Assembly (NCBI GenBank): GCA_964548055.1
Contig: CAZJPS010000003.1
Coordinates: 1-41,224, forward strand
DNA length: 41,224 nt
Direction of reading: 5' to 3'
Source: an uncultured Candidatus Peribacteria bacterium
GTDB lineage: Bacteria > Patescibacteriota > Gracilibacteria > Peribacterales > Peribacteraceae
This document shows, piece by piece, positions 1 through 41,224 of the stretch. The notes beneath the pieces were generated by a model that made no database searches, was not told the DNA's origin, and was given only the letters and a program-made list of their open reading frames with translations. Position 1 is the first letter of the stretch. Each line of letters opens with the position of its first letter. The position numbers and the translations under genes are program-made.

Positions 1-376
1 CCTTGTGCTGTCGCAAGAATTCTTCCAGAGAGTGTGGCTTCTTTATGGGGTCTACCATATTTGTGAAATGCGACCGTATAACAGACAGTAGGGCATGCAA
101 CTGAATGCGGCGTCGCATAAGCATATAACGATCTCGTATCAATGCCTCAAGCGCATCAAGCATGTCGTAGGGATTCAGCTTGTATGCATGAATGGTATGG
201 ATGATGTCTTCGCCGTACAAAGAACTTGATAAACGCTCTCCATCTCCATCTACCTGCGCTCCGCGTTGCTCTGCTTCCTGCACAAGCCTCCCAATATGCG
301 ACGTGCACTTGAGGGGAGGTTCCGGCAGAACTGCCGATATTTGATGGTGGAGCAGAGGAAGCATAGGTGTGGACAT
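1..376 (-). CDS. hypothetical protein, 3' end cut by the window edge (first 125 codons present)
   Basis: This ORF is absent from the ORF track because it runs off the window. Reading the minus strand from the ATG at 376..374 gives MSTPMLPLLHHQISAVLPEPPLKCTSHIGRLVQEAEQRGAQVDGDGERLSSSLYGEDIIHTIHAYKLNPYDMLDALEALIRDRYMLMRRRIQLHALLSVIRSHFTNMVDPIKKPHSLEEFLRQHK with no stop through position 1. Its ATG overlaps the TAA of the upstream gene (TAATG), which suggests translational coupling. I recognise no family. Confidence 0.5.
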   Translation of the reverse strand, partial: MSTPMLPLLHHQISAVLPEPPLKCTSHIGRLVQEAEQRGAQVDGDGERLSSSLYGEDIIHTIHAYKLNPYDMLDALEALIRDRYMLMRRRIQLHALLSVIRSHFTNMVDPIKKPHSLEEFLRQHK

Positions 377-1725
377 TAATCCGCCCCCCTCCTGGACACA
401 ATCGTAAATATCGTCCTCCATAGAATCCACATATCAAGCACAATAGACCATTCCTCTATGTACTGTAGATCCAGTTTCACTTCTTCTTCAAAGCTTAAAT
501 CTGACCTTCCCGATACCTGTGCAAGGCCTGTGATACCGGGCTTTACTGCAAATACTCTGCGCTGCTCTAGGGAGTACCGTGCCACTTCTTCTGGCAGGTG
601 CGGACGGGGACCTACGAGGGACATCTGCCCAAGAAAAACATTCAGAAGCTGAGGCAATTCATCGAGTGATGTGCGCCGGAGGATTTTGCCCGATCTTGTG
701 ACGCGAGGGTCATCCTTCACTTTAAAAAGCGGACCATCTTTGCGGTGATTAAGCAGAAGTAACCTCTCTTTTTGAGCATCTGCCCCTCTCACCATGGATC
801 TAAATTTCAGGACGCTAATTCCTTTTCTGCCCTGATCACCCACTCTGCGAGAGACATAAAACACGGGCCATCCGGTATCTATAAGGATGGCGATGGCGAT
901 CAAAAGAAAGAGTGGTGAGAGAATGAGAATTGCAATTCCACTCACAAGAATATCGGATACCCGCTTCCACACTTTTCCCCACCCATCTAACGGAGTTGGC
1001 TGAAACCGAATGAGTGGGAGCAGCCCTAATTTTTCCACCTGCAACTGGTGCGGAACATCTGCAAGAACAGGTGGCAGGTACCCGTAGCCCACATGATGGC
1101 TGCGACAATAGTTAATGAGGGCAATCGTCTGCTCGCTTCCCGGGTTGGGATCGGTTTGGATAATAAGATCCACCGTTCGCTGGTGCATCAGCCTTTTGAG
1201 TGCATCCAAGTGGGGAAGATGCCCGAGATAGGAATAGCGAATATCTTCTTCCAGAGTCTGCAGAGCAGCGTCCACAGGATGCTGATCCCCTATAGACACC
1301 ACAAGCTTGCGCCCAATTCCTGCGCGTAGCAGCGACCGCTGAAAGATCGTGAGTGCAGCTCTACCAAGCACGACAAATACGGCCATTGCGGTTACTCCGT
1401 ATAGGAGAATGGCGCGCGAGAAAAAGATTTGTTGGAGCACCAAGATGTACCACGCAATGATGAGCACTAGCCATAGCACGCTCGAAACGGTAGAGAGCCA
1501 TACTTCTCTCCAGGCACTCAGAGTAGAACGCAAGGTGTACAAACCCAGCATTGCTGCGAGCACCAAAAAGAGAAGGACGCTCGAGGATACGAAAGCAGAG
1601 AGATACTGGTCAAACGGAGGAAGAGAAGCAGCATCTCCAAACTGATACCCCGGAAGAATGGGCACGTTTGCTTGCCTCAGACGGTAACTGAGTACAAGTG
1701 CCGCGGTAACCGCCAGAATATCCAT
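376..1725 (-). CDS. polyprenyl glycosylphosphotransferase (bacterial sugar transferase, WbaP/PglC-type)
   Basis: 449-aa ORF with an ATG start. N-terminal TM segments are followed by the family signature: re-entrant helix ILILSPLFLLIAIAILIDTGWPVFYVSRRVG, then KFRSM, then DELPQLLNVFLGQMSLVGPRP. Confidence 0.85.
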   Translation of the reverse strand: MDILAVTAALVLSYRLRQANVPILPGYQFGDAASLPPFDQYLSAFVSSSVLLFLVLAAMLGLYTLRSTLSAWREVWLSTVSSVLWLVLIIAWYILVLQQIFFSRAILLYGVTAMAVFVVLGRAALTIFQRSLLRAGIGRKLVVSIGDQHPVDAALQTLEEDIRYSYLGHLPHLDALKRLMHQRTVDLIIQTDPNPGSEQTIALINYCRSHHVGYGYLPPVLADVPHQLQVEKLGLLPLIRFQPTPLDGWGKVWKRVSDILVSGIAILILSPLFLLIAIAILIDTGWPVFYVSRRVGDQGRKGISVLKFRSMVRGADAQKERLLLLNHRKDGPLFKVKDDPRVTRSGKILRRTSLDELPQLLNVFLGQMSLVGPRPHLPEEVARYSLEQRRVFAVKPGITGLAQVSGRSDLSFEEEVKLDLQYIEEWSIVLDMWILWRTIFTIVSRRGAD

Positions 1726-2131
1726 AGGCAGCCGAGCAAGGCCGAAGAGGGCTTCTGATTTCTTGATGGCTATAGTGTACTACGGTTCACCCAAGCCAAA
1801 AGCAGCAAAATTCTCATAAACTTCCTTGCATTCAGCCCCCCTCTACGTCCAAGATGGCCCCCAGTCGCTAGAATCTATGCCTTCTCAGCCCCACTTTTTA
1901 AAAACACGGGTAGACCTTAGTAAGCCTGCCTCTGATAGCATGGTGATTGAGGACGATTCCACTGTGCTTGTGCGCGTGCTGAGCGTAGGTAAAACCCTGC
2001 TCCTCAGCCGCAAACCGGTGCACATCATCCGAATGGAAGTGATTGTGATTTCGTGAGAGAAATACAATTCATTATGGGAGCTTACTAGGAACTTTTTGAG
2101 ATTATAGAAGATCAACACAGTCTCATCTGGA

Positions 2132-3106
2132 TCAGGGAAGAACAAATTCCTTCGGATGTACACCAGTGAGCACTTCATCATCCCTATAAACATGATTGTT
2201 GTCTTTTGCATAAGAATGCCAGTCTTTGCCAACACCAAGTACCTGAAAGGTTTTTGGATCGGAGTTGGGAAGAGGAACAAAAAGACAGTTGCCGTTAATT
2301 ACATAGTATGCGGTATTTTTATCGAGATAATATGTAGTGTTGAGTTTTTTCAAACTAGCAGCATCAACATCAGGAACAATATCATTTTCACACATAACAA
2401 TACGTTTATCCTTTGCAATTCCTCCATTGATATCAAAGAATTGAAAACTGCTCTTATCCATACCGATAAACTTCGTTGTATAACAATAAATAGTATCCCG
2501 CTCGTATCCGCACTCTTTACCCAAACGTCTGAATTTTCTGGGCACCACATCTTCTAATACGGTATTGAATGCCCTGACTGATTTTCTGTCCCGTACGAAC
2601 GCGTCATTAATGATCCGGAACGACGAGACATTCATATCAGTCTTCATACCGCTATAGTAGACAAAGCGACTGTCCTTTGAATACGATCCATATTTATCAA
2701 GCATGCGAAAATGAGATGTATCTTCAGTTACAACCCGAGCGCCAAACGCATTAGCAAAATACACTCTGTGGATATCTTTTGCATAAAATGTCCGTAAAAT
2801 TTTAAACGTAGCCAAATCTGCGCCTTGCAGCTTACGTACAATGAGATCTGTGTCAGATTCTTGGCTCAATCCGTATACAAATTTCCCATCTGTGAAATAA
2901 ATTTGTATTTCATCTTTTGCTGGATGAAGAGATTTCAATATTCCCTTTTTGAATTTCATCTCATCCACCGCACCCTCTGCCATTGTAGACTGCTGGTTCG
3001 AGGCTTGAGGTGCAGTTCTTGCGACAGCTGGTTGAATAGTAATGAACAAGCAGCATAGGAACAGCACTCCAATCCTTATAATCGAATACTGAAAGTGATT
3101 ATGCAT
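2132..3106 (-). CDS. secreted DKNYY-repeat family protein
   Basis: I trimmed track ORF 2132..3199 to Met32 (ATG 3106..3104) because its first 31 codons overlap tRNA-Thr. The trimmed product starts with a signal-peptide-like MHNHFQYSIIRIGVLFLCCLFITIQPAVA. It carries repeated YAKDIHRVYF / YSKDSRFVYY / YLDKNTAYY / YAKDNNHVY motifs typical of the DKNYY family. Confidence 0.7.
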   Translation of the reverse strand: MHNHFQYSIIRIGVLFLCCLFITIQPAVARTAPQASNQQSTMAEGAVDEMKFKKGILKSLHPAKDEIQIYFTDGKFVYGLSQESDTDLIVRKLQGADLATFKILRTFYAKDIHRVYFANAFGARVVTEDTSHFRMLDKYGSYSKDSRFVYYSGMKTDMNVSSFRIINDAFVRDRKSVRAFNTVLEDVVPRKFRRLGKECGYERDTIYCYTTKFIGMDKSSFQFFDINGGIAKDKRIVMCENDIVPDVDAASLKKLNTTYYLDKNTAYYVINGNCLFVPLPNSDPKTFQVLGVGKDWHSYAKDNNHVYRDDEVLTGVHPKEFVLP

Positions 3107-3160
3107 AGATTCGAGCTTCTCATTTGTGTGCGTTAAATACAATTGCCATGCTAAGAAAGA

Positions 3161-3235
3161 TGGAGCCGCTGGAGAGAATTGAACTCTCGACCCACGCATT
3201 ACAAGTGCGTTGCTCTACCTCTGAGCTACAGCGGC
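3161..3235 (-). tRNA. tRNA-Thr (anticodon UGU), CCA encoded
   Basis: The reverse complement reads GCCGCTG TA GCTC AGAGGTA GAGC A ACGCA CTTGTAA TGCGT GGGTC GAGAG TTCAATT CTCTC CAGCGGC T CCA. This is a full cloverleaf: 7-bp acceptor stem, TGT anticodon in a 7-nt loop, and a T-loop. Confidence 0.9.
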
Positions 3236-3280
3236 ATAAAGATTTAAAAGATACGTTCTCACGATTCCCTTGAGGCTCGT

Positions 3281-3306
3281 CCTCCGTAGCCCAGAGGCGA
3301 AGGAGG
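3281..3306 (+). repeat. 26-nt hairpin CCTCCGTAGCCCAGAGGCGAAGGAGG, exact copy of rnpB positions 3670-3695
   Basis: The 26-mer is identical at 3281-3306 and 3670-3695, and the flanks are also similar (GGCTCGT vs GGCTTGC). It folds as a CCTCC/GGAGG stem, a GTA/GAA internal loop, a GCC/GGC stem and a CAGA loop. Confidence 0.85.
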
Positions 3307-3450
3307 AAGCTACACTGGCATCACGGGAGGGAGTATATGATGCCTTGAAGACAGGACAAGGAAAAGGGGTTCTAAGGGCAATTTTATTCGACTATGACGG
3401 GTATTTTAGTCAATTCCTTGCATCCCTCAGCCAAAACCACGATAATACTT

Positions 3451-3868
3451 GTCCTGCTCTTTCGATGACCGCCACGTGGGCGCTTGCGCCTTTACGTGGA
3501 GGAACGTCCGGGCATCACTGGAACGCTATGCGGGTAACGCCCGCCCATGTGCACCATATTAGGTAAATGTACATGAGGACGAGTGCCACAGAGACGAGCT
3601 CGCCTTCGGGTGAGAGTGAAACGCCTCGGGAACCGAGGTCCTCCGCCATCTAACTACGAAAGGGCTTGCCCTCCGTAGCCCAGAGGCGAAGGAGGGTAAA
3701 CTCATGGTGATGTAAGGAGGAATTGGGTTCGCGGAGTACATAGTGGTTCCGCCATGCCGCTTACCCCTCCGCTTGAGACCCCGAGCAATCGTGGTCCTAG
3801 AGAGATGGTCATCTCTCGGTGCACGCAAGTACATCGAGAACAGAACCCGGCGTATGAAAGAGCAGGAC
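3451..3868 (+). ncRNA. rnpB: RNase P RNA (bacterial type A-like)
   Basis: P1 pairing joins GTCCTGCTCTTTC (3451-3463) with GAAAGAGCAGGAC (3856-3868). The conserved blocks appear in canonical order: GGAGGAACGTCCGGGC (compare GAGGAAAGUCCGGGC), GGGTAACGCCC, GTGCCACAGAGAC, GGGTAAACTC and ACAGAACCCGGC. Ends are good to roughly +/-5 nt. Confidence 0.85.
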
Positions 3869-3874
3869 AAAGAT

Positions 3875-3900
3875 GAGAGCAGAGTGATGCTCTCTTTTTT
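3875..3900 (+). terminator. intrinsic terminator after rnpB
   Basis: GAGAGC-agagtgat-GCTCTC stem-loop followed directly by TTTTTT. Confidence 0.6.
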
Positions 3901-3937
3901 GTATTCCTATTTCACCTTTAAAACCTTTGTCACCTTT

Positions 3938-6163
3938 CTACTTCTTCAACGGCAATGTGAATATAAACGTACTACCCTTTCCTTCCTCACTTTCAAAAGT
4001 GATGGTACCTCCCAATTTCTCTGCAATAGATTTACTCATATACAGGCCCAGTCCAGTACCATCTGTATCCATTTGGCGCACGTTATGGGCACGGAAGAAT
4101 TTTTCGAACACTCTTTTTTGTTCACTCATTGGAATACCTACTCCACTATCCTGCACAAAAATACTTACTGCTTCATTCGTATTCTCTCGTATGCCTAACC
4201 GAATCCCATTACCAGAGGTGGAGTATTTAAGGGCATTGGCTAAGAAATTCTGAATCACCACCTGCAAAAGCACAGGATCTGTATGTATTGTTAGTGACTG
4301 GAATGGGAATGCTACGGAAAAAACTATTCCCTTTTCTTTTGCAAGCATCTCCCATTCGCTCATCATTTGATGCAGCACTTCTACTAAATCCACTTCTTTC
4401 TCTTCAGGTATCAATCCTCCTCCATCTAGCCTTGCAACGTGCAATAGAGCCTCCAAAAGATGTGCCATGCGCCTAGATGCGGTATCAATTTCGGCAAAAC
4501 AAGATATCTGATCATCGGTAAAATTCTTTTTATTCTCAGAAAGAATTTCTACGTACCATCGGATAGAAGAAAGAGGCGTGCGTAATTGATGGCTTGCAAG
4601 AGAGATGAATTCCGTTTTAAGGTAATCAATCTGACGCTCTTCTGTCATATCCTGGAAAACCGCCACTGCTCCCAGTAACCGGTCATCCTGTAGGAGGGGG
4701 GTGATAACGAGCGTGACAGGCAAAATTGTTTGGTTTGCACGGAGCAGGCTTGGATGTTTGCTCGCATGAGAACGGAAATTTGTATGGTGTTGCAGGACAA
4801 CTTGAAGAGGATGATTTTCTTTTGTTATCTTCATTTTATGCTGCATATAGACGAGTATGTCTGTTCCCATGTGGCCAACTACGTCATTCCGCTTCCATTG
4901 TAAAAGATGAAGTGCAGCAGGATTGATATCTGTAATACGTCCTTGTGTATCCACCATCACTACTCCGTATTCAATCGTATCCAAAATGGCCCTGTCTAAG
5001 GCAAATTGTTTGTGCAAGGCCTCAGTTCTTTCTTCCACTTTCTCTTCCAAGTGATTATATGTGTCTCGCAGGCGGGTAGTGAGATCATCTGTCACGGCAT
5101 CCAGTACCTCCACTTCATCTCCTGTATGCACAGACCTATTAAATTGCCAGTGCCCCGGCTGCAATGCCTGCATACTCGCAGAAAGCCTTGCAAGCGGAGC
5201 AGTAACTGTACGAGAAAGGACTGATGCAAAAAAAGCGGCAATGAACAAAAGCAATAGTCCTACTGCAGTAATAGATATTCCCAAAAACAACGTTCCGCTG
5301 AGGGCAGCATACGCTGGAATTTGTACTACCAATCCCCACCCCAACGATGGAATGAATCTGTATGCCGCAAATACATCTTGCCCTGCTTCATCTACAATAC
5401 GCGCTGCCCCCTCTCCCCCCAATGCAGCTCGTGCAAGAGGGCCAGAGGTTGCATGCGAGTACTGTAAGAATCCCAAAGGGTAACTATGCAACCTCTCAAG
5501 AGACCGTGAATGGTCTGCTACAAATATTTCCTGACCCTGCAAAAATCCAAGCATCATACGCGCATCACTCCCAAGCGATTCTGCGGAAAATAGTGATGCC
5601 ACTGTAGAACGAATATCATAGCGCACTGCTAGTGTTCCAATACGCTGCCCGTGGGATACAAGTGGAACGTATACGTCATTGGCATACCATCCTTCCTTTG
5701 GGAGAAAGCGCGGGACAAGAGTGGTAGCCTCGCTCTTTGCAAATTGCGCTGGAATGTTCTCTCCTACACTCGCAAGCACTGCTCGATGCATCCTGAACAC
5801 AGTCATGCCCTTCACGGGAATATCCTGGCTTTCAAATTCTATTTGTGCAGCGTGCAGCATATCTTCCATTACCTGCTTCGCAGGCAACGATTCCAGCTTC
5901 ATGCGAAGCGCAAGGAGTGATGTGCGTTCACGAGAGGTAAAGAGCATTTCTTCAATTGTTTCCTCTCTTACTCTTGCCATCATTTCTACCTGTGAAAGCA
6001 CACGAGCCGATAACAGTGCACGTGCAAGGAAAAAGGAAACGATTCCCAGTGCCACAATTGTTGCACTGACAAGTAAAACCGATTGCAAAACCACGCGCGA
6101 ACGAATAGACCTCCTGAGGCGTGGATAGCGTGCCTGCGTAGAAATATGTGTGTTTGTGGTCAT
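3938..6163 (-). CDS. sensor histidine kinase (2 TM, extracytoplasmic domain, HAMP, PAS, HisKA, HATPase_c)
   Basis: 741 aa. Two TM segments (VVLQSVLLVSATIVALGIVSFFL and LFLGISITAVGLLLLFIAAFFASVL) flank a large external domain. It has the H-box FISLASHQLRTPLSSI, the N box NFLANALKY, and the G boxes DSGVGIP and GTGLGLY. Confidence 0.9.
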   Translation of the reverse strand: MTTNTHISTQARYPRLRRSIRSRVVLQSVLLVSATIVALGIVSFFLARALLSARVLSQVEMMARVREETIEEMLFTSRERTSLLALRMKLESLPAKQVMEDMLHAAQIEFESQDIPVKGMTVFRMHRAVLASVGENIPAQFAKSEATTLVPRFLPKEGWYANDVYVPLVSHGQRIGTLAVRYDIRSTVASLFSAESLGSDARMMLGFLQGQEIFVADHSRSLERLHSYPLGFLQYSHATSGPLARAALGGEGAARIVDEAGQDVFAAYRFIPSLGWGLVVQIPAYAALSGTLFLGISITAVGLLLLFIAAFFASVLSRTVTAPLARLSASMQALQPGHWQFNRSVHTGDEVEVLDAVTDDLTTRLRDTYNHLEEKVEERTEALHKQFALDRAILDTIEYGVVMVDTQGRITDINPAALHLLQWKRNDVVGHMGTDILVYMQHKMKITKENHPLQVVLQHHTNFRSHASKHPSLLRANQTILPVTLVITPLLQDDRLLGAVAVFQDMTEERQIDYLKTEFISLASHQLRTPLSSIRWYVEILSENKKNFTDDQISCFAEIDTASRRMAHLLEALLHVARLDGGGLIPEEKEVDLVEVLHQMMSEWEMLAKEKGIVFSVAFPFQSLTIHTDPVLLQVVIQNFLANALKYSTSGNGIRLGIRENTNEAVSIFVQDSGVGIPMSEQKRVFEKFFRAHNVRQMDTDGTGLGLYMSKSIAEKLGGTITFESEEGKGSTFIFTLPLKK

Positions 6164-6396
6164 AGAGTCGGTTTTTCCACTTATTATAGCAGAAAATCAA
6201 TGGGTTAAATATGGAGAAATTGTAGTTATTTACACTATATTTTTATTTGGTCAACATAAGGATTTTAGCTTCTGTAAGAGAAAATAAATACATCAACACA
6301 AAGGAAGAAATGAAAGTGACTGGAAGAAAAAAAGGAAGGTTTTTTAGGCATTTTTTCTCGTCATTCCACAGCCTCTCCTCCGTTCTGTCCTCACAG

Positions 6397-6430
6397 TAAA
6401 AAACCCTCCTCGTTCGAGGAGGGTTTTTAT
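6397..6430 (-). terminator. intrinsic (bidirectional) terminator downstream of the major pilin gene
   Basis: AACCCTCCTC-gttc-GAGGAGGGTT is a perfect 10-bp stem. It is flanked by an A-run on one side and a T-run on the other, so on the minus strand the hairpin is followed by TTTTTT. Confidence 0.65.
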
Positions 6431-6442
6431 TTCCAGAATGAA

Positions 6443-6886
6443 TTAGCGTGTCACGCGGATATTTGCCGTCTGCTCACCCGTAGCCGATACAGTGATGCGG
6501 CCATTGGTGTCCTGCATGATCATGTAGTTTGTACCTGTTCCTGCAGCTGGAGCCTGTGGATCTGCTGGGATACTGACAAGATAAGCACCTGTGAGCACGC
6601 GGAGGCTTACTCCGTTTACACAAGAGGTGGCACTTGCCTTACAAATTCCACGAGCGGAACCAACAGGAATGCCTGAAGGCAATGTTCCGTTGTTGTCGAT
6701 CGCATACTGATACACGGCGTTCAAAATAGTATTTACGTCAGATTGGCGCTGCGCATCACGAGCGTCACCAAGCTGCTTGGTTGGGTTAATCGCAACGATA
6801 ACGATCGATGCAAGGATGGCAATAATGCCAATCACGAGGAGGAGCTCAATGAGCGTGAACCCCAGACGGCGCGAGGAGCGGTTCAT
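6443..6886 (-). CDS. type IV (pseudo)pilin, probable major subunit
   Basis: I trimmed the track ORF to Met30 (ATG 6886..6884). MNRSSRRLG|FTLIELLLVIGIIAILASIVIVAI is a class III prepilin signal with G-1, F+1 and E+5. The gene is small (147 aa) and has its own promoter-like element and terminator. Confidence 0.8.
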   Translation of the reverse strand: MNRSSRRLGFTLIELLLVIGIIAILASIVIVAINPTKQLGDARDAQRQSDVNTILNAVYQYAIDNNGTLPSGIPVGSARGICKASATSCVNGVSLRVLTGAYLVSIPADPQAPAAGTGTNYMIMQDTNGRITVSATGEQTANIRVTR

Positions 6887-6940
6887 ACAGACAGGGGAGA
6901 AAAAAGAAAGAAGGGAGAATAGTCTCCGCAATTGCCGGCG

Positions 6941-6949
6941 ATTATAACA
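6941..6949 (-). promoter_or_regulatory. extended -10 promoter element (TGTTATAAT) upstream of the pilin gene
   Basis: The minus strand reads ...CGAACTTGTTATAATCGCC..., about 55 nt upstream of the pilin ATG. The -35 region is weak (GACCTC). Confidence 0.3.
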
Positions 6950-7094
6950 AGTTCGTGCGCGTTGAGGTCGCATTCAGCTTGACTACAGATAAGGAATCAG
7001 ATGATGCAGAAGAATTGCATGATTTCTGTAAGAAATACATGCGCTCTCCGAACCTTTTATATATCAATCCACCCACTACTATTCTTGTTGGTAT

Positions 7095-7730
7095 TCAGGG
7101 GCATGTCATGGGCGTTTGCGAAGTAAGGCACGTGCTTGCGGAGCACACCTGCCATACGTAATTCCCAGCACCATCGCAGCCGGGTTGTGCACAGTGGCAC
7201 GCATTTCCTACTTTCTCGTCATCTGGAAAAAGAGTAATAAGCGCTTCAAATGATTTTTCGTAAAAACGAGGAGCTTGAAGACGGACCGTACGAGAAATTG
7301 TAAATTGCACCTGAATACTCTGATGCTGCGAATCCACAGAAGTATTGCGAACCACAAAATTTTGCACTGCCACCTGTGCAGAGCTGAGCGTTTCTCTTGC
7401 CGTTCTACGAATGAGGATGAGTGATCCGCTATTCATTCCTATAATAGTAGGATTCGATCCTCCCGATCCTGTCTGCAACGCAAGTACCGCACCCGTAGAG
7501 CCTGCTACCGGACTGAGAATAAGTTCTGCATGACGCACTTGGTAAGAAATCGTCTGCAATAACTGCGTGCCATTTTGTTCTACAACAGAAACCGTCTGTT
7601 GCAATAATCTATCTTCGGTAGACATAAAAAGTATGGGCAGTACCACTGCGGCTATCACTCCTAAAATGGCCACATATATCAGCAATTCAATTAGTGTGGT
7701 TGCCGGACGGTGCGCTTTACAGAACATCAT
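7095..7730 (-). CDS. minor pseudopilin with Cys-rich C-terminus
   Basis: Starts at the tandem ATG ATG (7730/7727), just after the upstream gene's stop. MMFCKAHRPA|TTLIELLIYVAILGVIAAVVLPILF is a prepilin-type N-terminus with E+5. The C-terminal 35 aa contain 6 Cys. Confidence 0.7.
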   Translation of the reverse strand: MMFCKAHRPATTLIELLIYVAILGVIAAVVLPILFMSTEDRLLQQTVSVVEQNGTQLLQTISYQVRHAELILSPVAGSTGAVLALQTGSGGSNPTIIGMNSGSLILIRRTARETLSSAQVAVQNFVVRNTSVDSQHQSIQVQFTISRTVRLQAPRFYEKSFEALITLFPDDEKVGNACHCAQPGCDGAGNYVWQVCSASTCLTSQTPMTCP

Positions 7731-7746
7731 GAAGAGATGGCGGTAT

Positions 7747-8208
7747 CTAGGGGCACAACAAAAACTGATCAACTTCTTTCCACGATGCAATTTTCACACG
7801 TGGAAAAATTTCACGCACATACACTTCCAAGCGACGAACCGATTGTCCGCTTCTTCCCTCGCTGCAAATGATTCGATCCGCATTCCCGGTTCCCCCGATT
7901 TTTTTAAGAGTGCAGCTTCCATTGGTCAATGCCGCTGTTACATCTCCTTCATAGGTAAGATCACTACGTAATGTTCTGAGAGCGCGCTCCACGCATGTAT
8001 TCGCATGTTCATATGCCTGCATCGATTGCACGATATTAAATCCGCTTTGTTCGGAAGCAAGGCCCAGGAGAACAAGCGAGAGCGCTGTGCTTGTTGCAAT
8101 GGCTCCAATCACCAGAACGCTCAGTAAAAATATATAGCCCTGCCGTACCTTAAAAATAAATCTTTTTCCCACGCCACGCCCACGGTGTGACAGAAATGTT
8201 ACTGACAT
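7747..8208 (-). CDS. PilX/ComGG-like minor pilin
   Basis: 153 aa with a hydrophobic N-terminal helix, RQGYIFLLSVLVIGAIATSTALSLVLLG, and no E+5, as seen in the PilX N-terminal family. It overlaps the upstream gene by 10 nt. Confidence 0.55.
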   Translation of the reverse strand: MSVTFLSHRGRGVGKRFIFKVRQGYIFLLSVLVIGAIATSTALSLVLLGLASEQSGFNIVQSMQAYEHANTCVERALRTLRSDLTYEGDVTAALTNGSCTLKKIGGTGNADRIICSEGRSGQSVRRLEVYVREIFPRVKIASWKEVDQFLLCP

Positions 8209-9665
8209 AATCCCGGTGAAGAACCAGCCTGAAAAATGAGAAGTCCCTTCCGTGTAACAACGAACAGCTTGTCCCGCACGCTATCGTACAACAGTCCTCT
8301 TCCGGGCCCGCTGGTGGAATTATATGTGGTGAGTTCTGGCAACGTGAGATTGCGAATATCAGCTACTTGTACCGCCTTTATACTTGAATCTGTAGCCAAA
8401 AATGCAAAGCATTCCCCGGGATCAAGATCAATGCCTACAACACTACCACTCCCCTCATGATACCAAGGACCTGGCGAAGGAGGAGGGTTCCCAGGCCCGT
8501 TTGCAGTATTCTGCAACGTCATTTCCTGAATCGCACTCTTTTGCCTTCCTAATAAGGATGCTGTTCCAGAAATTGCAATAGACCTTGCGACATCACTTCC
8601 CGTGATATTGAAATCGGTGAGAGTGGGATACTGAAGGCTTCCCGTACTTGTAAAGGTAGCAAGTTTCATTTCGGACGCTGCATCCGCTGTTGCCAAATAC
8701 ACCCCTGTACCGCTGACTGCCACTGCATTCACCGTTGCGGTATGCTGCAAAGAAGAACGTAGAACAATGGAACCAGAATTGCTTACATCAAAGCTATACA
8801 GTTCCGCAAAAGAAGGATCGAGAGTTGCCCCTACAAATAAAAGATTTCCTTTTAATGCCATGGATGTTGCAAGGCTTGAACCTGGAAGATCGTATGTTGC
8901 CTTTAAAGCAGGTGCTGCTGGTACCGTAATATCGTAGGCACGAACTTCGCCTGCGGATGCAGATGTAACGATGTACAAAATAGATCCACGGATAGCCATC
9001 CTGTAACCATTCGCACCCAAAGCAAACCCGGCACCCACGCGCGTGGGATTTGTAAGAGAGGTGATATCAAAAATATACAACCCCGCTCCTCCGGACGTAG
9101 TATCCCCAGATACATATGCATAATTTCCTTTGAGAGCTATATCATTGAACAAAGGTGTGCCCGCATCAATGTAGCTGCCCGTAAGCGTGAGGGTGGACCA
9201 ATTCCCAATACCCCTCGCACTTCTCCAGTTTGTAAATTCAGCACTGAGTATGACACTGCCAGAACGATTCACACCGTGCTTCCATTTTGAATTTGCTACT
9301 ACCTGCACCCAATCTGTGCTCAGCGATGTAATAGTAAGAGATGTAAGATATCCTCCGCTCAAATTCGTTTTTGAGCCGCTCAGTATCCACGTGCGGCTGG
9401 GGCCAATAGCAATTCCGTGTATCCCGGGAGTGAGATTGGCAAATCCTGCATCGCGTATTGTTCTTGCTGCCTCAATGGCTTTCTCTGCGGCGGCAGTGCC
9501 ACGCACTTTATCTCCTCCCGCCACTGTATTCTGCTGGCCGTGAAGGAGTGTGAGCCCTACAGCGGAAAGAAACACGCCAAAAATAGCGATTCCAAGAAGA
9601 ACCTCGAGAAGCAGAAATCCAGGACGTCGGCCGAAAAGAGGAAACGCGGATCTGATGGGGATCAT
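8199..9665 (-). CDS. large minor pseudopilin with LVIVD-repeat (beta-propeller-like) C-terminal domain
   Basis: Prepilin N-terminus GRRPG|FLLLEVLLGIAIFGVFLSAV with E+5. The C-terminal half has several LVIVD-type repeats (GNYAYVSGDTTSGGAGLYIFDITSLTNPTRV; GSILYIVTSASAGEVRAYDITVPAAP; GNLLFVGATLDPSFAELYSFDVSN; GTGVYLATAD). Confidence 0.75.
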   Translation of the reverse strand: MIPIRSAFPLFGRRPGFLLLEVLLGIAIFGVFLSAVGLTLLHGQQNTVAGGDKVRGTAAAEKAIEAARTIRDAGFANLTPGIHGIAIGPSRTWILSGSKTNLSGGYLTSLTITSLSTDWVQVVANSKWKHGVNRSGSVILSAEFTNWRSARGIGNWSTLTLTGSYIDAGTPLFNDIALKGNYAYVSGDTTSGGAGLYIFDITSLTNPTRVGAGFALGANGYRMAIRGSILYIVTSASAGEVRAYDITVPAAPALKATYDLPGSSLATSMALKGNLLFVGATLDPSFAELYSFDVSNSGSIVLRSSLQHTATVNAVAVSGTGVYLATADAASEMKLATFTSTGSLQYPTLTDFNITGSDVARSIAISGTASLLGRQKSAIQEMTLQNTANGPGNPPPSPGPWYHEGSGSVVGIDLDPGECFAFLATDSSIKAVQVADIRNLTLPELTTYNSTSGPGRGLLYDSVRDKLFVVTRKGLLIFQAGSSPGLCQ

Positions 9666-9751
9666 CTTAGCATTTGTAAGGAATGCGAGGAAACCATGCA
9701 GCTCAAAGAAACCAAGAACTATTTCTTGGAAACCTTGAGGCTTTCTATTCT

Positions 9752-11017
9752 TTAATTGAAAGACATCAGCAGCACATCATCCTGAAAATCTGAAGATGCC
9801 GTATTGAGATCTCCAAGTTCGGATACTGCAAGTACTTCGCATGAACCGATGGTCACTTGGCCAGAGCTATTCGCCTTTCCCTTACTTACTAAATAATTCT
9901 TCAGAGAAGTTTGAGTGCCAAACCCTGGATAATTTTGAATCATATCTCCATTGCGCATCAGCAATATGTGTCCTGTTTGATCATTTGAATTATATGTTTC
10001 ATCAAAAGCGAGCCATCCATTTTGCTTATATGTACCGTGCACTCTCACAACCACCTGCTTGCCCGTTGCAACGCTCACTGTTTTTACATCCGTTCCTGTA
10101 GGACTGACTGCATTCCCATACGCATTGCCACTACCTTTACAGTTACCACTCCCTCCAAAGAGGGTCGACATGCTGGTCCCGTTATTCGTGCTGTAACACA
10201 AGTGTACGTTCACAGGAGGGCCACCAGCTCCAAATGTGATTTGTGAAAGCATGTTTGTGAAAGTGACGGTCGTGGCCGCAGTTGTATTGATTGTCTTATT
10301 CGATGCAATGGTGAACTTACAGGAAGCAGAACTACTGGCTCCTCCTCCCCCCGCAGCCGATGAGGCAACAGAGCTGCTCTGCGCAGAAGAACTATATGCA
10401 GAGGAAGCAACGCTACTTGCAACGCTACTTGTGGCACTACTTGCGGCAACGCTGCTTGCAGGACAAGATCCCATAGTTGCTCCCTGGCTTTGATAGGTGG
10501 GCCACGTGGAATCAGGAATTTGTATGGTTTCTTTTCCTCCTCCCGGGAGCGTACGGCAGATGGTAAGCGTATCTCCTTGGCTTGCAGAAATGGACTGAGT
10601 GTCCACAGCAATTTTTACTTGAATAACACGCTGATCATTATTGAGAGCACGAAGCACAATATCTCCCGTAGTATTCGGGACACCAACAACTCTTGCATAA
10701 GAAACATCTAATAATCCGGAAATAGCGATAGTGGAAGGCATGGAATACGATTCATCAAACTGCGTGTTTCTTGTTGCATACGATGTTCCTTTGTACAGCG
10801 TGCCCGATGGAACATAGAAACCCCATGCCGAATCACCTTGGCCTGTTTGCGAAAGCAACTTCGCCCTTCCAAGACCCTGCGTAACAAGCTGCGTTGCATT
10901 ATCTAAATCATTGCGAATTTGATATTCACGATAGAGGGGAATGGTGAGCGTGGTTGCCACTCCAATGATTCCAATTGTTATCAGCAGTTCCATGAGAGCA
11001 AATGCGCGACGATTCAT
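9752..11017 (-). CDS. GspH/FimT-like pseudopilin with Ser/Ala linker and unknown C-terminal domain
   Basis: MNRRA|FALMELLITIGIIGVATTLTIPLY has E+5 and is followed by a GspH-like segment (NATQLVTQGLGRAKLLS). Then come the linker SSVAASSATSSVASSVASSAYSSSAQSSSVASSAAGGGGASSS and about 195 aa that I cannot assign. Confidence 0.75.
   Translation of the reverse strand: MNRRAFALMELLITIGIIGVATTLTIPLYREYQIRNDLDNATQLVTQGLGRAKLLSQTGQGDSAWGFYVPSGTLYKGTSYATRNTQFDESYSMPSTIAISGLLDVSYARVVGVPNTTGDIVLRALNNDQRVIQVKIAVDTQSISASQGDTLTICRTLPGGGKETIQIPDSTWPTYQSQGATMGSCPASSVAASSATSSVASSVASSAYSSSAQSSSVASSAAGGGGASSSASCKFTIASNKTINTTAATTVTFTNMLSQITFGAGGPPVNVHLCYSTNNGTSMSTLFGGSGNCKGSGNAYGNAVSPTGTDVKTVSVATGKQVVVRVHGTYKQNGWLAFDETYNSNDQTGHILLMRNGDMIQNYPGFGTQTSLKNYLVSKGKANSSGQVTIGSCEVLAVSELGDLNTASSDFQDDVLLMSFN
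10407..10457. repeat. 12-nt tandem repeat (GCAACGCTACTT and variants) encoding the SSVA linker
   Basis: GCAACGCTACTT GCAACGCTACTT GTGGCACTACTT GCGGCAACGCTGCTT read on the plus strand, all inside CDS 9752..11017. Confidence 0.8.
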
Positions 11018-11061
11018 ATAGAGAAAAAGGAAAGTCCCGACTACGATGCTTAAAATTATGG

Positions 11062-11162
11062 AATTGTTATATTGTTATATTGCTAAATTGTTAGGAATTA
11101 CGTCCTAAAGCCAAAAAATCGCTTGCGTACACACTAGCAATTGAACGCTATAACAATTAATA
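11062..11162. repeat. imperfect palindrome with arms built of ATTGTTAT-type 8-mers
   Basis: Left arm AATTGTTATATTGTTATATTGCTAAATTGTTAGG; right arm CTAGCAATTGAACGCTATAACAATTAATA. The outer stem is 10 bp (AATTGTTATA/TATAACAATT) and the inner stem is 7 bp (ATTGCTA/TAGCAAT). It sits between pilC and the GspH-like gene. Confidence 0.75.
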
Positions 11163-11184
11163 CCATGAACGCAGAATTCCCCTT

Positions 11185-13230
11185 TTACTTAGCGACATTC
11201 CCCACGATTGAATAAATCGGCACAATGATCGCGAGTGCAATTGTTCCCACTAACCCTCCAATAAAGAGAAGGAGAATTGGCTCGAGAATGACAGGCAGTC
11301 TCTCCGCCGTATTGTTGGCCTTTTTTTCATAAATATCGGCAATCTTCAAAAGAATGGGGGCAAGCGAACCAGATTTTTCTCCGGTAATGACTAGCTGCTG
11401 GACTGACACAGGAAGCAATTTGCTCCCGCGCACAGCCTGAAAACTGCGCCCAAATGTGTCGCCCACAATAATGTGATCGAGCAATTTATAATACAACGCG
11501 CGATAAGAAGCGATTGGCGTTACTTCGGCAAGCGATCGCAAGGAATCTGTCAGCGGAACGCCAGCCTTCAGTAGGCCTCCTAAAATCACTCCAAAGCGTG
11601 CAATGGTGGCCTCTCGTACTAAAGATCCCACTCCTGGAATACGGAACAAAATCCATTGTGCCACCACGCTCAGTGGTGTGAATTTACACAGAATTGTAAG
11701 AAGAATGCCGCCTGCAATAAATCCTGGAATGGCAATTTTCCCATACTCCGTAAAGAATTGCGTAAAGGCAACAATAATGCGCGTCACAAGGGGCAATGGA
11801 ACATTGAGAGAAAAGAGCACCGTAATCAAATTAGGAAGCACAAACATACCGAGACCAATAATGATGACGAACATGAGCACCATTACAATGGCCGGATAGA
11901 TCATTGCCATCTTCACCTTTGATCTCAGGCCCTGATCTTTTTCCTGCTGAATGGACAGATACTCCATATTTTCTGCGAGGTTTCCAGCTTCTTCACCAAT
12001 ACGAATCAGGGCGATTGCATGCGGTGAGAAGAAGTGCTGGTCATCCATCGCTCTCCATAAGGGGCTCCCATTTTCTACTAATTCCAAGATACGGGCTAAT
12101 AGTGCACGTACAGATTTATTACGTGCCTCCGCCAATAATGTCTTAATGGAATCGATGAGTGGCAAGCCGGCATTCAGCATGGTCGCTAAATTCTGAACAA
12201 TGGCATGACGCTCCTTTCCAATCCCAAAGTATTTCAAAGCCCCCATAAAATCCGCAAAGGAGCTGTGCTCATGTTTTGGCTTTGCTTTATACACAATTTC
12301 AGTAGCCGGCTTTTCTTTTGGTGTTTCTTTTGGCTTCTCTGTTGCAACGGGTTTCGCTGCCTCTACCGGAAGAGCGGCTCCCTTCTTTTTTTCTGGAGCT
12401 TTCTCGGCTGTCTCCATACCCACGGGAGCAATTTGCTTTTGTTCATCGCGAACGGACACTCGTTTTGCAAGCCCATCTTTGTTTTCCTCGGACACTACTA
12501 AATTTTGATTCGGTAATTCAGGCTTTTTTTGCGAACGTTCCTGTCCCAGTGATTCGCCGAGCAATGAATCCAAATTCATGGGCGCCACTTCTTTTTTTGT
12601 ACTGATTTCCTTAGGCGGTGTAATAGCTAATGCGTCTGAAGAGGTCGCTTGTGGGCGGGGAGCAAAAAACAGCTGCAGTCGGCTAAAAAATCCGGGTTTT
12701 TTTGATGCATAAGAAATAACCGGAATGGGATCTGGCTTGGCCTTATTTCCAATGGCCACTTCTAATCCAGCATCAGCATGTGGCTCAATTTTTTCTGGAG
12801 CTGGTGCACTAAAAATTCGCTCTGTTACATTGTCTTCTTCCTTCCACATCTCCTTCTTTTGAGAAACCACAGCTTGTGGCTGTAGTAACGGTTTTTTGCG
12901 TGGAGCCACATGCCGTGCAGCTTGCTGAAGAGCCCTTTCTGCAATGCGCGCAGACACTTCTGCCGCAGATCTCTGGTGCTTTAGATGTACATGAGTACCA
13001 CCACGATGAGCGCGCCTGTGTTTCTTTCCAGATGCAACTCCGCTTTTTGCATGGCCCTTCATACGAAGAGTTGGCTTCTTTCTTGTGTGCAAAAAAGGAA
13101 GATACTGTCGCAGAAGATCTAATAGATCAAACTCTTGCTGCTTCTGTACTACCACAGGCATGGCGATCGGCTTCTGCATTTTTGCAGAAGCGTTCAGGGC
13201 ACTACTGTTACTTCGTTTGTTTTTTACCAT
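11185..13230 (-). CDS. pilC: type IV pilus platform protein PilC/GspF with long disordered N-terminal extension
   Basis: The C-terminal ~355 aa show the duplicated T2SSF repeat (LATMLNAGLPLIDSIKTL and LLKAGVPLTDSLRSLA) and three TM blocks. The start is ambiguous: ATG at 13230 overlaps the pilB end by 23 nt, ATG at 13179 lies after the pilB stop, and the track start at 13260 is TTG. Confidence 0.85.
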   Translation of the reverse strand: MVKNKRSNSSALNASAKMQKPIAMPVVVQKQQEFDLLDLLRQYLPFLHTRKKPTLRMKGHAKSGVASGKKHRRAHRGGTHVHLKHQRSAAEVSARIAERALQQAARHVAPRKKPLLQPQAVVSQKKEMWKEEDNVTERIFSAPAPEKIEPHADAGLEVAIGNKAKPDPIPVISYASKKPGFFSRLQLFFAPRPQATSSDALAITPPKEISTKKEVAPMNLDSLLGESLGQERSQKKPELPNQNLVVSEENKDGLAKRVSVRDEQKQIAPVGMETAEKAPEKKKGAALPVEAAKPVATEKPKETPKEKPATEIVYKAKPKHEHSSFADFMGALKYFGIGKERHAIVQNLATMLNAGLPLIDSIKTLLAEARNKSVRALLARILELVENGSPLWRAMDDQHFFSPHAIALIRIGEEAGNLAENMEYLSIQQEKDQGLRSKVKMAMIYPAIVMVLMFVIIIGLGMFVLPNLITVLFSLNVPLPLVTRIIVAFTQFFTEYGKIAIPGFIAGGILLTILCKFTPLSVVAQWILFRIPGVGSLVREATIARFGVILGGLLKAGVPLTDSLRSLAEVTPIASYRALYYKLLDHIIVGDTFGRSFQAVRGSKLLPVSVQQLVITGEKSGSLAPILLKIADIYEKKANNTAERLPVILEPILLLFIGGLVGTIALAIIVPIYSIVGNVAK

Positions 13231-15022
13231 GAGAGAAGAGGAGATCAGGAGGAGCTGCAACGCGCATGAGTTCTTCTATGGTGGTCATGCCCGTTTTTAC
13301 TTTTTCAAAACCGTCATCAAAGAGGAGTTTCAGGCCCTGACCACGTGCCGCTTGATTCAAATCGGCACTGGAGGCTCTGCGGACGATACATTCTTGAATT
13401 TCAGGAGTGACAACGAGAAGCTCGTAAATACCAACGCGTCCTCTGTAACCTGTGCTCCCACAGGTACCGCATCCTTTCCCTTTGTACAAACGGACGTCTT
13501 CTTTTGTTACAAAATATTTATCGGCTCCTGGGAAAAGCTTGTGAGCTTCTGCTAAGGGAATCGAGTAGCTGTATCTACACTGAGGACAAATACGGCGCAC
13601 CAGGCGCTGCCCAATGACTACTTCCAGTGTAGAAGCCAAAAGGAAAGGCTCCACTCCCATCTCTAAAAGACGTGGAATAGCTGTAGCTGCATCATTCGCA
13701 TGCAGCGTAGAAAAAAGCAGGTGACCTGTCAGTGCAGCATTCACGGCTATGGATGCCGTTTCACCATCGCGAATTTCTCCCACAAGGATAATGTTTGGAT
13801 CTTGGCGCACAAGAGCGCGCAATCCTTTTGCAAAGGTAAGCTCTGTTTCCGCATTTACCTGGATATGATTAATACCCGGAATTTTGTATTCTACAGGATC
13901 TTCAATGGTGGAAATGTTCACGTCGGGGTGATTGCGCATCTTCAAGAGTGCGTAGAGAGTGGTAGATTTTCCCGCACCTGTTGGACCAGTTGTAAGAATC
14001 ATTCCAAAAGGTTTGTGCGCAGCAATTTCGATGATGCGTCGGTATTCCTCTGAAAATCCAAGATCATGCAATGTGAGAGTGCGTACGTACTCGGAAAGAA
14101 GACGCAACACGATCTTTTCGCCATCTACAATCGGCACAATAGATACACGAATATCCATGGTTCCACCTTCACGTGGCTCATAACGGATTGCTCCGTCTTG
14201 AGCTGAAAAGTGTTCATCCAGGCGCATATTTGCTTCAATTTTGATGCGGTTTACAACTCCCTCGTAATACTCTTTTGGAATGCGGCCTGCTTCGTGCATC
14301 ACTCCATCTACGCGGAAGCGCACGATGACAATTTTTTCCTGCGGTTCAAAGTGAATATCAGATGCACGGAGTTCGATAGCATCGTTGAAAATTTCAGTAA
14401 TAATTTCTGGTGCAACTTTTCTCTGTTCATTAATGATGGCCTGAAAACGGGTGGCAAGTGGCTTTCTGTAGTGCACAAAGAGCCCTTCTACCACTGCACG
14501 CGGTGCATAGAGAATACTCACTTTTCCTGTGAACTGCTTGCGCTCAACTTTACTGCGCGAATGTAAAAAACTAGGCGCTGCTGCTGCTACTTTTTTCCCG
14601 ACAGCACGCTTTTTAAGCGACTCATCTTCTTTCTCAGGAAACTGCGCATTGGTCTGATCCAAATTCATTCGTACTGCCTCCTCTAAGAGTGAATTACTGG
14701 GATCGGATGTTACTACCGTCACGGAGGCGTCTGCATCTCTTTCCACAGCTACCACCATGTACGACCGGGCAATATCCTCTGGAAGAGAAGCAACTACTTC
14801 AGGAGTTGGGCTTGCCTTTTTTGTGTCATAAAAAGGCAACTTATAGTGCTCGGCAATTGCACTCTCAATGAGATCTTGGGTAAGGAGGCCCGACTCAATC
14901 AGCACGCTTTTAAATGGCACGCTTCGCTGTGCAGCCTCTTTTAGACACGTGTCTAATTCCTCCTGGCTAATATAGCTCTGATCCAGAAGCAGTTTCCCGA
15001 GATCGCTGTCTTTGAGTGGCAT
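13208..15022 (-). CDS. pilB: type IV pilus assembly ATPase PilB/GspE
   Basis: 604 aa with an N-terminal T2SSE_N-like domain, Walker A GPTGAGKST, Walker B/Asp box ILVGEIRD, His box TGHLLFSTLHAND and a tetracysteine motif CPQC...CGTC. Confidence 0.92.
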   Translation of the reverse strand: MPLKDSDLGKLLLDQSYISQEELDTCLKEAAQRSVPFKSVLIESGLLTQDLIESAIAEHYKLPFYDTKKASPTPEVVASLPEDIARSYMVVAVERDADASVTVVTSDPSNSLLEEAVRMNLDQTNAQFPEKEDESLKKRAVGKKVAAAAPSFLHSRSKVERKQFTGKVSILYAPRAVVEGLFVHYRKPLATRFQAIINEQRKVAPEIITEIFNDAIELRASDIHFEPQEKIVIVRFRVDGVMHEAGRIPKEYYEGVVNRIKIEANMRLDEHFSAQDGAIRYEPREGGTMDIRVSIVPIVDGEKIVLRLLSEYVRTLTLHDLGFSEEYRRIIEIAAHKPFGMILTTGPTGAGKSTTLYALLKMRNHPDVNISTIEDPVEYKIPGINHIQVNAETELTFAKGLRALVRQDPNIILVGEIRDGETASIAVNAALTGHLLFSTLHANDAATAIPRLLEMGVEPFLLASTLEVVIGQRLVRRICPQCRYSYSIPLAEAHKLFPGADKYFVTKEDVRLYKGKGCGTCGSTGYRGRVGIYELLVVTPEIQECIVRRASSADLNQAARGQGLKLLFDDGFEKVKTGMTTIEELMRVAAPPDLLFSHGKKQTK

Positions 15023-15134
15023 ACAGAGGTTGGAGTGTGTGTGAGATGGAGAGCAATAAACGGTAAGCGATTAGAGGTGAGCATTTCTACTATTGCTGGG
15101 TGCCGGCAAAGAGTTATGAATTTTCAAGATGCAT

Positions 15135-15545
15135 TTATAAAACAGATTTCACCTTAGCAACAATCTCTGCAATCGGCGTATTAGCTTTCACAAAATAATC
15201 TTTTACCCCAAGTGCTGTTGCCTTCGCCCTATCTTCTTCTTGGCCAAGATTACTTAATACAATTACTGGCGTTTTAATATTTTTGTCCTTCATGCCTTGC
15301 AGCAAACTAAAGCCATCCAATTCAGGCATGATGAGATCGAGTAGAATAATATTATATTTATCTGTGAGCGCTTCTTTTAAGCCCTCTCCCCCGTTCAAAC
15401 ACACGGTGACCGCATATCCTTCGTGCTTCATTTTGAGTTCCAGTGCATGTGCTAATGGTTTCTCGTCTTCGATGATGAGAACACGCTTTGAACTACCCTT
15501 AGGAGGGTCTTTTTTGGCAGTGGATGCAATATCTGCACTTGGCAT
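15135..15545 (-). CDS. stand-alone response-regulator receiver (CheY-like)
   Basis: 136 aa. It has VLIIEDEKP acidic residues, an acceptor Asp in IILLDLIMPELDG, VIVLSN, and a conserved Lys in KDYFVKA. There is no output domain. Confidence 0.85.
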   Translation of the reverse strand: MPSADIASTAKKDPPKGSSKRVLIIEDEKPLAHALELKMKHEGYAVTVCLNGGEGLKEALTDKYNIILLDLIMPELDGFSLLQGMKDKNIKTPVIVLSNLGQEEDRAKATALGVKDYFVKANTPIAEIVAKVKSVL

Positions 15546-15683
15546 GAATTTTTGAGTGGAATCATACTATTCTAGCAGAAAACGTGGCTAGAGGGAAGGA
15601 TGTGGCTGAGAAAACAGCATATGCCTCAAAAGCTCTTAAAATGGCTTTTCAGAGCCCCTTTCTCCGCTACACTGCCTTCGCCC

Positions 15684-17234
15684 ATGAAACGAGCCCTCCT
15701 CTCGGTATCCGATAAGGCCGGCATCACAGATTTTGCACGCGGTCTCGTAGGAGCTGGATACCAGATCATATCCACAGGAGGAACACTCACTCATCTCACA
15801 AAAGAAGGCATCGACGTAACATCGGTAGAAGACATCACAAAATTTCCCGAATGTTTTGGAGGACGAGTGAAGACCATGCACCCCCTCATCATGGGAGGCA
15901 TTTTATTTCGCCGTGAGAATGCAGATGATGTGAAAGAGGCAAAAAAACTCGGCATTGAACCGATCGATATCGTGGTGGTGAATTTGTATCCGTTTAAAAA
16001 GACGGCAGAAGACCCTAGTAAAACTGATGCAGAAATTATTGAGCAGATTGATATTGGAGGACCAACACTGCTCCGAAGTGCAGCAAAAAATCATACGTCG
16101 GTGACTGTCGTGTGCGATAGCGCTGATTACGATCGCATTCTCTCGGAATTAAAAAAAAGTGGAGAAACATCGCTCGAGTTGAGAGCTGAGCTCGCCGCAA
16201 AAGTGTTCCTCCACACCGCTGCATACGATGCGATGATCGCGGAATATCTCTCCGAAGGACAAACTATGGGAGTGATTCTTACACAAGGAACTCCGCTACG
16301 GTATGGGGAAAACCCGCATCAGTGGGGAAAGTATTATGGGCTCTTCGAGCCAGTGGAAAGCGGAAAGTGGAAGGTGGAAAGTTCTGAACTCTCAACTTCC
16401 AAAACATGGGGAACTTTGCATCAAGGTAAAGCTCTCAGCTATCTAAATATTCTCGATGCCGATGCTGCATGGTCCGCTGTGTGTGAATTTGAAGAACCAA
16501 CTGCGGTGTTTGTGAAACACACAAATCCAAGTGGAATCGCCTCAGCAAAAACTATCGAAGAAGCTTTCCAACGTGCGTACGATGCCGATCGCCTCTCCGC
16601 CTTTGGCGTGATCATCGCTCTTAATAGACCATGCACAGAGGAAATTGCCAAAAAAATTATTGAGCAGAAAATTTTTACGGAAGTGATCATTACAGAAAGC
16701 TACGAAAAAGGAGCACTAAAAGTTCTTCAGGAAAAACCAAACATCCGCGTGATCGAACAAAAAGTTCGTCCCAATGGAGCCGTGCAATATCGCTCCGTCC
16801 TGGGAGGAATGCTGGTGCAAAATTCAGACCACAGAATTGTGACAGAAAAGGACTTCACAGTGGTGACAGATAAGAAGCCGACCAAAGAGCAGATCTCTGA
16901 TCTTCTCTTCGCCTGGAAAGCCGTAAAATATGCCAAATCAAACGCAATTGTGTTCGCAAAAGATCAGGTAACTGTCGGGATCGGTGCAGGTCAGACTAGC
17001 CGTGTCGATTCCACCTGGATCGCCGTCAAACGCGCAGGGGACCGTGCCAAAGGCGCCGTAATGGCTAGTGATGCCTTCTTCCCTTTCCCTGATTCCTTAG
17101 AAGAAGCTGCCAAAGCCGGCGTCAGTGCCATCATCCAGCCGGGAGGATCTATTAAAGATGCTGATGTATTCGCAAAAGCGAATGAGTTGGGAATTGTGAT
17201 GGTCACGACAGGCGTGAGGGCGTTTCGACATTAG
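15684..17234 (+). CDS. purH: bifunctional AICAR transformylase / IMP cyclohydrolase
   Basis: I trimmed the track ORF to MKRALLSVSDKAGI (ATG 15684), the canonical MGS-like N-terminus. Motifs present: YGENPHQ, GKALSYLNILDADAA, QTSRVDS and ASDAFFPF. It contains an in-frame heptamer element at 16353-16405. Confidence 0.92.
   Translation: MKRALLSVSDKAGITDFARGLVGAGYQIISTGGTLTHLTKEGIDVTSVEDITKFPECFGGRVKTMHPLIMGGILFRRENADDVKEAKKLGIEPIDIVVVNLYPFKKTAEDPSKTDAEIIEQIDIGGPTLLRSAAKNHTSVTVVCDSADYDRILSELKKSGETSLELRAELAAKVFLHTAAYDAMIAEYLSEGQTMGVILTQGTPLRYGENPHQWGKYYGLFEPVESGKWKVESSELSTSKTWGTLHQGKALSYLNILDADAAWSAVCEFEEPTAVFVKHTNPSGIASAKTIEEAFQRAYDADRLSAFGVIIALNRPCTEEIAKKIIEQKIFTEVIITESYEKGALKVLQEKPNIRVIEQKVRPNGAVQYRSVLGGMLVQNSDHRIVTEKDFTVVTDKKPTKEQISDLLFAWKAVKYAKSNAIVFAKDQVTVGIGAGQTSRVDSTWIAVKRAGDRAKGAVMASDAFFPFPDSLEEAAKAGVSAIIQPGGSIKDADVFAKANELGIVMVTTGVRAFRH
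16353..16405. repeat. GTGGAAA-heptamer palindromic element, compact copy inside purH
   Basis: GTGGAAA GCGGAAA GTGGAAG GTGGAAA GTTCTGA ACTCTCAACTTCCAAAAC. It is translated as VESGKWKVESSELSTSK. Confidence 0.75.
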
Positions 17235-17244
17235 ATGAAAAAGA

Positions 17245-17325
17245 GATAAAGGCGATAAAGGCCTCTTATGTAAAAAGACCTTTGTCCCTTTTGTCCCCTT
17301 TTAAACCTTTGTCCCCTTTTAAAGG
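17245..17325. repeat. GA(T/C)AAAGG / CCTTTGTCCCC palindromic repeat between convergent purH and recR
   Basis: Left arm GATAAAGGCGATAAAGGCC; right arm GACCTTTGTCCCTTTTGTCCCCTTTTAAACCTTTGTCCCCTTTTAAAGG. It belongs to the same family as 24556-24648. Confidence 0.75.
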
Positions 17326-17915
17326 CTCCTCCTCCCCGCCAACGCCTCTCTCAAAGTCACCTGATCCGCAAATTCAATATCCGCCCCCATGGGAAGGCCG
17401 TGTGCGAGACGTGTGACCGCTGGAACAAAGGACTGCAATTGCATACGTACATAGTTGGCAGTCGCCTCGCCTTCTATATCTGGATTGGTGGCAACAATCA
17501 CTTCTTTTATCGTCCCTTTTTTTGCTCGGTCCACCAGTTCTCGCATCTTTAATTGTTCAGGCCCCATTCCGTCGATGGGAGAAAGGACTCCATGGAGAAC
17601 GTGATACAAACCTTTATAGGATGTTTTTTCAAACGCAATCACTTCCAGCGGATCTTCTACGACCAAAATAGTGGAGGCATCACGCGAAGGATCACTGCAA
17701 ATGGCGCAGATTTCCTCCAGCGTAATCATCTGGCAGATCTTGCAGTATTTCAGGTCATGCTTGAGTGCCAGTAGCGCCTCTCCCAGTTTTTCCGGCGATG
17801 CTTTGGAGCTTCGCAGTAAATGAAACGTAAGGCGTTCTGCACTCTTTGGGCCAATACCCGGGAGCTTGCTAAACTCCTCGATCATGCGGTGGATTTGGGG
17901 TGGCAATAATGACAT
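17319..17915 (-). CDS. recR: recombination protein RecR
   Basis: 198 aa with the HhH motif LPGIGPKSAERL, a C4 zinc finger CKICQ...CAIC, and a Toprim segment VVEDPLEVIAFE...VIVATNPDIEGEATA. Confidence 0.92.
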   Translation of the reverse strand: MSLLPPQIHRMIEEFSKLPGIGPKSAERLTFHLLRSSKASPEKLGEALLALKHDLKYCKICQMITLEEICAICSDPSRDASTILVVEDPLEVIAFEKTSYKGLYHVLHGVLSPIDGMGPEQLKMRELVDRAKKGTIKEVIVATNPDIEGEATANYVRMQLQSFVPAVTRLAHGLPMGADIEFADQVTLREALAGRRSL

Positions 17916-17952
17916 CTGCCAGAAGATACAACAAAAAGAACTTTGAAGAGAA

Positions 17953-18032
17953 CGTTTATTCGATAATTCGTTTACTCGTTTATTCGAATAACAATTTCGC
18001 GAATAAACGAATCAACGAGTAAACCAATAAAC
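17953..18032. repeat. palindrome of four CGTTTAYT 8-mers per arm
   Basis: CGTTTATT CGATAATT CGTTTACT CGTTTATT CG, a 12-nt loop, then CGAATAAACGAATCAACGAGTAAACCAATAAACG. The outer and inner units pair perfectly. Confidence 0.8.
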
Positions 18033-18043
18033 GAAAGAGTGCA

Positions 18044-18502
18044 TTATTCCTCCCTTCCTTCCCTCACTCTCCTACTCACGTCCCGTTCTTTAATCTTCTG
18101 CCTCTTATCATACCTCTTCCGTCCGCGCCCAATGCCGAGGAGGACTTTGATAAATTTACCAGCTTTCACTTCCAGCGGAACGATAGCGATGCCTTTTTCA
18201 GCCACACTGCTCTGCAATTTTTCGATGTCATGTTTCTTTAAAAGAAGAGTTCTATCACGACTATCTTCGTGAGGAACAGAGGGCCCACTAAAAGCGTACT
18301 TTGTGATTTTTGCATTCTTTAGCTGGGCAATACCTTTATAAAAAGATACATAGGAACCTGCAATACTGAGGTGGCCCATCCTGCAAGATTTAGCTTCGCT
18401 ACCCGTGAGGATGATCCCGGCCTCGATAGTTTCGAGGATTTCATACTCAAACCTGGCACGCCTGTTTTGGGCAACAACCTTCATAAAAGTAGTATAGTCC
18501 AT
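18044..18502 (-). CDS. smpB: SsrA-binding protein SmpB
   Basis: VAQNRRARFEYEILETIEAGIILTGSEAKS...LLLKKHDIEKL...IVPLEVKAGKFIKVLLGIGRGRKRYDKRQ. The start is at ATG 18502 or ATG 18484, and the longer track ORF is unlikely. Confidence 0.9.
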   Translation of the reverse strand: MDYTTFMKVVAQNRRARFEYEILETIEAGIILTGSEAKSCRMGHLSIAGSYVSFYKGIAQLKNAKITKYAFSGPSVPHEDSRDRTLLLKKHDIEKLQSSVAEKGIAIVPLEVKAGKFIKVLLGIGRGRKRYDKRQKIKERDVSRRVREGREE

Positions 18503-18676
18503 AGTTGACAAATCAACTATTTTGTATAAAATATGCGTGTCAGGAGCTATGTTCTCCTTTGGCAATTCCCTGCGCTGGCACTCCAGCATAGAGCATTGCC
18601 GAAGGGCGAACAGCCGACTTCGGCACGAAGGCCCTGATCTTCTTAGGGCCTAACCTGTTATAAGGCTGGGCCTTAT

Positions 18677-19432
18677 TTATACTGGAAACAGCACCTGCAG
18701 AATGGAGTTCCCTAAAAAGACCGCGACCAGTGTGCCTATCCCCAGAAAAGGACCAAATGGCAGTTGGCTCTGCATGTGCTTCTTTTTACGAATGAGAAGA
18801 ACAATGGCAAACGCAGCGCCAATAATATATGCAGCAAAGAGTGCAAGAATCATATTTTCAGTATCTCCAGCAAGGGCACCCATTCCTGCTGCAATGATGA
18901 TATCCCCCGTTCCAATCCATGTACCCTTACTCACTACCCACTGTAGCCCAAAGAAACCCACGCCTATTGCAATAGGCGCCCAGGGATACACAGGCAAGAA
19001 AACTGCGTACAAAAGAGATGCTAAGAGAAATGGAATGCTGAGTGCATCGGGCACGTAGCCGGTGCGAGCATCTGTGACACACAGAAGCAAAAGAAGCCAG
19101 AGAGCAATACTCATGGGGCCCGCTTGAGCATAGGGAAGGATGTAAAAAGTGAGTGTAAAAAGAATTGCGCTCGCCATTTCTACAAGCGGATACTGCCACG
19201 AAAGAGAGTGTTTGCATTCTGCACATTTGCCGCCTTGTATAAAAAAACTGACGACTGGAATAAGCTCCAGAGGGCCGAGGATTTTTCCGCAATAGGGACA
19301 CTGCGATCTGCCGCGCACGCTCTTGCCCTGTATACCCCTCAATATCACCACATTCCCAAAACTTCCCATCACCGCGCCTAAAAGAAAAATAATGAAGAAG
19401 AAAGGGATATCCACCTGCATACCCTGTATCAT
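18677..19432 (-). CDS. pilD: prepilin peptidase (A24 family)
   Basis: N-terminal CPYCGK...CAECKH zinc motif, polytopic membrane protein, and two catalytic Asp motifs (DARTGYVPD and GTGDIIIAAGMGA). Confidence 0.9.
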   Translation of the reverse strand: MIQGMQVDIPFFFIIFLLGAVMGSFGNVVILRGIQGKSVRGRSQCPYCGKILGPLELIPVVSFFIQGGKCAECKHSLSWQYPLVEMASAILFTLTFYILPYAQAGPMSIALWLLLLLCVTDARTGYVPDALSIPFLLASLLYAVFLPVYPWAPIAIGVGFFGLQWVVSKGTWIGTGDIIIAAGMGALAGDTENMILALFAAYIIGAAFAIVLLIRKKKHMQSQLPFGPFLGIGTLVAVFLGNSILQVLFPV

Positions 19433-19518
19433 ACGTCATTGCGCTACGTTTTGCGCTTGATCTTTTACATCAGTAGATCAGAAAAGAACACCATCCCTCA
19501 GTGTCAGAATTCTGGGTG

Positions 19519-19776
19519 TTACTGTGCTCCTTCAGCTTCTTCCTCATGCTGCTTTGCAAGCTCCTCAGCAATGATTTCTTTGGCTCTTTTTACAATATCA
19601 TTCCTGCGCTCGGCCTTATCTTCCTTTGTAAACACAGCTGCTTCTCCCGAAGGAAATACTGTCGCAGCAAAATTCTGAACGGGTTCCCACGTCACAAATG
19701 TGTAGATACCAAACGAAACAGCAATTCCTGCTGCTGCTCCTAACAACTGAAGACGAAGAGAGGGGTGTGTAGACAT
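19519..19776 (-). CDS. small membrane-anchored hypothetical protein
   Basis: 85 aa with an ATG start, one TM (LLGAAAGIAVSFGIYTFV) and a charged helical tail. I recognise no family. Confidence 0.45.
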   Translation of the reverse strand: MSTHPSLRLQLLGAAAGIAVSFGIYTFVTWEPVQNFAATVFPSGEAAVFTKEDKAERRNDIVKRAKEIIAEELAKQHEEEAEGAQ

Positions 19777-19832
19777 CTGAATATCTTAGCAGAAAATGAC
19801 GGTGAGTGCCACCCCCGAAACGCAATACGAGG

Positions 19833-20237
19833 TTAGTTATCGCGCTTCTGTAACCCTTTTTGCCTGAGTAAACTACTCTTATGCTCCTGTGGCTTATAAG
19901 CGGGAAGCCGCTCTATAGGACACAAAAAATCTGCCTCTGATATACCAGGAGGCAGCTTTTGATCATATCCAAAGAGAATCAAATCGGGCTTCAGAGTACG
20001 CACTGGGGCAAAAAAATCCGAAGAATCGCCCAATATCACATGTGCCTCGGGGAACACCTCTTCTACCCGTCTCTTCCTTTCCTCCTCTACATGAACTGCC
20101 GTCTTCCCCTTCAATTTTTCTACATTCCTATCTCGTGCAATAACAATCCACACGTCCCCTCGCTTTTTTGCTTCTTGAAAAACAAAGAGGTGGCCGGGGT
20201 GAAGGATATCGAATGTTCCAAAGAGAAGAATTCGCAT
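19833..20237 (-). CDS. cytidylyltransferase-like nucleotidyltransferase (RibL/TagD-like)
   Basis: FGTFDILHPGH carries the HxGH motif of the nucleotidyltransferase superfamily. The track start at 20243 is TTG, so I prefer the ATG at 20237 (MRILLFG). Confidence 0.75.
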   Translation of the reverse strand: MRILLFGTFDILHPGHLFVFQEAKKRGDVWIVIARDRNVEKLKGKTAVHVEEERKRRVEEVFPEAHVILGDSSDFFAPVRTLKPDLILFGYDQKLPPGISEADFLCPIERLPAYKPQEHKSSLLRQKGLQKRDN

Positions 20238-20244
20238 GGTCAAA

Positions 20245-20341
20245 GTGGAAAGTGAAAAGCTGAGAGTTGAAAGTTATGGAAGCAGTCCTCCATTCGAGTA
20301 ATACGAGTTTCACTTTCCACTTTCCACTCTCAACTTTCAAC
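20245..20341. repeat. GTGGAAA-heptamer palindromic element, full intergenic copy
   Basis: GTGGAAA GTGAAAA GCTGAGA GTTGAAA GTTATGGAAGCAG...core...GTTTCAC TTTCCAC TTTCCAC TCTCAAC TTTCAAC. Confidence 0.8.
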
Positions 20342-20350
20342 TAATAATAA

Positions 20351-22354
20351 TTACCGTGTGCCAATATCAATCGCATATACTCTCTTCTCATCAATCACAT
20401 ACAGGTGGTTTTGGTCAGGATCCACATACAGATCCTTCAGTGTTCCCAGCTGTTCGCCTTCGAGAAGGTACTGTCGCACATAGGTTGCCTCACCCGTAGC
20501 ACCACCATCAGCTATCACAACCACACGAGCATTTACTGGATCTAATACATAGATATTGCCATTCGGAACCTTAAAAATCTTTGTGGCTGTTTTTAACACG
20601 TCTTTGGGGAATCCTCGAAGTGTGAATGGCTGCGCTTCGCCGCGCAGAAGCTTTAGAATTACACCACCTTCTTTCAGAACGTAGACACTCCCATCAATAG
20701 ACATATCCACTGCATCCGCAAGATCTGCATTCACGTTGTATCCCACGGGAGGCCCATATCTATTTTGTAGGTGCTCGTACTTGTAAATTTGTTTCTCTTT
20801 GGGGGCAAGGAGGTAGAGGTACCGAAGGTATGTTTCTATATCCACTCCTTCCTTCCATCCCTGAGGATCTTCTGTCTTCATCATTGTTGCCTGGTTTCCA
20901 ACAACCTCAGAAAGACTATTGCCTGTGGTCATGTATATCTGAGCATTAAAGCGCTCAAAAGGAGCGCCCAGAAGCAGCAATTCTCCTTCGCTCACTCGCC
21001 TTGGCTCATCCAGGGTATTGAGAAGCACTCTGTACGTGTACTGACGATCGAACACCACAAATTCTCCATCCCCAAGACCAATGAGACCTTGTGCCGATAC
21101 GTTGCTATTTTTGGAACTGAGGTTCACGACCACTCGTGGCGATACGCGTGCGGTGTTACTGAGCTCTTCTTGCTTCTGACGAATTTGATCAAGTAAATCC
21201 AGTGCTTCAGTTGTATAGAGGCGAGATTCATTGTTCACTACCTGACGAGCTTTATTTTCTGCTGTATCAAGAATCTCACTGGCACCCGCTGTATCTCCCG
21301 CCAGCTTACGGTTTTCTGCTACTCGAATGTTATCTTTTGCTTCCGTGAGAATTTGCGATAGCTCAGATTTTGTCTTGCTTCGCTGCGTGACAGTTGAAAG
21401 GCTCACCAACATCCAGATCACTAAAAATACCGCCACTGCTCCTGCAAGCAAAAGTAACTGTGCTCGCTTCCTGCGTTTGGGATTCCGTAGATCCGACAAA
21501 AATTGTTCTGCTTTTTCTTGCATATTCTCTATGAATCCCGTCGGCTTCTTTTTTATGCTTGGAATGAATCTCTGCACATCAAATTTTTTCCATGTGTTCG
21601 CAATCACTCCGCCCACGGGCGCGAGATATGAAAATCCTTGTTGAAGAATGCCCATAACGCCCGGCTGCCGCCCTCTTCGGGCCTGCCTTTTTGCTGCCAT
21701 TTCTTGCGTACGCGAGTGCTTGGCTGTTGCCACAGGAGCTGGGCTCCCTCCTGGCAATTGAATAATTGCTAGGGCAGCACTCTCTGCCTCTGCTTCAAGG
21801 GTTGCGGTTATTTCTTCAAGTGCTCCTTCTTGCGAGACAACGGTCCCAAGAGTTGCAGGGGTGAATGTGCGCAGTAAGCGATGAGTGGAAAGCACTACGG
21901 CATCACCCTCCTCAAGCTGACCAGTGCTAATGTGCACAAATGCAGGAACTGGCTTCCCAGGACTGAACTCTGTTATTTGGCTAGCCACTCCGCCTCGAAC
22001 CAAATACGCCTCCCCCCTACCCGCATGAGAGACATGAAGAGCGCCTGTCACTTCTAGTATCGCCACCACTGCATGCACTTCTTCTAATGCATTACTGAGC
22101 TGAAGCCCTTTAAAGAGACCGTTCAATTCTTTAAGAGTACCGTCCATTCGGTGCCATGCCTCGCCTTCTACCGACAAGAGCGAGTGCCGGATGATGCCTG
22201 CACACTCATCGGCGAATGATTCCATCTGGCTTTCTTTTGCATCTGATTGAATTAGCAAACATGCCCTTTCCCCTTGCGGAGAATGGAAAGTGAGAGAAAT
22301 AGGAGTGCTTGCTCCCTTCACCTCAGTAGAACCTGCGTAGACAGTAACGTCCAT
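20351..22354 (-). CDS. hypothetical bitopic membrane protein (N-terminal cytoplasmic PP2C-like-looking domain, TM, large C-terminal external domain)
   Basis: 667-aa ORF with an ATG start and a single TM, LLLLAGAVAVFLVIWMLVSL, near aa 300. The C-terminal region has repeated ...IYVLD.../...LYVID... strand motifs that suggest a beta-propeller. The domain calls are tentative. Confidence 0.65.
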   Translation of the reverse strand: MDVTVYAGSTEVKGASTPISLTFHSPQGERACLLIQSDAKESQMESFADECAGIIRHSLLSVEGEAWHRMDGTLKELNGLFKGLQLSNALEEVHAVVAILEVTGALHVSHAGRGEAYLVRGGVASQITEFSPGKPVPAFVHISTGQLEEGDAVVLSTHRLLRTFTPATLGTVVSQEGALEEITATLEAEAESAALAIIQLPGGSPAPVATAKHSRTQEMAAKRQARRGRQPGVMGILQQGFSYLAPVGGVIANTWKKFDVQRFIPSIKKKPTGFIENMQEKAEQFLSDLRNPKRRKRAQLLLLAGAVAVFLVIWMLVSLSTVTQRSKTKSELSQILTEAKDNIRVAENRKLAGDTAGASEILDTAENKARQVVNNESRLYTTEALDLLDQIRQKQEELSNTARVSPRVVVNLSSKNSNVSAQGLIGLGDGEFVVFDRQYTYRVLLNTLDEPRRVSEGELLLLGAPFERFNAQIYMTTGNSLSEVVGNQATMMKTEDPQGWKEGVDIETYLRYLYLLAPKEKQIYKYEHLQNRYGPPVGYNVNADLADAVDMSIDGSVYVLKEGGVILKLLRGEAQPFTLRGFPKDVLKTATKIFKVPNGNIYVLDPVNARVVVIADGGATGEATYVRQYLLEGEQLGTLKDLYVDPDQNHLYVIDEKRVYAIDIGTR

Positions 22355-22423
22355 CAGGGATGCAGGCTACCGGGGAAAAGGCGGTGAAGCAACTGAAGAA
22401 GATGCTACTACAAGACAATCAGA

Positions 22424-22483
22424 GCAAATCCCAATTTTATTTTTTATTTTGTTGGGATCTGGGATCTAAGATTTGGGATTTGC
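22424..22483. repeat. TTGGGAT-unit palindrome in the divergent spacer
   Basis: GCAAATCCCAA ... GTTGGGATCTGGGATCTAAGATTTGGGATTTGC. The outer stem is 11 bp, and the unit is shared with 37985-38040. Confidence 0.7.
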
Positions 22484-22625
22484 TTAAAAGAAACAAAAAT
22501 GTCATACAAAAATTCGTTGTATCTAAGCCAAAATATAGGGTATTCGACATCAACCACCTTGCTATTAAGCCCCTTCGGGAGTACACTCGTGAGAGTCATT
22601 ACTATTTTATATTCCAATACAAGAC

Positions 22626-24554
22626 ATGACAGAACAACAAGGAGGAGAGCGTGCATCCCCAAGTGGGCAGCGCTCATCGGAGACGGGAAATACACCCCGC
22701 CCACCATCCCAGCAAAAACCGGGGCAGCCCTTTCGACATAATAACCGGAGGAGACGCTTCCGAAGAAAACCACTATCACCTTCCGTTCCTTTCCAAGGAC
22801 CAAAGCCCATTCTTCCTACTGTAGGAGGAACTGCTTCCCCTGTTCCTGCGGCACAACCTGCCGTGGTACAGACGGGAGGAATACGCAAAGGAAACCTGCG
22901 CGTGTATCCGCTGGGAGGGTTTGAACAGGTAGGTCGTAACTGCTTCGTGATTGAAGTAGACGACGATATATATTTGATCGATCTAGGCCTTCAATTTCCA
23001 GATGAAGATATGTTGGGAATTGATTATTTGATTCCTGATATCTCCACACTCCGCGGGCGAGAGAATCGTATTAAAGCGGTTCTGTTCACGCATGGGCACC
23101 TAGACCACATTGGAGCAGCGCAGCATTTATTACCCGCTCTCCACTTTCCACCCTGCTACGGCACTCGCCTCACCATGGCATTTGTACGCAAGCGCCTGGA
23201 AGAGGAAAAGCTGAATGCCAAGGCACAGCTCAATACCGTAAACTTCCGTGAGAAAGTAAAAATTGGAAAAATTACTGTGGAATTCTTGCGTGTCACGCAC
23301 TCCATACCAGACTCAGCCGCCATTGCCGTGCACACTCCGTATGGGACGATCGTGCACACGGGTGACTTCAAGTTTGACCTCACTCCTATGAACGAACCGC
23401 CTGCGGATTTTCACCGCCTGGCTGAACTGGGAGATGAAGGAGTATTGGCCATTATTGCCGATTCCACCAACGCAACAAAACCCGGACACAGTAAAAGCGA
23501 GAAAGAAATCTCGCAGACACTCTTCGGTCTCATTCGTGATGCAAAAGGCAGAGTAATTATCTCTACCTTCAGTTCACTTTTGAATCGCCTTGAACAAGTG
23601 ATCGAACACGCACGCAGATTCAATCGCAAAGTATTTATTTCTGGCCGCAGCATGGAAGCCAACATCGATATCGCCCAGCAGCTGGGTTACATCAAGGCTC
23701 CACGGGGTCTCATCCGTAAGGTAAATCCTGCCATGGATAAGCTTCCGGATAGCGAAGTGCTTATCCTTACCACGGGTAGCCAAGGAGAAGAGGTGGCAGG
23801 CCTTGCCCGCATGGGCCTTGGTACACACCGTCACATCACTATTAAAAAGGGCGATACCGTCGTATTAAGCTCCAATCCTATTCTTGGAAACGAACGCGCC
23901 GTTGCAAAAGTGGTGAATAACCTCAATTTGCTGGGTGCACACGTAAAAACCAATCAGGAATTAGCACTGCATACAACGGGACACGGCTATCAGCAGGATC
24001 TCCTCCTCATGCACCGCCTTGTGCGTGCGCGCCATATCATTCCCGAACACGGTGAACCACACATGCGCTCTGCTCATGCAGATCTTGTGCGAGGAATTGG
24101 GTACCCAGAGAACCAAGTGCACCTCCTCGTGAACGGAGAAATTATTGAATTCGATGCGAAAGGTGATGCTAGGCGCAGTAAACAGAAAGTACCCTACCGC
24201 GATGTGATTATTGATGGACGCGGCTCTGCCGGTGAAGGCCAAAAGACTCTGGATGATCGCAAAATCATGAGTACCTCCGGGATGATTATCATCCTCTTTA
24301 AGGTGTACACCGATAGTAAGCGCTTGGTAGCCGATCCCGAAGTGCTCTCACGCGGGTTCCTGTATGGCTCGGAACAAACCGAGATCAGCCGAGAAATTAT
24401 TCAAACTTCACGCAAAGCCTACGAAGACGAACTGAACAGAGGTGAAAAGGATCGCAAAGCCCTCAAGCGAGCGATCACAGGTGCACTCTTCCGCTATTTC
24501 GATCGCAAGCTAGACCGCGAGCCGATGGTGATTCCACTTATGGTTGAGGTTTAA
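22626..24554 (+). CDS. rnj: ribonuclease J (beta-CASP metallo-beta-lactamase) with basic disordered N-terminal extension
   Basis: Motifs FTHGHLDHIGA, VHTGDFKFDLTP and a beta-CASP segment, followed by the C-terminal domain. The first ~85 aa are low-complexity (RRRRFRRKP). Confidence 0.9.
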   Translation: MTEQQGGERASPSGQRSSETGNTPRPPSQQKPGQPFRHNNRRRRFRRKPLSPSVPFQGPKPILPTVGGTASPVPAAQPAVVQTGGIRKGNLRVYPLGGFEQVGRNCFVIEVDDDIYLIDLGLQFPDEDMLGIDYLIPDISTLRGRENRIKAVLFTHGHLDHIGAAQHLLPALHFPPCYGTRLTMAFVRKRLEEEKLNAKAQLNTVNFREKVKIGKITVEFLRVTHSIPDSAAIAVHTPYGTIVHTGDFKFDLTPMNEPPADFHRLAELGDEGVLAIIADSTNATKPGHSKSEKEISQTLFGLIRDAKGRVIISTFSSLLNRLEQVIEHARRFNRKVFISGRSMEANIDIAQQLGYIKAPRGLIRKVNPAMDKLPDSEVLILTTGSQGEEVAGLARMGLGTHRHITIKKGDTVVLSSNPILGNERAVAKVVNNLNLLGAHVKTNQELALHTTGHGYQQDLLLMHRLVRARHIIPEHGEPHMRSAHADLVRGIGYPENQVHLLVNGEIIEFDAKGDARRSKQKVPYRDVIIDGRGSAGEGQKTLDDRKIMSTSGMIIILFKVYTDSKRLVADPEVLSRGFLYGSEQTEISREIIQTSRKAYEDELNRGEKDRKALKRAITGALFRYFDRKLDREPMVIPLMVEV

Positions 24555-24555
24555 A

Positions 24556-24648
24556 GCGGACAAACGTTGTAAAGGTTTTAAAGGGGACAAAGGCCTAAAA
24601 ACTTTTGTCCCTCTTGTCACTTTTATCCCCTTTGTCCCCTTTTCAAGG
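24556..24648. repeat. GGGGACAAAGG / CCTTTGTCCCC palindromic repeat
   Basis: Left arm GCGGACAAACGTTGTAAAGGTTTTAAAGGGGACAAAGGCC; right arm CTTTTGTCCCTCTTGTCACTTTTATCCCCTTTGTCCCCTTTTCAAGG. Confidence 0.75.
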
Positions 24649-24663
24649 TAATCTGCAAAAGCC

Positions 24664-25308
24664 ATGCACTACTCCGCCCTCCTCTTCGATCTCGACGGCA
24701 CTCTTATAGATACCATCAGCCTCTACAAACAGGCCGTGATGCAAGCACTGAAAGAAATTAATATCAAAACAACGCACGAAGAATTTTATGAGTGGTACAC
24801 CACCCCCATTCACTTAACCGAGATCCTTGCTCGGCATAGGCTGACAGAAAAAGATGTGCCAAGCGTTCGTGCGCGCAGAGATGAAATTTACATCGACTTA
24901 CTACGCACAAAATCCCAGTGGATTCCAGGCGCTCAAGAGCTCATGAAGTCTCTACCCTCGGTTCCTTTAGGATTGGTCACCACCTCTTGGATGACCTACG
25001 TAAACGCCATTGATGAGCACTTAGATATCAAAAAAAACTTTTCTGCGATCGTCACTGTAGACGACACAGGCAATTTATCGAAGCCTCATCCGCATCCGTT
25101 ACTACTTGCTGCGGACAGGCTTGGAGTGAATCCAACAGAATGCCTCTACATTGGCGACCAACTGTTCGACATCAAGGCTGCACATGCAGCAGGCATGGAG
25201 TGCTTCGCCGTGAAAGGAGAGTGGTCTCCAAAAGACATTGAGAGGCATGGTGCTGAACTTGTGGTGGGGAGACCGGATGAGCTGATTGGGTACTTGAAGA
25301 AAATTTAA
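24664..25308 (+). CDS. HAD-superfamily hydrolase (phosphoglycolate phosphatase/beta-PGM-like subfamily IA)
   Basis: Motif I FDLDGTLIDT, motif II VTTS, Lys in SKPHPHP, and motif IV YIGDQLFD. Confidence 0.85.
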   Translation: MHYSALLFDLDGTLIDTISLYKQAVMQALKEINIKTTHEEFYEWYTTPIHLTEILARHRLTEKDVPSVRARRDEIYIDLLRTKSQWIPGAQELMKSLPSVPLGLVTTSWMTYVNAIDEHLDIKKNFSAIVTVDDTGNLSKPHPHPLLLAADRLGVNPTECLYIGDQLFDIKAAHAAGMECFAVKGEWSPKDIERHGAELVVGRPDELIGYLKKI

Positions 25309-25386
25309 AGCACCATCTAAGCGTGTCACGCTGAACTTTGCGGGCGATACGCGGGAGGAAGTATTTCTCGTATTCCCCCACCCTAA

Positions 25387-25420
25387 CCCTCCCCCTCGGG
25401 GGAGGGAATGTTTTTGTTTG
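25387..25420 (+). terminator. intrinsic terminator after the HAD gene
   Basis: CCCTCCCC-ctcg-GGGGAGGG stem-loop followed by AATGTTTTTGTTTGTTTT. Confidence 0.5.
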
Positions 25421-25424
25421 TTTT

Positions 25425-25454
25425 AAAAATCTCCCTTCCCCCGTGGGGAAAGGG
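25425..25454 (-). terminator. intrinsic terminator after pyrC
   Basis: The minus strand reads CCCTTTCCCC-acg-GGGGAAGGG followed by AGATTTTTAAAA. Confidence 0.45.
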
Positions 25455-25505
25455 CCGGGGATGGGGGTATTCTGAGGAATTACTTCACCATAACTAGTGA
25501 CCCTA

Positions 25506-26795
25506 TTATCCCTTCACAGTCCTCACTGCCTTCCCCTTCACCTCCCACCCCTCATACGGGGTCCACCCACATTTACTGTGTAGATCTTTGCCGCGAATAG
25601 TCCATGAAACATTTGGATCAACCAAGATGAAATCGCAAAGCGAACCTTCCGCGACATCATTTTTTCTGAGTGAGAAAATGCGATTGGGATTTTGGAAGCA
25701 CAGCCGAAGGATATCTGTTGGCTTCAGTTTTGTAAGCAGCAATGGAAGCATCGTCTCCACTCCTGGTACTCCACTGGGTGCCTCCAAAGGATTTTTCGCC
25801 TTCTTCTCTTCGAAGGTATGTGGCGCATGATCGGTCGAAATACAGTCGACGGTGCCATCCGCTACCCCTTCCCACAGAGCGTCTTGATGCCCCTTGGTGC
25901 GAAGCGGCGGGTTCATTTTTCCAAGCGTTCCAAGCGTCTTGTAGTCATCCGTTGTGAGGAACAAATGATGTGGTGCCACTTCACAAGTCACACCCAAACC
26001 TTCCTTCTTTGCCTCTCGCACAAGCTCAATTCCTTGCTTGGTAGACAAGTGGGCAACATGCAGATGTGTGCCGTGTATGCGAGCCAGAGCGATAGCATCC
26101 GTAATAGACTTCTCCTCGGATTCAGGTGGCCTCATTTTAGAATGAGCACTCACATCACTTTCCACTTTCCACTTTTCACTTTCAACTTTATTCATCGAAG
26201 CATCCTCGCAATGGCACACGACCGTAACGCCGAGTTCCGCACACACCTTAAAAGCCTCATCCAAAATTTCTCCATCAATTTTCTGATCCCCCGTAGAGTG
26301 ATCGAGGTACAGTTTTACGCCGCAACACTGTTTTTTCAGCCTCTGGAGTTCCGCCGAGTCTCCGGTCCATAGTTCTCGTAGGGCAACGAGGTGAACTGCT
26401 TTGGTCACCCCGAAGAAGAACCTGATATCGCACCCGCTTATCTCCTGTGCCCTTCGTACTTTATCTGCCAGCGCTGCAACTGTAACAGTGGGTGGGATGG
26501 TATTAGGCATCTCACACACCGTCGTTACACCTCCTGCAAGCGCACTCATTGCTTCTGTTTTCATGGAGGCTTTGTACTCTAATCCTGGTTCGCGGAAGTG
26601 GACATGACAATCGATCAGTCCCGGCATAATGAGAAGTCCGGTTGCATTAATAACTTCCAAAGTTGAAAGTTGAAAGTTGAAAGTTGAAAGTTCGGACGTG
26701 ATAGATGTGATGGTGCCGTCTTCGATTAAAATATCTACCTGTCGCTCTTCTTGAGAGTTCACGAGTGTGCCGTTTTGGATGAGGAAATTTTTCAT
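25506..26795 (-). CDS. pyrC: dihydroorotase
   Basis: Motifs PGLIDCHVHFREPG and ISTDHAPH. Its ATG overlaps the pyrB stop (ATGA). It contains two heptamer arrays read in frame. Confidence 0.9.
   Translation of the reverse strand: MKNFLIQNGTLVNSQEERQVDILIEDGTITSITSELSTFNFQLSTLEVINATGLLIMPGLIDCHVHFREPGLEYKASMKTEAMSALAGGVTTVCEMPNTIPPTVTVAALADKVRRAQEISGCDIRFFFGVTKAVHLVALRELWTGDSAELQRLKKQCCGVKLYLDHSTGDQKIDGEILDEAFKVCAELGVTVVCHCEDASMNKVESEKWKVESDVSAHSKMRPPESEEKSITDAIALARIHGTHLHVAHLSTKQGIELVREAKKEGLGVTCEVAPHHLFLTTDDYKTLGTLGKMNPPLRTKGHQDALWEGVADGTVDCISTDHAPHTFEEKKAKNPLEAPSGVPGVETMLPLLLTKLKPTDILRLCFQNPNRIFSLRKNDVAEGSLCDFILVDPNVSWTIRGKDLHSKCGWTPYEGWEVKGKAVRTVKG
26156..26189. repeat. heptamer array inside pyrC (CACTTTC orientation on the plus strand)
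   Basis: CACTTTC CACTTTC CACTTTT CACTTTC AACTTT. On the coding (minus) strand it reads KVESEKWKVES. Confidence 0.8.
26652..26692. repeat. heptamer array inside pyrC (GTTGAAA x4 on the plus strand)
   Basis: AACTTCCAAA GTTGAAA GTTGAAA GTTGAAA GTTGAAA GTT. On the coding strand it reads SELSTFNFQLSTLE. Confidence 0.8.
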
Positions 26796-27709
26796 GCTTT
26801 CCCGAGAAGCATAGCAAGAACTGCCATGCGTACGGGAACACCATTACGAGCCTGACGGAAATAGGCTGCGTTGGGGAGGGCATCTACTTCTTCCGCAATT
26901 TCACCCACTCGAGGAAGCGGATGCATCACAATTGCTTTTCTGCCTTTCACATGATCCGCTTTCAGAATGTATTGGAGCTTGAGACGCTCGTATTCTGCTG
27001 GATCTGCGAAGCGTTCCTTTTGAACACGCGTCATATAAATTACATCAGCATCAAGCCCTGCATCTATCGTATCTGCTTGCGTAAAATCGATATTTTTTTC
27101 TTTCAGGAAGCTCGTTACCTTCTCTGGCATGGTAAGTTCCTTGGGCGCGATGAGAGTGAAGCGAACACCAGGATAAAGACCTAGAAGAAAACAGAGCGAG
27201 TGCACGGTACGGCCGTACCGCAGATCCCCCACCATTGCGATATGTACGCCATCTAATTTCTTGCACTCTTTCTTGATCGTATAAAGATCCAACAGTGCCT
27301 GAGTAGGATGCTGACCTGGGCCATCACCGGCATTAATGAAGGGAACTGGACACACAGTGATTGCGCGGTCGGCACTTCCCTGCTCGGGGTGCCGCATCGC
27401 AATGATGTCCGCATATCCACCCACCATCATCATCGTGTCTTCAATCGTCTCTCCTTTATAGAGTGAGCTGAATTGGAATCCATCGGCTGTAATTACCTGG
27501 CCTCCAAGCCGGAGCATGGCAGTTTCAAAGCTGAGGCGCGTGCGCGTGCTTGGCTCGTAAAAGAGTGCGGCGAGGATTTTGCCTGCGAGAAGGTCACTTC
27601 CTCCTTTCTTCAGCACCTTCTCCATGGTAGCCGCCTCTGCCAAAATAGCGTCCGTATCACTGCGCGAGAGCTGCTTAGTGGACGTGAGGTGACGGAAGCT
27701 TAAGGGCAT
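26792..27709 (-). CDS. pyrB: aspartate carbamoyltransferase catalytic subunit
   Basis: 305 aa with the motifs STRTRLSFE, HPTQALLD and HPLPR. Confidence 0.92.
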   Translation of the reverse strand: MPLSFRHLTSTKQLSRSDTDAILAEAATMEKVLKKGGSDLLAGKILAALFYEPSTRTRLSFETAMLRLGGQVITADGFQFSSLYKGETIEDTMMMVGGYADIIAMRHPEQGSADRAITVCPVPFINAGDGPGQHPTQALLDLYTIKKECKKLDGVHIAMVGDLRYGRTVHSLCFLLGLYPGVRFTLIAPKELTMPEKVTSFLKEKNIDFTQADTIDAGLDADVIYMTRVQKERFADPAEYERLKLQYILKADHVKGRKAIVMHPLPRVGEIAEEVDALPNAAYFRQARNGVPVRMAVLAMLLGKA

Positions 27710-27751
27710 TGATCCTGTGTATGTTACTGCAATAATAGAGGAATGTCCACT

Positions 27752-27872
27752 GAGGATTCAGAGGAATCAGACGAAACAGAAGAGCCAGAGGATACGTAAT
27801 TATTCTCCTCAGTAACTGCCGTATAGTTTCTACAGTGAATCCTCTGATTCGTCTGAGTCCTCTGCTTCTTCC
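27752..27872. repeat. CAGAGGA-unit imperfect palindrome in the pyrB/flippase divergent spacer
   Basis: Left arm GAGGATTCAGAGGAATCAGACGAAACAGAAGAGCCAGAGGA; right arm GAATCCTCTGATTCGTCTGAGTCCTCTGCTTCTTCC. About 22 of 28 positions are complementary in the best register. Confidence 0.7.
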
Positions 27873-27895
27873 AATTCCTCATCTACAATCCCCTC

Positions 27896-29347
27896 ATGTC
27901 CACTCGCCAAGTCGCTTCCTCCACCCTCTGGCAAATTGCGAGCCAGGTCACCATGGCCGCTCTTTCTATTGTGACAGTGAAGATGGTAGCAAATGGGCTC
28001 AGTAAGGAACTGGCTGGGGAGTACAACACGGCTTACGGGTATCTGCAAATTTTTGGAATCCTCGCAGATTTTGGGTTGTATGCGGTTGCGGTGCGTGAAG
28101 TGAGCAAGGCAAAGGATAAAGAGCGGATGCTGGGAACCCTCTTTTTGCTGCGCTTCATCATCCTTCTCCTCTCTCTTGGAAGTGCACTCATGATTGCATG
28201 GGCCATTCCCCAGTGGAGAGGCACACCCCTCTCGCTTGGCATTACCATCGCAGTACTTGTTCCATTCTTTACTCTCCTTGCGGGAATGCTTCGCACCGTA
28301 TTTCAGGTGAGCTATAGAATGCACTACGTATTCATTGCAGAAGTGATTCAACGCATTGTGACTGTTGCTCTTACTGGCTTGATCCTTCTCTATGGAATCC
28401 GTTTTTCCACAGATGAAAGGGTGTACTACCTGTTCCTTGCTTTTGGAGGAGTGGGCGCTTTTGTGCTTCTCGTCTTGAGCGTGTTCTATGCGAGCAAAGT
28501 TTTCTTGCCCCGCATCAATTGGGACCCCCAGCTCATGCGCCATATTCTTATCCTGGCGGCTCCCTACGGAATTGCATTTTTGTGCACGGCTCTCTATAGG
28601 CAATTTGATGTGACTCTCATTGGCATCCTGCGCCCAGACCACGATATTCAGAATGCCTACTACGGCTTTGTGCAGAGAGCGATGGATATGGCGTACCTGT
28701 TCCCTACTTTTTTGCTTAATTCCACTCTACCAATTCTGAGCGAGCGTGACTCCAGAGGGGAAGATACTCGTGATTTTTTGGGAACAATTTTCTTTGTAGT
28801 TCTACTCATTGGCATGACGGCATTCCTCTTCTCCTCGCTGTGGGCACGCCCACTCATGCAGCTCCTCACAACGGATAGCTACTTAAGTACTGCTACTCAT
28901 GCTGGCTCCGATAGCGTATTGCAACTCCTGAGTATTTCCATGCTCATGAACTGCATCATTGTGTTTTGCTTTTATTGTCTTCTCACTCGCCATGCCTGGA
29001 AGCCACTTGTGGCGACACTCCTTGTAGGAGTAGTTATTTCCCTTGCCTGCAATCTTGCGCTCATTCCGGGCCTCGGCTTCATGGGTGCCACCATTACTTC
29101 TGTTGTTGTACATTCCACTCTCGCTGCTCTGCTCCTACCGCAAACCCTTCGCGTCTTTCCTCTCAGGCTTTCGGCAGTGCACGTACGGCAGCTAGCACTA
29201 TATGGAGTTGGCCTTTGCTCGATTCTGTTTCTCCTCAAACCATTTTTGCTCAGTTCTCCTCTTACAGCCTTCTGCATGTGTATTGCAATTATTGGGATGG
29301 GTTCACTTGCATACGGCACAGGAATTCTGCGCACTTTAAAACAATAG
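27896..29347 (+). CDS. MOP-superfamily polysaccharide/oligosaccharide flippase (Wzx/MurJ-like)
   Basis: 483 aa and polytopic (about 12-14 TM). The N-terminal pattern STLWQIASQVTMAALSIVTVKMVANGLSKELAGEYNTAY is typical of polysaccharide biosynthesis (Polysacc_synt) proteins. Confidence 0.8.
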   Translation: MSTRQVASSTLWQIASQVTMAALSIVTVKMVANGLSKELAGEYNTAYGYLQIFGILADFGLYAVAVREVSKAKDKERMLGTLFLLRFIILLLSLGSALMIAWAIPQWRGTPLSLGITIAVLVPFFTLLAGMLRTVFQVSYRMHYVFIAEVIQRIVTVALTGLILLYGIRFSTDERVYYLFLAFGGVGAFVLLVLSVFYASKVFLPRINWDPQLMRHILILAAPYGIAFLCTALYRQFDVTLIGILRPDHDIQNAYYGFVQRAMDMAYLFPTFLLNSTLPILSERDSRGEDTRDFLGTIFFVVLLIGMTAFLFSSLWARPLMQLLTTDSYLSTATHAGSDSVLQLLSISMLMNCIIVFCFYCLLTRHAWKPLVATLLVGVVISLACNLALIPGLGFMGATITSVVVHSTLAALLLPQTLRVFPLRLSAVHVRQLALYGVGLCSILFLLKPFLLSSPLTAFCMCIAIIGMGSLAYGTGILRTLKQ

Positions 29348-29369
29348 ATGTTTGCTATACTCATTTCCT

Positions 29370-30146
29370 ATGCACGCACGTTTCCGATCTCTCTGGCCCA
29401 TCATCACACTGCTCTGCATGGGGTTCTTCCCACTCATCGTATCTGCAACACCTGTATCAAATGTGCAGGCAGTCTTTCGAGATGGCCAGATACATGTGCG
29501 CTGGGATCCTCAGGCTGGATCTGATGTTTCCTATTACAACGTGTACTACGGAACCAAATCCATCCTAGAGAATGGCGGCACATACGATGATTTTGAAAGG
29601 ACAAGCGCAGCGAACACGGAGTTCATTCTCACAAACATTCCATCCTCTCCTTCGGTATTTATTGCAGTGCTTCCTGTGGATAAGAATGGAAAAGAAATGA
29701 ACGCATTTACAGACGAAGTGATGGTGGACTTGCAAAAAGAATCTCCTCCACAAGATGTTTCAAACCTTGAAGCCAAATCAGAACCTGCAAACAATGGGAG
29801 TTATTTGGTAGTGACAGCATGGTCTTTACCGGGAGACACATCTGATATTGCAAGCATCCGGGTAACGCCTGAATGGAATGGCGAAAAAGGGGCGGCACAA
29901 ATACTACAAAAAGATGCGACGTTCGTGCGCTGGAAAGGCATGCTTCCAGGAACGCTGCGCATCACGGTGAATACTGTCTCTCGCTCGGGTGTTGTATCAA
30001 AAGGTGTGACTACTTCGCTCACACTCAAACCCTTTGCACTAGGTAATGGTCTGGCCCCTAGTGGCGCCGGCGTGCTCACAGTATTTTTAATGGCAGGAAG
30101 CATTGCAGGATGGGCTTCTATCCGGAGGCACGAACAATTGTCTTAG
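29370..30146 (+). CDS. signal-peptide protein with two FN3-like domains and C-terminal TM anchor
   Basis: The track start is TTG, so I prefer ATG 29370: MHARFRSLWPIITLLCMGFFPLIVSA. The segment VSNVQAVFRDGQIHVRWDP...YYNVYYG is FN3-like, and the C-terminal GAGVLTVFLMAGSIAGWASIRRH is an anchor. Confidence 0.6.
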   Translation: MHARFRSLWPIITLLCMGFFPLIVSATPVSNVQAVFRDGQIHVRWDPQAGSDVSYYNVYYGTKSILENGGTYDDFERTSAANTEFILTNIPSSPSVFIAVLPVDKNGKEMNAFTDEVMVDLQKESPPQDVSNLEAKSEPANNGSYLVVTAWSLPGDTSDIASIRVTPEWNGEKGAAQILQKDATFVRWKGMLPGTLRITVNTVSRSGVVSKGVTTSLTLKPFALGNGLAPSGAGVLTVFLMAGSIAGWASIRRHEQLS

Positions 30147-30174
30147 CGGGGCGACAGGAGCATGCTTACTCACC

Positions 30175-31017
30175 ATGAAGAAAAAGCCATATGCTTTTCT
30201 TTGGCTTGTAATCAGTGCAGTGGAAATACTGCTCATCCTCTTCTGTGTGCGCGAACTCTCCGTGGGTGCAAATGGGCACTTGTCCGTTCGGGTGTTGGAT
30301 GTTGGGCAGGGCGACTCCATTTTGCTACGAAGCCCTTCTGGCAAGCAGGTGCTTATAGATGGCGGCCCCGATCTCACCACGCTCACACGCCTCGCAGAGA
30401 ACATGCCGTTTCTGGATCGTACGATTGAGCTCCTTGTGCTCACACATCCCGACCTCGATCACTTCGCATCTTTCCCAGAAATTCTCAGACGGTACAAAGT
30501 GGAAAGGGTATTGATGACAGGCATAGAAAAGAGCGATGCGAGGTACCAAGAACTTCTTTCTCTCATAAAACAAAAGAGGGCTGCCGTGATCCTTGCCGAC
30601 CCATCCAAAGATATTGATCTGGGAGATGGAGTGGTACTTGATGTGGTGTGGCCCAAGGCTGGGTTACTGGGAGTGAGGCCTCCGGATACCAACGATACAG
30701 GCATCGTTCTCCGCGCCCTCTATAAAGGTCAGAGTATTTTGTTTACCGCTGATATAGAAAAGAAAGCGGAGGAGGCACTCCTTAAAACCGGAGCGGACAT
30801 TGATGCAGACATCATCAAAGTTGGGCACCACGGCAGTCGTACCTCTTCCTCTACAGGCTTCCTTCTCGCTGTCACTCCAAAGCTAGCCCTGATTTCAGCG
30901 GGTAGGGATAACAGCTACGGCCACCCTCATGCGGATGTTATGGAGCGCTACCGCTATTTTCATATTCCCGTAAGAGTGACGGCACATGAGGGCACACTCG
31001 CCATAGAATTGGAGTAG
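30175..31017 (+). CDS. ComEC/Rec2-type metallo-beta-lactamase domain protein (MBL domain only, N-terminal TM)
   Basis: I trimmed the track ORF to MKKKPYAFLWLVISAVEILLILF. Motifs present: VLDVGQGDSILL, LTHPDLDH, VGHHGS and SAGRDNSYGHPH. Confidence 0.8.
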   Translation: MKKKPYAFLWLVISAVEILLILFCVRELSVGANGHLSVRVLDVGQGDSILLRSPSGKQVLIDGGPDLTTLTRLAENMPFLDRTIELLVLTHPDLDHFASFPEILRRYKVERVLMTGIEKSDARYQELLSLIKQKRAAVILADPSKDIDLGDGVVLDVVWPKAGLLGVRPPDTNDTGIVLRALYKGQSILFTADIEKKAEEALLKTGADIDADIIKVGHHGSRTSSSTGFLLAVTPKLALISAGRDNSYGHPHADVMERYRYFHIPVRVTAHEGTLAIELE

Positions 31018-31074
31018 TCCGTTTGCCTCGTTAGGCCTGGTATTCCTCTACTGTAAGCCGTAGAATAGGGCTCA

Positions 31075-32376
31075 GTGAAAACGATTCTGATCCTTGCCGG
31101 CAAATCACGACGTTTTTGGCCTCTTTCGGAAAAGCCCCTCTTCCCTATCCTTGGGAAGACCCTTGCAGAACATCAGGTGGACGCGCTGAAGTCGGCAGGA
31201 CTCACCGATCTGATTCTCGTTGTGAATAAAGAGAACAAAGCTGAACTTTCCACGCTCTACCCAAAGACTCCCATTGTCGTCCAAGAAGGAGAAGCCCTTG
31301 GAATGCACCGGGCATTCTTAGCTGCCCTCCCGCTTTGTAAAAAAGAAGCGGTGCTCTTAGTCTCGGGCAACGATTTCATTGATCCCTCTGCCTACAAAGA
31401 TTTACAAAAAGAAGCATCTGGAAAAGATGTATCCGGTGCACTCCTCGCTTACAAAGTTAGCAGGTATTTTCCCGGTGGATATCTCACGGTAAAGAATGGA
31501 CAGGTCACGTCCATCATAGAAAAGCCTGGGGAGGGTAAAGAGCCAAGCGATCTTGTGAATATCGTTGCACACGTACACAACGATGCATCGAGGCTTTTAG
31601 AGGCCCTTAAGAAAGTGAAGGAAGGCGATGATGGTTACGAGCGTGCACTCGATTCTCTTTTGAAAACCGAACACTACCGCGCAGTCCCCTATGAAGGTCC
31701 TTGGCAACCCGTAAAGTATTCGTGGCATCTGCTCCCACTCCTCTCTCAGCTCCTTGGCACAATCACGAAACCGTCTATTCACAAGAAAGCGATCATTCAC
31801 CCTACCGCCGTTATAGAAGGAAATGTGATCATCGAAGAAGGCGTGCGCATTCTTCCTCATGCAACAGTGAAGGGCCCTTGCTACATTGGAACCGGATCCA
31901 TTATTGGTAACAATGCCCTCGTGCGAGATTCCAGCATTGGGGAGAACTGCGTGGTGGGTTTTGGCACAGAAGTGAAAGGCAGCATCCTCGCAGGCCCTGT
32001 GTGGACCCACATGACCTACCTGGGCGATAGTGTGGTGGGCCGCAATGTTTCGTTTGGTGGCGGGTGCATGACTGGCAACCTACGCCTCGATGAAAGCGAG
32101 ATCCTCTCTGCAGAGCCTCTCGGTGAAGGCTCCGTTCAAACCGGTCTCACAAAACTTGGGCTGATTGTGGGAGACAACTGCCGCTTTGGAATCCACGTGG
32201 GAACAAACCCTGGAGTAAAGGTGGGGAGTGGCACATTTGTGAGTGGAGGCATAATGCTTGGTAGCGACATTCCAGAGGAAAGTTTTGTGAAGAAGACGGA
32301 GGCAGGCAGTACTGAAGTGAGAAAAAATAAAACTGGCGTTCCAGGAATGGGAGAGAGGAAAAAGTATTTTAGATAA
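31075..32376 (+). CDS. sugar-phosphate nucleotidyltransferase with C-terminal left-handed beta-helix (GlmU/GCD1-like)
   Basis: GTG start. The N-terminal LAGKSRRFWPL is an NTP-transferase loop, and the C-terminus has hexapeptide repeats (IEGNVIIEEGVRILPHATVKGPCYIGTGSIIGNNALVRDSSIGENCVVG). Confidence 0.8.
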   Translation: MKTILILAGKSRRFWPLSEKPLFPILGKTLAEHQVDALKSAGLTDLILVVNKENKAELSTLYPKTPIVVQEGEALGMHRAFLAALPLCKKEAVLLVSGNDFIDPSAYKDLQKEASGKDVSGALLAYKVSRYFPGGYLTVKNGQVTSIIEKPGEGKEPSDLVNIVAHVHNDASRLLEALKKVKEGDDGYERALDSLLKTEHYRAVPYEGPWQPVKYSWHLLPLLSQLLGTITKPSIHKKAIIHPTAVIEGNVIIEEGVRILPHATVKGPCYIGTGSIIGNNALVRDSSIGENCVVGFGTEVKGSILAGPVWTHMTYLGDSVVGRNVSFGGGCMTGNLRLDESEILSAEPLGEGSVQTGLTKLGLIVGDNCRFGIHVGTNPGVKVGSGTFVSGGIMLGSDIPEESFVKKTEAGSTEVRKNKTGVPGMGERKKYFR

Positions 32377-32391
32377 TTGAACGACTGGTAA

Positions 32392-32479
32392 GCTGAGAGT
32401 TGAAAGTGAAAAGTTACGAAGCAGATCTGACACAGGTATTTCTTCTAAAACTTTCACCTATTCACTCCCAACTTTCCAC
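32392..32479. repeat. GTGGAAA-heptamer palindromic element, full intergenic copy abutting the DnaA-box cluster
   Basis: GCTGAGA GTTGAAA GTGAAAA GTTACGAAGCAG...core...TTTCACC TATTCAC TCCCAAC TTTCCAC. It shares the 16-mer GCTGAGAGTTGAAAGT with copy 20245-20341. Confidence 0.8.
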
Positions 32480-32501
32480 GTACTTTGAGGATGTGTACAT
32501 C

Positions 32502-32893
32502 TGTGGATAACCCCTGAAACAAGGACCTAGTTTGCCTTCGGCTATCTCACTCAAGATGGAAATGAAGGTTCTTAATCTTCTTAAAACTGATTTTTATCTC
32601 TTTTTTGCCTCTCGATTGTTCAAAATTGTTATCCACAATGGCTGTGGAAAATGCATCTTGAATGGAGGGGTATACATAGCCTGAGGTATGCACAGGTAGT
32701 TTTATTATTGGCTTACATAAGCCATTTCTTTGTTTCTATGAGCGCTCCTCATTCTTAGGTGGCTTGTCCACGAGTTTTCCACATCCGCCCCACACAGAGA
32801 ATGTGTTCATATGAAGATAGAATTTGATCTAGAAGCCGTCTTCTGTATATTACGTTTCTTTTTTCCACATATTAGACAAGAAGATGTGGAGGA
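32502..32893. promoter_or_regulatory. DnaA-box cluster, candidate chromosomal origin (oriC)
   Basis: Perfect TTATCCACA boxes lie at 32502-32510 (reverse) and 32629-32637. TTTTCCACA boxes lie at 32643-32651 (reverse), 32775-32783 and 32861-32869. Weaker boxes occur at 32764-32772 and 32885-32893. AT-rich tracts flank the cluster, and dnaN lies immediately downstream. Confidence 0.55.
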
Positions 32894-32956
32894 AAGAAAA
32901 GGATGTATGATAATGATGAATTTAGTATTTTCCCTTTCCTTTCCTTCCTATAAGAC

Positions 32957-34099
32957 ATGAAATTTTCCTGCACAACTTCAGATTTTCTTTCCTCACTTCA
33001 ACTTGTAAGTAGAGCAATTGGAAGCCAGCAAGCTCTTCCAATTTTAGGAAATGTTCTTTTAGAGGCGAAAGGAATTAGTTGTACTGTAAGTGCGACAGAT
33101 TTAGAGCTGAGTATTATCACTAGTTTTCCTGCAGCTATTGAGAGCGAAGGATCAATTACAATTCCTGCAAAGGCAATTGTAAATTTTGCACAGTACAATT
33201 CAGATCAAGAATTAACGTTGGAGGTAAAAGATGGAACGCAATTAAAATGTACTTCTAAACACGCAAAAACAGTGATAGCGGGAGAGGCTGCTTCAGAGTA
33301 TCCAACAATCACAGAAGTAGAAAAACAGACATCATTCTCTTTAGACCCAGCTGTTCTTTTACAGTCTCTTCATTATGTCACTTTTGCGGCAGCCAGAACA
33401 ACACTGCGTCCTGTTCTTTCTGGTGTGTATGTTCGCAGAAGTGGTCATTCTCTTATTCTTGTTTCTACTGATAGCTACCGTCTTTCAGAGTTCAAGCTTC
33501 CTGCAGATGGGGAGGATCAGGAGCTTTCCTGTATAATTCCGGTAAAGATTTTAGAGGAAGTGAAGGTGGCTCTAAGTGCTCAAAAAGGAGACAAGAAGGG
33601 AAAGGAAGAAAAGGAGAATATGCCAAGAGTGGCCGTAACACTTAGTAAGCAGCAGATTGAGGTGAAAATTGGTGATACGAGGTTTATGTCCCGCCTGATT
33701 GATGGCAAGTTTCCAAATTACGAACAGATTATTCCTAAGGAAACGACGACCACTATCCTCTTCACCACAAGCGAGCTCCTCGTTGCCGTAAAACGCATGC
33801 ACTATTTTGCGAAAGAGATGAATAACAATCTCACATTCACTTTTTCGGAAGGCAAAGCAGTAATTGCCACTCCTCAAACACAGGTAGGAAAGGATGAGGC
33901 TGAGTTAACTGCGGAGATTACGGGGGGAGATACTAAGATCGCTCTCAGTTCCTCTTATCTTTTAGATTTCCTCAATCATATTGATAGTGATGTTGTTGTG
34001 ATGAAGATGACAGACCCCCAACATCCGGCTATCTTTGGCCTTCCGGGAGAGGAGAGGTTTTTGCATCTTATAATGCCTTTGAGGATGCAGGAAGCATGA
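32957..34099 (+). CDS. dnaN: DNA polymerase III beta sliding clamp
   Basis: 380 aa. The N-terminus MKFSCTTSDFLSSLQLVSRAIGSQQALPILGNVLLEAKG, the segment LIDGKFPNYEQIIP and the C-terminal LIMPLRM are typical of DnaN. Confidence 0.92.
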   Translation: MKFSCTTSDFLSSLQLVSRAIGSQQALPILGNVLLEAKGISCTVSATDLELSIITSFPAAIESEGSITIPAKAIVNFAQYNSDQELTLEVKDGTQLKCTSKHAKTVIAGEAASEYPTITEVEKQTSFSLDPAVLLQSLHYVTFAAARTTLRPVLSGVYVRRSGHSLILVSTDSYRLSEFKLPADGEDQELSCIIPVKILEEVKVALSAQKGDKKGKEEKENMPRVAVTLSKQQIEVKIGDTRFMSRLIDGKFPNYEQIIPKETTTTILFTTSELLVAVKRMHYFAKEMNNNLTFTFSEGKAVIATPQTQVGKDEAELTAEITGGDTKIALSSSYLLDFLNHIDSDVVVMKMTDPQHPAIFGLPGEERFLHLIMPLRMQEA

Positions 34100-34147
34100 A
34101 TGTATAGTATCTTTGCTGGCTAACTAGGGCTGTGTACAATACCTCTT

Positions 34148-34666
34148 ATGAGAATATCCATAGGGCTTTTCGGTTTTGTTGTAGGATGTATTGGGGGACT
34201 GTTATTTAATGGATTTCTTTTAGGTAGAATAGAAATGAAAATAGGAGTCGCTTTTATAGTAGGAAGTATAATATTATTATGGTTTATAGCGCACTTTACT
34301 GCATTTTATGCACACCTCTTTCCAGGTGATGCCCAATATACTCAAGGAACCATTGGCAAACGGAGAGCTTATATTGAAGTTTTTTCTGGTTGGTTTTTTG
34401 GAATTGGATTAGCGTTTCTGGGGTATGGATTTGGTGAAAAAGGCTATCCAATCCCATCAATAATTTTTATTCCAATTCTTGTGATAATAATTGGATTATT
34501 GGAGATAACATCTTGGAAAAGACAACATCTTATATTGATTAGTTTTAGAACATGGGGCGCTTCATATGAATCTTTTGAAAAAGGTATACGATTTATCCGA
34601 CGTTTTATGTTTGTAACTTCTATTTTATTTGCAACTATAGCCATAACCACTTTCCTTTTATTATAA
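34148..34666 (+). CDS. hypothetical polytopic membrane protein
   Basis: 172 aa with an ATG start and 4-5 hydrophobic segments. It looks AT-richer than its neighbours by eye. I recognise no family. Confidence 0.55.
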   Translation: MRISIGLFGFVVGCIGGLLFNGFLLGRIEMKIGVAFIVGSIILLWFIAHFTAFYAHLFPGDAQYTQGTIGKRRAYIEVFSGWFFGIGLAFLGYGFGEKGYPIPSIIFIPILVIIIGLLEITSWKRQHLILISFRTWGASYESFEKGIRFIRRFMFVTSILFATIAITTFLLL

Positions 34667-34675
34667 GAAATAGCA

Positions 34676-34704
34676 TTGAAAGTACTTGTATAAATCCGTA
34701 TTAT
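34676..34704 (+). promoter_or_regulatory. sigma70-like promoter upstream of mfd
   Basis: TTGAAA (34676-34681), a 17-nt spacer, then TATTAT (34699-34704), about 110 nt upstream of the mfd ATG. Confidence 0.3.
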
Positions 34705-34815
34705 AGGTCTAGTTAGAACGATTTCCGGGGACGGCGCCATTTTTTTGTAGATGCAGATAACGGCCTTGTTGTAGAGCAGGCCGAGCCCGATCCCAAACTA
34801 CAGCCCCAATTAAAC

Positions 34816-37800
34816 ATGAAACCCTCTCTCCTTCTTGGTAAGGAGACACATCGGGAACTAAGCGACCTCCTTTCCAAGGAAGGGCGTCTCATTTTGTCTG
34901 GAGCTTCCAATGAGACTGCGAAGGCGATGCTGGTCAGCCACCTCCTCCACTTCCGTCCACAGCCAGCACTTTTGGTTACTCAGAATGAAGCTGCCTCGGA
35001 AGGGCTCCGGCACTGGCTTTCGTTTTTCGATCAACATCCAAGATCTTTGGAGATAGTAACGAACGAGGAGGGTGAGGTGGTTCCAGAAAGAATTCAATCA
35101 TTCTTTCTTTTCATGCAGTCAACACTCTCTCAGGAGCCACAAGTATTTGTGATGACGCGGGATGCATGGGAGGAGGAGTTCCCATCCTTTAAAGAGCTGG
35201 ATAGCAGGAAGATGATTTTAAAAGAGGGTGAGGAGGTTCCCTTCACATTGTTTGTGGAAGGACTGCTGGAGCGCGGCTACAGCCATGGTCAGGATTTGTA
35301 TTTGCATCCAGGCGAATACCGGAGAATTGGAGACACGTTAGATATTTATCCCATTCAAGCATCGCACTCGTACCGGGTGAGTTTTGATTTCGATAAGGTG
35401 TCTAAAATTATGGCGGTGGATCCTGCCGATCTTTCTAAAACGCATGATGGAGGAAAGGAACTCCTCCTCCTTCCAGCCCTATACGAAAGAACCCTCCCGC
35501 TTCGTGAGCAGCTTCCCAAGGGGGCTTTGCTCATTCTGGATGATCAGGATGACATTGTCCCACCTCTTAAAACTCCTACACTTTCCTTCACGGCTTTTCC
35601 ACAGAGCCAGGAGCATCACGCACATGTGCGATATTTATCTGTGCTCAAGTTCTATACGCTTACAGACTTTTTAAATGATATACGTGATAAATTGCAGCAA
35701 GAATGGACGCTTACTGTGGTAACAAAGCGTCTGGAAGAGCTGGAAGAAATTTTTAAGGAAGAGCGGGTATCGTATATTTCTTCTCATGAGCGTCGTTCCG
35801 GGGCTATTACGTTACTTGGGGCAAATGAGGGGGATTTACTTCCGCACTCGCTTCAAAATCCAGATTTAAAGAGTGCGCTTCTTACGGACCGTGAGATATT
35901 TTCCCTCCGCAAAGGAAGTAAGCAGCGAAGCATTGCCAAGCTTGCATTGGAATTCGTTACTTCTCTTCAGCCAGGAGATTATGTGGTGCACATGGAACAC
36001 GGCATTGGGCACTTTGAAGGGATGACCCAGAAGGAGATTGATGGTGTGGCCCGCGAGTATTTGGAACTTACGTATGCCGAAGGCGACAAACTTTTTGTGC
36101 CTGTAGATCAGGCGGATAAGCTGAGTAAATTTGTGCACGAAGAAGGTGAGGAGCCCACGCTCACGCGCCTTGGGACGGTGGAATGGAAACGCCTTACGGA
36201 GAAAATGAGGGCAGAAACAAAGGAGATTGCGAAGGAGCTTTTGGCTCTTTACGCAAAACGAGCGAAAAGCAAAGGCCACTCATATCCGTTGGATTCCGAG
36301 AGGCAGAGAAAGTTCGAAGAGAGTTTCCCCTACGAGGAAACACCGGGCCAGCGCAAGGCGATTCAGGATATTAAAGAAGATATGGAAGGAGAACATCCTA
36401 TGGACCGCTTGGTTTGTGGAGATGTGGGATTTGGAAAAACAGAAGTGGCCATGCGCGCTGCTTTCAAGGCGGCGGATGCAGGCAAGCAGGTGGCGGTTAT
36501 TGCGCCTATTACCATCTTAGCCGACCAGCACTATCGCAATTTTATGGAGCGCATGAAGCCCTTTGGAATGAAGGTGGAAATGATGTCGCGATTTCGATCT
36601 GCTGCCGAGCAGCGCGTGATTTTAGAAAAGCTTCGGAAGGGTGATGTGAATATTGTTATTGGTACTCATCGGCTACTACAAGATGACGTGAAGTTTTTTG
36701 ATTTAGGCTTGGTAGTGATTGATGAAGAGCAAAGGTTTGGAGTGAAACAAAAAGAAAAATTTAAAGAACTGCGTGCATCTGTAGATATTCTCACGCTCAC
36801 TGCAACGCCTATTCCCCGTACGCTCAATTTAGGTCTTCATAAATTACGAGATATCACAACAATTACCACTCCCCCACCTGGCCGCCTACCAATTATTACA
36901 GAAGTTCGGAAATATTCTGAGGACCTGGTTCGCCAGGCAATCCTTACAGAACTGAAGCGAGGAGGGCAATGCTTTGTGCTGCATAACAGAGTAGAGACTA
37001 TTGATGCTTTTGCTCAAAAACTTCGTACTCTGGTGCCAGAGGCGACATTTATAGTGGGCCATGGTCAGCTAAAGCCAGAAGATCTGGAGGCGCGAATTTT
37101 GGCTTTTAAAGAAGGAAAATACACAGTGCTCGTCAGCTCTACCATCATTGAAAACGGAATCGACCTGCCTCGGGCAAACACTCTCATTGTTAACGAAGCC
37201 GAAAGATTTGGACTCTCACAGCTCTATCAGCTGCGCGGACGAGTAGGCCGCAGCAAGCTTCAGGCATACGCATACTTTTTGTACCACACTCAGAAGCTTC
37301 AGGAAGACGCCAAGAAGCGCCTCCGAGCAATTGTGGAAGCCTGCGAGCTTGGAAGTGGCTTCCAGGTGGCTATGCGCGATCTTGAGATACGTGGCGCGGG
37401 AGAAATTTTGGGATCAAGCCAATCGGGCACAATGCAGACAGTGGGAGTAAGCCATTACTTGCGCATGTTAAAGCAGGCCGTAGAGGATCTGAGGCATGGC
37501 AGTAAGGGGGATGTGGCTGCAGAGGAGGCCCCGGTAGAAATTCAGCTTCCCGTGGAAGCCTTTATTCCTGCGTTCTATATTACTGAGAGTGAAGAGAAAA
37601 TTTCTGTATACCAAAAACTTGCAGGAAGTGAAGATGAGGCAATTTTGAAGGAATTCGAAACGGATCTGCGCGAAGAATACGGCGAGCTTCCCGTTCAGGT
37701 GATGAATCTTTTGTCGGTTCTGCGCCTCCGTATGGCGTGCCGTAGAGCTGGCGTGCAGCGCATTAAAATGGAAGACGGAAAAGATCGTTTTGTTGTTCTT

Positions 37801-37980
37801 ACTCTCAGTCCCCGCGTGACTGCAAAGGAAATCATGCAGCTCCTCTCCCATAACCCTCAGTGGAAAATTAGCGGATCTACGCTTCGGATGTCTGAACAAG
37901 TTCTCCTCCAGAAAGCCAAAGGGAAGGATTGGGTATTGCATTTAGCGTCTGAAGTGTCTCACTTAGAAAAGAAAAAATAG
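34816..37980 (+). CDS. mfd: transcription-repair coupling factor
   Basis: 1054 aa. It has the CarD/TRCF RNAP-interaction domain (GDYVVHMEHGIGHFEG), the SF2 helicase motifs GDVGFGKTEVA, DEEQRFG, TATPIPRT and QLRGRVGRS, and a C-terminal TRCF domain. Confidence 0.93.
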   Translation: MKPSLLLGKETHRELSDLLSKEGRLILSGASNETAKAMLVSHLLHFRPQPALLVTQNEAASEGLRHWLSFFDQHPRSLEIVTNEEGEVVPERIQSFFLFMQSTLSQEPQVFVMTRDAWEEEFPSFKELDSRKMILKEGEEVPFTLFVEGLLERGYSHGQDLYLHPGEYRRIGDTLDIYPIQASHSYRVSFDFDKVSKIMAVDPADLSKTHDGGKELLLLPALYERTLPLREQLPKGALLILDDQDDIVPPLKTPTLSFTAFPQSQEHHAHVRYLSVLKFYTLTDFLNDIRDKLQQEWTLTVVTKRLEELEEIFKEERVSYISSHERRSGAITLLGANEGDLLPHSLQNPDLKSALLTDREIFSLRKGSKQRSIAKLALEFVTSLQPGDYVVHMEHGIGHFEGMTQKEIDGVAREYLELTYAEGDKLFVPVDQADKLSKFVHEEGEEPTLTRLGTVEWKRLTEKMRAETKEIAKELLALYAKRAKSKGHSYPLDSERQRKFEESFPYEETPGQRKAIQDIKEDMEGEHPMDRLVCGDVGFGKTEVAMRAAFKAADAGKQVAVIAPITILADQHYRNFMERMKPFGMKVEMMSRFRSAAEQRVILEKLRKGDVNIVIGTHRLLQDDVKFFDLGLVVIDEEQRFGVKQKEKFKELRASVDILTLTATPIPRTLNLGLHKLRDITTITTPPPGRLPIITEVRKYSEDLVRQAILTELKRGGQCFVLHNRVETIDAFAQKLRTLVPEATFIVGHGQLKPEDLEARILAFKEGKYTVLVSSTIIENGIDLPRANTLIVNEAERFGLSQLYQLRGRVGRSKLQAYAYFLYHTQKLQEDAKKRLRAIVEACELGSGFQVAMRDLEIRGAGEILGSSQSGTMQTVGVSHYLRMLKQAVEDLRHGSKGDVAAEEAPVEIQLPVEAFIPAFYITESEEKISVYQKLAGSEDEAILKEFETDLREEYGELPVQVMNLLSVLRLRMACRRAGVQRIKMEDGKDRFVVLTLSPRVTAKEIMQLLSHNPQWKISGSTLRMSEQVLLQKAKGKDWVLHLASEVSHLEKKK

Positions 37981-37984
37981 CCTT

Positions 37985-38040
37985 GAGTAAATCCCAAATC
38001 CCAAGCTCCAATGTTGGGATTTGGTCATTGGGATTTACTC
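37985..38040. repeat. TTGGGAT-unit palindrome immediately after the mfd stop
   Basis: GAGTAAATCCCAAATCCCAAGCTCCAATGTTGGGATTTGGTCATTGGGATTTACTC. The outer stem is 13 bp (GAGTAAATCCCAA/TTGGGATTTACTC) and the inner stem is 7 bp. Confidence 0.8.
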
Positions 38041-38102
38041 AAATCGCAGATAGGCGAGATCTAGCCTCAAAGGCTCTTTTCTGCTATACTGGTGAGAAAC
38101 CC

Positions 38103-38447
38103 ATGACACAAACAGCTACACCCCCCTCTCCCCCAAAAATCCCCACCGGACGTGAGATTTTTGATGCCATTATGGGGCATATTGAAGTGGAGCTGACAAC
38201 CGAAGGCCTGAAGACGATCGCAGAAAAGTATAAAAATGAGACCCATGAGGATTTAGAGGCCCGAAAGAAACGGTATGCAGCGGCTTTTGAGAGGTATGAG
38301 CAGGCGTACATGGGGTACATGGATGTGCTTCACTCTCAAGTATTACGTTTCCGCAAAGAGTCATTCACCCAAGTGGAAATGGAAGTGAAAGGGAAGGATC
38401 AAGCAGCGCTTGAGAATCTTTCTCAGCAATTCCAAACAGCAGTATGA
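38103..38447 (+). CDS. hypothetical protein
   Basis: I trimmed the track ORF to ATG 38103 (MTQTATPPSPPKIP) because the upstream codons are the palindrome 37985-38040. The product is 114 aa, helical and charged, with no family I recognise. Confidence 0.5.
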   Translation: MTQTATPPSPPKIPTGREIFDAIMGHIEVELTTEGLKTIAEKYKNETHEDLEARKKRYAAAFERYEQAYMGYMDVLHSQVLRFRKESFTQVEMEVKGKDQAALENLSQQFQTAV

Positions 38448-38716
38448 AGTTCATATCTACACATTTTTGGCGGGAACATCGCATCCTTAGCGCTATGCCT
38501 ACTCCAGAGCAGCAGCCAGTACTTCAGGATCTTGAGCAAAAGACGGAGGTAAAAGATGAAGGTTTATTGCGCGTACAAACACCAGACGAGCTTCTTAAAT
38601 CTGTATCCGAGATGGTGACGGGGAAAGTGCATATTGCAGATACTCAAGCAGATATATATAGGCAAATTCTTCAGAAAACAGGAGCAGACATTGCCGCTAT
38701 TCGTACAGCTATTTAG
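38444..38716 (+). CDS. hypothetical protein
   Basis: 90 aa. Its ATG overlaps the previous stop (ATGA), which suggests coupling. An alternative start is MPTPEQQ. I recognise no family. Confidence 0.4.
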   Translation: MKFISTHFWREHRILSAMPTPEQQPVLQDLEQKTEVKDEGLLRVQTPDELLKSVSEMVTGKVHIADTQADIYRQILQKTGADIAAIRTAI

Positions 38717-38759
38717 CTTTCTTATTTTCAATCTACGCTCTATCCACTCCCATACCATT

Positions 38760-39365
38760 ATGGATTCATCCACATCTACCGCCGCCCTCCTCGAACAACT
38801 CTTCGCAGGAACCGAGGGCTACGCTCTCTCTTCCCAGGGAAGATCTCGCCTTGGGTGCGATGCTGATCCTGCATTTACCTATGGTGAAGTATCTTTAGAA
38901 GCCATGCGCCAGATGCTGGATAGCGTGGAGCCGCAGGCAGGAGAGGTGTTCTACGATCTTGGATCAGGCACGGGAAAGGGAGTTATTTACGCCTCTCTTT
39001 TGTACGCATTTGCGAGGGCAACAGGCATTGAACTTCTGGAAGAGCTGTACAATGCTGCGGATGCAATCCGCATGCGCTACGAAGAAGCGCGTCAGCAGCA
39101 TGGTCGAAATACGCAGGTGGACTTTCGTCTCGGTGATATTTTTACCGAGGACATTTCCGATGGAAACATCGTCTTCTCCCACTGCACCTGCTTCGACGAT
39201 ATTCTGATGAACCGTCTAGCTACCAAGCTCGAGACTCTCAAACCAGGTTCCCGTGTGATCACCGTCACTAAGAACCTCATCTCCCCGGAATTCGAACTGC
39301 TTGGCAGCATGCCTGTGACGATGGCGTGGGGTCAGGCGACGGCGTGGATGCACAGACGAAAATAA
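38760..39365 (+). CDS. class I SAM-dependent methyltransferase, DOT1-like
   Basis: I trimmed the track ORF to ATG 38760 (MDSSTSTAALLEQLF). Motif I is VFYDLGSGTGKGVIYA, followed by GIELLEE, RLGDIF, NIVFSHCTCF and LKPGSRVITVTK. The layout matches the DOT1 fold as I recall it. Confidence 0.7.
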   Translation: MDSSTSTAALLEQLFAGTEGYALSSQGRSRLGCDADPAFTYGEVSLEAMRQMLDSVEPQAGEVFYDLGSGTGKGVIYASLLYAFARATGIELLEELYNAADAIRMRYEEARQQHGRNTQVDFRLGDIFTEDISDGNIVFSHCTCFDDILMNRLATKLETLKPGSRVITVTKNLISPEFELLGSMPVTMAWGQATAWMHRRK

Positions 39366-39383
39366 CAGTGTAGAATCTGTTGC

Positions 39384-39833
39384 ATGAAGATACTTCAAGA
39401 GTTCAAAGAATTCGCAGCGCGCGGAAATGTGATCGATCTCGCAGTGGGCGTGATTATTGGTGCTGCCTTTGGCAAGATCGTCACTTCGTTTGTGAATGAC
39501 GTGGTGATGCCGCCGCTTGGATTACTGCTTGGGAAAGTGGATTTCAAAGATTTATATATCAACCTCTCTGGAAAAGAGTACGCCTCGCTCACGCAGGCCA
39601 AATCGATGGGTGCTGCTACTATTAATTACGGCGCCTTTTTCAATGCAATCGTCGAATTTCTCATCGTCTCATTCGTCATCTTTCTCTTCGTTCGTCAGAT
39701 CAATCGCCTCAGGAATTTACGTGCACCCAAAGATGGAGAACCTACTTCGAAGGAGTGTCCCTTTTGCCTCTCCAGCATCCCCTTTAAAGCAACGAGGTGT
39801 GGGCACTGTACGTCGGAGGTGAAAGTGGCTTAG
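39384..39833 (+). CDS. mscL: large-conductance mechanosensitive channel with C-terminal zinc-ribbon tail
   Basis: [33 protein letters not shown] is the canonical MscL N-terminus and TM1. TM2 is [12 protein letters not shown], and the tail is [22 protein letters not shown]. Confidence 0.9.
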
Positions 39834-39910
39834 GTGCTGTTTTAGTAGATCTAACATCAGATGATATTGATGGGTATTGTTCTCTTCATGATTCGTGTAT
39901 CATTCCGATT

Positions 39911-40702
39911 ATGCTTCAAAAATATGCCATTCTTTCGGTTATAGCTTTAACCATTTTTTCGCAAGCGGAGCTTGGCTTCGCGTCTGTAGGACGAGTGCAG
40001 AAGGTCTCGAGTACATCCTCTTCTTCCGTAAAGAGTGTTTTGAGTGCGCGTAAAAAGCTTGTGAAGCGACCCACAAGAACTCTGCGCGCGGCAAGCTCAT
40101 CAAAGAGCGTGTCTTCGCGCGTGAGTTCCCGATCATCTTCCTCTTTGTCCGCTTCATCCTCTATTTCTAAGCAATCTGTATCATCTGACATATCTGTGGT
40201 GACTGAAAAAAATAGTCCTATCATTAAAAATGCAGGAGAAGCGAATGGCATTTTGCACCCTTTTAATGACGTCCGCATTGCTGCATTTACCTATACCGTC
40301 TACAAGGCAAATAGTACTGATACCTATAGTTCGAGCAAGCTACTCGGGTTCCCGCATGGTTACTGGTATGTCGCTGGTAAGACGATATCAATCAATAATG
40401 TTCGTATGCGCGTTATTGGGAACAGCGATAAGGCAAACTGTGTTGTGGAATCTGGTCTGATTGGTTGCGACCCACCTGAGGGATTTTTACCAGGCTCTCC
40501 TTCCTCTTTTACGGTGGAGTTGATTGCAGATGTGAGCAAGAAAGGTGCTGCTTCCGAAACACTGACAGTCTTCGCTCAGAAAACAGATCTGACGGATGAG
40601 CAGCGAAAAATGCTGAATGCTTCGGCGGCGCAGAATCCAGCTGCAGATCCGCAACAATCAGCATCCTTCATTCCGTCAACTGTCTGGACAGTGCAGCAGT
40701 AG
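39911..40702 (+). CDS. secreted Ser-rich hypothetical protein
   Basis: I trimmed the track ORF to ATG 39911: MLQKYAILSVIALTIFSQAELGFA, which looks like a signal peptide. A Ser/Lys/Arg-rich region follows, then about 150 aa of globular sequence. Confidence 0.55.
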   Translation: MLQKYAILSVIALTIFSQAELGFASVGRVQKVSSTSSSSVKSVLSARKKLVKRPTRTLRAASSSKSVSSRVSSRSSSSLSASSSISKQSVSSDISVVTEKNSPIIKNAGEANGILHPFNDVRIAAFTYTVYKANSTDTYSSSKLLGFPHGYWYVAGKTISINNVRMRVIGNSDKANCVVESGLIGCDPPEGFLPGSPSSFTVELIADVSKKGAASETLTVFAQKTDLTDEQRKMLNASAAQNPAADPQQSASFIPSTVWTVQQ

Positions 40703-40761
40703 GAATATTGTTGAATACGTAGGTTCATCTGATTGCTGACGAAGATTCTTGTACGAGAACT

Positions 40762-41049
40762 TTAATGTCCGTCTTGCCATCTCCAAAAGCCTCTAATACC
40801 CGCAAAAAGTAATACTCCGAGGCAAAAATTTACGATGAGATAGAAAACTATTTGCATGACAGTTGATTGGCCAAAAGCCATTGGCATCATTAAACTTGCT
40901 GGCAAATTTGCCACAGCAGTGAAAAACCCACACATTCCTCCCACTTGAAAATGGCACATTAGGGCAAATTCAAAGAGAAAAATAACGATGAAATATACAT
41001 CTCCTACAATCCCACCAATAAGCCAGACCGGTAATTTTTTGCGAGGCAT
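40762..41049 (-). CDS. small hypothetical membrane protein
   Basis: 95 aa with an ATG start and three hydrophobic segments. I recognise no family. Confidence 0.45.
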   Translation of the reverse strand: MPRKKLPVWLIGGIVGDVYFIVIFLFEFALMCHFQVGGMCGFFTAVANLPASLMMPMAFGQSTVMQIVFYLIVNFCLGVLLFAGIRGFWRWQDGH

Positions 41050-41121
41050 GTGAACAATTCTATCATGTCACTGTGGTGGTTTACCATGAGCGAGCCTCCC
41101 ACGTAGCGGTGGCGAGTCGAA

Positions 41122-41207
41122 TGGTGCCGAGGAGAGGACTTGAACCTCCATGGGATTGCTCCCGCCAGCTCCTAAGGCTGGTGCGTCTGCCATTTCGCCA
41201 CCTCGGC
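41122..41207 (-). tRNA. tRNA-Leu (anticodon UAG), long variable arm, CCA encoded
   Basis: The reverse complement reads GCCGAGG TG GCG AAATGGCAGA CGC A CCAGC CTTAGGA GCTGG CGGGAGCAATCCCATG GGAGG TTCAAGT CCTCT CCTCGGC A CCA. This is a class II tRNA with a TAG anticodon. Confidence 0.9.
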
Positions 41208-41224
41208 AATTACTTCAGTGATCT

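What the first reader, a model, noticed from the sequence alone, without database searches (positions are those of the whole stretch)
16353..16405. Compact two-armed heptamer element read in frame inside purH
Within the AICAR-transformylase domain, the DNA between the YGENPHQ motif and the GKALSYLNILDADAA motif reads GTGGAAA GCGGAAA GTGGAAG GTGGAAA GTT CTG AACTCTCAACTTCCAAAAC. It has both arms of the element seen at 20245-20341 and lacks most of the core.

It is translated as ...FEPVESGKWKVESSELSTSKTWG.... As I recall PurH alignments, this inter-motif segment is short and variable, so an extra ~15 residues here would probably sit in a surface loop. That last point is inference.

The right arm CAACTTCCAAA also recurs at pyrC site 26651-26661.
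Basis: partly seen in the sequence, partly recalled or inferred. Interest (0 to 1): 0.62.

Follow-up and report, generated by a model that had tools for sequence, protein, structure and literature searches.

The report
Heptamer repeat translated inside PurH loop
A 45-base piece of this tiny uncultured bacterium's own 7-base-repeat DNA sits in frame in the purine enzyme PurH and adds a floppy 15-residue loop, at a spot where related bacteria have repeatedly picked up other such repeats.

Summary
Window 16353-16405 reads as quoted. It has four GTGGAAA-type units, a 9-nt palindromic centre (GTTCTGAAC) and about 2.5 inverted units. Arms of this kind occur 55 times in the genome and 0 times in simulations.

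Against 75 PurH orthologues of the same Peribacteria (CPR) family, the segment adds 15 residues (V252-T266). AlphaFold2 models them as an unstructured, low-confidence coil (pLDDT below 50 for 11 of the 15, K256-T266) between two strands of an otherwise confident model.

All eight members of the species-level protein cluster (at least 90% identity), three DNA runs and four metatranscriptome runs keep the insert. They differ only by point changes.

The loop is a family-wide hot spot. Thirty of 76 orthologues carry 5-35 extra residues there, encoded by at least 11 visibly different heptamer arrays or perfect palindromes, and sister genera differ.

The purH copy uses only stop-free units. Its hairpin is no more stable than shuffled sequence, so it looks like a degenerate passenger.

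A lead on origin: all three PF05635 (23S-IVS/Avd-like) genes of this genome are bracketed by inverted heptamer arrays. GTGGAAA-armed ones exist in two relatives. PF05635 protein divergence tracks arm unit (Mantel p about 1e-4).

This resembles Rickettsia palindromic elements but is not a member of that family.

The parts
15600..17234 (+). purH (bifunctional AICAR transformylase / IMP cyclohydrolase). The likely true start is M29 at 15684.
   Evidence: Pfam MGS 1.6e-19 and AICARFT_IMPCHas 6.5e-112. PDB PurH 3zzm E 1.9e-119. The AF2 model has TM 0.83 to 4a1o. The database gene call P0002 is 516 aa. All 61 invariant family columns are kept, including K278/H279 in P0002 numbering.
16302..16322 (+). 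YGENPHQ motif, upstream anchor of the variable loop
   Evidence: The motif is used as the upstream anchor in the orthologue loop extraction, and most of its residues (YGENP and Q) are invariant in the family alignment.
16353..16397 (+). The 45 nt (V252-T266, VESGKWKVESSELST) that are extra relative to the family baseline loop
   Evidence: Alignment of 76 family PurH sequences: baseline 102-117 nt between anchors, own 153 nt. pLDDT is below 50 at P0002 228-238, and the stretch is coil.
16353..16380 (+). Left arm: four heptamer units, GTGGAAA GCGGAAA GTGGAAG GTGGAAA, none containing TGA
   Evidence: It is 84-88% complementary to the arms at 20312-20342 and 26156-26187 (I6/I8/I21).
16381..16389 (.). 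Centre of symmetry, the 9-nt palindrome GTTCTGAAC. There is essentially no core.
   Evidence: Read directly. It forms the stem tip in the folds.
16386..16405 (+). Right arm AACTCTCAACTTCCAAAAC, which is inverted units GTTCAGA, GTTGAGA and a partial GGAA on the minus strand
   Evidence: 16383-16396, minus strand, two units with at most 1 mismatch. An 11-nt identity ACTCTCAACTT is shared with 20326-20336.
16425..16469 (+). GKALSYLNILDADAA motif, downstream anchor of the loop
20245..20341 (.). Intergenic full two-armed copy of the same family, used as the reference copy
   Evidence: RNA fold z -2.85.
26155..26187 (-). Arm of the same family, read in frame inside pyrC (sense to the gene)
26659..26691 (+). 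(GTTGAAA)x4 arm inside pyrC, antisense to the gene and therefore stop-free as read
32392..32479 (.). Another two-armed copy of the family with a different spacer

Best explanation
**What it is.** The segment is a compact, gene-less and partly decayed copy of the genome's GTGGAAA/GTTGAAA heptamer-armed inverted-repeat family. It became fixed in frame in a permissive beta-hairpin loop of the AICAR-transformylase domain of PurH. It is transcribed with the gene. It is most likely translated as a 15-residue disordered surface loop with no role in catalysis.

**Why it survives (shown).**
- The extra DNA is a multiple of three (45 nt).
- In the sense orientation it consists only of unit variants without TGA.
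- The loop tolerates length changes: it carries unrelated repeat-derived inserts in many related genera.

**Origin (inferred).** Such mini copies derive from, or are made by the same process as, larger elements in which inverted heptamer arrays bracket a PF05635 (23S-rRNA-IVS/Avd-like four-helix-bundle) gene. This genome has no PF05635 gene with GTGGAAA arms. Together with the weak hairpin and the absence of length polymorphism, this suggests the purH copy is an inactive relic.

**Unknown.** How the DNA is inserted is not known. No target-site duplication is visible by eye.
For: - **Family membership and non-chance:**
- **Insertion relative to orthologues:**
- **Disordered loop in a confident model:**. 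The fold is PurH, and the catalytic and invariant residues are kept.
- **Hot spot:** 30 of 76 family orthologues carry at least 5 extra residues at this loop. Eight of the 30 inserts examined reach 13-14 of 14 period-7 matches, and no other period does. The units differ (CTSAAAA, CAGAAAC, ATGGAAA, ACGACTC, CAGCTCA, AAGCCAA, TTGCGAA, CTCAAAG). Perfect palindromes occur in G128 and G068. Sister genera differ in the tree.
- **Other loops:** other PurH loops also take such inserts in relatives, often of the same unit as that genome's focal-loop insert.
- **Stop filter:** TGA-containing units make up 33% of units in sense-coding arms, 65% in intergenic arms, 83% in antisense-coding arms and 0 of 4 in purH.
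- **Same peptides in other enzymes of this genome:** PNPase VESGKLKVES, PheT KVESGKKLKVESKKKTSTFNSQLSTFNF, and FemAB, GT4 and GT2 proteins.
- **Fixed and transcribed:** 8 of 8 cluster members keep it. Three DNA runs match without length change over the parts their contigs cover. Metatranscriptome contigs from four runs cover it with no gap or joint.
- **PF05635 link:**
  - 3 of 3 PF05635 genes of this genome, and 19 of 41 inspected overall, are bracketed on both sides by inverted heptamer arrays.
  - GTGGAAA-armed PF05635 genes occur in G005 and G048.
  - G003's purH unit TTGCGAA brackets one of G003's PF05635 genes.
  - One intergenic site shows an empty, a mini and a full state in different genera.
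  - PF05635 protein distance correlates with arm-unit distance: Mantel r 0.275, 0 of 10000 permutations.
Against: - The hairpin of this copy is not significantly stable, so 'palindromic element' rests on sequence family, not on structure.
- No close relative with an empty site exists. The nearest genomes are other genera at 73% identity or less, and the sister G143 has a 21-nt insert that partly aligns with this one. The age of the insert and a single insertion event are therefore not shown.
- Translation is not shown directly, because there is no proteomics, and metatranscriptomes can contain DNA.
- Low pLDDT does not measure solvent exposure.
- This genome has no PF05635 gene with GTKGARA arms.
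- About half of the PF05635 genes have no arrays.
- The arm units used in the Mantel test were chosen by eye.
- The trees are FastTree trees with no support values examined.
Confidence: 0.8

Rival explanations
1. Local microsatellite growth. The array arose in place by replication slippage from a seed in the ancestral loop codons (TGG AAA GT, W-K-V), not by arrival of a copy of a dispersed element.
For: Uninserted orthologues often read TGGAAAGT at the conserved W-K-V, and G014 shares the 13-mer GTGGAAAGTTCTG with this copy. One-armed arrays exist at the same loop in G010, G012 and G123. Heptamer copy number varies in the Coxiella IVS (PMC4990558).
Against: - The ancestral W of this clade is retained downstream of the insert (TWGTLHQ), and the shared 13-mer is read in a different frame.
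- The units are heterogeneous (GTGGAAA, GCGGAAA, GTGGAAG), and an inverted arm is present.
- The same unit family occurs at dozens of other loci.
- No length polymorphism was seen in the 8 cluster members or, over the parts their contigs cover, in the 7 runs that reach the segment.
Confidence: 0.08
2. Adaptive loop. The extra residues were selected for a PurH-specific function, such as a new interaction, regulation or stability, and only happen to resemble repeat DNA.
For: The insert is conserved in all 8 members of the species-level (≥90% identity) protein cluster. The loop is long in most members of this clade.
Against: - The sequence is dictated by a DNA repeat that is also found between genes and in unrelated proteins.
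- The loop content is unrelated between sister genera.
- The segment is predicted disordered.
- One of the two strain polymorphisms in it is a radical W257R change.
Confidence: 0.06
3. REP/RAYT-type mobilisation. The heptamer-armed hairpins are REP-like elements moved by a Y1 (HUH) tyrosine transposase, and PF05635 genes are only passengers.
For: Y1_Tnp/RAYT-like genes are common in the family: one in this genome, up to 10 in G009. In G009 and G014 such a gene occupies the same comM|pyrF gap that holds PF05635 elements in G000 and G008.
Against: - The single RAYT-like gene of this genome (C52:2889-3335) has no heptamer arrays or obvious REP pairs beside it.
- The arms lack the conserved GTAG/CGTC tag typical of REPs; this is own knowledge plus the abstract of PMC3733652.
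- Arm units track PF05635 proteins.
Confidence: 0.1
4. Assembly or sequencing artefact, with repeat-induced misassembly placing element DNA inside purH.
For: The genome is a 101-contig MAG.
Against: The same sequence stands in independent assemblies from at least 5 studies, in both DNA and RNA runs. Contigs span it without joints.
Confidence: 0.01

Closest known systems
Rickettsia palindromic elements (RPE; Ogata et al. 2000, own knowledge; reviewed in PMC10969869, listed)
   Same: Short palindromic repeat DNA dispersed in a small genome. It is inserted in frame into conserved protein genes, translated as an extra surface segment, and tolerated without loss of the enzyme.
   Different: RPEs are elements of about 100-150 bp with family-specific consensus sequences, restricted to Rickettsia. 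Here the arms are tandem 7-nt units, the spacer is variable or absent, the copy is only 45-53 nt, the unit differs from genome to genome, and the host is a CPR bacterium. No sequence relation to RPEs was tested.
Cyanobacterial STRR heptanucleotide repeats and small dispersed repeats (Mazel 1990; Elhai 2008; own knowledge)
   Same: Tandem 7-nt units occur in many families per genome, often paired as inverted arrays, with fast turnover and unknown mechanism.
   Different: STRR are described mainly between genes in heterocystous cyanobacteria. Here many copies are read in frame inside enzymes of a Peribacteria genome.
23S rRNA intervening sequences carrying a PF05635 (S23p) ORF, e.g. Coxiella burnetii IVS (PMC4990558)
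   Same: A PF05635 ORF is bracketed by terminal inverted repeats with tandem heptamers of variable copy number, and is regarded as a selfish element of unknown mobility. The same architecture was found here for all 3 PF05635 genes of this genome.
   Different: The Peribacteria elements lie between protein genes, not in rRNA. The purH copy has no ORF and lies inside a protein-coding gene. RNase III excision, which defines an IVS, is not expected and not seen: the RNA contigs are continuous.
MITEs and REP/REPIN elements
   Same: Small, non-coding, inverted-repeat DNA present in many copies.
   Different: No target-site duplication is visible, the internal sequence is not conserved, no cognate transposase was identified, and there is no GTAG/CGTC tag. 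The one RAYT-like gene is not flanked by these repeats.

Membership tests
GTGGAAA/GTTGAAA heptamer-armed repeat family of this genome | At least 3 tandem units matching G[TC][TG]GA[AG]A | tested here: met
   Four units with one mismatch at 16353-16380. Such arms are absent from simulated genomes.
GTGGAAA/GTTGAAA heptamer-armed repeat family of this genome | Second arm of complementary units in inverted orientation close by | tested here: met
   GTTGAGA GTTCAGA on the minus strand at 16383-16396, abutting the left arm.
GTGGAAA/GTTGAAA heptamer-armed repeat family of this genome | Stable hairpin, as in the intergenic copy 20238-20348 (z -2.85) | tested here: not met
   z +0.95 for RNA sense, -0.91 for RNA antisense and -0.94 for DNA. 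The copy is degenerate.
Rickettsia palindromic elements (RPE) | In-frame insertion into conserved protein genes, translated as an extra segment | tested here: met
   Translation itself is inferred.
Rickettsia palindromic elements (RPE) | Sequence match to an RPE consensus and occurrence in Rickettsia | not tested
   No RPE sequences were compared. The host is Peribacteria, so membership is not claimed.
MITE | Target-site duplication and a related autonomous IS with a transposase | tested here: inconclusive
   No direct repeat is visible by eye at the borders, which are themselves uncertain. No transposase-bearing relative of the arms was found. Gene-bearing relatives carry PF05635, which is not a known transposase.
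REP/REPIN-RAYT system | Palindromes flanking, and mobilised by, a RAYT (Y1 transposase) gene | tested here: not met
   The only Y1_Tnp-like gene, C52:2889-3335, has no heptamer arrays beside it.
PF05635-bearing heptamer-armed elements (23S-IVS-like architecture) | PF05635 ORF bracketed by inverted tandem-heptamer arrays | tested here: not met
   The purH copy has no ORF. Met for 3 of 3 PF05635 genes of this genome and 19 of 41 overall. GTGGAAA-armed examples occur in G005 and G048. The purH copy can only be a gene-less derivative, which is inferred.
PurH / ATIC (host gene) | MGS-like IMPCH domain plus AICARFT domain, with catalytic Lys-His and the YGENPHQ motif | tested here: met

The most novel reading that the evidence does not exclude
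PF05635 (23S-IVS protein / Avd-like four-helix-bundle) genes bracketed by unit-specific inverted heptamer arrays would be the gene-bearing form of a widespread, undescribed class of mobile hairpin elements. In this reading the protein recognises its own 7-nt unit. Gene-less minis such as the purH insert, cyanobacterial STRR arrays and the classical 23S rRNA intervening sequences would all be products of that one system. Permissive enzyme loops such as this PurH hairpin would record its activity.
Probability: 0.3. Interest if true: 0.8.

Novelty: new variant of a known kind. Interest (0 to 1): 0.56.

Why it matters
The finding shows that an essential purine-synthesis enzyme in a minimal-genome CPR bacterium carries translated repeat DNA. 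One loop of PurH has been rebuilt from unrelated 7-nt repeats many times within a single bacterial family. This gives a natural map of where the fold tolerates insertions.

It also gives a clean system for studying how heptamer repeats spread. Their origin has been unexplained since they were described in cyanobacteria and in 23S rRNA intervening sequences.

The co-variation of PF05635 proteins with the unit of their flanking arrays makes a specific hypothesis testable: protein-unit recognition. The series of empty, mini and full states at one site supports the same test.

For annotation, such inserts explain odd low-complexity stretches in CPR proteins, and they should not be read as new domains.

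Tried and rejected
- **Hairpin function.** Folds of the purH copy as RNA (both strands) and as DNA are no better than shuffles. A structural RNA/DNA role for this copy was dropped.
- **Metagenome scan for close relatives**. Whole-genome searches and region fetches were used instead.
- This alignment used flanks typed by hand and should be ignored. One search repeats it with the true sequences and gives the same central alignment.
- **Ancestral W-K-V codons (TGGAAAGT) as the seed of the array.** Rejected for this clade: the ancestral W is retained downstream and the shared 13-mer is in another frame.
- **A PF05635 gene with GTKGARA arms in this genome.** None was found with a custom HMM over all six-frame ORFs.
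- **RAYT-like transposase as partner.** The gene is present but not associated with arrays in this genome.
- **The reversed-pattern control.** It is not independent, because AAAGTTG is a rotation of GTTGAAA. Markov simulations were used as the null instead.
- **Literature searches.** No description of such repeats in Peribacteria was found.
- **Target-site duplication.** None is visible by eye at the borders, but the borders are uncertain to a few bases.

Full report
**Observation**

It lies in a 544-codon ORF at 15600-17234 (+), where it is read as ...YGLFEPVESGKWKVESSELSTSKTWGTLHQGK.... The ORF is purH:
- Pfam MGS (1.6e-19) and AICARFT_IMPCHas (6.5e-112).
- Best solved relative M. tuberculosis PurH, E 1.9e-119.

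The window is contig C3 of a 1.19-Mb, 101-contig genome. Record titles of relatives and earlier notes place the genome in Peribacteria/Peregrinibacteria, within the CPR.

**More than chance**

- GTGGAAAG occurs 14 times in the window against 1.6 expected.
- Genome-wide, arrays with period 7 number 94 against 3 in a Markov simulation. Periods 8, 10 and 11 give 7, 0 and 0. Periods 6 and 9 are raised, as expected in coding DNA.
- Four-unit arms matching G[TC][TG]GA[AG]A with at most 2 mismatches occur 55 times, and 0 times in three simulations. The purH left arm is one of five such arms in the window.
- The right arm is short. It reads GTTGAGA GTTCAGA on the minus strand at 16383-16396 and abuts the left arm at the 9-nt palindrome GTTCTGAAC.
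- The quoted recurrence at pyrC 26651-26661 is a 10/11 match, TAACTTCCAAA.
- As a hairpin the copy is not special: z +0.95 for RNA sense, -0.91 for RNA antisense and -0.94 for DNA. The intergenic reference copy scores -2.85.

**Is it an insertion?**

I collected PurH from 76 genomes of the same family.
- Between the YGENPH and SYLNI anchors, 44 genomes have 102-117 nt. This genome has 153 nt.
- The extra part is V252-T266, 45 nt at 16353-16397.
- Solved structures lack it.
- The 120 closest database proteins, at 62-73% identity, show the same picture. The nearest ones (P0003, P0005, P0006, P0009; 72-73%) have a short loop.
- All eight members of the species-level cluster (at least 90% identity) keep the insert. 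Two of them carry W257R.

**Structure**

AlphaFold2 on a 102-sequence alignment gives mean pLDDT 94 and pTM 0.88. The only stretch below 50 is P0002 residues 228-238, which is P0001 256-266. This lies inside the insert, in a coil between strands 216-220 and 244-247. The model matches PurH structures, with TM 0.83 to 4a1o. All invariant family residues, including the catalytic Lys-His, are present. Exposure itself was not computed.

**RNA and strains**

Metatranscriptome contigs from four wastewater runs cover 16100-16700 with no gap or joint. They show three or four substitutions, two of them inside the element:
- 16373 G>A turns GTGGAAG into the consensus GTGGAAA and is synonymous.
- 16368 T>C gives W257R.

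Contigs of three DNA runs from other studies match the stretch (one substitution, at 16521) over the parts they cover. No run shows a length variant. The segment is therefore kept in the transcript and is not an active microsatellite. DNA carry-over in the RNA libraries cannot be excluded.

**The loop is a hot spot**

Thirty of 76 orthologues have at least 5 extra residues at this loop, up to 35. The DNA of these inserts is mostly repeat DNA:
- Perfect or near-perfect period-7 arrays with different units: G010 CTSAAAA, G123 CAGAAAC, G012 ATGGAAA, G064 AAGCCAA.
- Two-armed arrays: G138 GAGTCNT/ACGACTC, G044 ATGAGCG/CAGCTCA, G003 TTGCGAA, G104 GAGCTNT/CTCAAAG.
- C-rich/G-rich palindromes: G024, G070, G144, G115.
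- Perfect palindromes of about 40 nt: G128, G068.

Eight of the 30 inserts examined reach 13-14 of 14 period-7 matches, and no other period reaches 13.

On a PurH tree with the loop masked, sister genera differ: G047 +0 against G109 +33, G108 +21 against G024 +111, and G103 +12 against G138 +45. One large clade keeps a short loop (FastTree, support values not examined).

Other PurH loops also carry such inserts in some genera, often with the same unit as that genome's focal-loop insert, as in G003, G101 and G044. This fits a high flux of repeat DNA filtered by what the fold tolerates. A landing-pad effect of existing repeats is not excluded.

The sister G143 has a 21-nt insert that partly aligns with this one (AGCGGMAA, GAASTCTC, TTCC). 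Part of the insert may therefore predate the species. G143 has no GTKGARA arrays elsewhere in its genome.

**Codon filter**

Seven and three share no common factor, so a heptamer array is read in all three phases. GTTGAAA therefore gives TGA in any frame once three units follow each other.

Of 34 arms with at least 3 units, 20 lie in ORFs of at least 150 codons, 6 sense and 14 antisense. TGA-containing units make up 33% of units in sense arms, 65% in intergenic arms and 83% in antisense arms. The purH arm has none.

The same peptides recur in other enzymes of this genome:
- PNPase: VESGKLKVES.
- PheT: KVESGKKLKVESKKKTSTFNSQLSTFNF.
- FemAB-family, GT4 and GT2 proteins: STFN/QLST motifs.

**Where the family comes from**

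GTKGARA arrays are patchy: 47 of 151 family genomes and 33 of 84 genera have them, with large differences within genera.

I followed a lead from earlier notes of this scan. All three PF05635 genes of this genome are bracketed by inverted heptamer arrays, each with its own unit: C81 TAGGTTG, C21 TAGGGAC, C8 TTAGGG. Over 41 PF05635 genes inspected, 19 are bracketed on both sides.
- GTGGAAA-type arms bracket PF05635 genes in G005, G048 and G008.
- G003's purH unit TTGCGAA brackets one of G003's PF05635 genes.
- The comM|pyrF gap is 37 nt and empty in G004. It holds a 78-nt gene-less two-armed mini in G003 and a full PF05635 element in G000 and G008, with different arms. In G009 and G014 it holds a RAYT-like gene.
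- PF05635 proteins group by arm unit across genera. Protein distance correlates with unit distance: Mantel r 0.275, 0 of 10000 permutations, with units chosen by eye.
- This genome has no PF05635 gene with GTKGARA arms.

The literature knows the same architecture as 23S rRNA intervening sequences: an S23p/PF05635 ORF with terminal inverted repeats and tandem heptamers of variable number (PMC4990558). It also relates PF05635 to the Avd protein of diversity-generating retroelements (PMC10053308). I found no paper describing such repeats in Peribacteria.

**Verdict**

The segment is a degenerate, in-frame passenger copy of a dispersed heptamer-armed repeat, sitting in a permissive PurH loop that is a family-wide hot spot. 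It works like a Rickettsia palindromic element but is not a member of that family.

The mechanism of insertion is unknown. The PF05635 link is a testable lead, not a result.

Earlier agents of this scan have described the same phenomenon in many other genomes, so this copy alone adds little. The PurH hot-spot series and the PF05635 co-variation add more.

Noticed in passing
G000 C81:2812-3234; C21:160-750; C8:22694-23155 (outside the window): All three PF05635 (23S-IVS protein / Avd-like) genes of this genome are bracketed by inverted heptamer arrays. Each has a different unit: TAGGTTG, TAGGGAC and TTAGGG.
   Followed up: yes
L330-L341 (comM|pyrF gap in G000 and relatives): One intergenic site shows a series across genera. 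It is empty in G004 (37 nt) and holds a gene-less two-armed heptamer mini in G003 (78 nt). G000 and G008 hold full PF05635 elements with different arms. G009 and G014 hold a RAYT-like Y1 transposase gene.
   Followed up: partly
L084/L242 (G003, G101), L085 (G012), L095 (G008), L237 (G044), L245 (G144): Relatives carry second and third in-frame heptamer inserts in other PurH loops, near own residues 138-142, 390 and 479. These often use the same unit as that genome's focal-loop insert.
   Followed up: partly
L241 (G128) and L232 (G068), focal PurH loop: Perfect palindromes of about 40 nt that are not heptamer arrays are read in frame at the same loop. G128 reads TTTTTCCCGTGGGGCAGGAACGTTCCTGCCCCACGGGAAAAA. 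G068 reads CCCCGGTAGAGACGCGCGAATCGCGCGTCTCTACCGGGG.
   Followed up: no
window 17247-17325 and 24550-24648: A different repeat family (TTTGTCCCC / GGGGACAAA units) lies just downstream of purH, with a second copy 7.3 kb away. The two copies are 72-77% alike or complementary.
   Followed up: no
window 17953-18033 and 37983-38042: Two further compact two-armed heptamer palindromes with other units: CGTTTAT/TTCGTTTA and TTGGGAT/AATCCCA.
   Followed up: no
window 15600-15683: The purH ORF extends 28 codons upstream of the conserved MKRALLS start. Database gene calls use the shorter 516-aa form, so the extension is probably not translated.
   Followed up: partly
window 16373 and 16368: Strain variants in RNA-derived contigs fall on the element. 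16373 G>A restores the consensus unit GTGGAAA and is synonymous. 16368 T>C gives W257R and a GCGGAAG unit.
   Followed up: partly
G000 C52:2889-3335: A single RAYT/IS200-like Y1 transposase gene (HCH motif, YIHRNPV) has no heptamer arrays beside it. Relatives have up to 10 such genes.
   Followed up: partly
PF05635 tree, L290, L295, L296, L302, L305, L306, L313-L315, L327, L329: A large clade of PF05635 genes in relatives has no flanking period-7 arrays at the threshold used. It may be a functionally different subfamily.
   Followed up: no

Follow-up and report, generated by a model that had tools for sequence, protein, structure and literature searches.

E1, the intergenic element at positions 20242-20342 of the 41,224 bp of Peribacteria DNA analysed here (the window), is in our reading a copy of a dispersed, non-coding and non-autonomous family of palindromic elements; we hold this reading with about even confidence. 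The family resembles REPs and Rickettsia palindromic elements (RPEs), has arms built of tandem heptamers and occupies permissive sites. A short tandem array of GTKRAAA units forms the 5' arm, followed by a non-repetitive core and a complementary array as 3' arm. The copies may have been placed as blocks by copy-and-paste or ectopic recombination, and they persist only where they are tolerated, that is in spacers just past a stop codon or before a start codon and in hypervariable, disordered surface loops. Slippage together with arm-to-arm correction or replacement could have changed them later, so that the hairpin and its position outlast the sequence of the unit. The GTKRAAA family would be part of a wider guild of hairpins with tandem-repeat arms in genomes of the Peregrinibacteria (candidate phyla radiation, CPR). 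The features are compiled in Table 1.

Table 1. Heptamer elements and hairpins of the same build in the window
Feature	Position	Strand	Basis or folding
E1 left arm, about 4.9 units GTGGAAA/GTGAAAA/GCTGAGA/GTTGAAA	20242..20275	+	TRF period 7, inverted repeat
E1 non-repetitive core, starts TATGGAAGCAG	20276..20307	+	sequence, junction motif
E1 right arm, TTTCAC/TTTCCAC/TCTCAAC/TTTCAAC units, complementary to left arm	20308..20342	+	TRF, inverted repeat, fold
E2 left arm, GCTGAGA GTTGAAA GTGAAAA GT	32392..32414	+	sequence
E2 core, starts TACGAAGCAG	32415..32449	+	sequence, junction motif
E2 right arm, degenerate complementary units	32450..32479	+	sequence, fold
purH in-frame copy, four forward units and short decayed right arm CTCTCAACTTCC	16353..16405	+	TRF, alignment
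pyrC site 1, perfect (AAAGTTG)x4.9, single arm	26659..26692	+	minus-strand reading ELSTFNFQLSTLE
pyrC site 2, CACTTTC-type array, single arm	26156..26189	+	minus-strand reading KVESEKWKVES
Possible two-unit trace GTGGAAAGTGGAGA inside rnj	23138..23151	-	weak
9-mer GATAAAGGC / CCTTTGTCC hairpin, convergent purH-recR spacer	17245..17319	.	-24.6 kcal/mol, z -4.0
Same 9-mer family, GGGGACAAAGG / CCTTTGTCCCC hairpin, rnj-HAD hydrolase spacer	24562..24642	.	-33.4 kcal/mol, z -4.2
9-mer GAGGAATCA / TGAATCCTC hairpin, fills divergent spacer upstream of pyrB	27752..27880	.	-51.6 kcal/mol, z -4.3
7-mer AAATCCC / TTGGGAT hairpin, directly past mfd stop	37983..38042	.	-31.9 kcal/mol, z -6.2
8-mer CGTTTATT / CGAATAAA hairpin, smpB-recR spacer	17953..18035	.	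-27.9 kcal/mol, z -4.0
Hairpin with 8-mer ATTGTTAT arms, spacer of two minus-strand genes	11062..11158	.	-27.7 kcal/mol, z -3.4

A previous reading of the letters, referred to below as the sequence-only reading, had proposed five loci with GTGGAAA, GTTGAAA or GTGAAAA arrays. All five were recovered by sequence inspection and TRF, the latter delimiting period-7 arrays of 4.4-4.9 copies at 16352-16382, 20242-20275, 20311-20342, 26156-26189, and 26659-26692. The comparison with compositional expectation, which had been named as a possible refutation, placed the heptamers far above chance: in-phase double units G[TC][GT][GA]A[AG]A occur 16 times on both strands of the window versus 0.12 expected (300 first-order Markov simulations, maximum 2). 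The 16-mer GCTGAGAGTTGAAAGT is present exactly at 20259 (E1) and 32392 (E2), and allowing up to 2 mismatches it has 6 matches versus 0.06 expected. Both the arrays and the common 16-mer are well above chance. The arrays are also long simple-sequence repeats (LSSRs) in the usual sense, with a 5-11 nt unit repeated head to tail over a greater length than chance allows. A weaker copy suspected at 38366-38390 was rejected as a family member; the stretch is purine-rich and its heptamers are not in phase.

Some properties ascribed to the unit proved less special. The GTGGAAA unit is indeed free of stops in six frames, but this is not distinctive because 50.4% of all heptamers have the same property. 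For GTTGAAA a TGA had been assigned to one forward frame; pure GTTGAAA or GTGAAAA arrays meet TGA in every forward frame. Nor is the GTGGAAA-type unit private to this lineage: a 21-nt degenerate pattern was found at at least 120 loci of the genome collection and at least 120 of the viral collection, and such arrays are spread over many phyla of bacteria and also occur in viral contigs. None of the genome loci listed came from the source organism. In the literature, the Peribacteria genome paper included, searches for the unit strings yielded no account of them.

E1 takes up the spacer that extends from the stop codon of the gene 20351..22354(-) to the ATG of the cytidylyltransferase gene at 20237. 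Its arm segments 20242-20257 and 20308-20323, 16 nt each and separated by 50 nt, are 100% complementary, and its core contains a small internal hairpin (GGAGGA...CTTCC, minus strand). The left arm of E2 begins 16 nt past the stop codon of the NTP-transferase gene 31075..32376. On the minus strand, which is the transcribed strand of E1, the whole E1 element folds with -36.1 kcal/mol (z -4.1); for E2 the values are -34.3 kcal/mol (z -3.3) on this strand and -26 kcal/mol (z -1.4) on the plus strand. The folding recommended for the full copies found both stable on the transcribed strand (-30 to -36 kcal/mol), and their architecture of forward left arm, core, and complementary right arm was verified as an imperfect palindrome. 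Read from either strand, the transcribed intergenic copies are predicted to form long stem-loops in which the 5' arm is rich in A and the 3' arm rich in U.

The identical 16-mer, the core starts and the right-arm segments by which E1 and E2 had been compared are all present in the sequence. Common descent, as proposed, is indicated by the 16-mer, the variant unit GCTGAGA and the arm-core junction, which the two elements have in common. In 2.86 Mb searched, this junction was found only in E1, in E2, and in the in-frame purH copy of another Peregrinibacteria genome (L001), which argues for dispersed elements of common descent. Past about 12 nt the cores of E1 and E2 cannot be aligned. An exact-protein look-up for polymorphism of E1 returned the same strain only.

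A cluster of five perfect DnaA boxes, three of which read TTTTCCACA, follows the right arm of E2 at a distance of 23 nt. The complement CTTTCCACT agrees with this box at 7/9 positions, so the TTTCCAC arrays could be considered DnaA-box-like titration sites or origin-associated sites. We regard this as hardly credible. The link to the DnaA box put forward earlier is unsupported: in the syntenic relative L206 the region upstream of dnaN contains DnaA boxes and no element. Moreover, 4/5 copies lie far from the box cluster, GTTGAAA and GTGAAAA resemble the box even less, and arrays occur in ordinary spacers of many phyla and viruses.

The host genes of the genic copies are, as had been claimed, purH and a pyrC-type dihydroorotase gene. 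All genic copies that were examined keep the reading frame and contain no stop. The arrays are therefore predicted to be translated as VESGKWK-like or F(P/Q)LSTF(H/N)-like filler. The purH copy reads VESGKWKVES, the peptide given before, and the PyrC peptide KVESEKWKVES was likewise read correctly; the predicted peptides of the genic copies also include VESGKWKVESSELSTSK. Bypassed inserts are known from T4 gene 60 and the yeast mitochondrial 'byps'; spliced or bypassed inserts were rejected here on the grounds that all genic copies examined are in frame and stop-free.

The genic array sites coincide with hypervariable columns of the PurH and PyrC alignments (A1, A2). Related heptamer arrays occupy both the purH and the pyrC sites of relatives at only 60-72% protein identity, so the genic copies did not insert recently; as judged from the alignments, they are old occupants of hypervariable loops. 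Of the element insertions postulated for these genes, the in-frame position in variable loops is retained, and with it the likeness to RPEs; recent insertion is not, and pyrC site 2 is without net insertion. Array length is the same in strains of approximately 99% identity, and it does not differ between the JGI and Logan assemblies, which are independent of each other; from this it follows that the arrays are real and not contingency loci. Phase variation was rejected because these strains differ by no length change, and an assembly artefact because the sequence is identical in the independent assemblies.

In PurH the loop is 12 residues longer than in 3zzm, and an AF2 model shows it as a low-confidence coil (pLDDT <50 across residues 226-267). 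The copy in the window looks like an internally deleted element whose stable hairpin is gone. The palindrome that the sequence-only reading implied here folds no better than shuffled sequences (z -0.4), and the same holds for the L001 counterpart (z -0.65). In relatives the purH loop carries in-frame hairpins of -38 to -59 kcal/mol with heptamers differing from those of the window; five lineages have five heptamer hairpins, all different, and the insert is missing from some relatives. Loss or decay of the hairpin is seen in the window, L001, and L334, and L002 has none.

At site 1, PyrC exceeds 4yiw by 5 residues, and in the strain variant L205 the length is equal and the array degenerate. Site 2 has zero net length gain compared with relatives or the solved dihydroorotase (4yiw); in L206 this array recurs at the same site and has a GC-rich palindrome nested in it. 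AT-rich hairpins (about 25% G+C by eye) are read in frame in a pyrC gene of 57% G+C (locus 59% G+C). A search of metagenomes with the PyrC alignment gave about 5 Peregrinibacteria loci among the matches listed.

The absence of a length change at site 2, and KVESEKWKVES-like peptides at the same site in P0122, P0124, P0125, and P0137, would also fit an ancestral or selected protein motif of the VESGKWK type, the intergenic arrays being coincidental low complexity. This explanation is very improbable. Other relatives have unrelated residues at those positions, conservation extends to the DNA unit with nested DNA palindromes included, and one DNA unit read on either strand gives unrelated peptides. 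Furthermore, the purH loop is predicted to be disordered, and the array statistics exclude chance.

The GTGGAAA family is one among several families of the same build in the window, with units of 7-9 nt, and hairpins of such build are found in nearly every spacer of the window. Units recurring at unlinked loci are GTKRAAA (5 loci), a 9-mer family (2), and GGGATTT (2); an array related to the hairpin past mfd is located at 22435-22482. The hairpin in the rnj-HAD hydrolase spacer is identical in strain L205. Arrays with an inverted partner amount to 1.94 per 10 kb in the window versus 0.20 in other phyla. Elements lie close behind stop codons in the window and in other phyla, where two multi-copy elements with related or inverted cores were found (L019/L073; L031).

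Orthologous positions are less constant in sequence. The spacer orthologous to that of E1 contains a 9-mer hairpin in L209 and no hairpin in L210, and upstream of pyrB a GTGGAAA-family element in L173 takes the place of the 9-mer hairpin of the window. Such hairpins of unrelated units in orthologous spacers and loops speak against movement as blocks, and an origin in place explains them equally well. We therefore considered that nothing moves at all: slippage and quasi-palindrome template switching from arm to arm would build the hairpins locally and selection would filter which survive, with reduced repair in CPR bacteria, which might favour growth in place. The 7-, 8-, and 9-mer hairpins of one build, the five different purH hairpins and direct-only arrays of further units in the same purH and pyrC loops agree with this, as does the finding that in 791 kb from unrelated bacteria arrays of period 7 outnumber those of any other class. 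Mrazek et al. 2007, cited in PMC4679880, likewise reported heptamers as the commonest LSSR of bacteria. Nevertheless, we consider a purely local origin unlikely, though deserving weight. Slippage by a single 7-nt unit in essential genes would shift the frame, yet the genic arrays are in frame; unlinked loci and another genus share not only the unit but also the variant unit and the arm-core junction; the AT-rich arrays in pyrC run contrary to local composition; and the constant length between close strains is also at odds with it. The polarity of the hairpins, with the purine-rich arm 5' in 22/23 cases, is not predicted either.

This polarity has a second bearing. A bidirectional terminator has to be A-rich in its 5' arm and U-rich in its 3' arm, and the hairpins could be cis-acting RNA structures under selection, serving as terminators, attenuators or processing and stability signals between genes and as translation-pausing or mRNA-structure signals in purH and pyrC. 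Structure would then be conserved and sequence free to vary, and in fact the position of the hairpin is kept while the unit differs, with arms complementary in every lineage. The presence of a hairpin in nearly every spacer and the frequent A-run/T-run flanks of cross-phylum copies directly past stop codons fit as well. We think it improbable all the same, as the window families CGTTTATT and ATTGTTAT have the opposite polarity and the two arms of the L173 element lie on different divergent transcripts. In addition, the hairpin has been lost, decayed or is absent without obvious consequence in purH (window, L001, L334, L002) and in the E1-orthologous spacer of L210. A consensus terminator scan of the window did not call E1 or E2, although it called classical terminators at 25387-25406 and 25454-25433; neither element is followed by a T-run, although the arms are U-rich, and neither has the G+C-rich 5-20 bp stem, short loop and U-tract of an intrinsic terminator. 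A known RNA family was rejected for E1 and E2: at the gathering score Rfam 15 matched only RNase P RNA and two tRNAs in the window, and at E <= 1 it added only animal miRNA hairpins scoring below the threshold, located over E1 and in the oriC-like spacer that lies downstream of E2.

Returning to the dispersed palindromic family, its transcribed intergenic copies probably act in a REP-like manner, judging from their predicted structure and placement, as transcript-end or 3'-exonuclease barriers between genes. The E1 hairpin would also mask the leader abutting the cytidylyltransferase start codon.

A more far-reaching possibility, which we consider rather doubtful, is that mobile or self-renewing tandem-repeat-armed hairpins are a class defined by structure and not by sequence, which home to existing hairpins or permissive sites in Peregrinibacteria and perhaps in many bacteria and phages. 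In such a class the same spacer or loop would keep a hairpin of -40 to -59 kcal/mol while the heptamer unit is replaced over evolution, and the very stable in-frame hairpins of purH and pyrC would be upheld by its mechanism or by selection on mRNA structure.

Among known systems the RPEs, reportedly described by Ogata et al. 2000, are closest in habit. They too are hairpin repeats that occur in spacers and, in frame, in conserved protein genes, like the palindromes of the window at intergenic and tolerant ORF sites; the peptides they insert fall in exposed parts of the protein that tolerate them, insertions at orthologous positions have been inherited by different species, and no transposase is known. 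RPE arms, however, are of unique sequence, within a full-length consensus of about 100-150 bp, whereas the arms in the window are tandem heptamers; RPEs are confined to Rickettsia, whereas the host here is a CPR bacterium; and the unit of the window-type family turns over at a given site between lineages. Judged by taxon and arm build, the family falls outside the RPE-1 to RPE-8 consensus sequences of that genus.

The cyanobacterial STRR units CCCCAGT, TTGGTCA, and CAACAGT belong to heterocystous cyanobacteria and differ from the GTGGAAA, GTTGAAA, and GTGAAAA of this CPR host, which the names given to its PyrC homologues assign to the Peregrinibacteria. Heptamer LSSRs and STRRs and the TAACTGA repeats of Beggiatoaceae share with the family the tandem 7-nt units and mostly intergenic position, and LSSRs often abut start codons in place of the Shine-Dalgarno sequence (PMC4679880), a position also taken by E1 and the L173 element. 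They are described as direct arrays, with one inverted pair among 170 TAACTGA sets, and TAACTGA carries stops and is excluded from genes (PMC4679880); in contrast, the window family consists of paired inverted arrays forming long hairpins and is read in frame inside essential enzymes.

REPs, BIMEs, and REPINs are likewise multi-copy, non-autonomous extragenic palindromes past stop codons, with proposed roles as mRNA 3'-end stabilisers or terminators (PMC3116915). They differ in being short, G+C-rich, imperfect, without tandem-repeat arms and extragenic by definition (PMC3116915), whereas the arms here are A+T-rich and tandem and three copies lie in genes. REPs are mobilised by RAYT transposases (PMC3116915); no transposase or RAYT (Y1) domain was found in 30 proteins from the larger ORFs of the window. 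With MITEs (Correia/NEMIS, Nezha, Coxiella QMITEs) the elements have in common their small size, terminal inverted arms around a core (here 16-nt perfect and longer imperfect arms) and occasional in-frame gene insertion (PMC10969869, PMC5896051). Their tandem-repeat arms set them apart, as does the lack of a target-site duplication: no direct repeat was seen at the flanks of E1 (GGTCAAA and TAATAAT) or E2 (CTGGTAA and GTACTTT). Within the window no cognate insertion sequence with matching ends was found. The coding palindromes of Nematomorpha mitochondria are also long, stable inverted repeats in frame in conserved genes, but they belong to animal mitochondria and have perfect arms, no short tandem periodicity and no intergenic relatives (PMC6649704). 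As bacterial repeat DNA, the repeats of the window are unusual, though not without precedent.

If the reading as a dispersed palindromic family is true, streamlined CPR genomes of about 1 Mb tolerate or even use abundant hairpin repeats, very stable ones inside essential enzyme genes among them, and would supply, independently of Rickettsia, a second example of protein loops shaped by palindromic DNA. The family would also offer a natural system for studying the ways in which hairpins arise, are copied and stay complementary, with template switching and a hairpin-targeting enzyme as candidate mechanisms.

For annotation, arrays of the GTGGAAA-type unit yield hundreds of spurious "hypothetical proteins" in public databases. 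A synthetic repeat-peptide query, designed to detect in-frame arrays inside enzymes, retrieved for the most part short ORFs without domains that had been called across intergenic arrays. GTGGAAA-type arrays also break assemblies.

The degenerate heptamer GTGGAAA/GTTGAAA/GTGAAAA forms 16 in-phase pairs on the two strands of the window, whereas first-order Markov simulations of the window averaged 0.12 and never exceeded 2. A sequence-only reading had described the arrays as one family of stop-free palindromic elements. The positions given for the arrays, the host genes purH and pyrC-type dihydroorotase, and the peptides quoted from PurH and PyrC were correct; a weaker copy proposed at 38366-38390 contains no phased heptamer array. 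The feature is real and the idea partly right: two intergenic copies, E1 and E2, show signs of common descent, but their family is one of several hairpin families of the same build in the window.

Repeat arrays, hairpins and neighbouring features of the window
Feature	Position (strand)	Remark
Period-7 array	16352-16382	purH; Tandem Repeats Finder
Period-7 array	20242-20275	E1; Tandem Repeats Finder
Period-7 array	20311-20342	E1; Tandem Repeats Finder
Period-7 array	26156-26189	pyrC site 2; Tandem Repeats Finder
Period-7 array	26659-26692	pyrC site 1; Tandem Repeats Finder
E1	20242-20342	intergenic
E2	32392-32479	intergenic
9-mer-armed hairpin family	17245-17319	
9-mer-armed hairpin family	24562-24642	
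Second, different 9-mer hairpin	27752-27880	
7-mer AAATCCC family	37983-38042	
7-mer AAATCCC family	22435-22482	
8-mer hairpin	17953-18035	
8-mer hairpin	11062-11158	
ORF	32080-32457 (-)	runs over E2; probably spurious
ORF	37983-38447 (+)	runs over AAATCCC hairpin; start probably wrong
DnaA-box cluster	32502-32869	probably oriC
RNase P RNA, class A	3464-3854 (+)	142.7 bits; mechanical ORFs overlap
tRNA-Thr	3161-3235 (-)	adjoins RNase P RNA

E1 and E2 have in common the 16-mer GCTGAGAGTTGAAAGT (exact matches at 20259 and 32392), the odd unit GCTGAGA and the arm-core junction A[AG]AGT(T)A[TC]G(G)[AG]AGCA[AG]. Across the 2.86 Mb compared, the only occurrences of this junction are in E1 (also in contig L208 of the same strain), in E2, and in a 73-nt in-frame element of L001, a genome of the Peregrinibacteria with a PurH 69% identical to that of the window; this element lies in the purH loop. 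The copy in the window's own purH looks, by sequence, as if derived from such an element by internal deletion. A Logan contig of the same strain breaks off right at E1's outer boundary, as would be expected for an array with further copies in the genome.

E1 lies between two minus-strand genes and occupies the whole spacer from the stop of one, of 667 residues, to the ATG of the other, which encodes a cytidylyltransferase. Its arms contain a perfect inverted repeat of 16 nt, with 50 nt between the two halves. On the minus strand E1 folds with -36.1 kcal/mol (z -4.1). E2 starts 16 nt past the stop of an NTP-transferase gene and ends 23 nt before the DnaA-box cluster upstream of dnaN; the minus strand gives a fold of -34.3 kcal/mol (z -3.3), the plus strand one of -26 kcal/mol (z -1.4). 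The purH copy is no longer a stable hairpin. Neither E1 nor E2 is followed by a T-run or was called by a terminator scan, and the same scan does call classical terminators at 25387-25454. These two stand back to back (CCCTCCCCCTCGGGGGAGGG plus T-run and, on the other strand, CCCTTTCCCCACGGGGGAAGGG plus T-run) in the 197-nt spacer 25309-25505 between the convergent pyrC and HAD hydrolase genes. The DnaA cluster comprises five perfect boxes within 370 nt, with both variants used (two TTATCCACA, three TTTTCCACA), and is not adjoined by a dnaA gene.

The window holds not one family but a guild: long hairpins built alike from units that differ, the others having z values from -3.4 to -6.2. Arrays of 6-12 nt period with an inverted partner reach 1.94 per 10 kb here, 0.74 in other Peregrinibacteria loci and 0.20 in 791 kb from other phyla. 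A purine-rich low-complexity stretch of the sliding-clamp gene dnaN (33583-33618, residues 209-221, encoding QKGDKKGKEEKEN) may be another loop insertion.

In relatives, the spacer orthologous to that of E1 carries a 9-mer hairpin (L209; -48.7 kcal/mol, z -7.1) or is just 57 nt long without a repeat array (L210). In the divergent spacer upstream of pyrB, L173 has a GTGGAAA-family element where the window has a 9-mer hairpin; upstream of dnaN, L206 has DnaA boxes and no E2-like element. Two of the intergenic hairpins and both arrays of pyrC have the same length in the window and in strain L205, which is roughly 99% identical. The pyrC site-1 array, perfect in the window, is degenerate in L205, where the recombinant tract that contains it is about 88% identical. 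Identity to L205 is close to 100% across most of 24.3-28.0 kb; in pyrC the 5' half (26000-26800) reaches only about 88%, a drop that looks like a recombination tract. L205 wholly lacks the spacer 25309-25505, the genes being about 3 nt apart; past about 28015 synteny is lost completely, with aminotransferase and enolase fragments in L205.

The PurH site lies, by alignment, between GENPHQWGKYY and SWGxLHQGK. The loop ranges in relatives from about 8 (P0002) to about 42 (P0040) residues, is 12 residues longer in the window than in M. tuberculosis PurH, and falls within a stretch of pLDDT <50 (residues 226-267) in the AlphaFold2 model. Its DNA was compared in nine Peregrinibacteria lineages.

The purH loop in nine Peregrinibacteria lineages
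Lineage	Loop DNA	kcal/mol	z
L209	in-frame hairpin, unit CAGTGRY	-56.7	-3.5
L210	in-frame hairpin, unit AGCGGAA	-58.7	-6.5
L331	in-frame hairpin, unit AGCGRTY	-51.4	-3.6
L332	in-frame hairpin, unit AAGACGT	-38.2	-2.7
L333	in-frame hairpin, unit AGGACTT	-54.4	-6.2
Window	weak/decayed hairpin	-17.6	-0.4
L001	weak/decayed hairpin	-17.9	-0.65
L334	direct array only	-23.7	0.09
L002	no insert	-7.0	1.32

Since GTGGAAAGCGGAAAG of the window's purH resembles the left arm GCGGAAAGCGGAAAG of L210 and remnants in L209, GYGGAAR units seem to be older at this loop than these lineages. L001 has two further in-frame arrays in other PurH loops (6460-6491 and 7255-7330), one a single arm and one a full palindrome of unit CCGCTAC/GTAGCGG, and therefore three repeat insertions in one purH gene.

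In other relatives and in a solved dihydroorotase, unrelated residues of equal length stand at PyrC site 2 (KVESEKWKVES), which on this alignment is not a net insertion. L206, with a 62% identical PyrC and a locus of 59% G+C, has the same DNA array at site 2, broken by a nested G+C-rich palindrome (CCCGCCTGCCGGACGGGCAGGG, 22 nt, L206 10620-10690) that keeps the frame within the GTGGAAA/GTGAAAA array. It recalls the very small dispersed repeats of cyanobacteria, which, as Elhai and co-workers reportedly described in 2008, insert into heptamer arrays. A third PyrC loop of L206 contains a complete AT-rich hairpin in frame (z -6.4); the matching loop of the window has no insert. Other relatives carry direct in-frame arrays of other heptamers in these loops, among them a telomere-like (GGGTTAG)x3 at site 2 of L127 and (CGAATTA)x4 in the C-terminal loop of L125. 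The PyrC homologues with a named source belong to Candidatus Peregrinibacteria, Peribacteria or the Patescibacteria group, which makes the window a CPR contig. All genic copies examined are in frame and stop-free and therefore translated, which rules out spliced or bypassed inserts; they are old and sit in permissive loops.

Stop-freeness, true of GTGGAAA, is undistinctive, being shared in all six frames by 50.4% of all heptamers. Because 7 and 3 are coprime, a pure heptamer array encodes the same cyclic peptide in all three frames of a strand, so that pure GTTGAAA or GTGAAAA arrays meet TGA in every forward frame, not in only one as had been stated for GTTGAAA. Coding is possible only for mixed arrays or the reverse orientation, and pyrC, where GTTGAAA had been seen in the stop-free orientation, shows such use.

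A 21-nt pattern of three family units was found at no fewer than 120 loci in the genome collection, the matches listed including Bacteroidota, cyanobacteria, Ignavibacteria, Nitrospirae, Patescibacteria and others, and at at least 120 loci in viral contigs. In inverted array pairs within 250 nt the purine-rich arm was 5' in 22 and 3' in 1. The cross-phylum hairpins sit tightly in spacers immediately past stop codons, often with flanking A-runs and T-runs, and cores within one genome are related or mutually inverted (L019/L073; L031). The repeat peptide retrieved hundreds of short domain-less "hypothetical proteins", which are spurious ORFs across heptamer arrays; two repeat-derived ones have a PF05635 (23S rRNA intervening-sequence protein) domain.

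The elements are best read as palindromic repeats, dispersed and non-autonomous, whose arms are tandem repeats. They would have been inserted as blocks and then kept only at tolerant sites, since units and junctions are common to unlinked loci and different genera, composition contrasts with host DNA, arm polarity is fixed, and the heptamer periodicity occurs in essential genes, where growth unit by unit would shift the frame. The data fit less well with a purely local origin by slippage and template switch, which we consider rather doubtful, although these processes probably contribute to unit turnover and to arm complementarity. Placement, stability and the A-rich-5'/U-rich-3' polarity suggest that, like REP elements, the hairpins may mark transcript ends or stabilise transcripts. 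A structure-defined, hairpin-homing or self-renewing repeat class that keeps very stable hairpins within coding sequence is unlikely.

Of known systems, the elements would appear to work most like Rickettsia palindromic elements, as in-frame palindromes in tolerant protein regions, and REP elements, as hairpins past stop codons. The likeness to the former and to cyanobacterial STRR, already proposed, extends to in-frame palindromes and heptamer arms, but not to taxon and arm type of the Rickettsia elements or unit and taxon of STRR. REP elements are G+C-rich and extragenic, unlike those here, and the target-site duplication of MITEs was not found at E1 or E2. The arms are of the same kind as the heptamer long simple-sequence repeats catalogued by Mrazek et al. 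2007 (cited in PMC4679880) and seen as STRR or TAACTGA arrays (PMC4679880). The elements matched no Rfam family, and the searchable literature yielded no description of these units or of Peregrinibacteria hairpin repeats.

No transposase domain occurs in 30 proteins scanned from the larger ORFs of the window, which contains housekeeping and type IV pilus genes, RNase P RNA and two tRNAs. The ORF 38634-39365 (+) matches the DOT1 histone-methyltransferase domain (PF08123, E 8e-19), which is unusual in a CPR bacterium.
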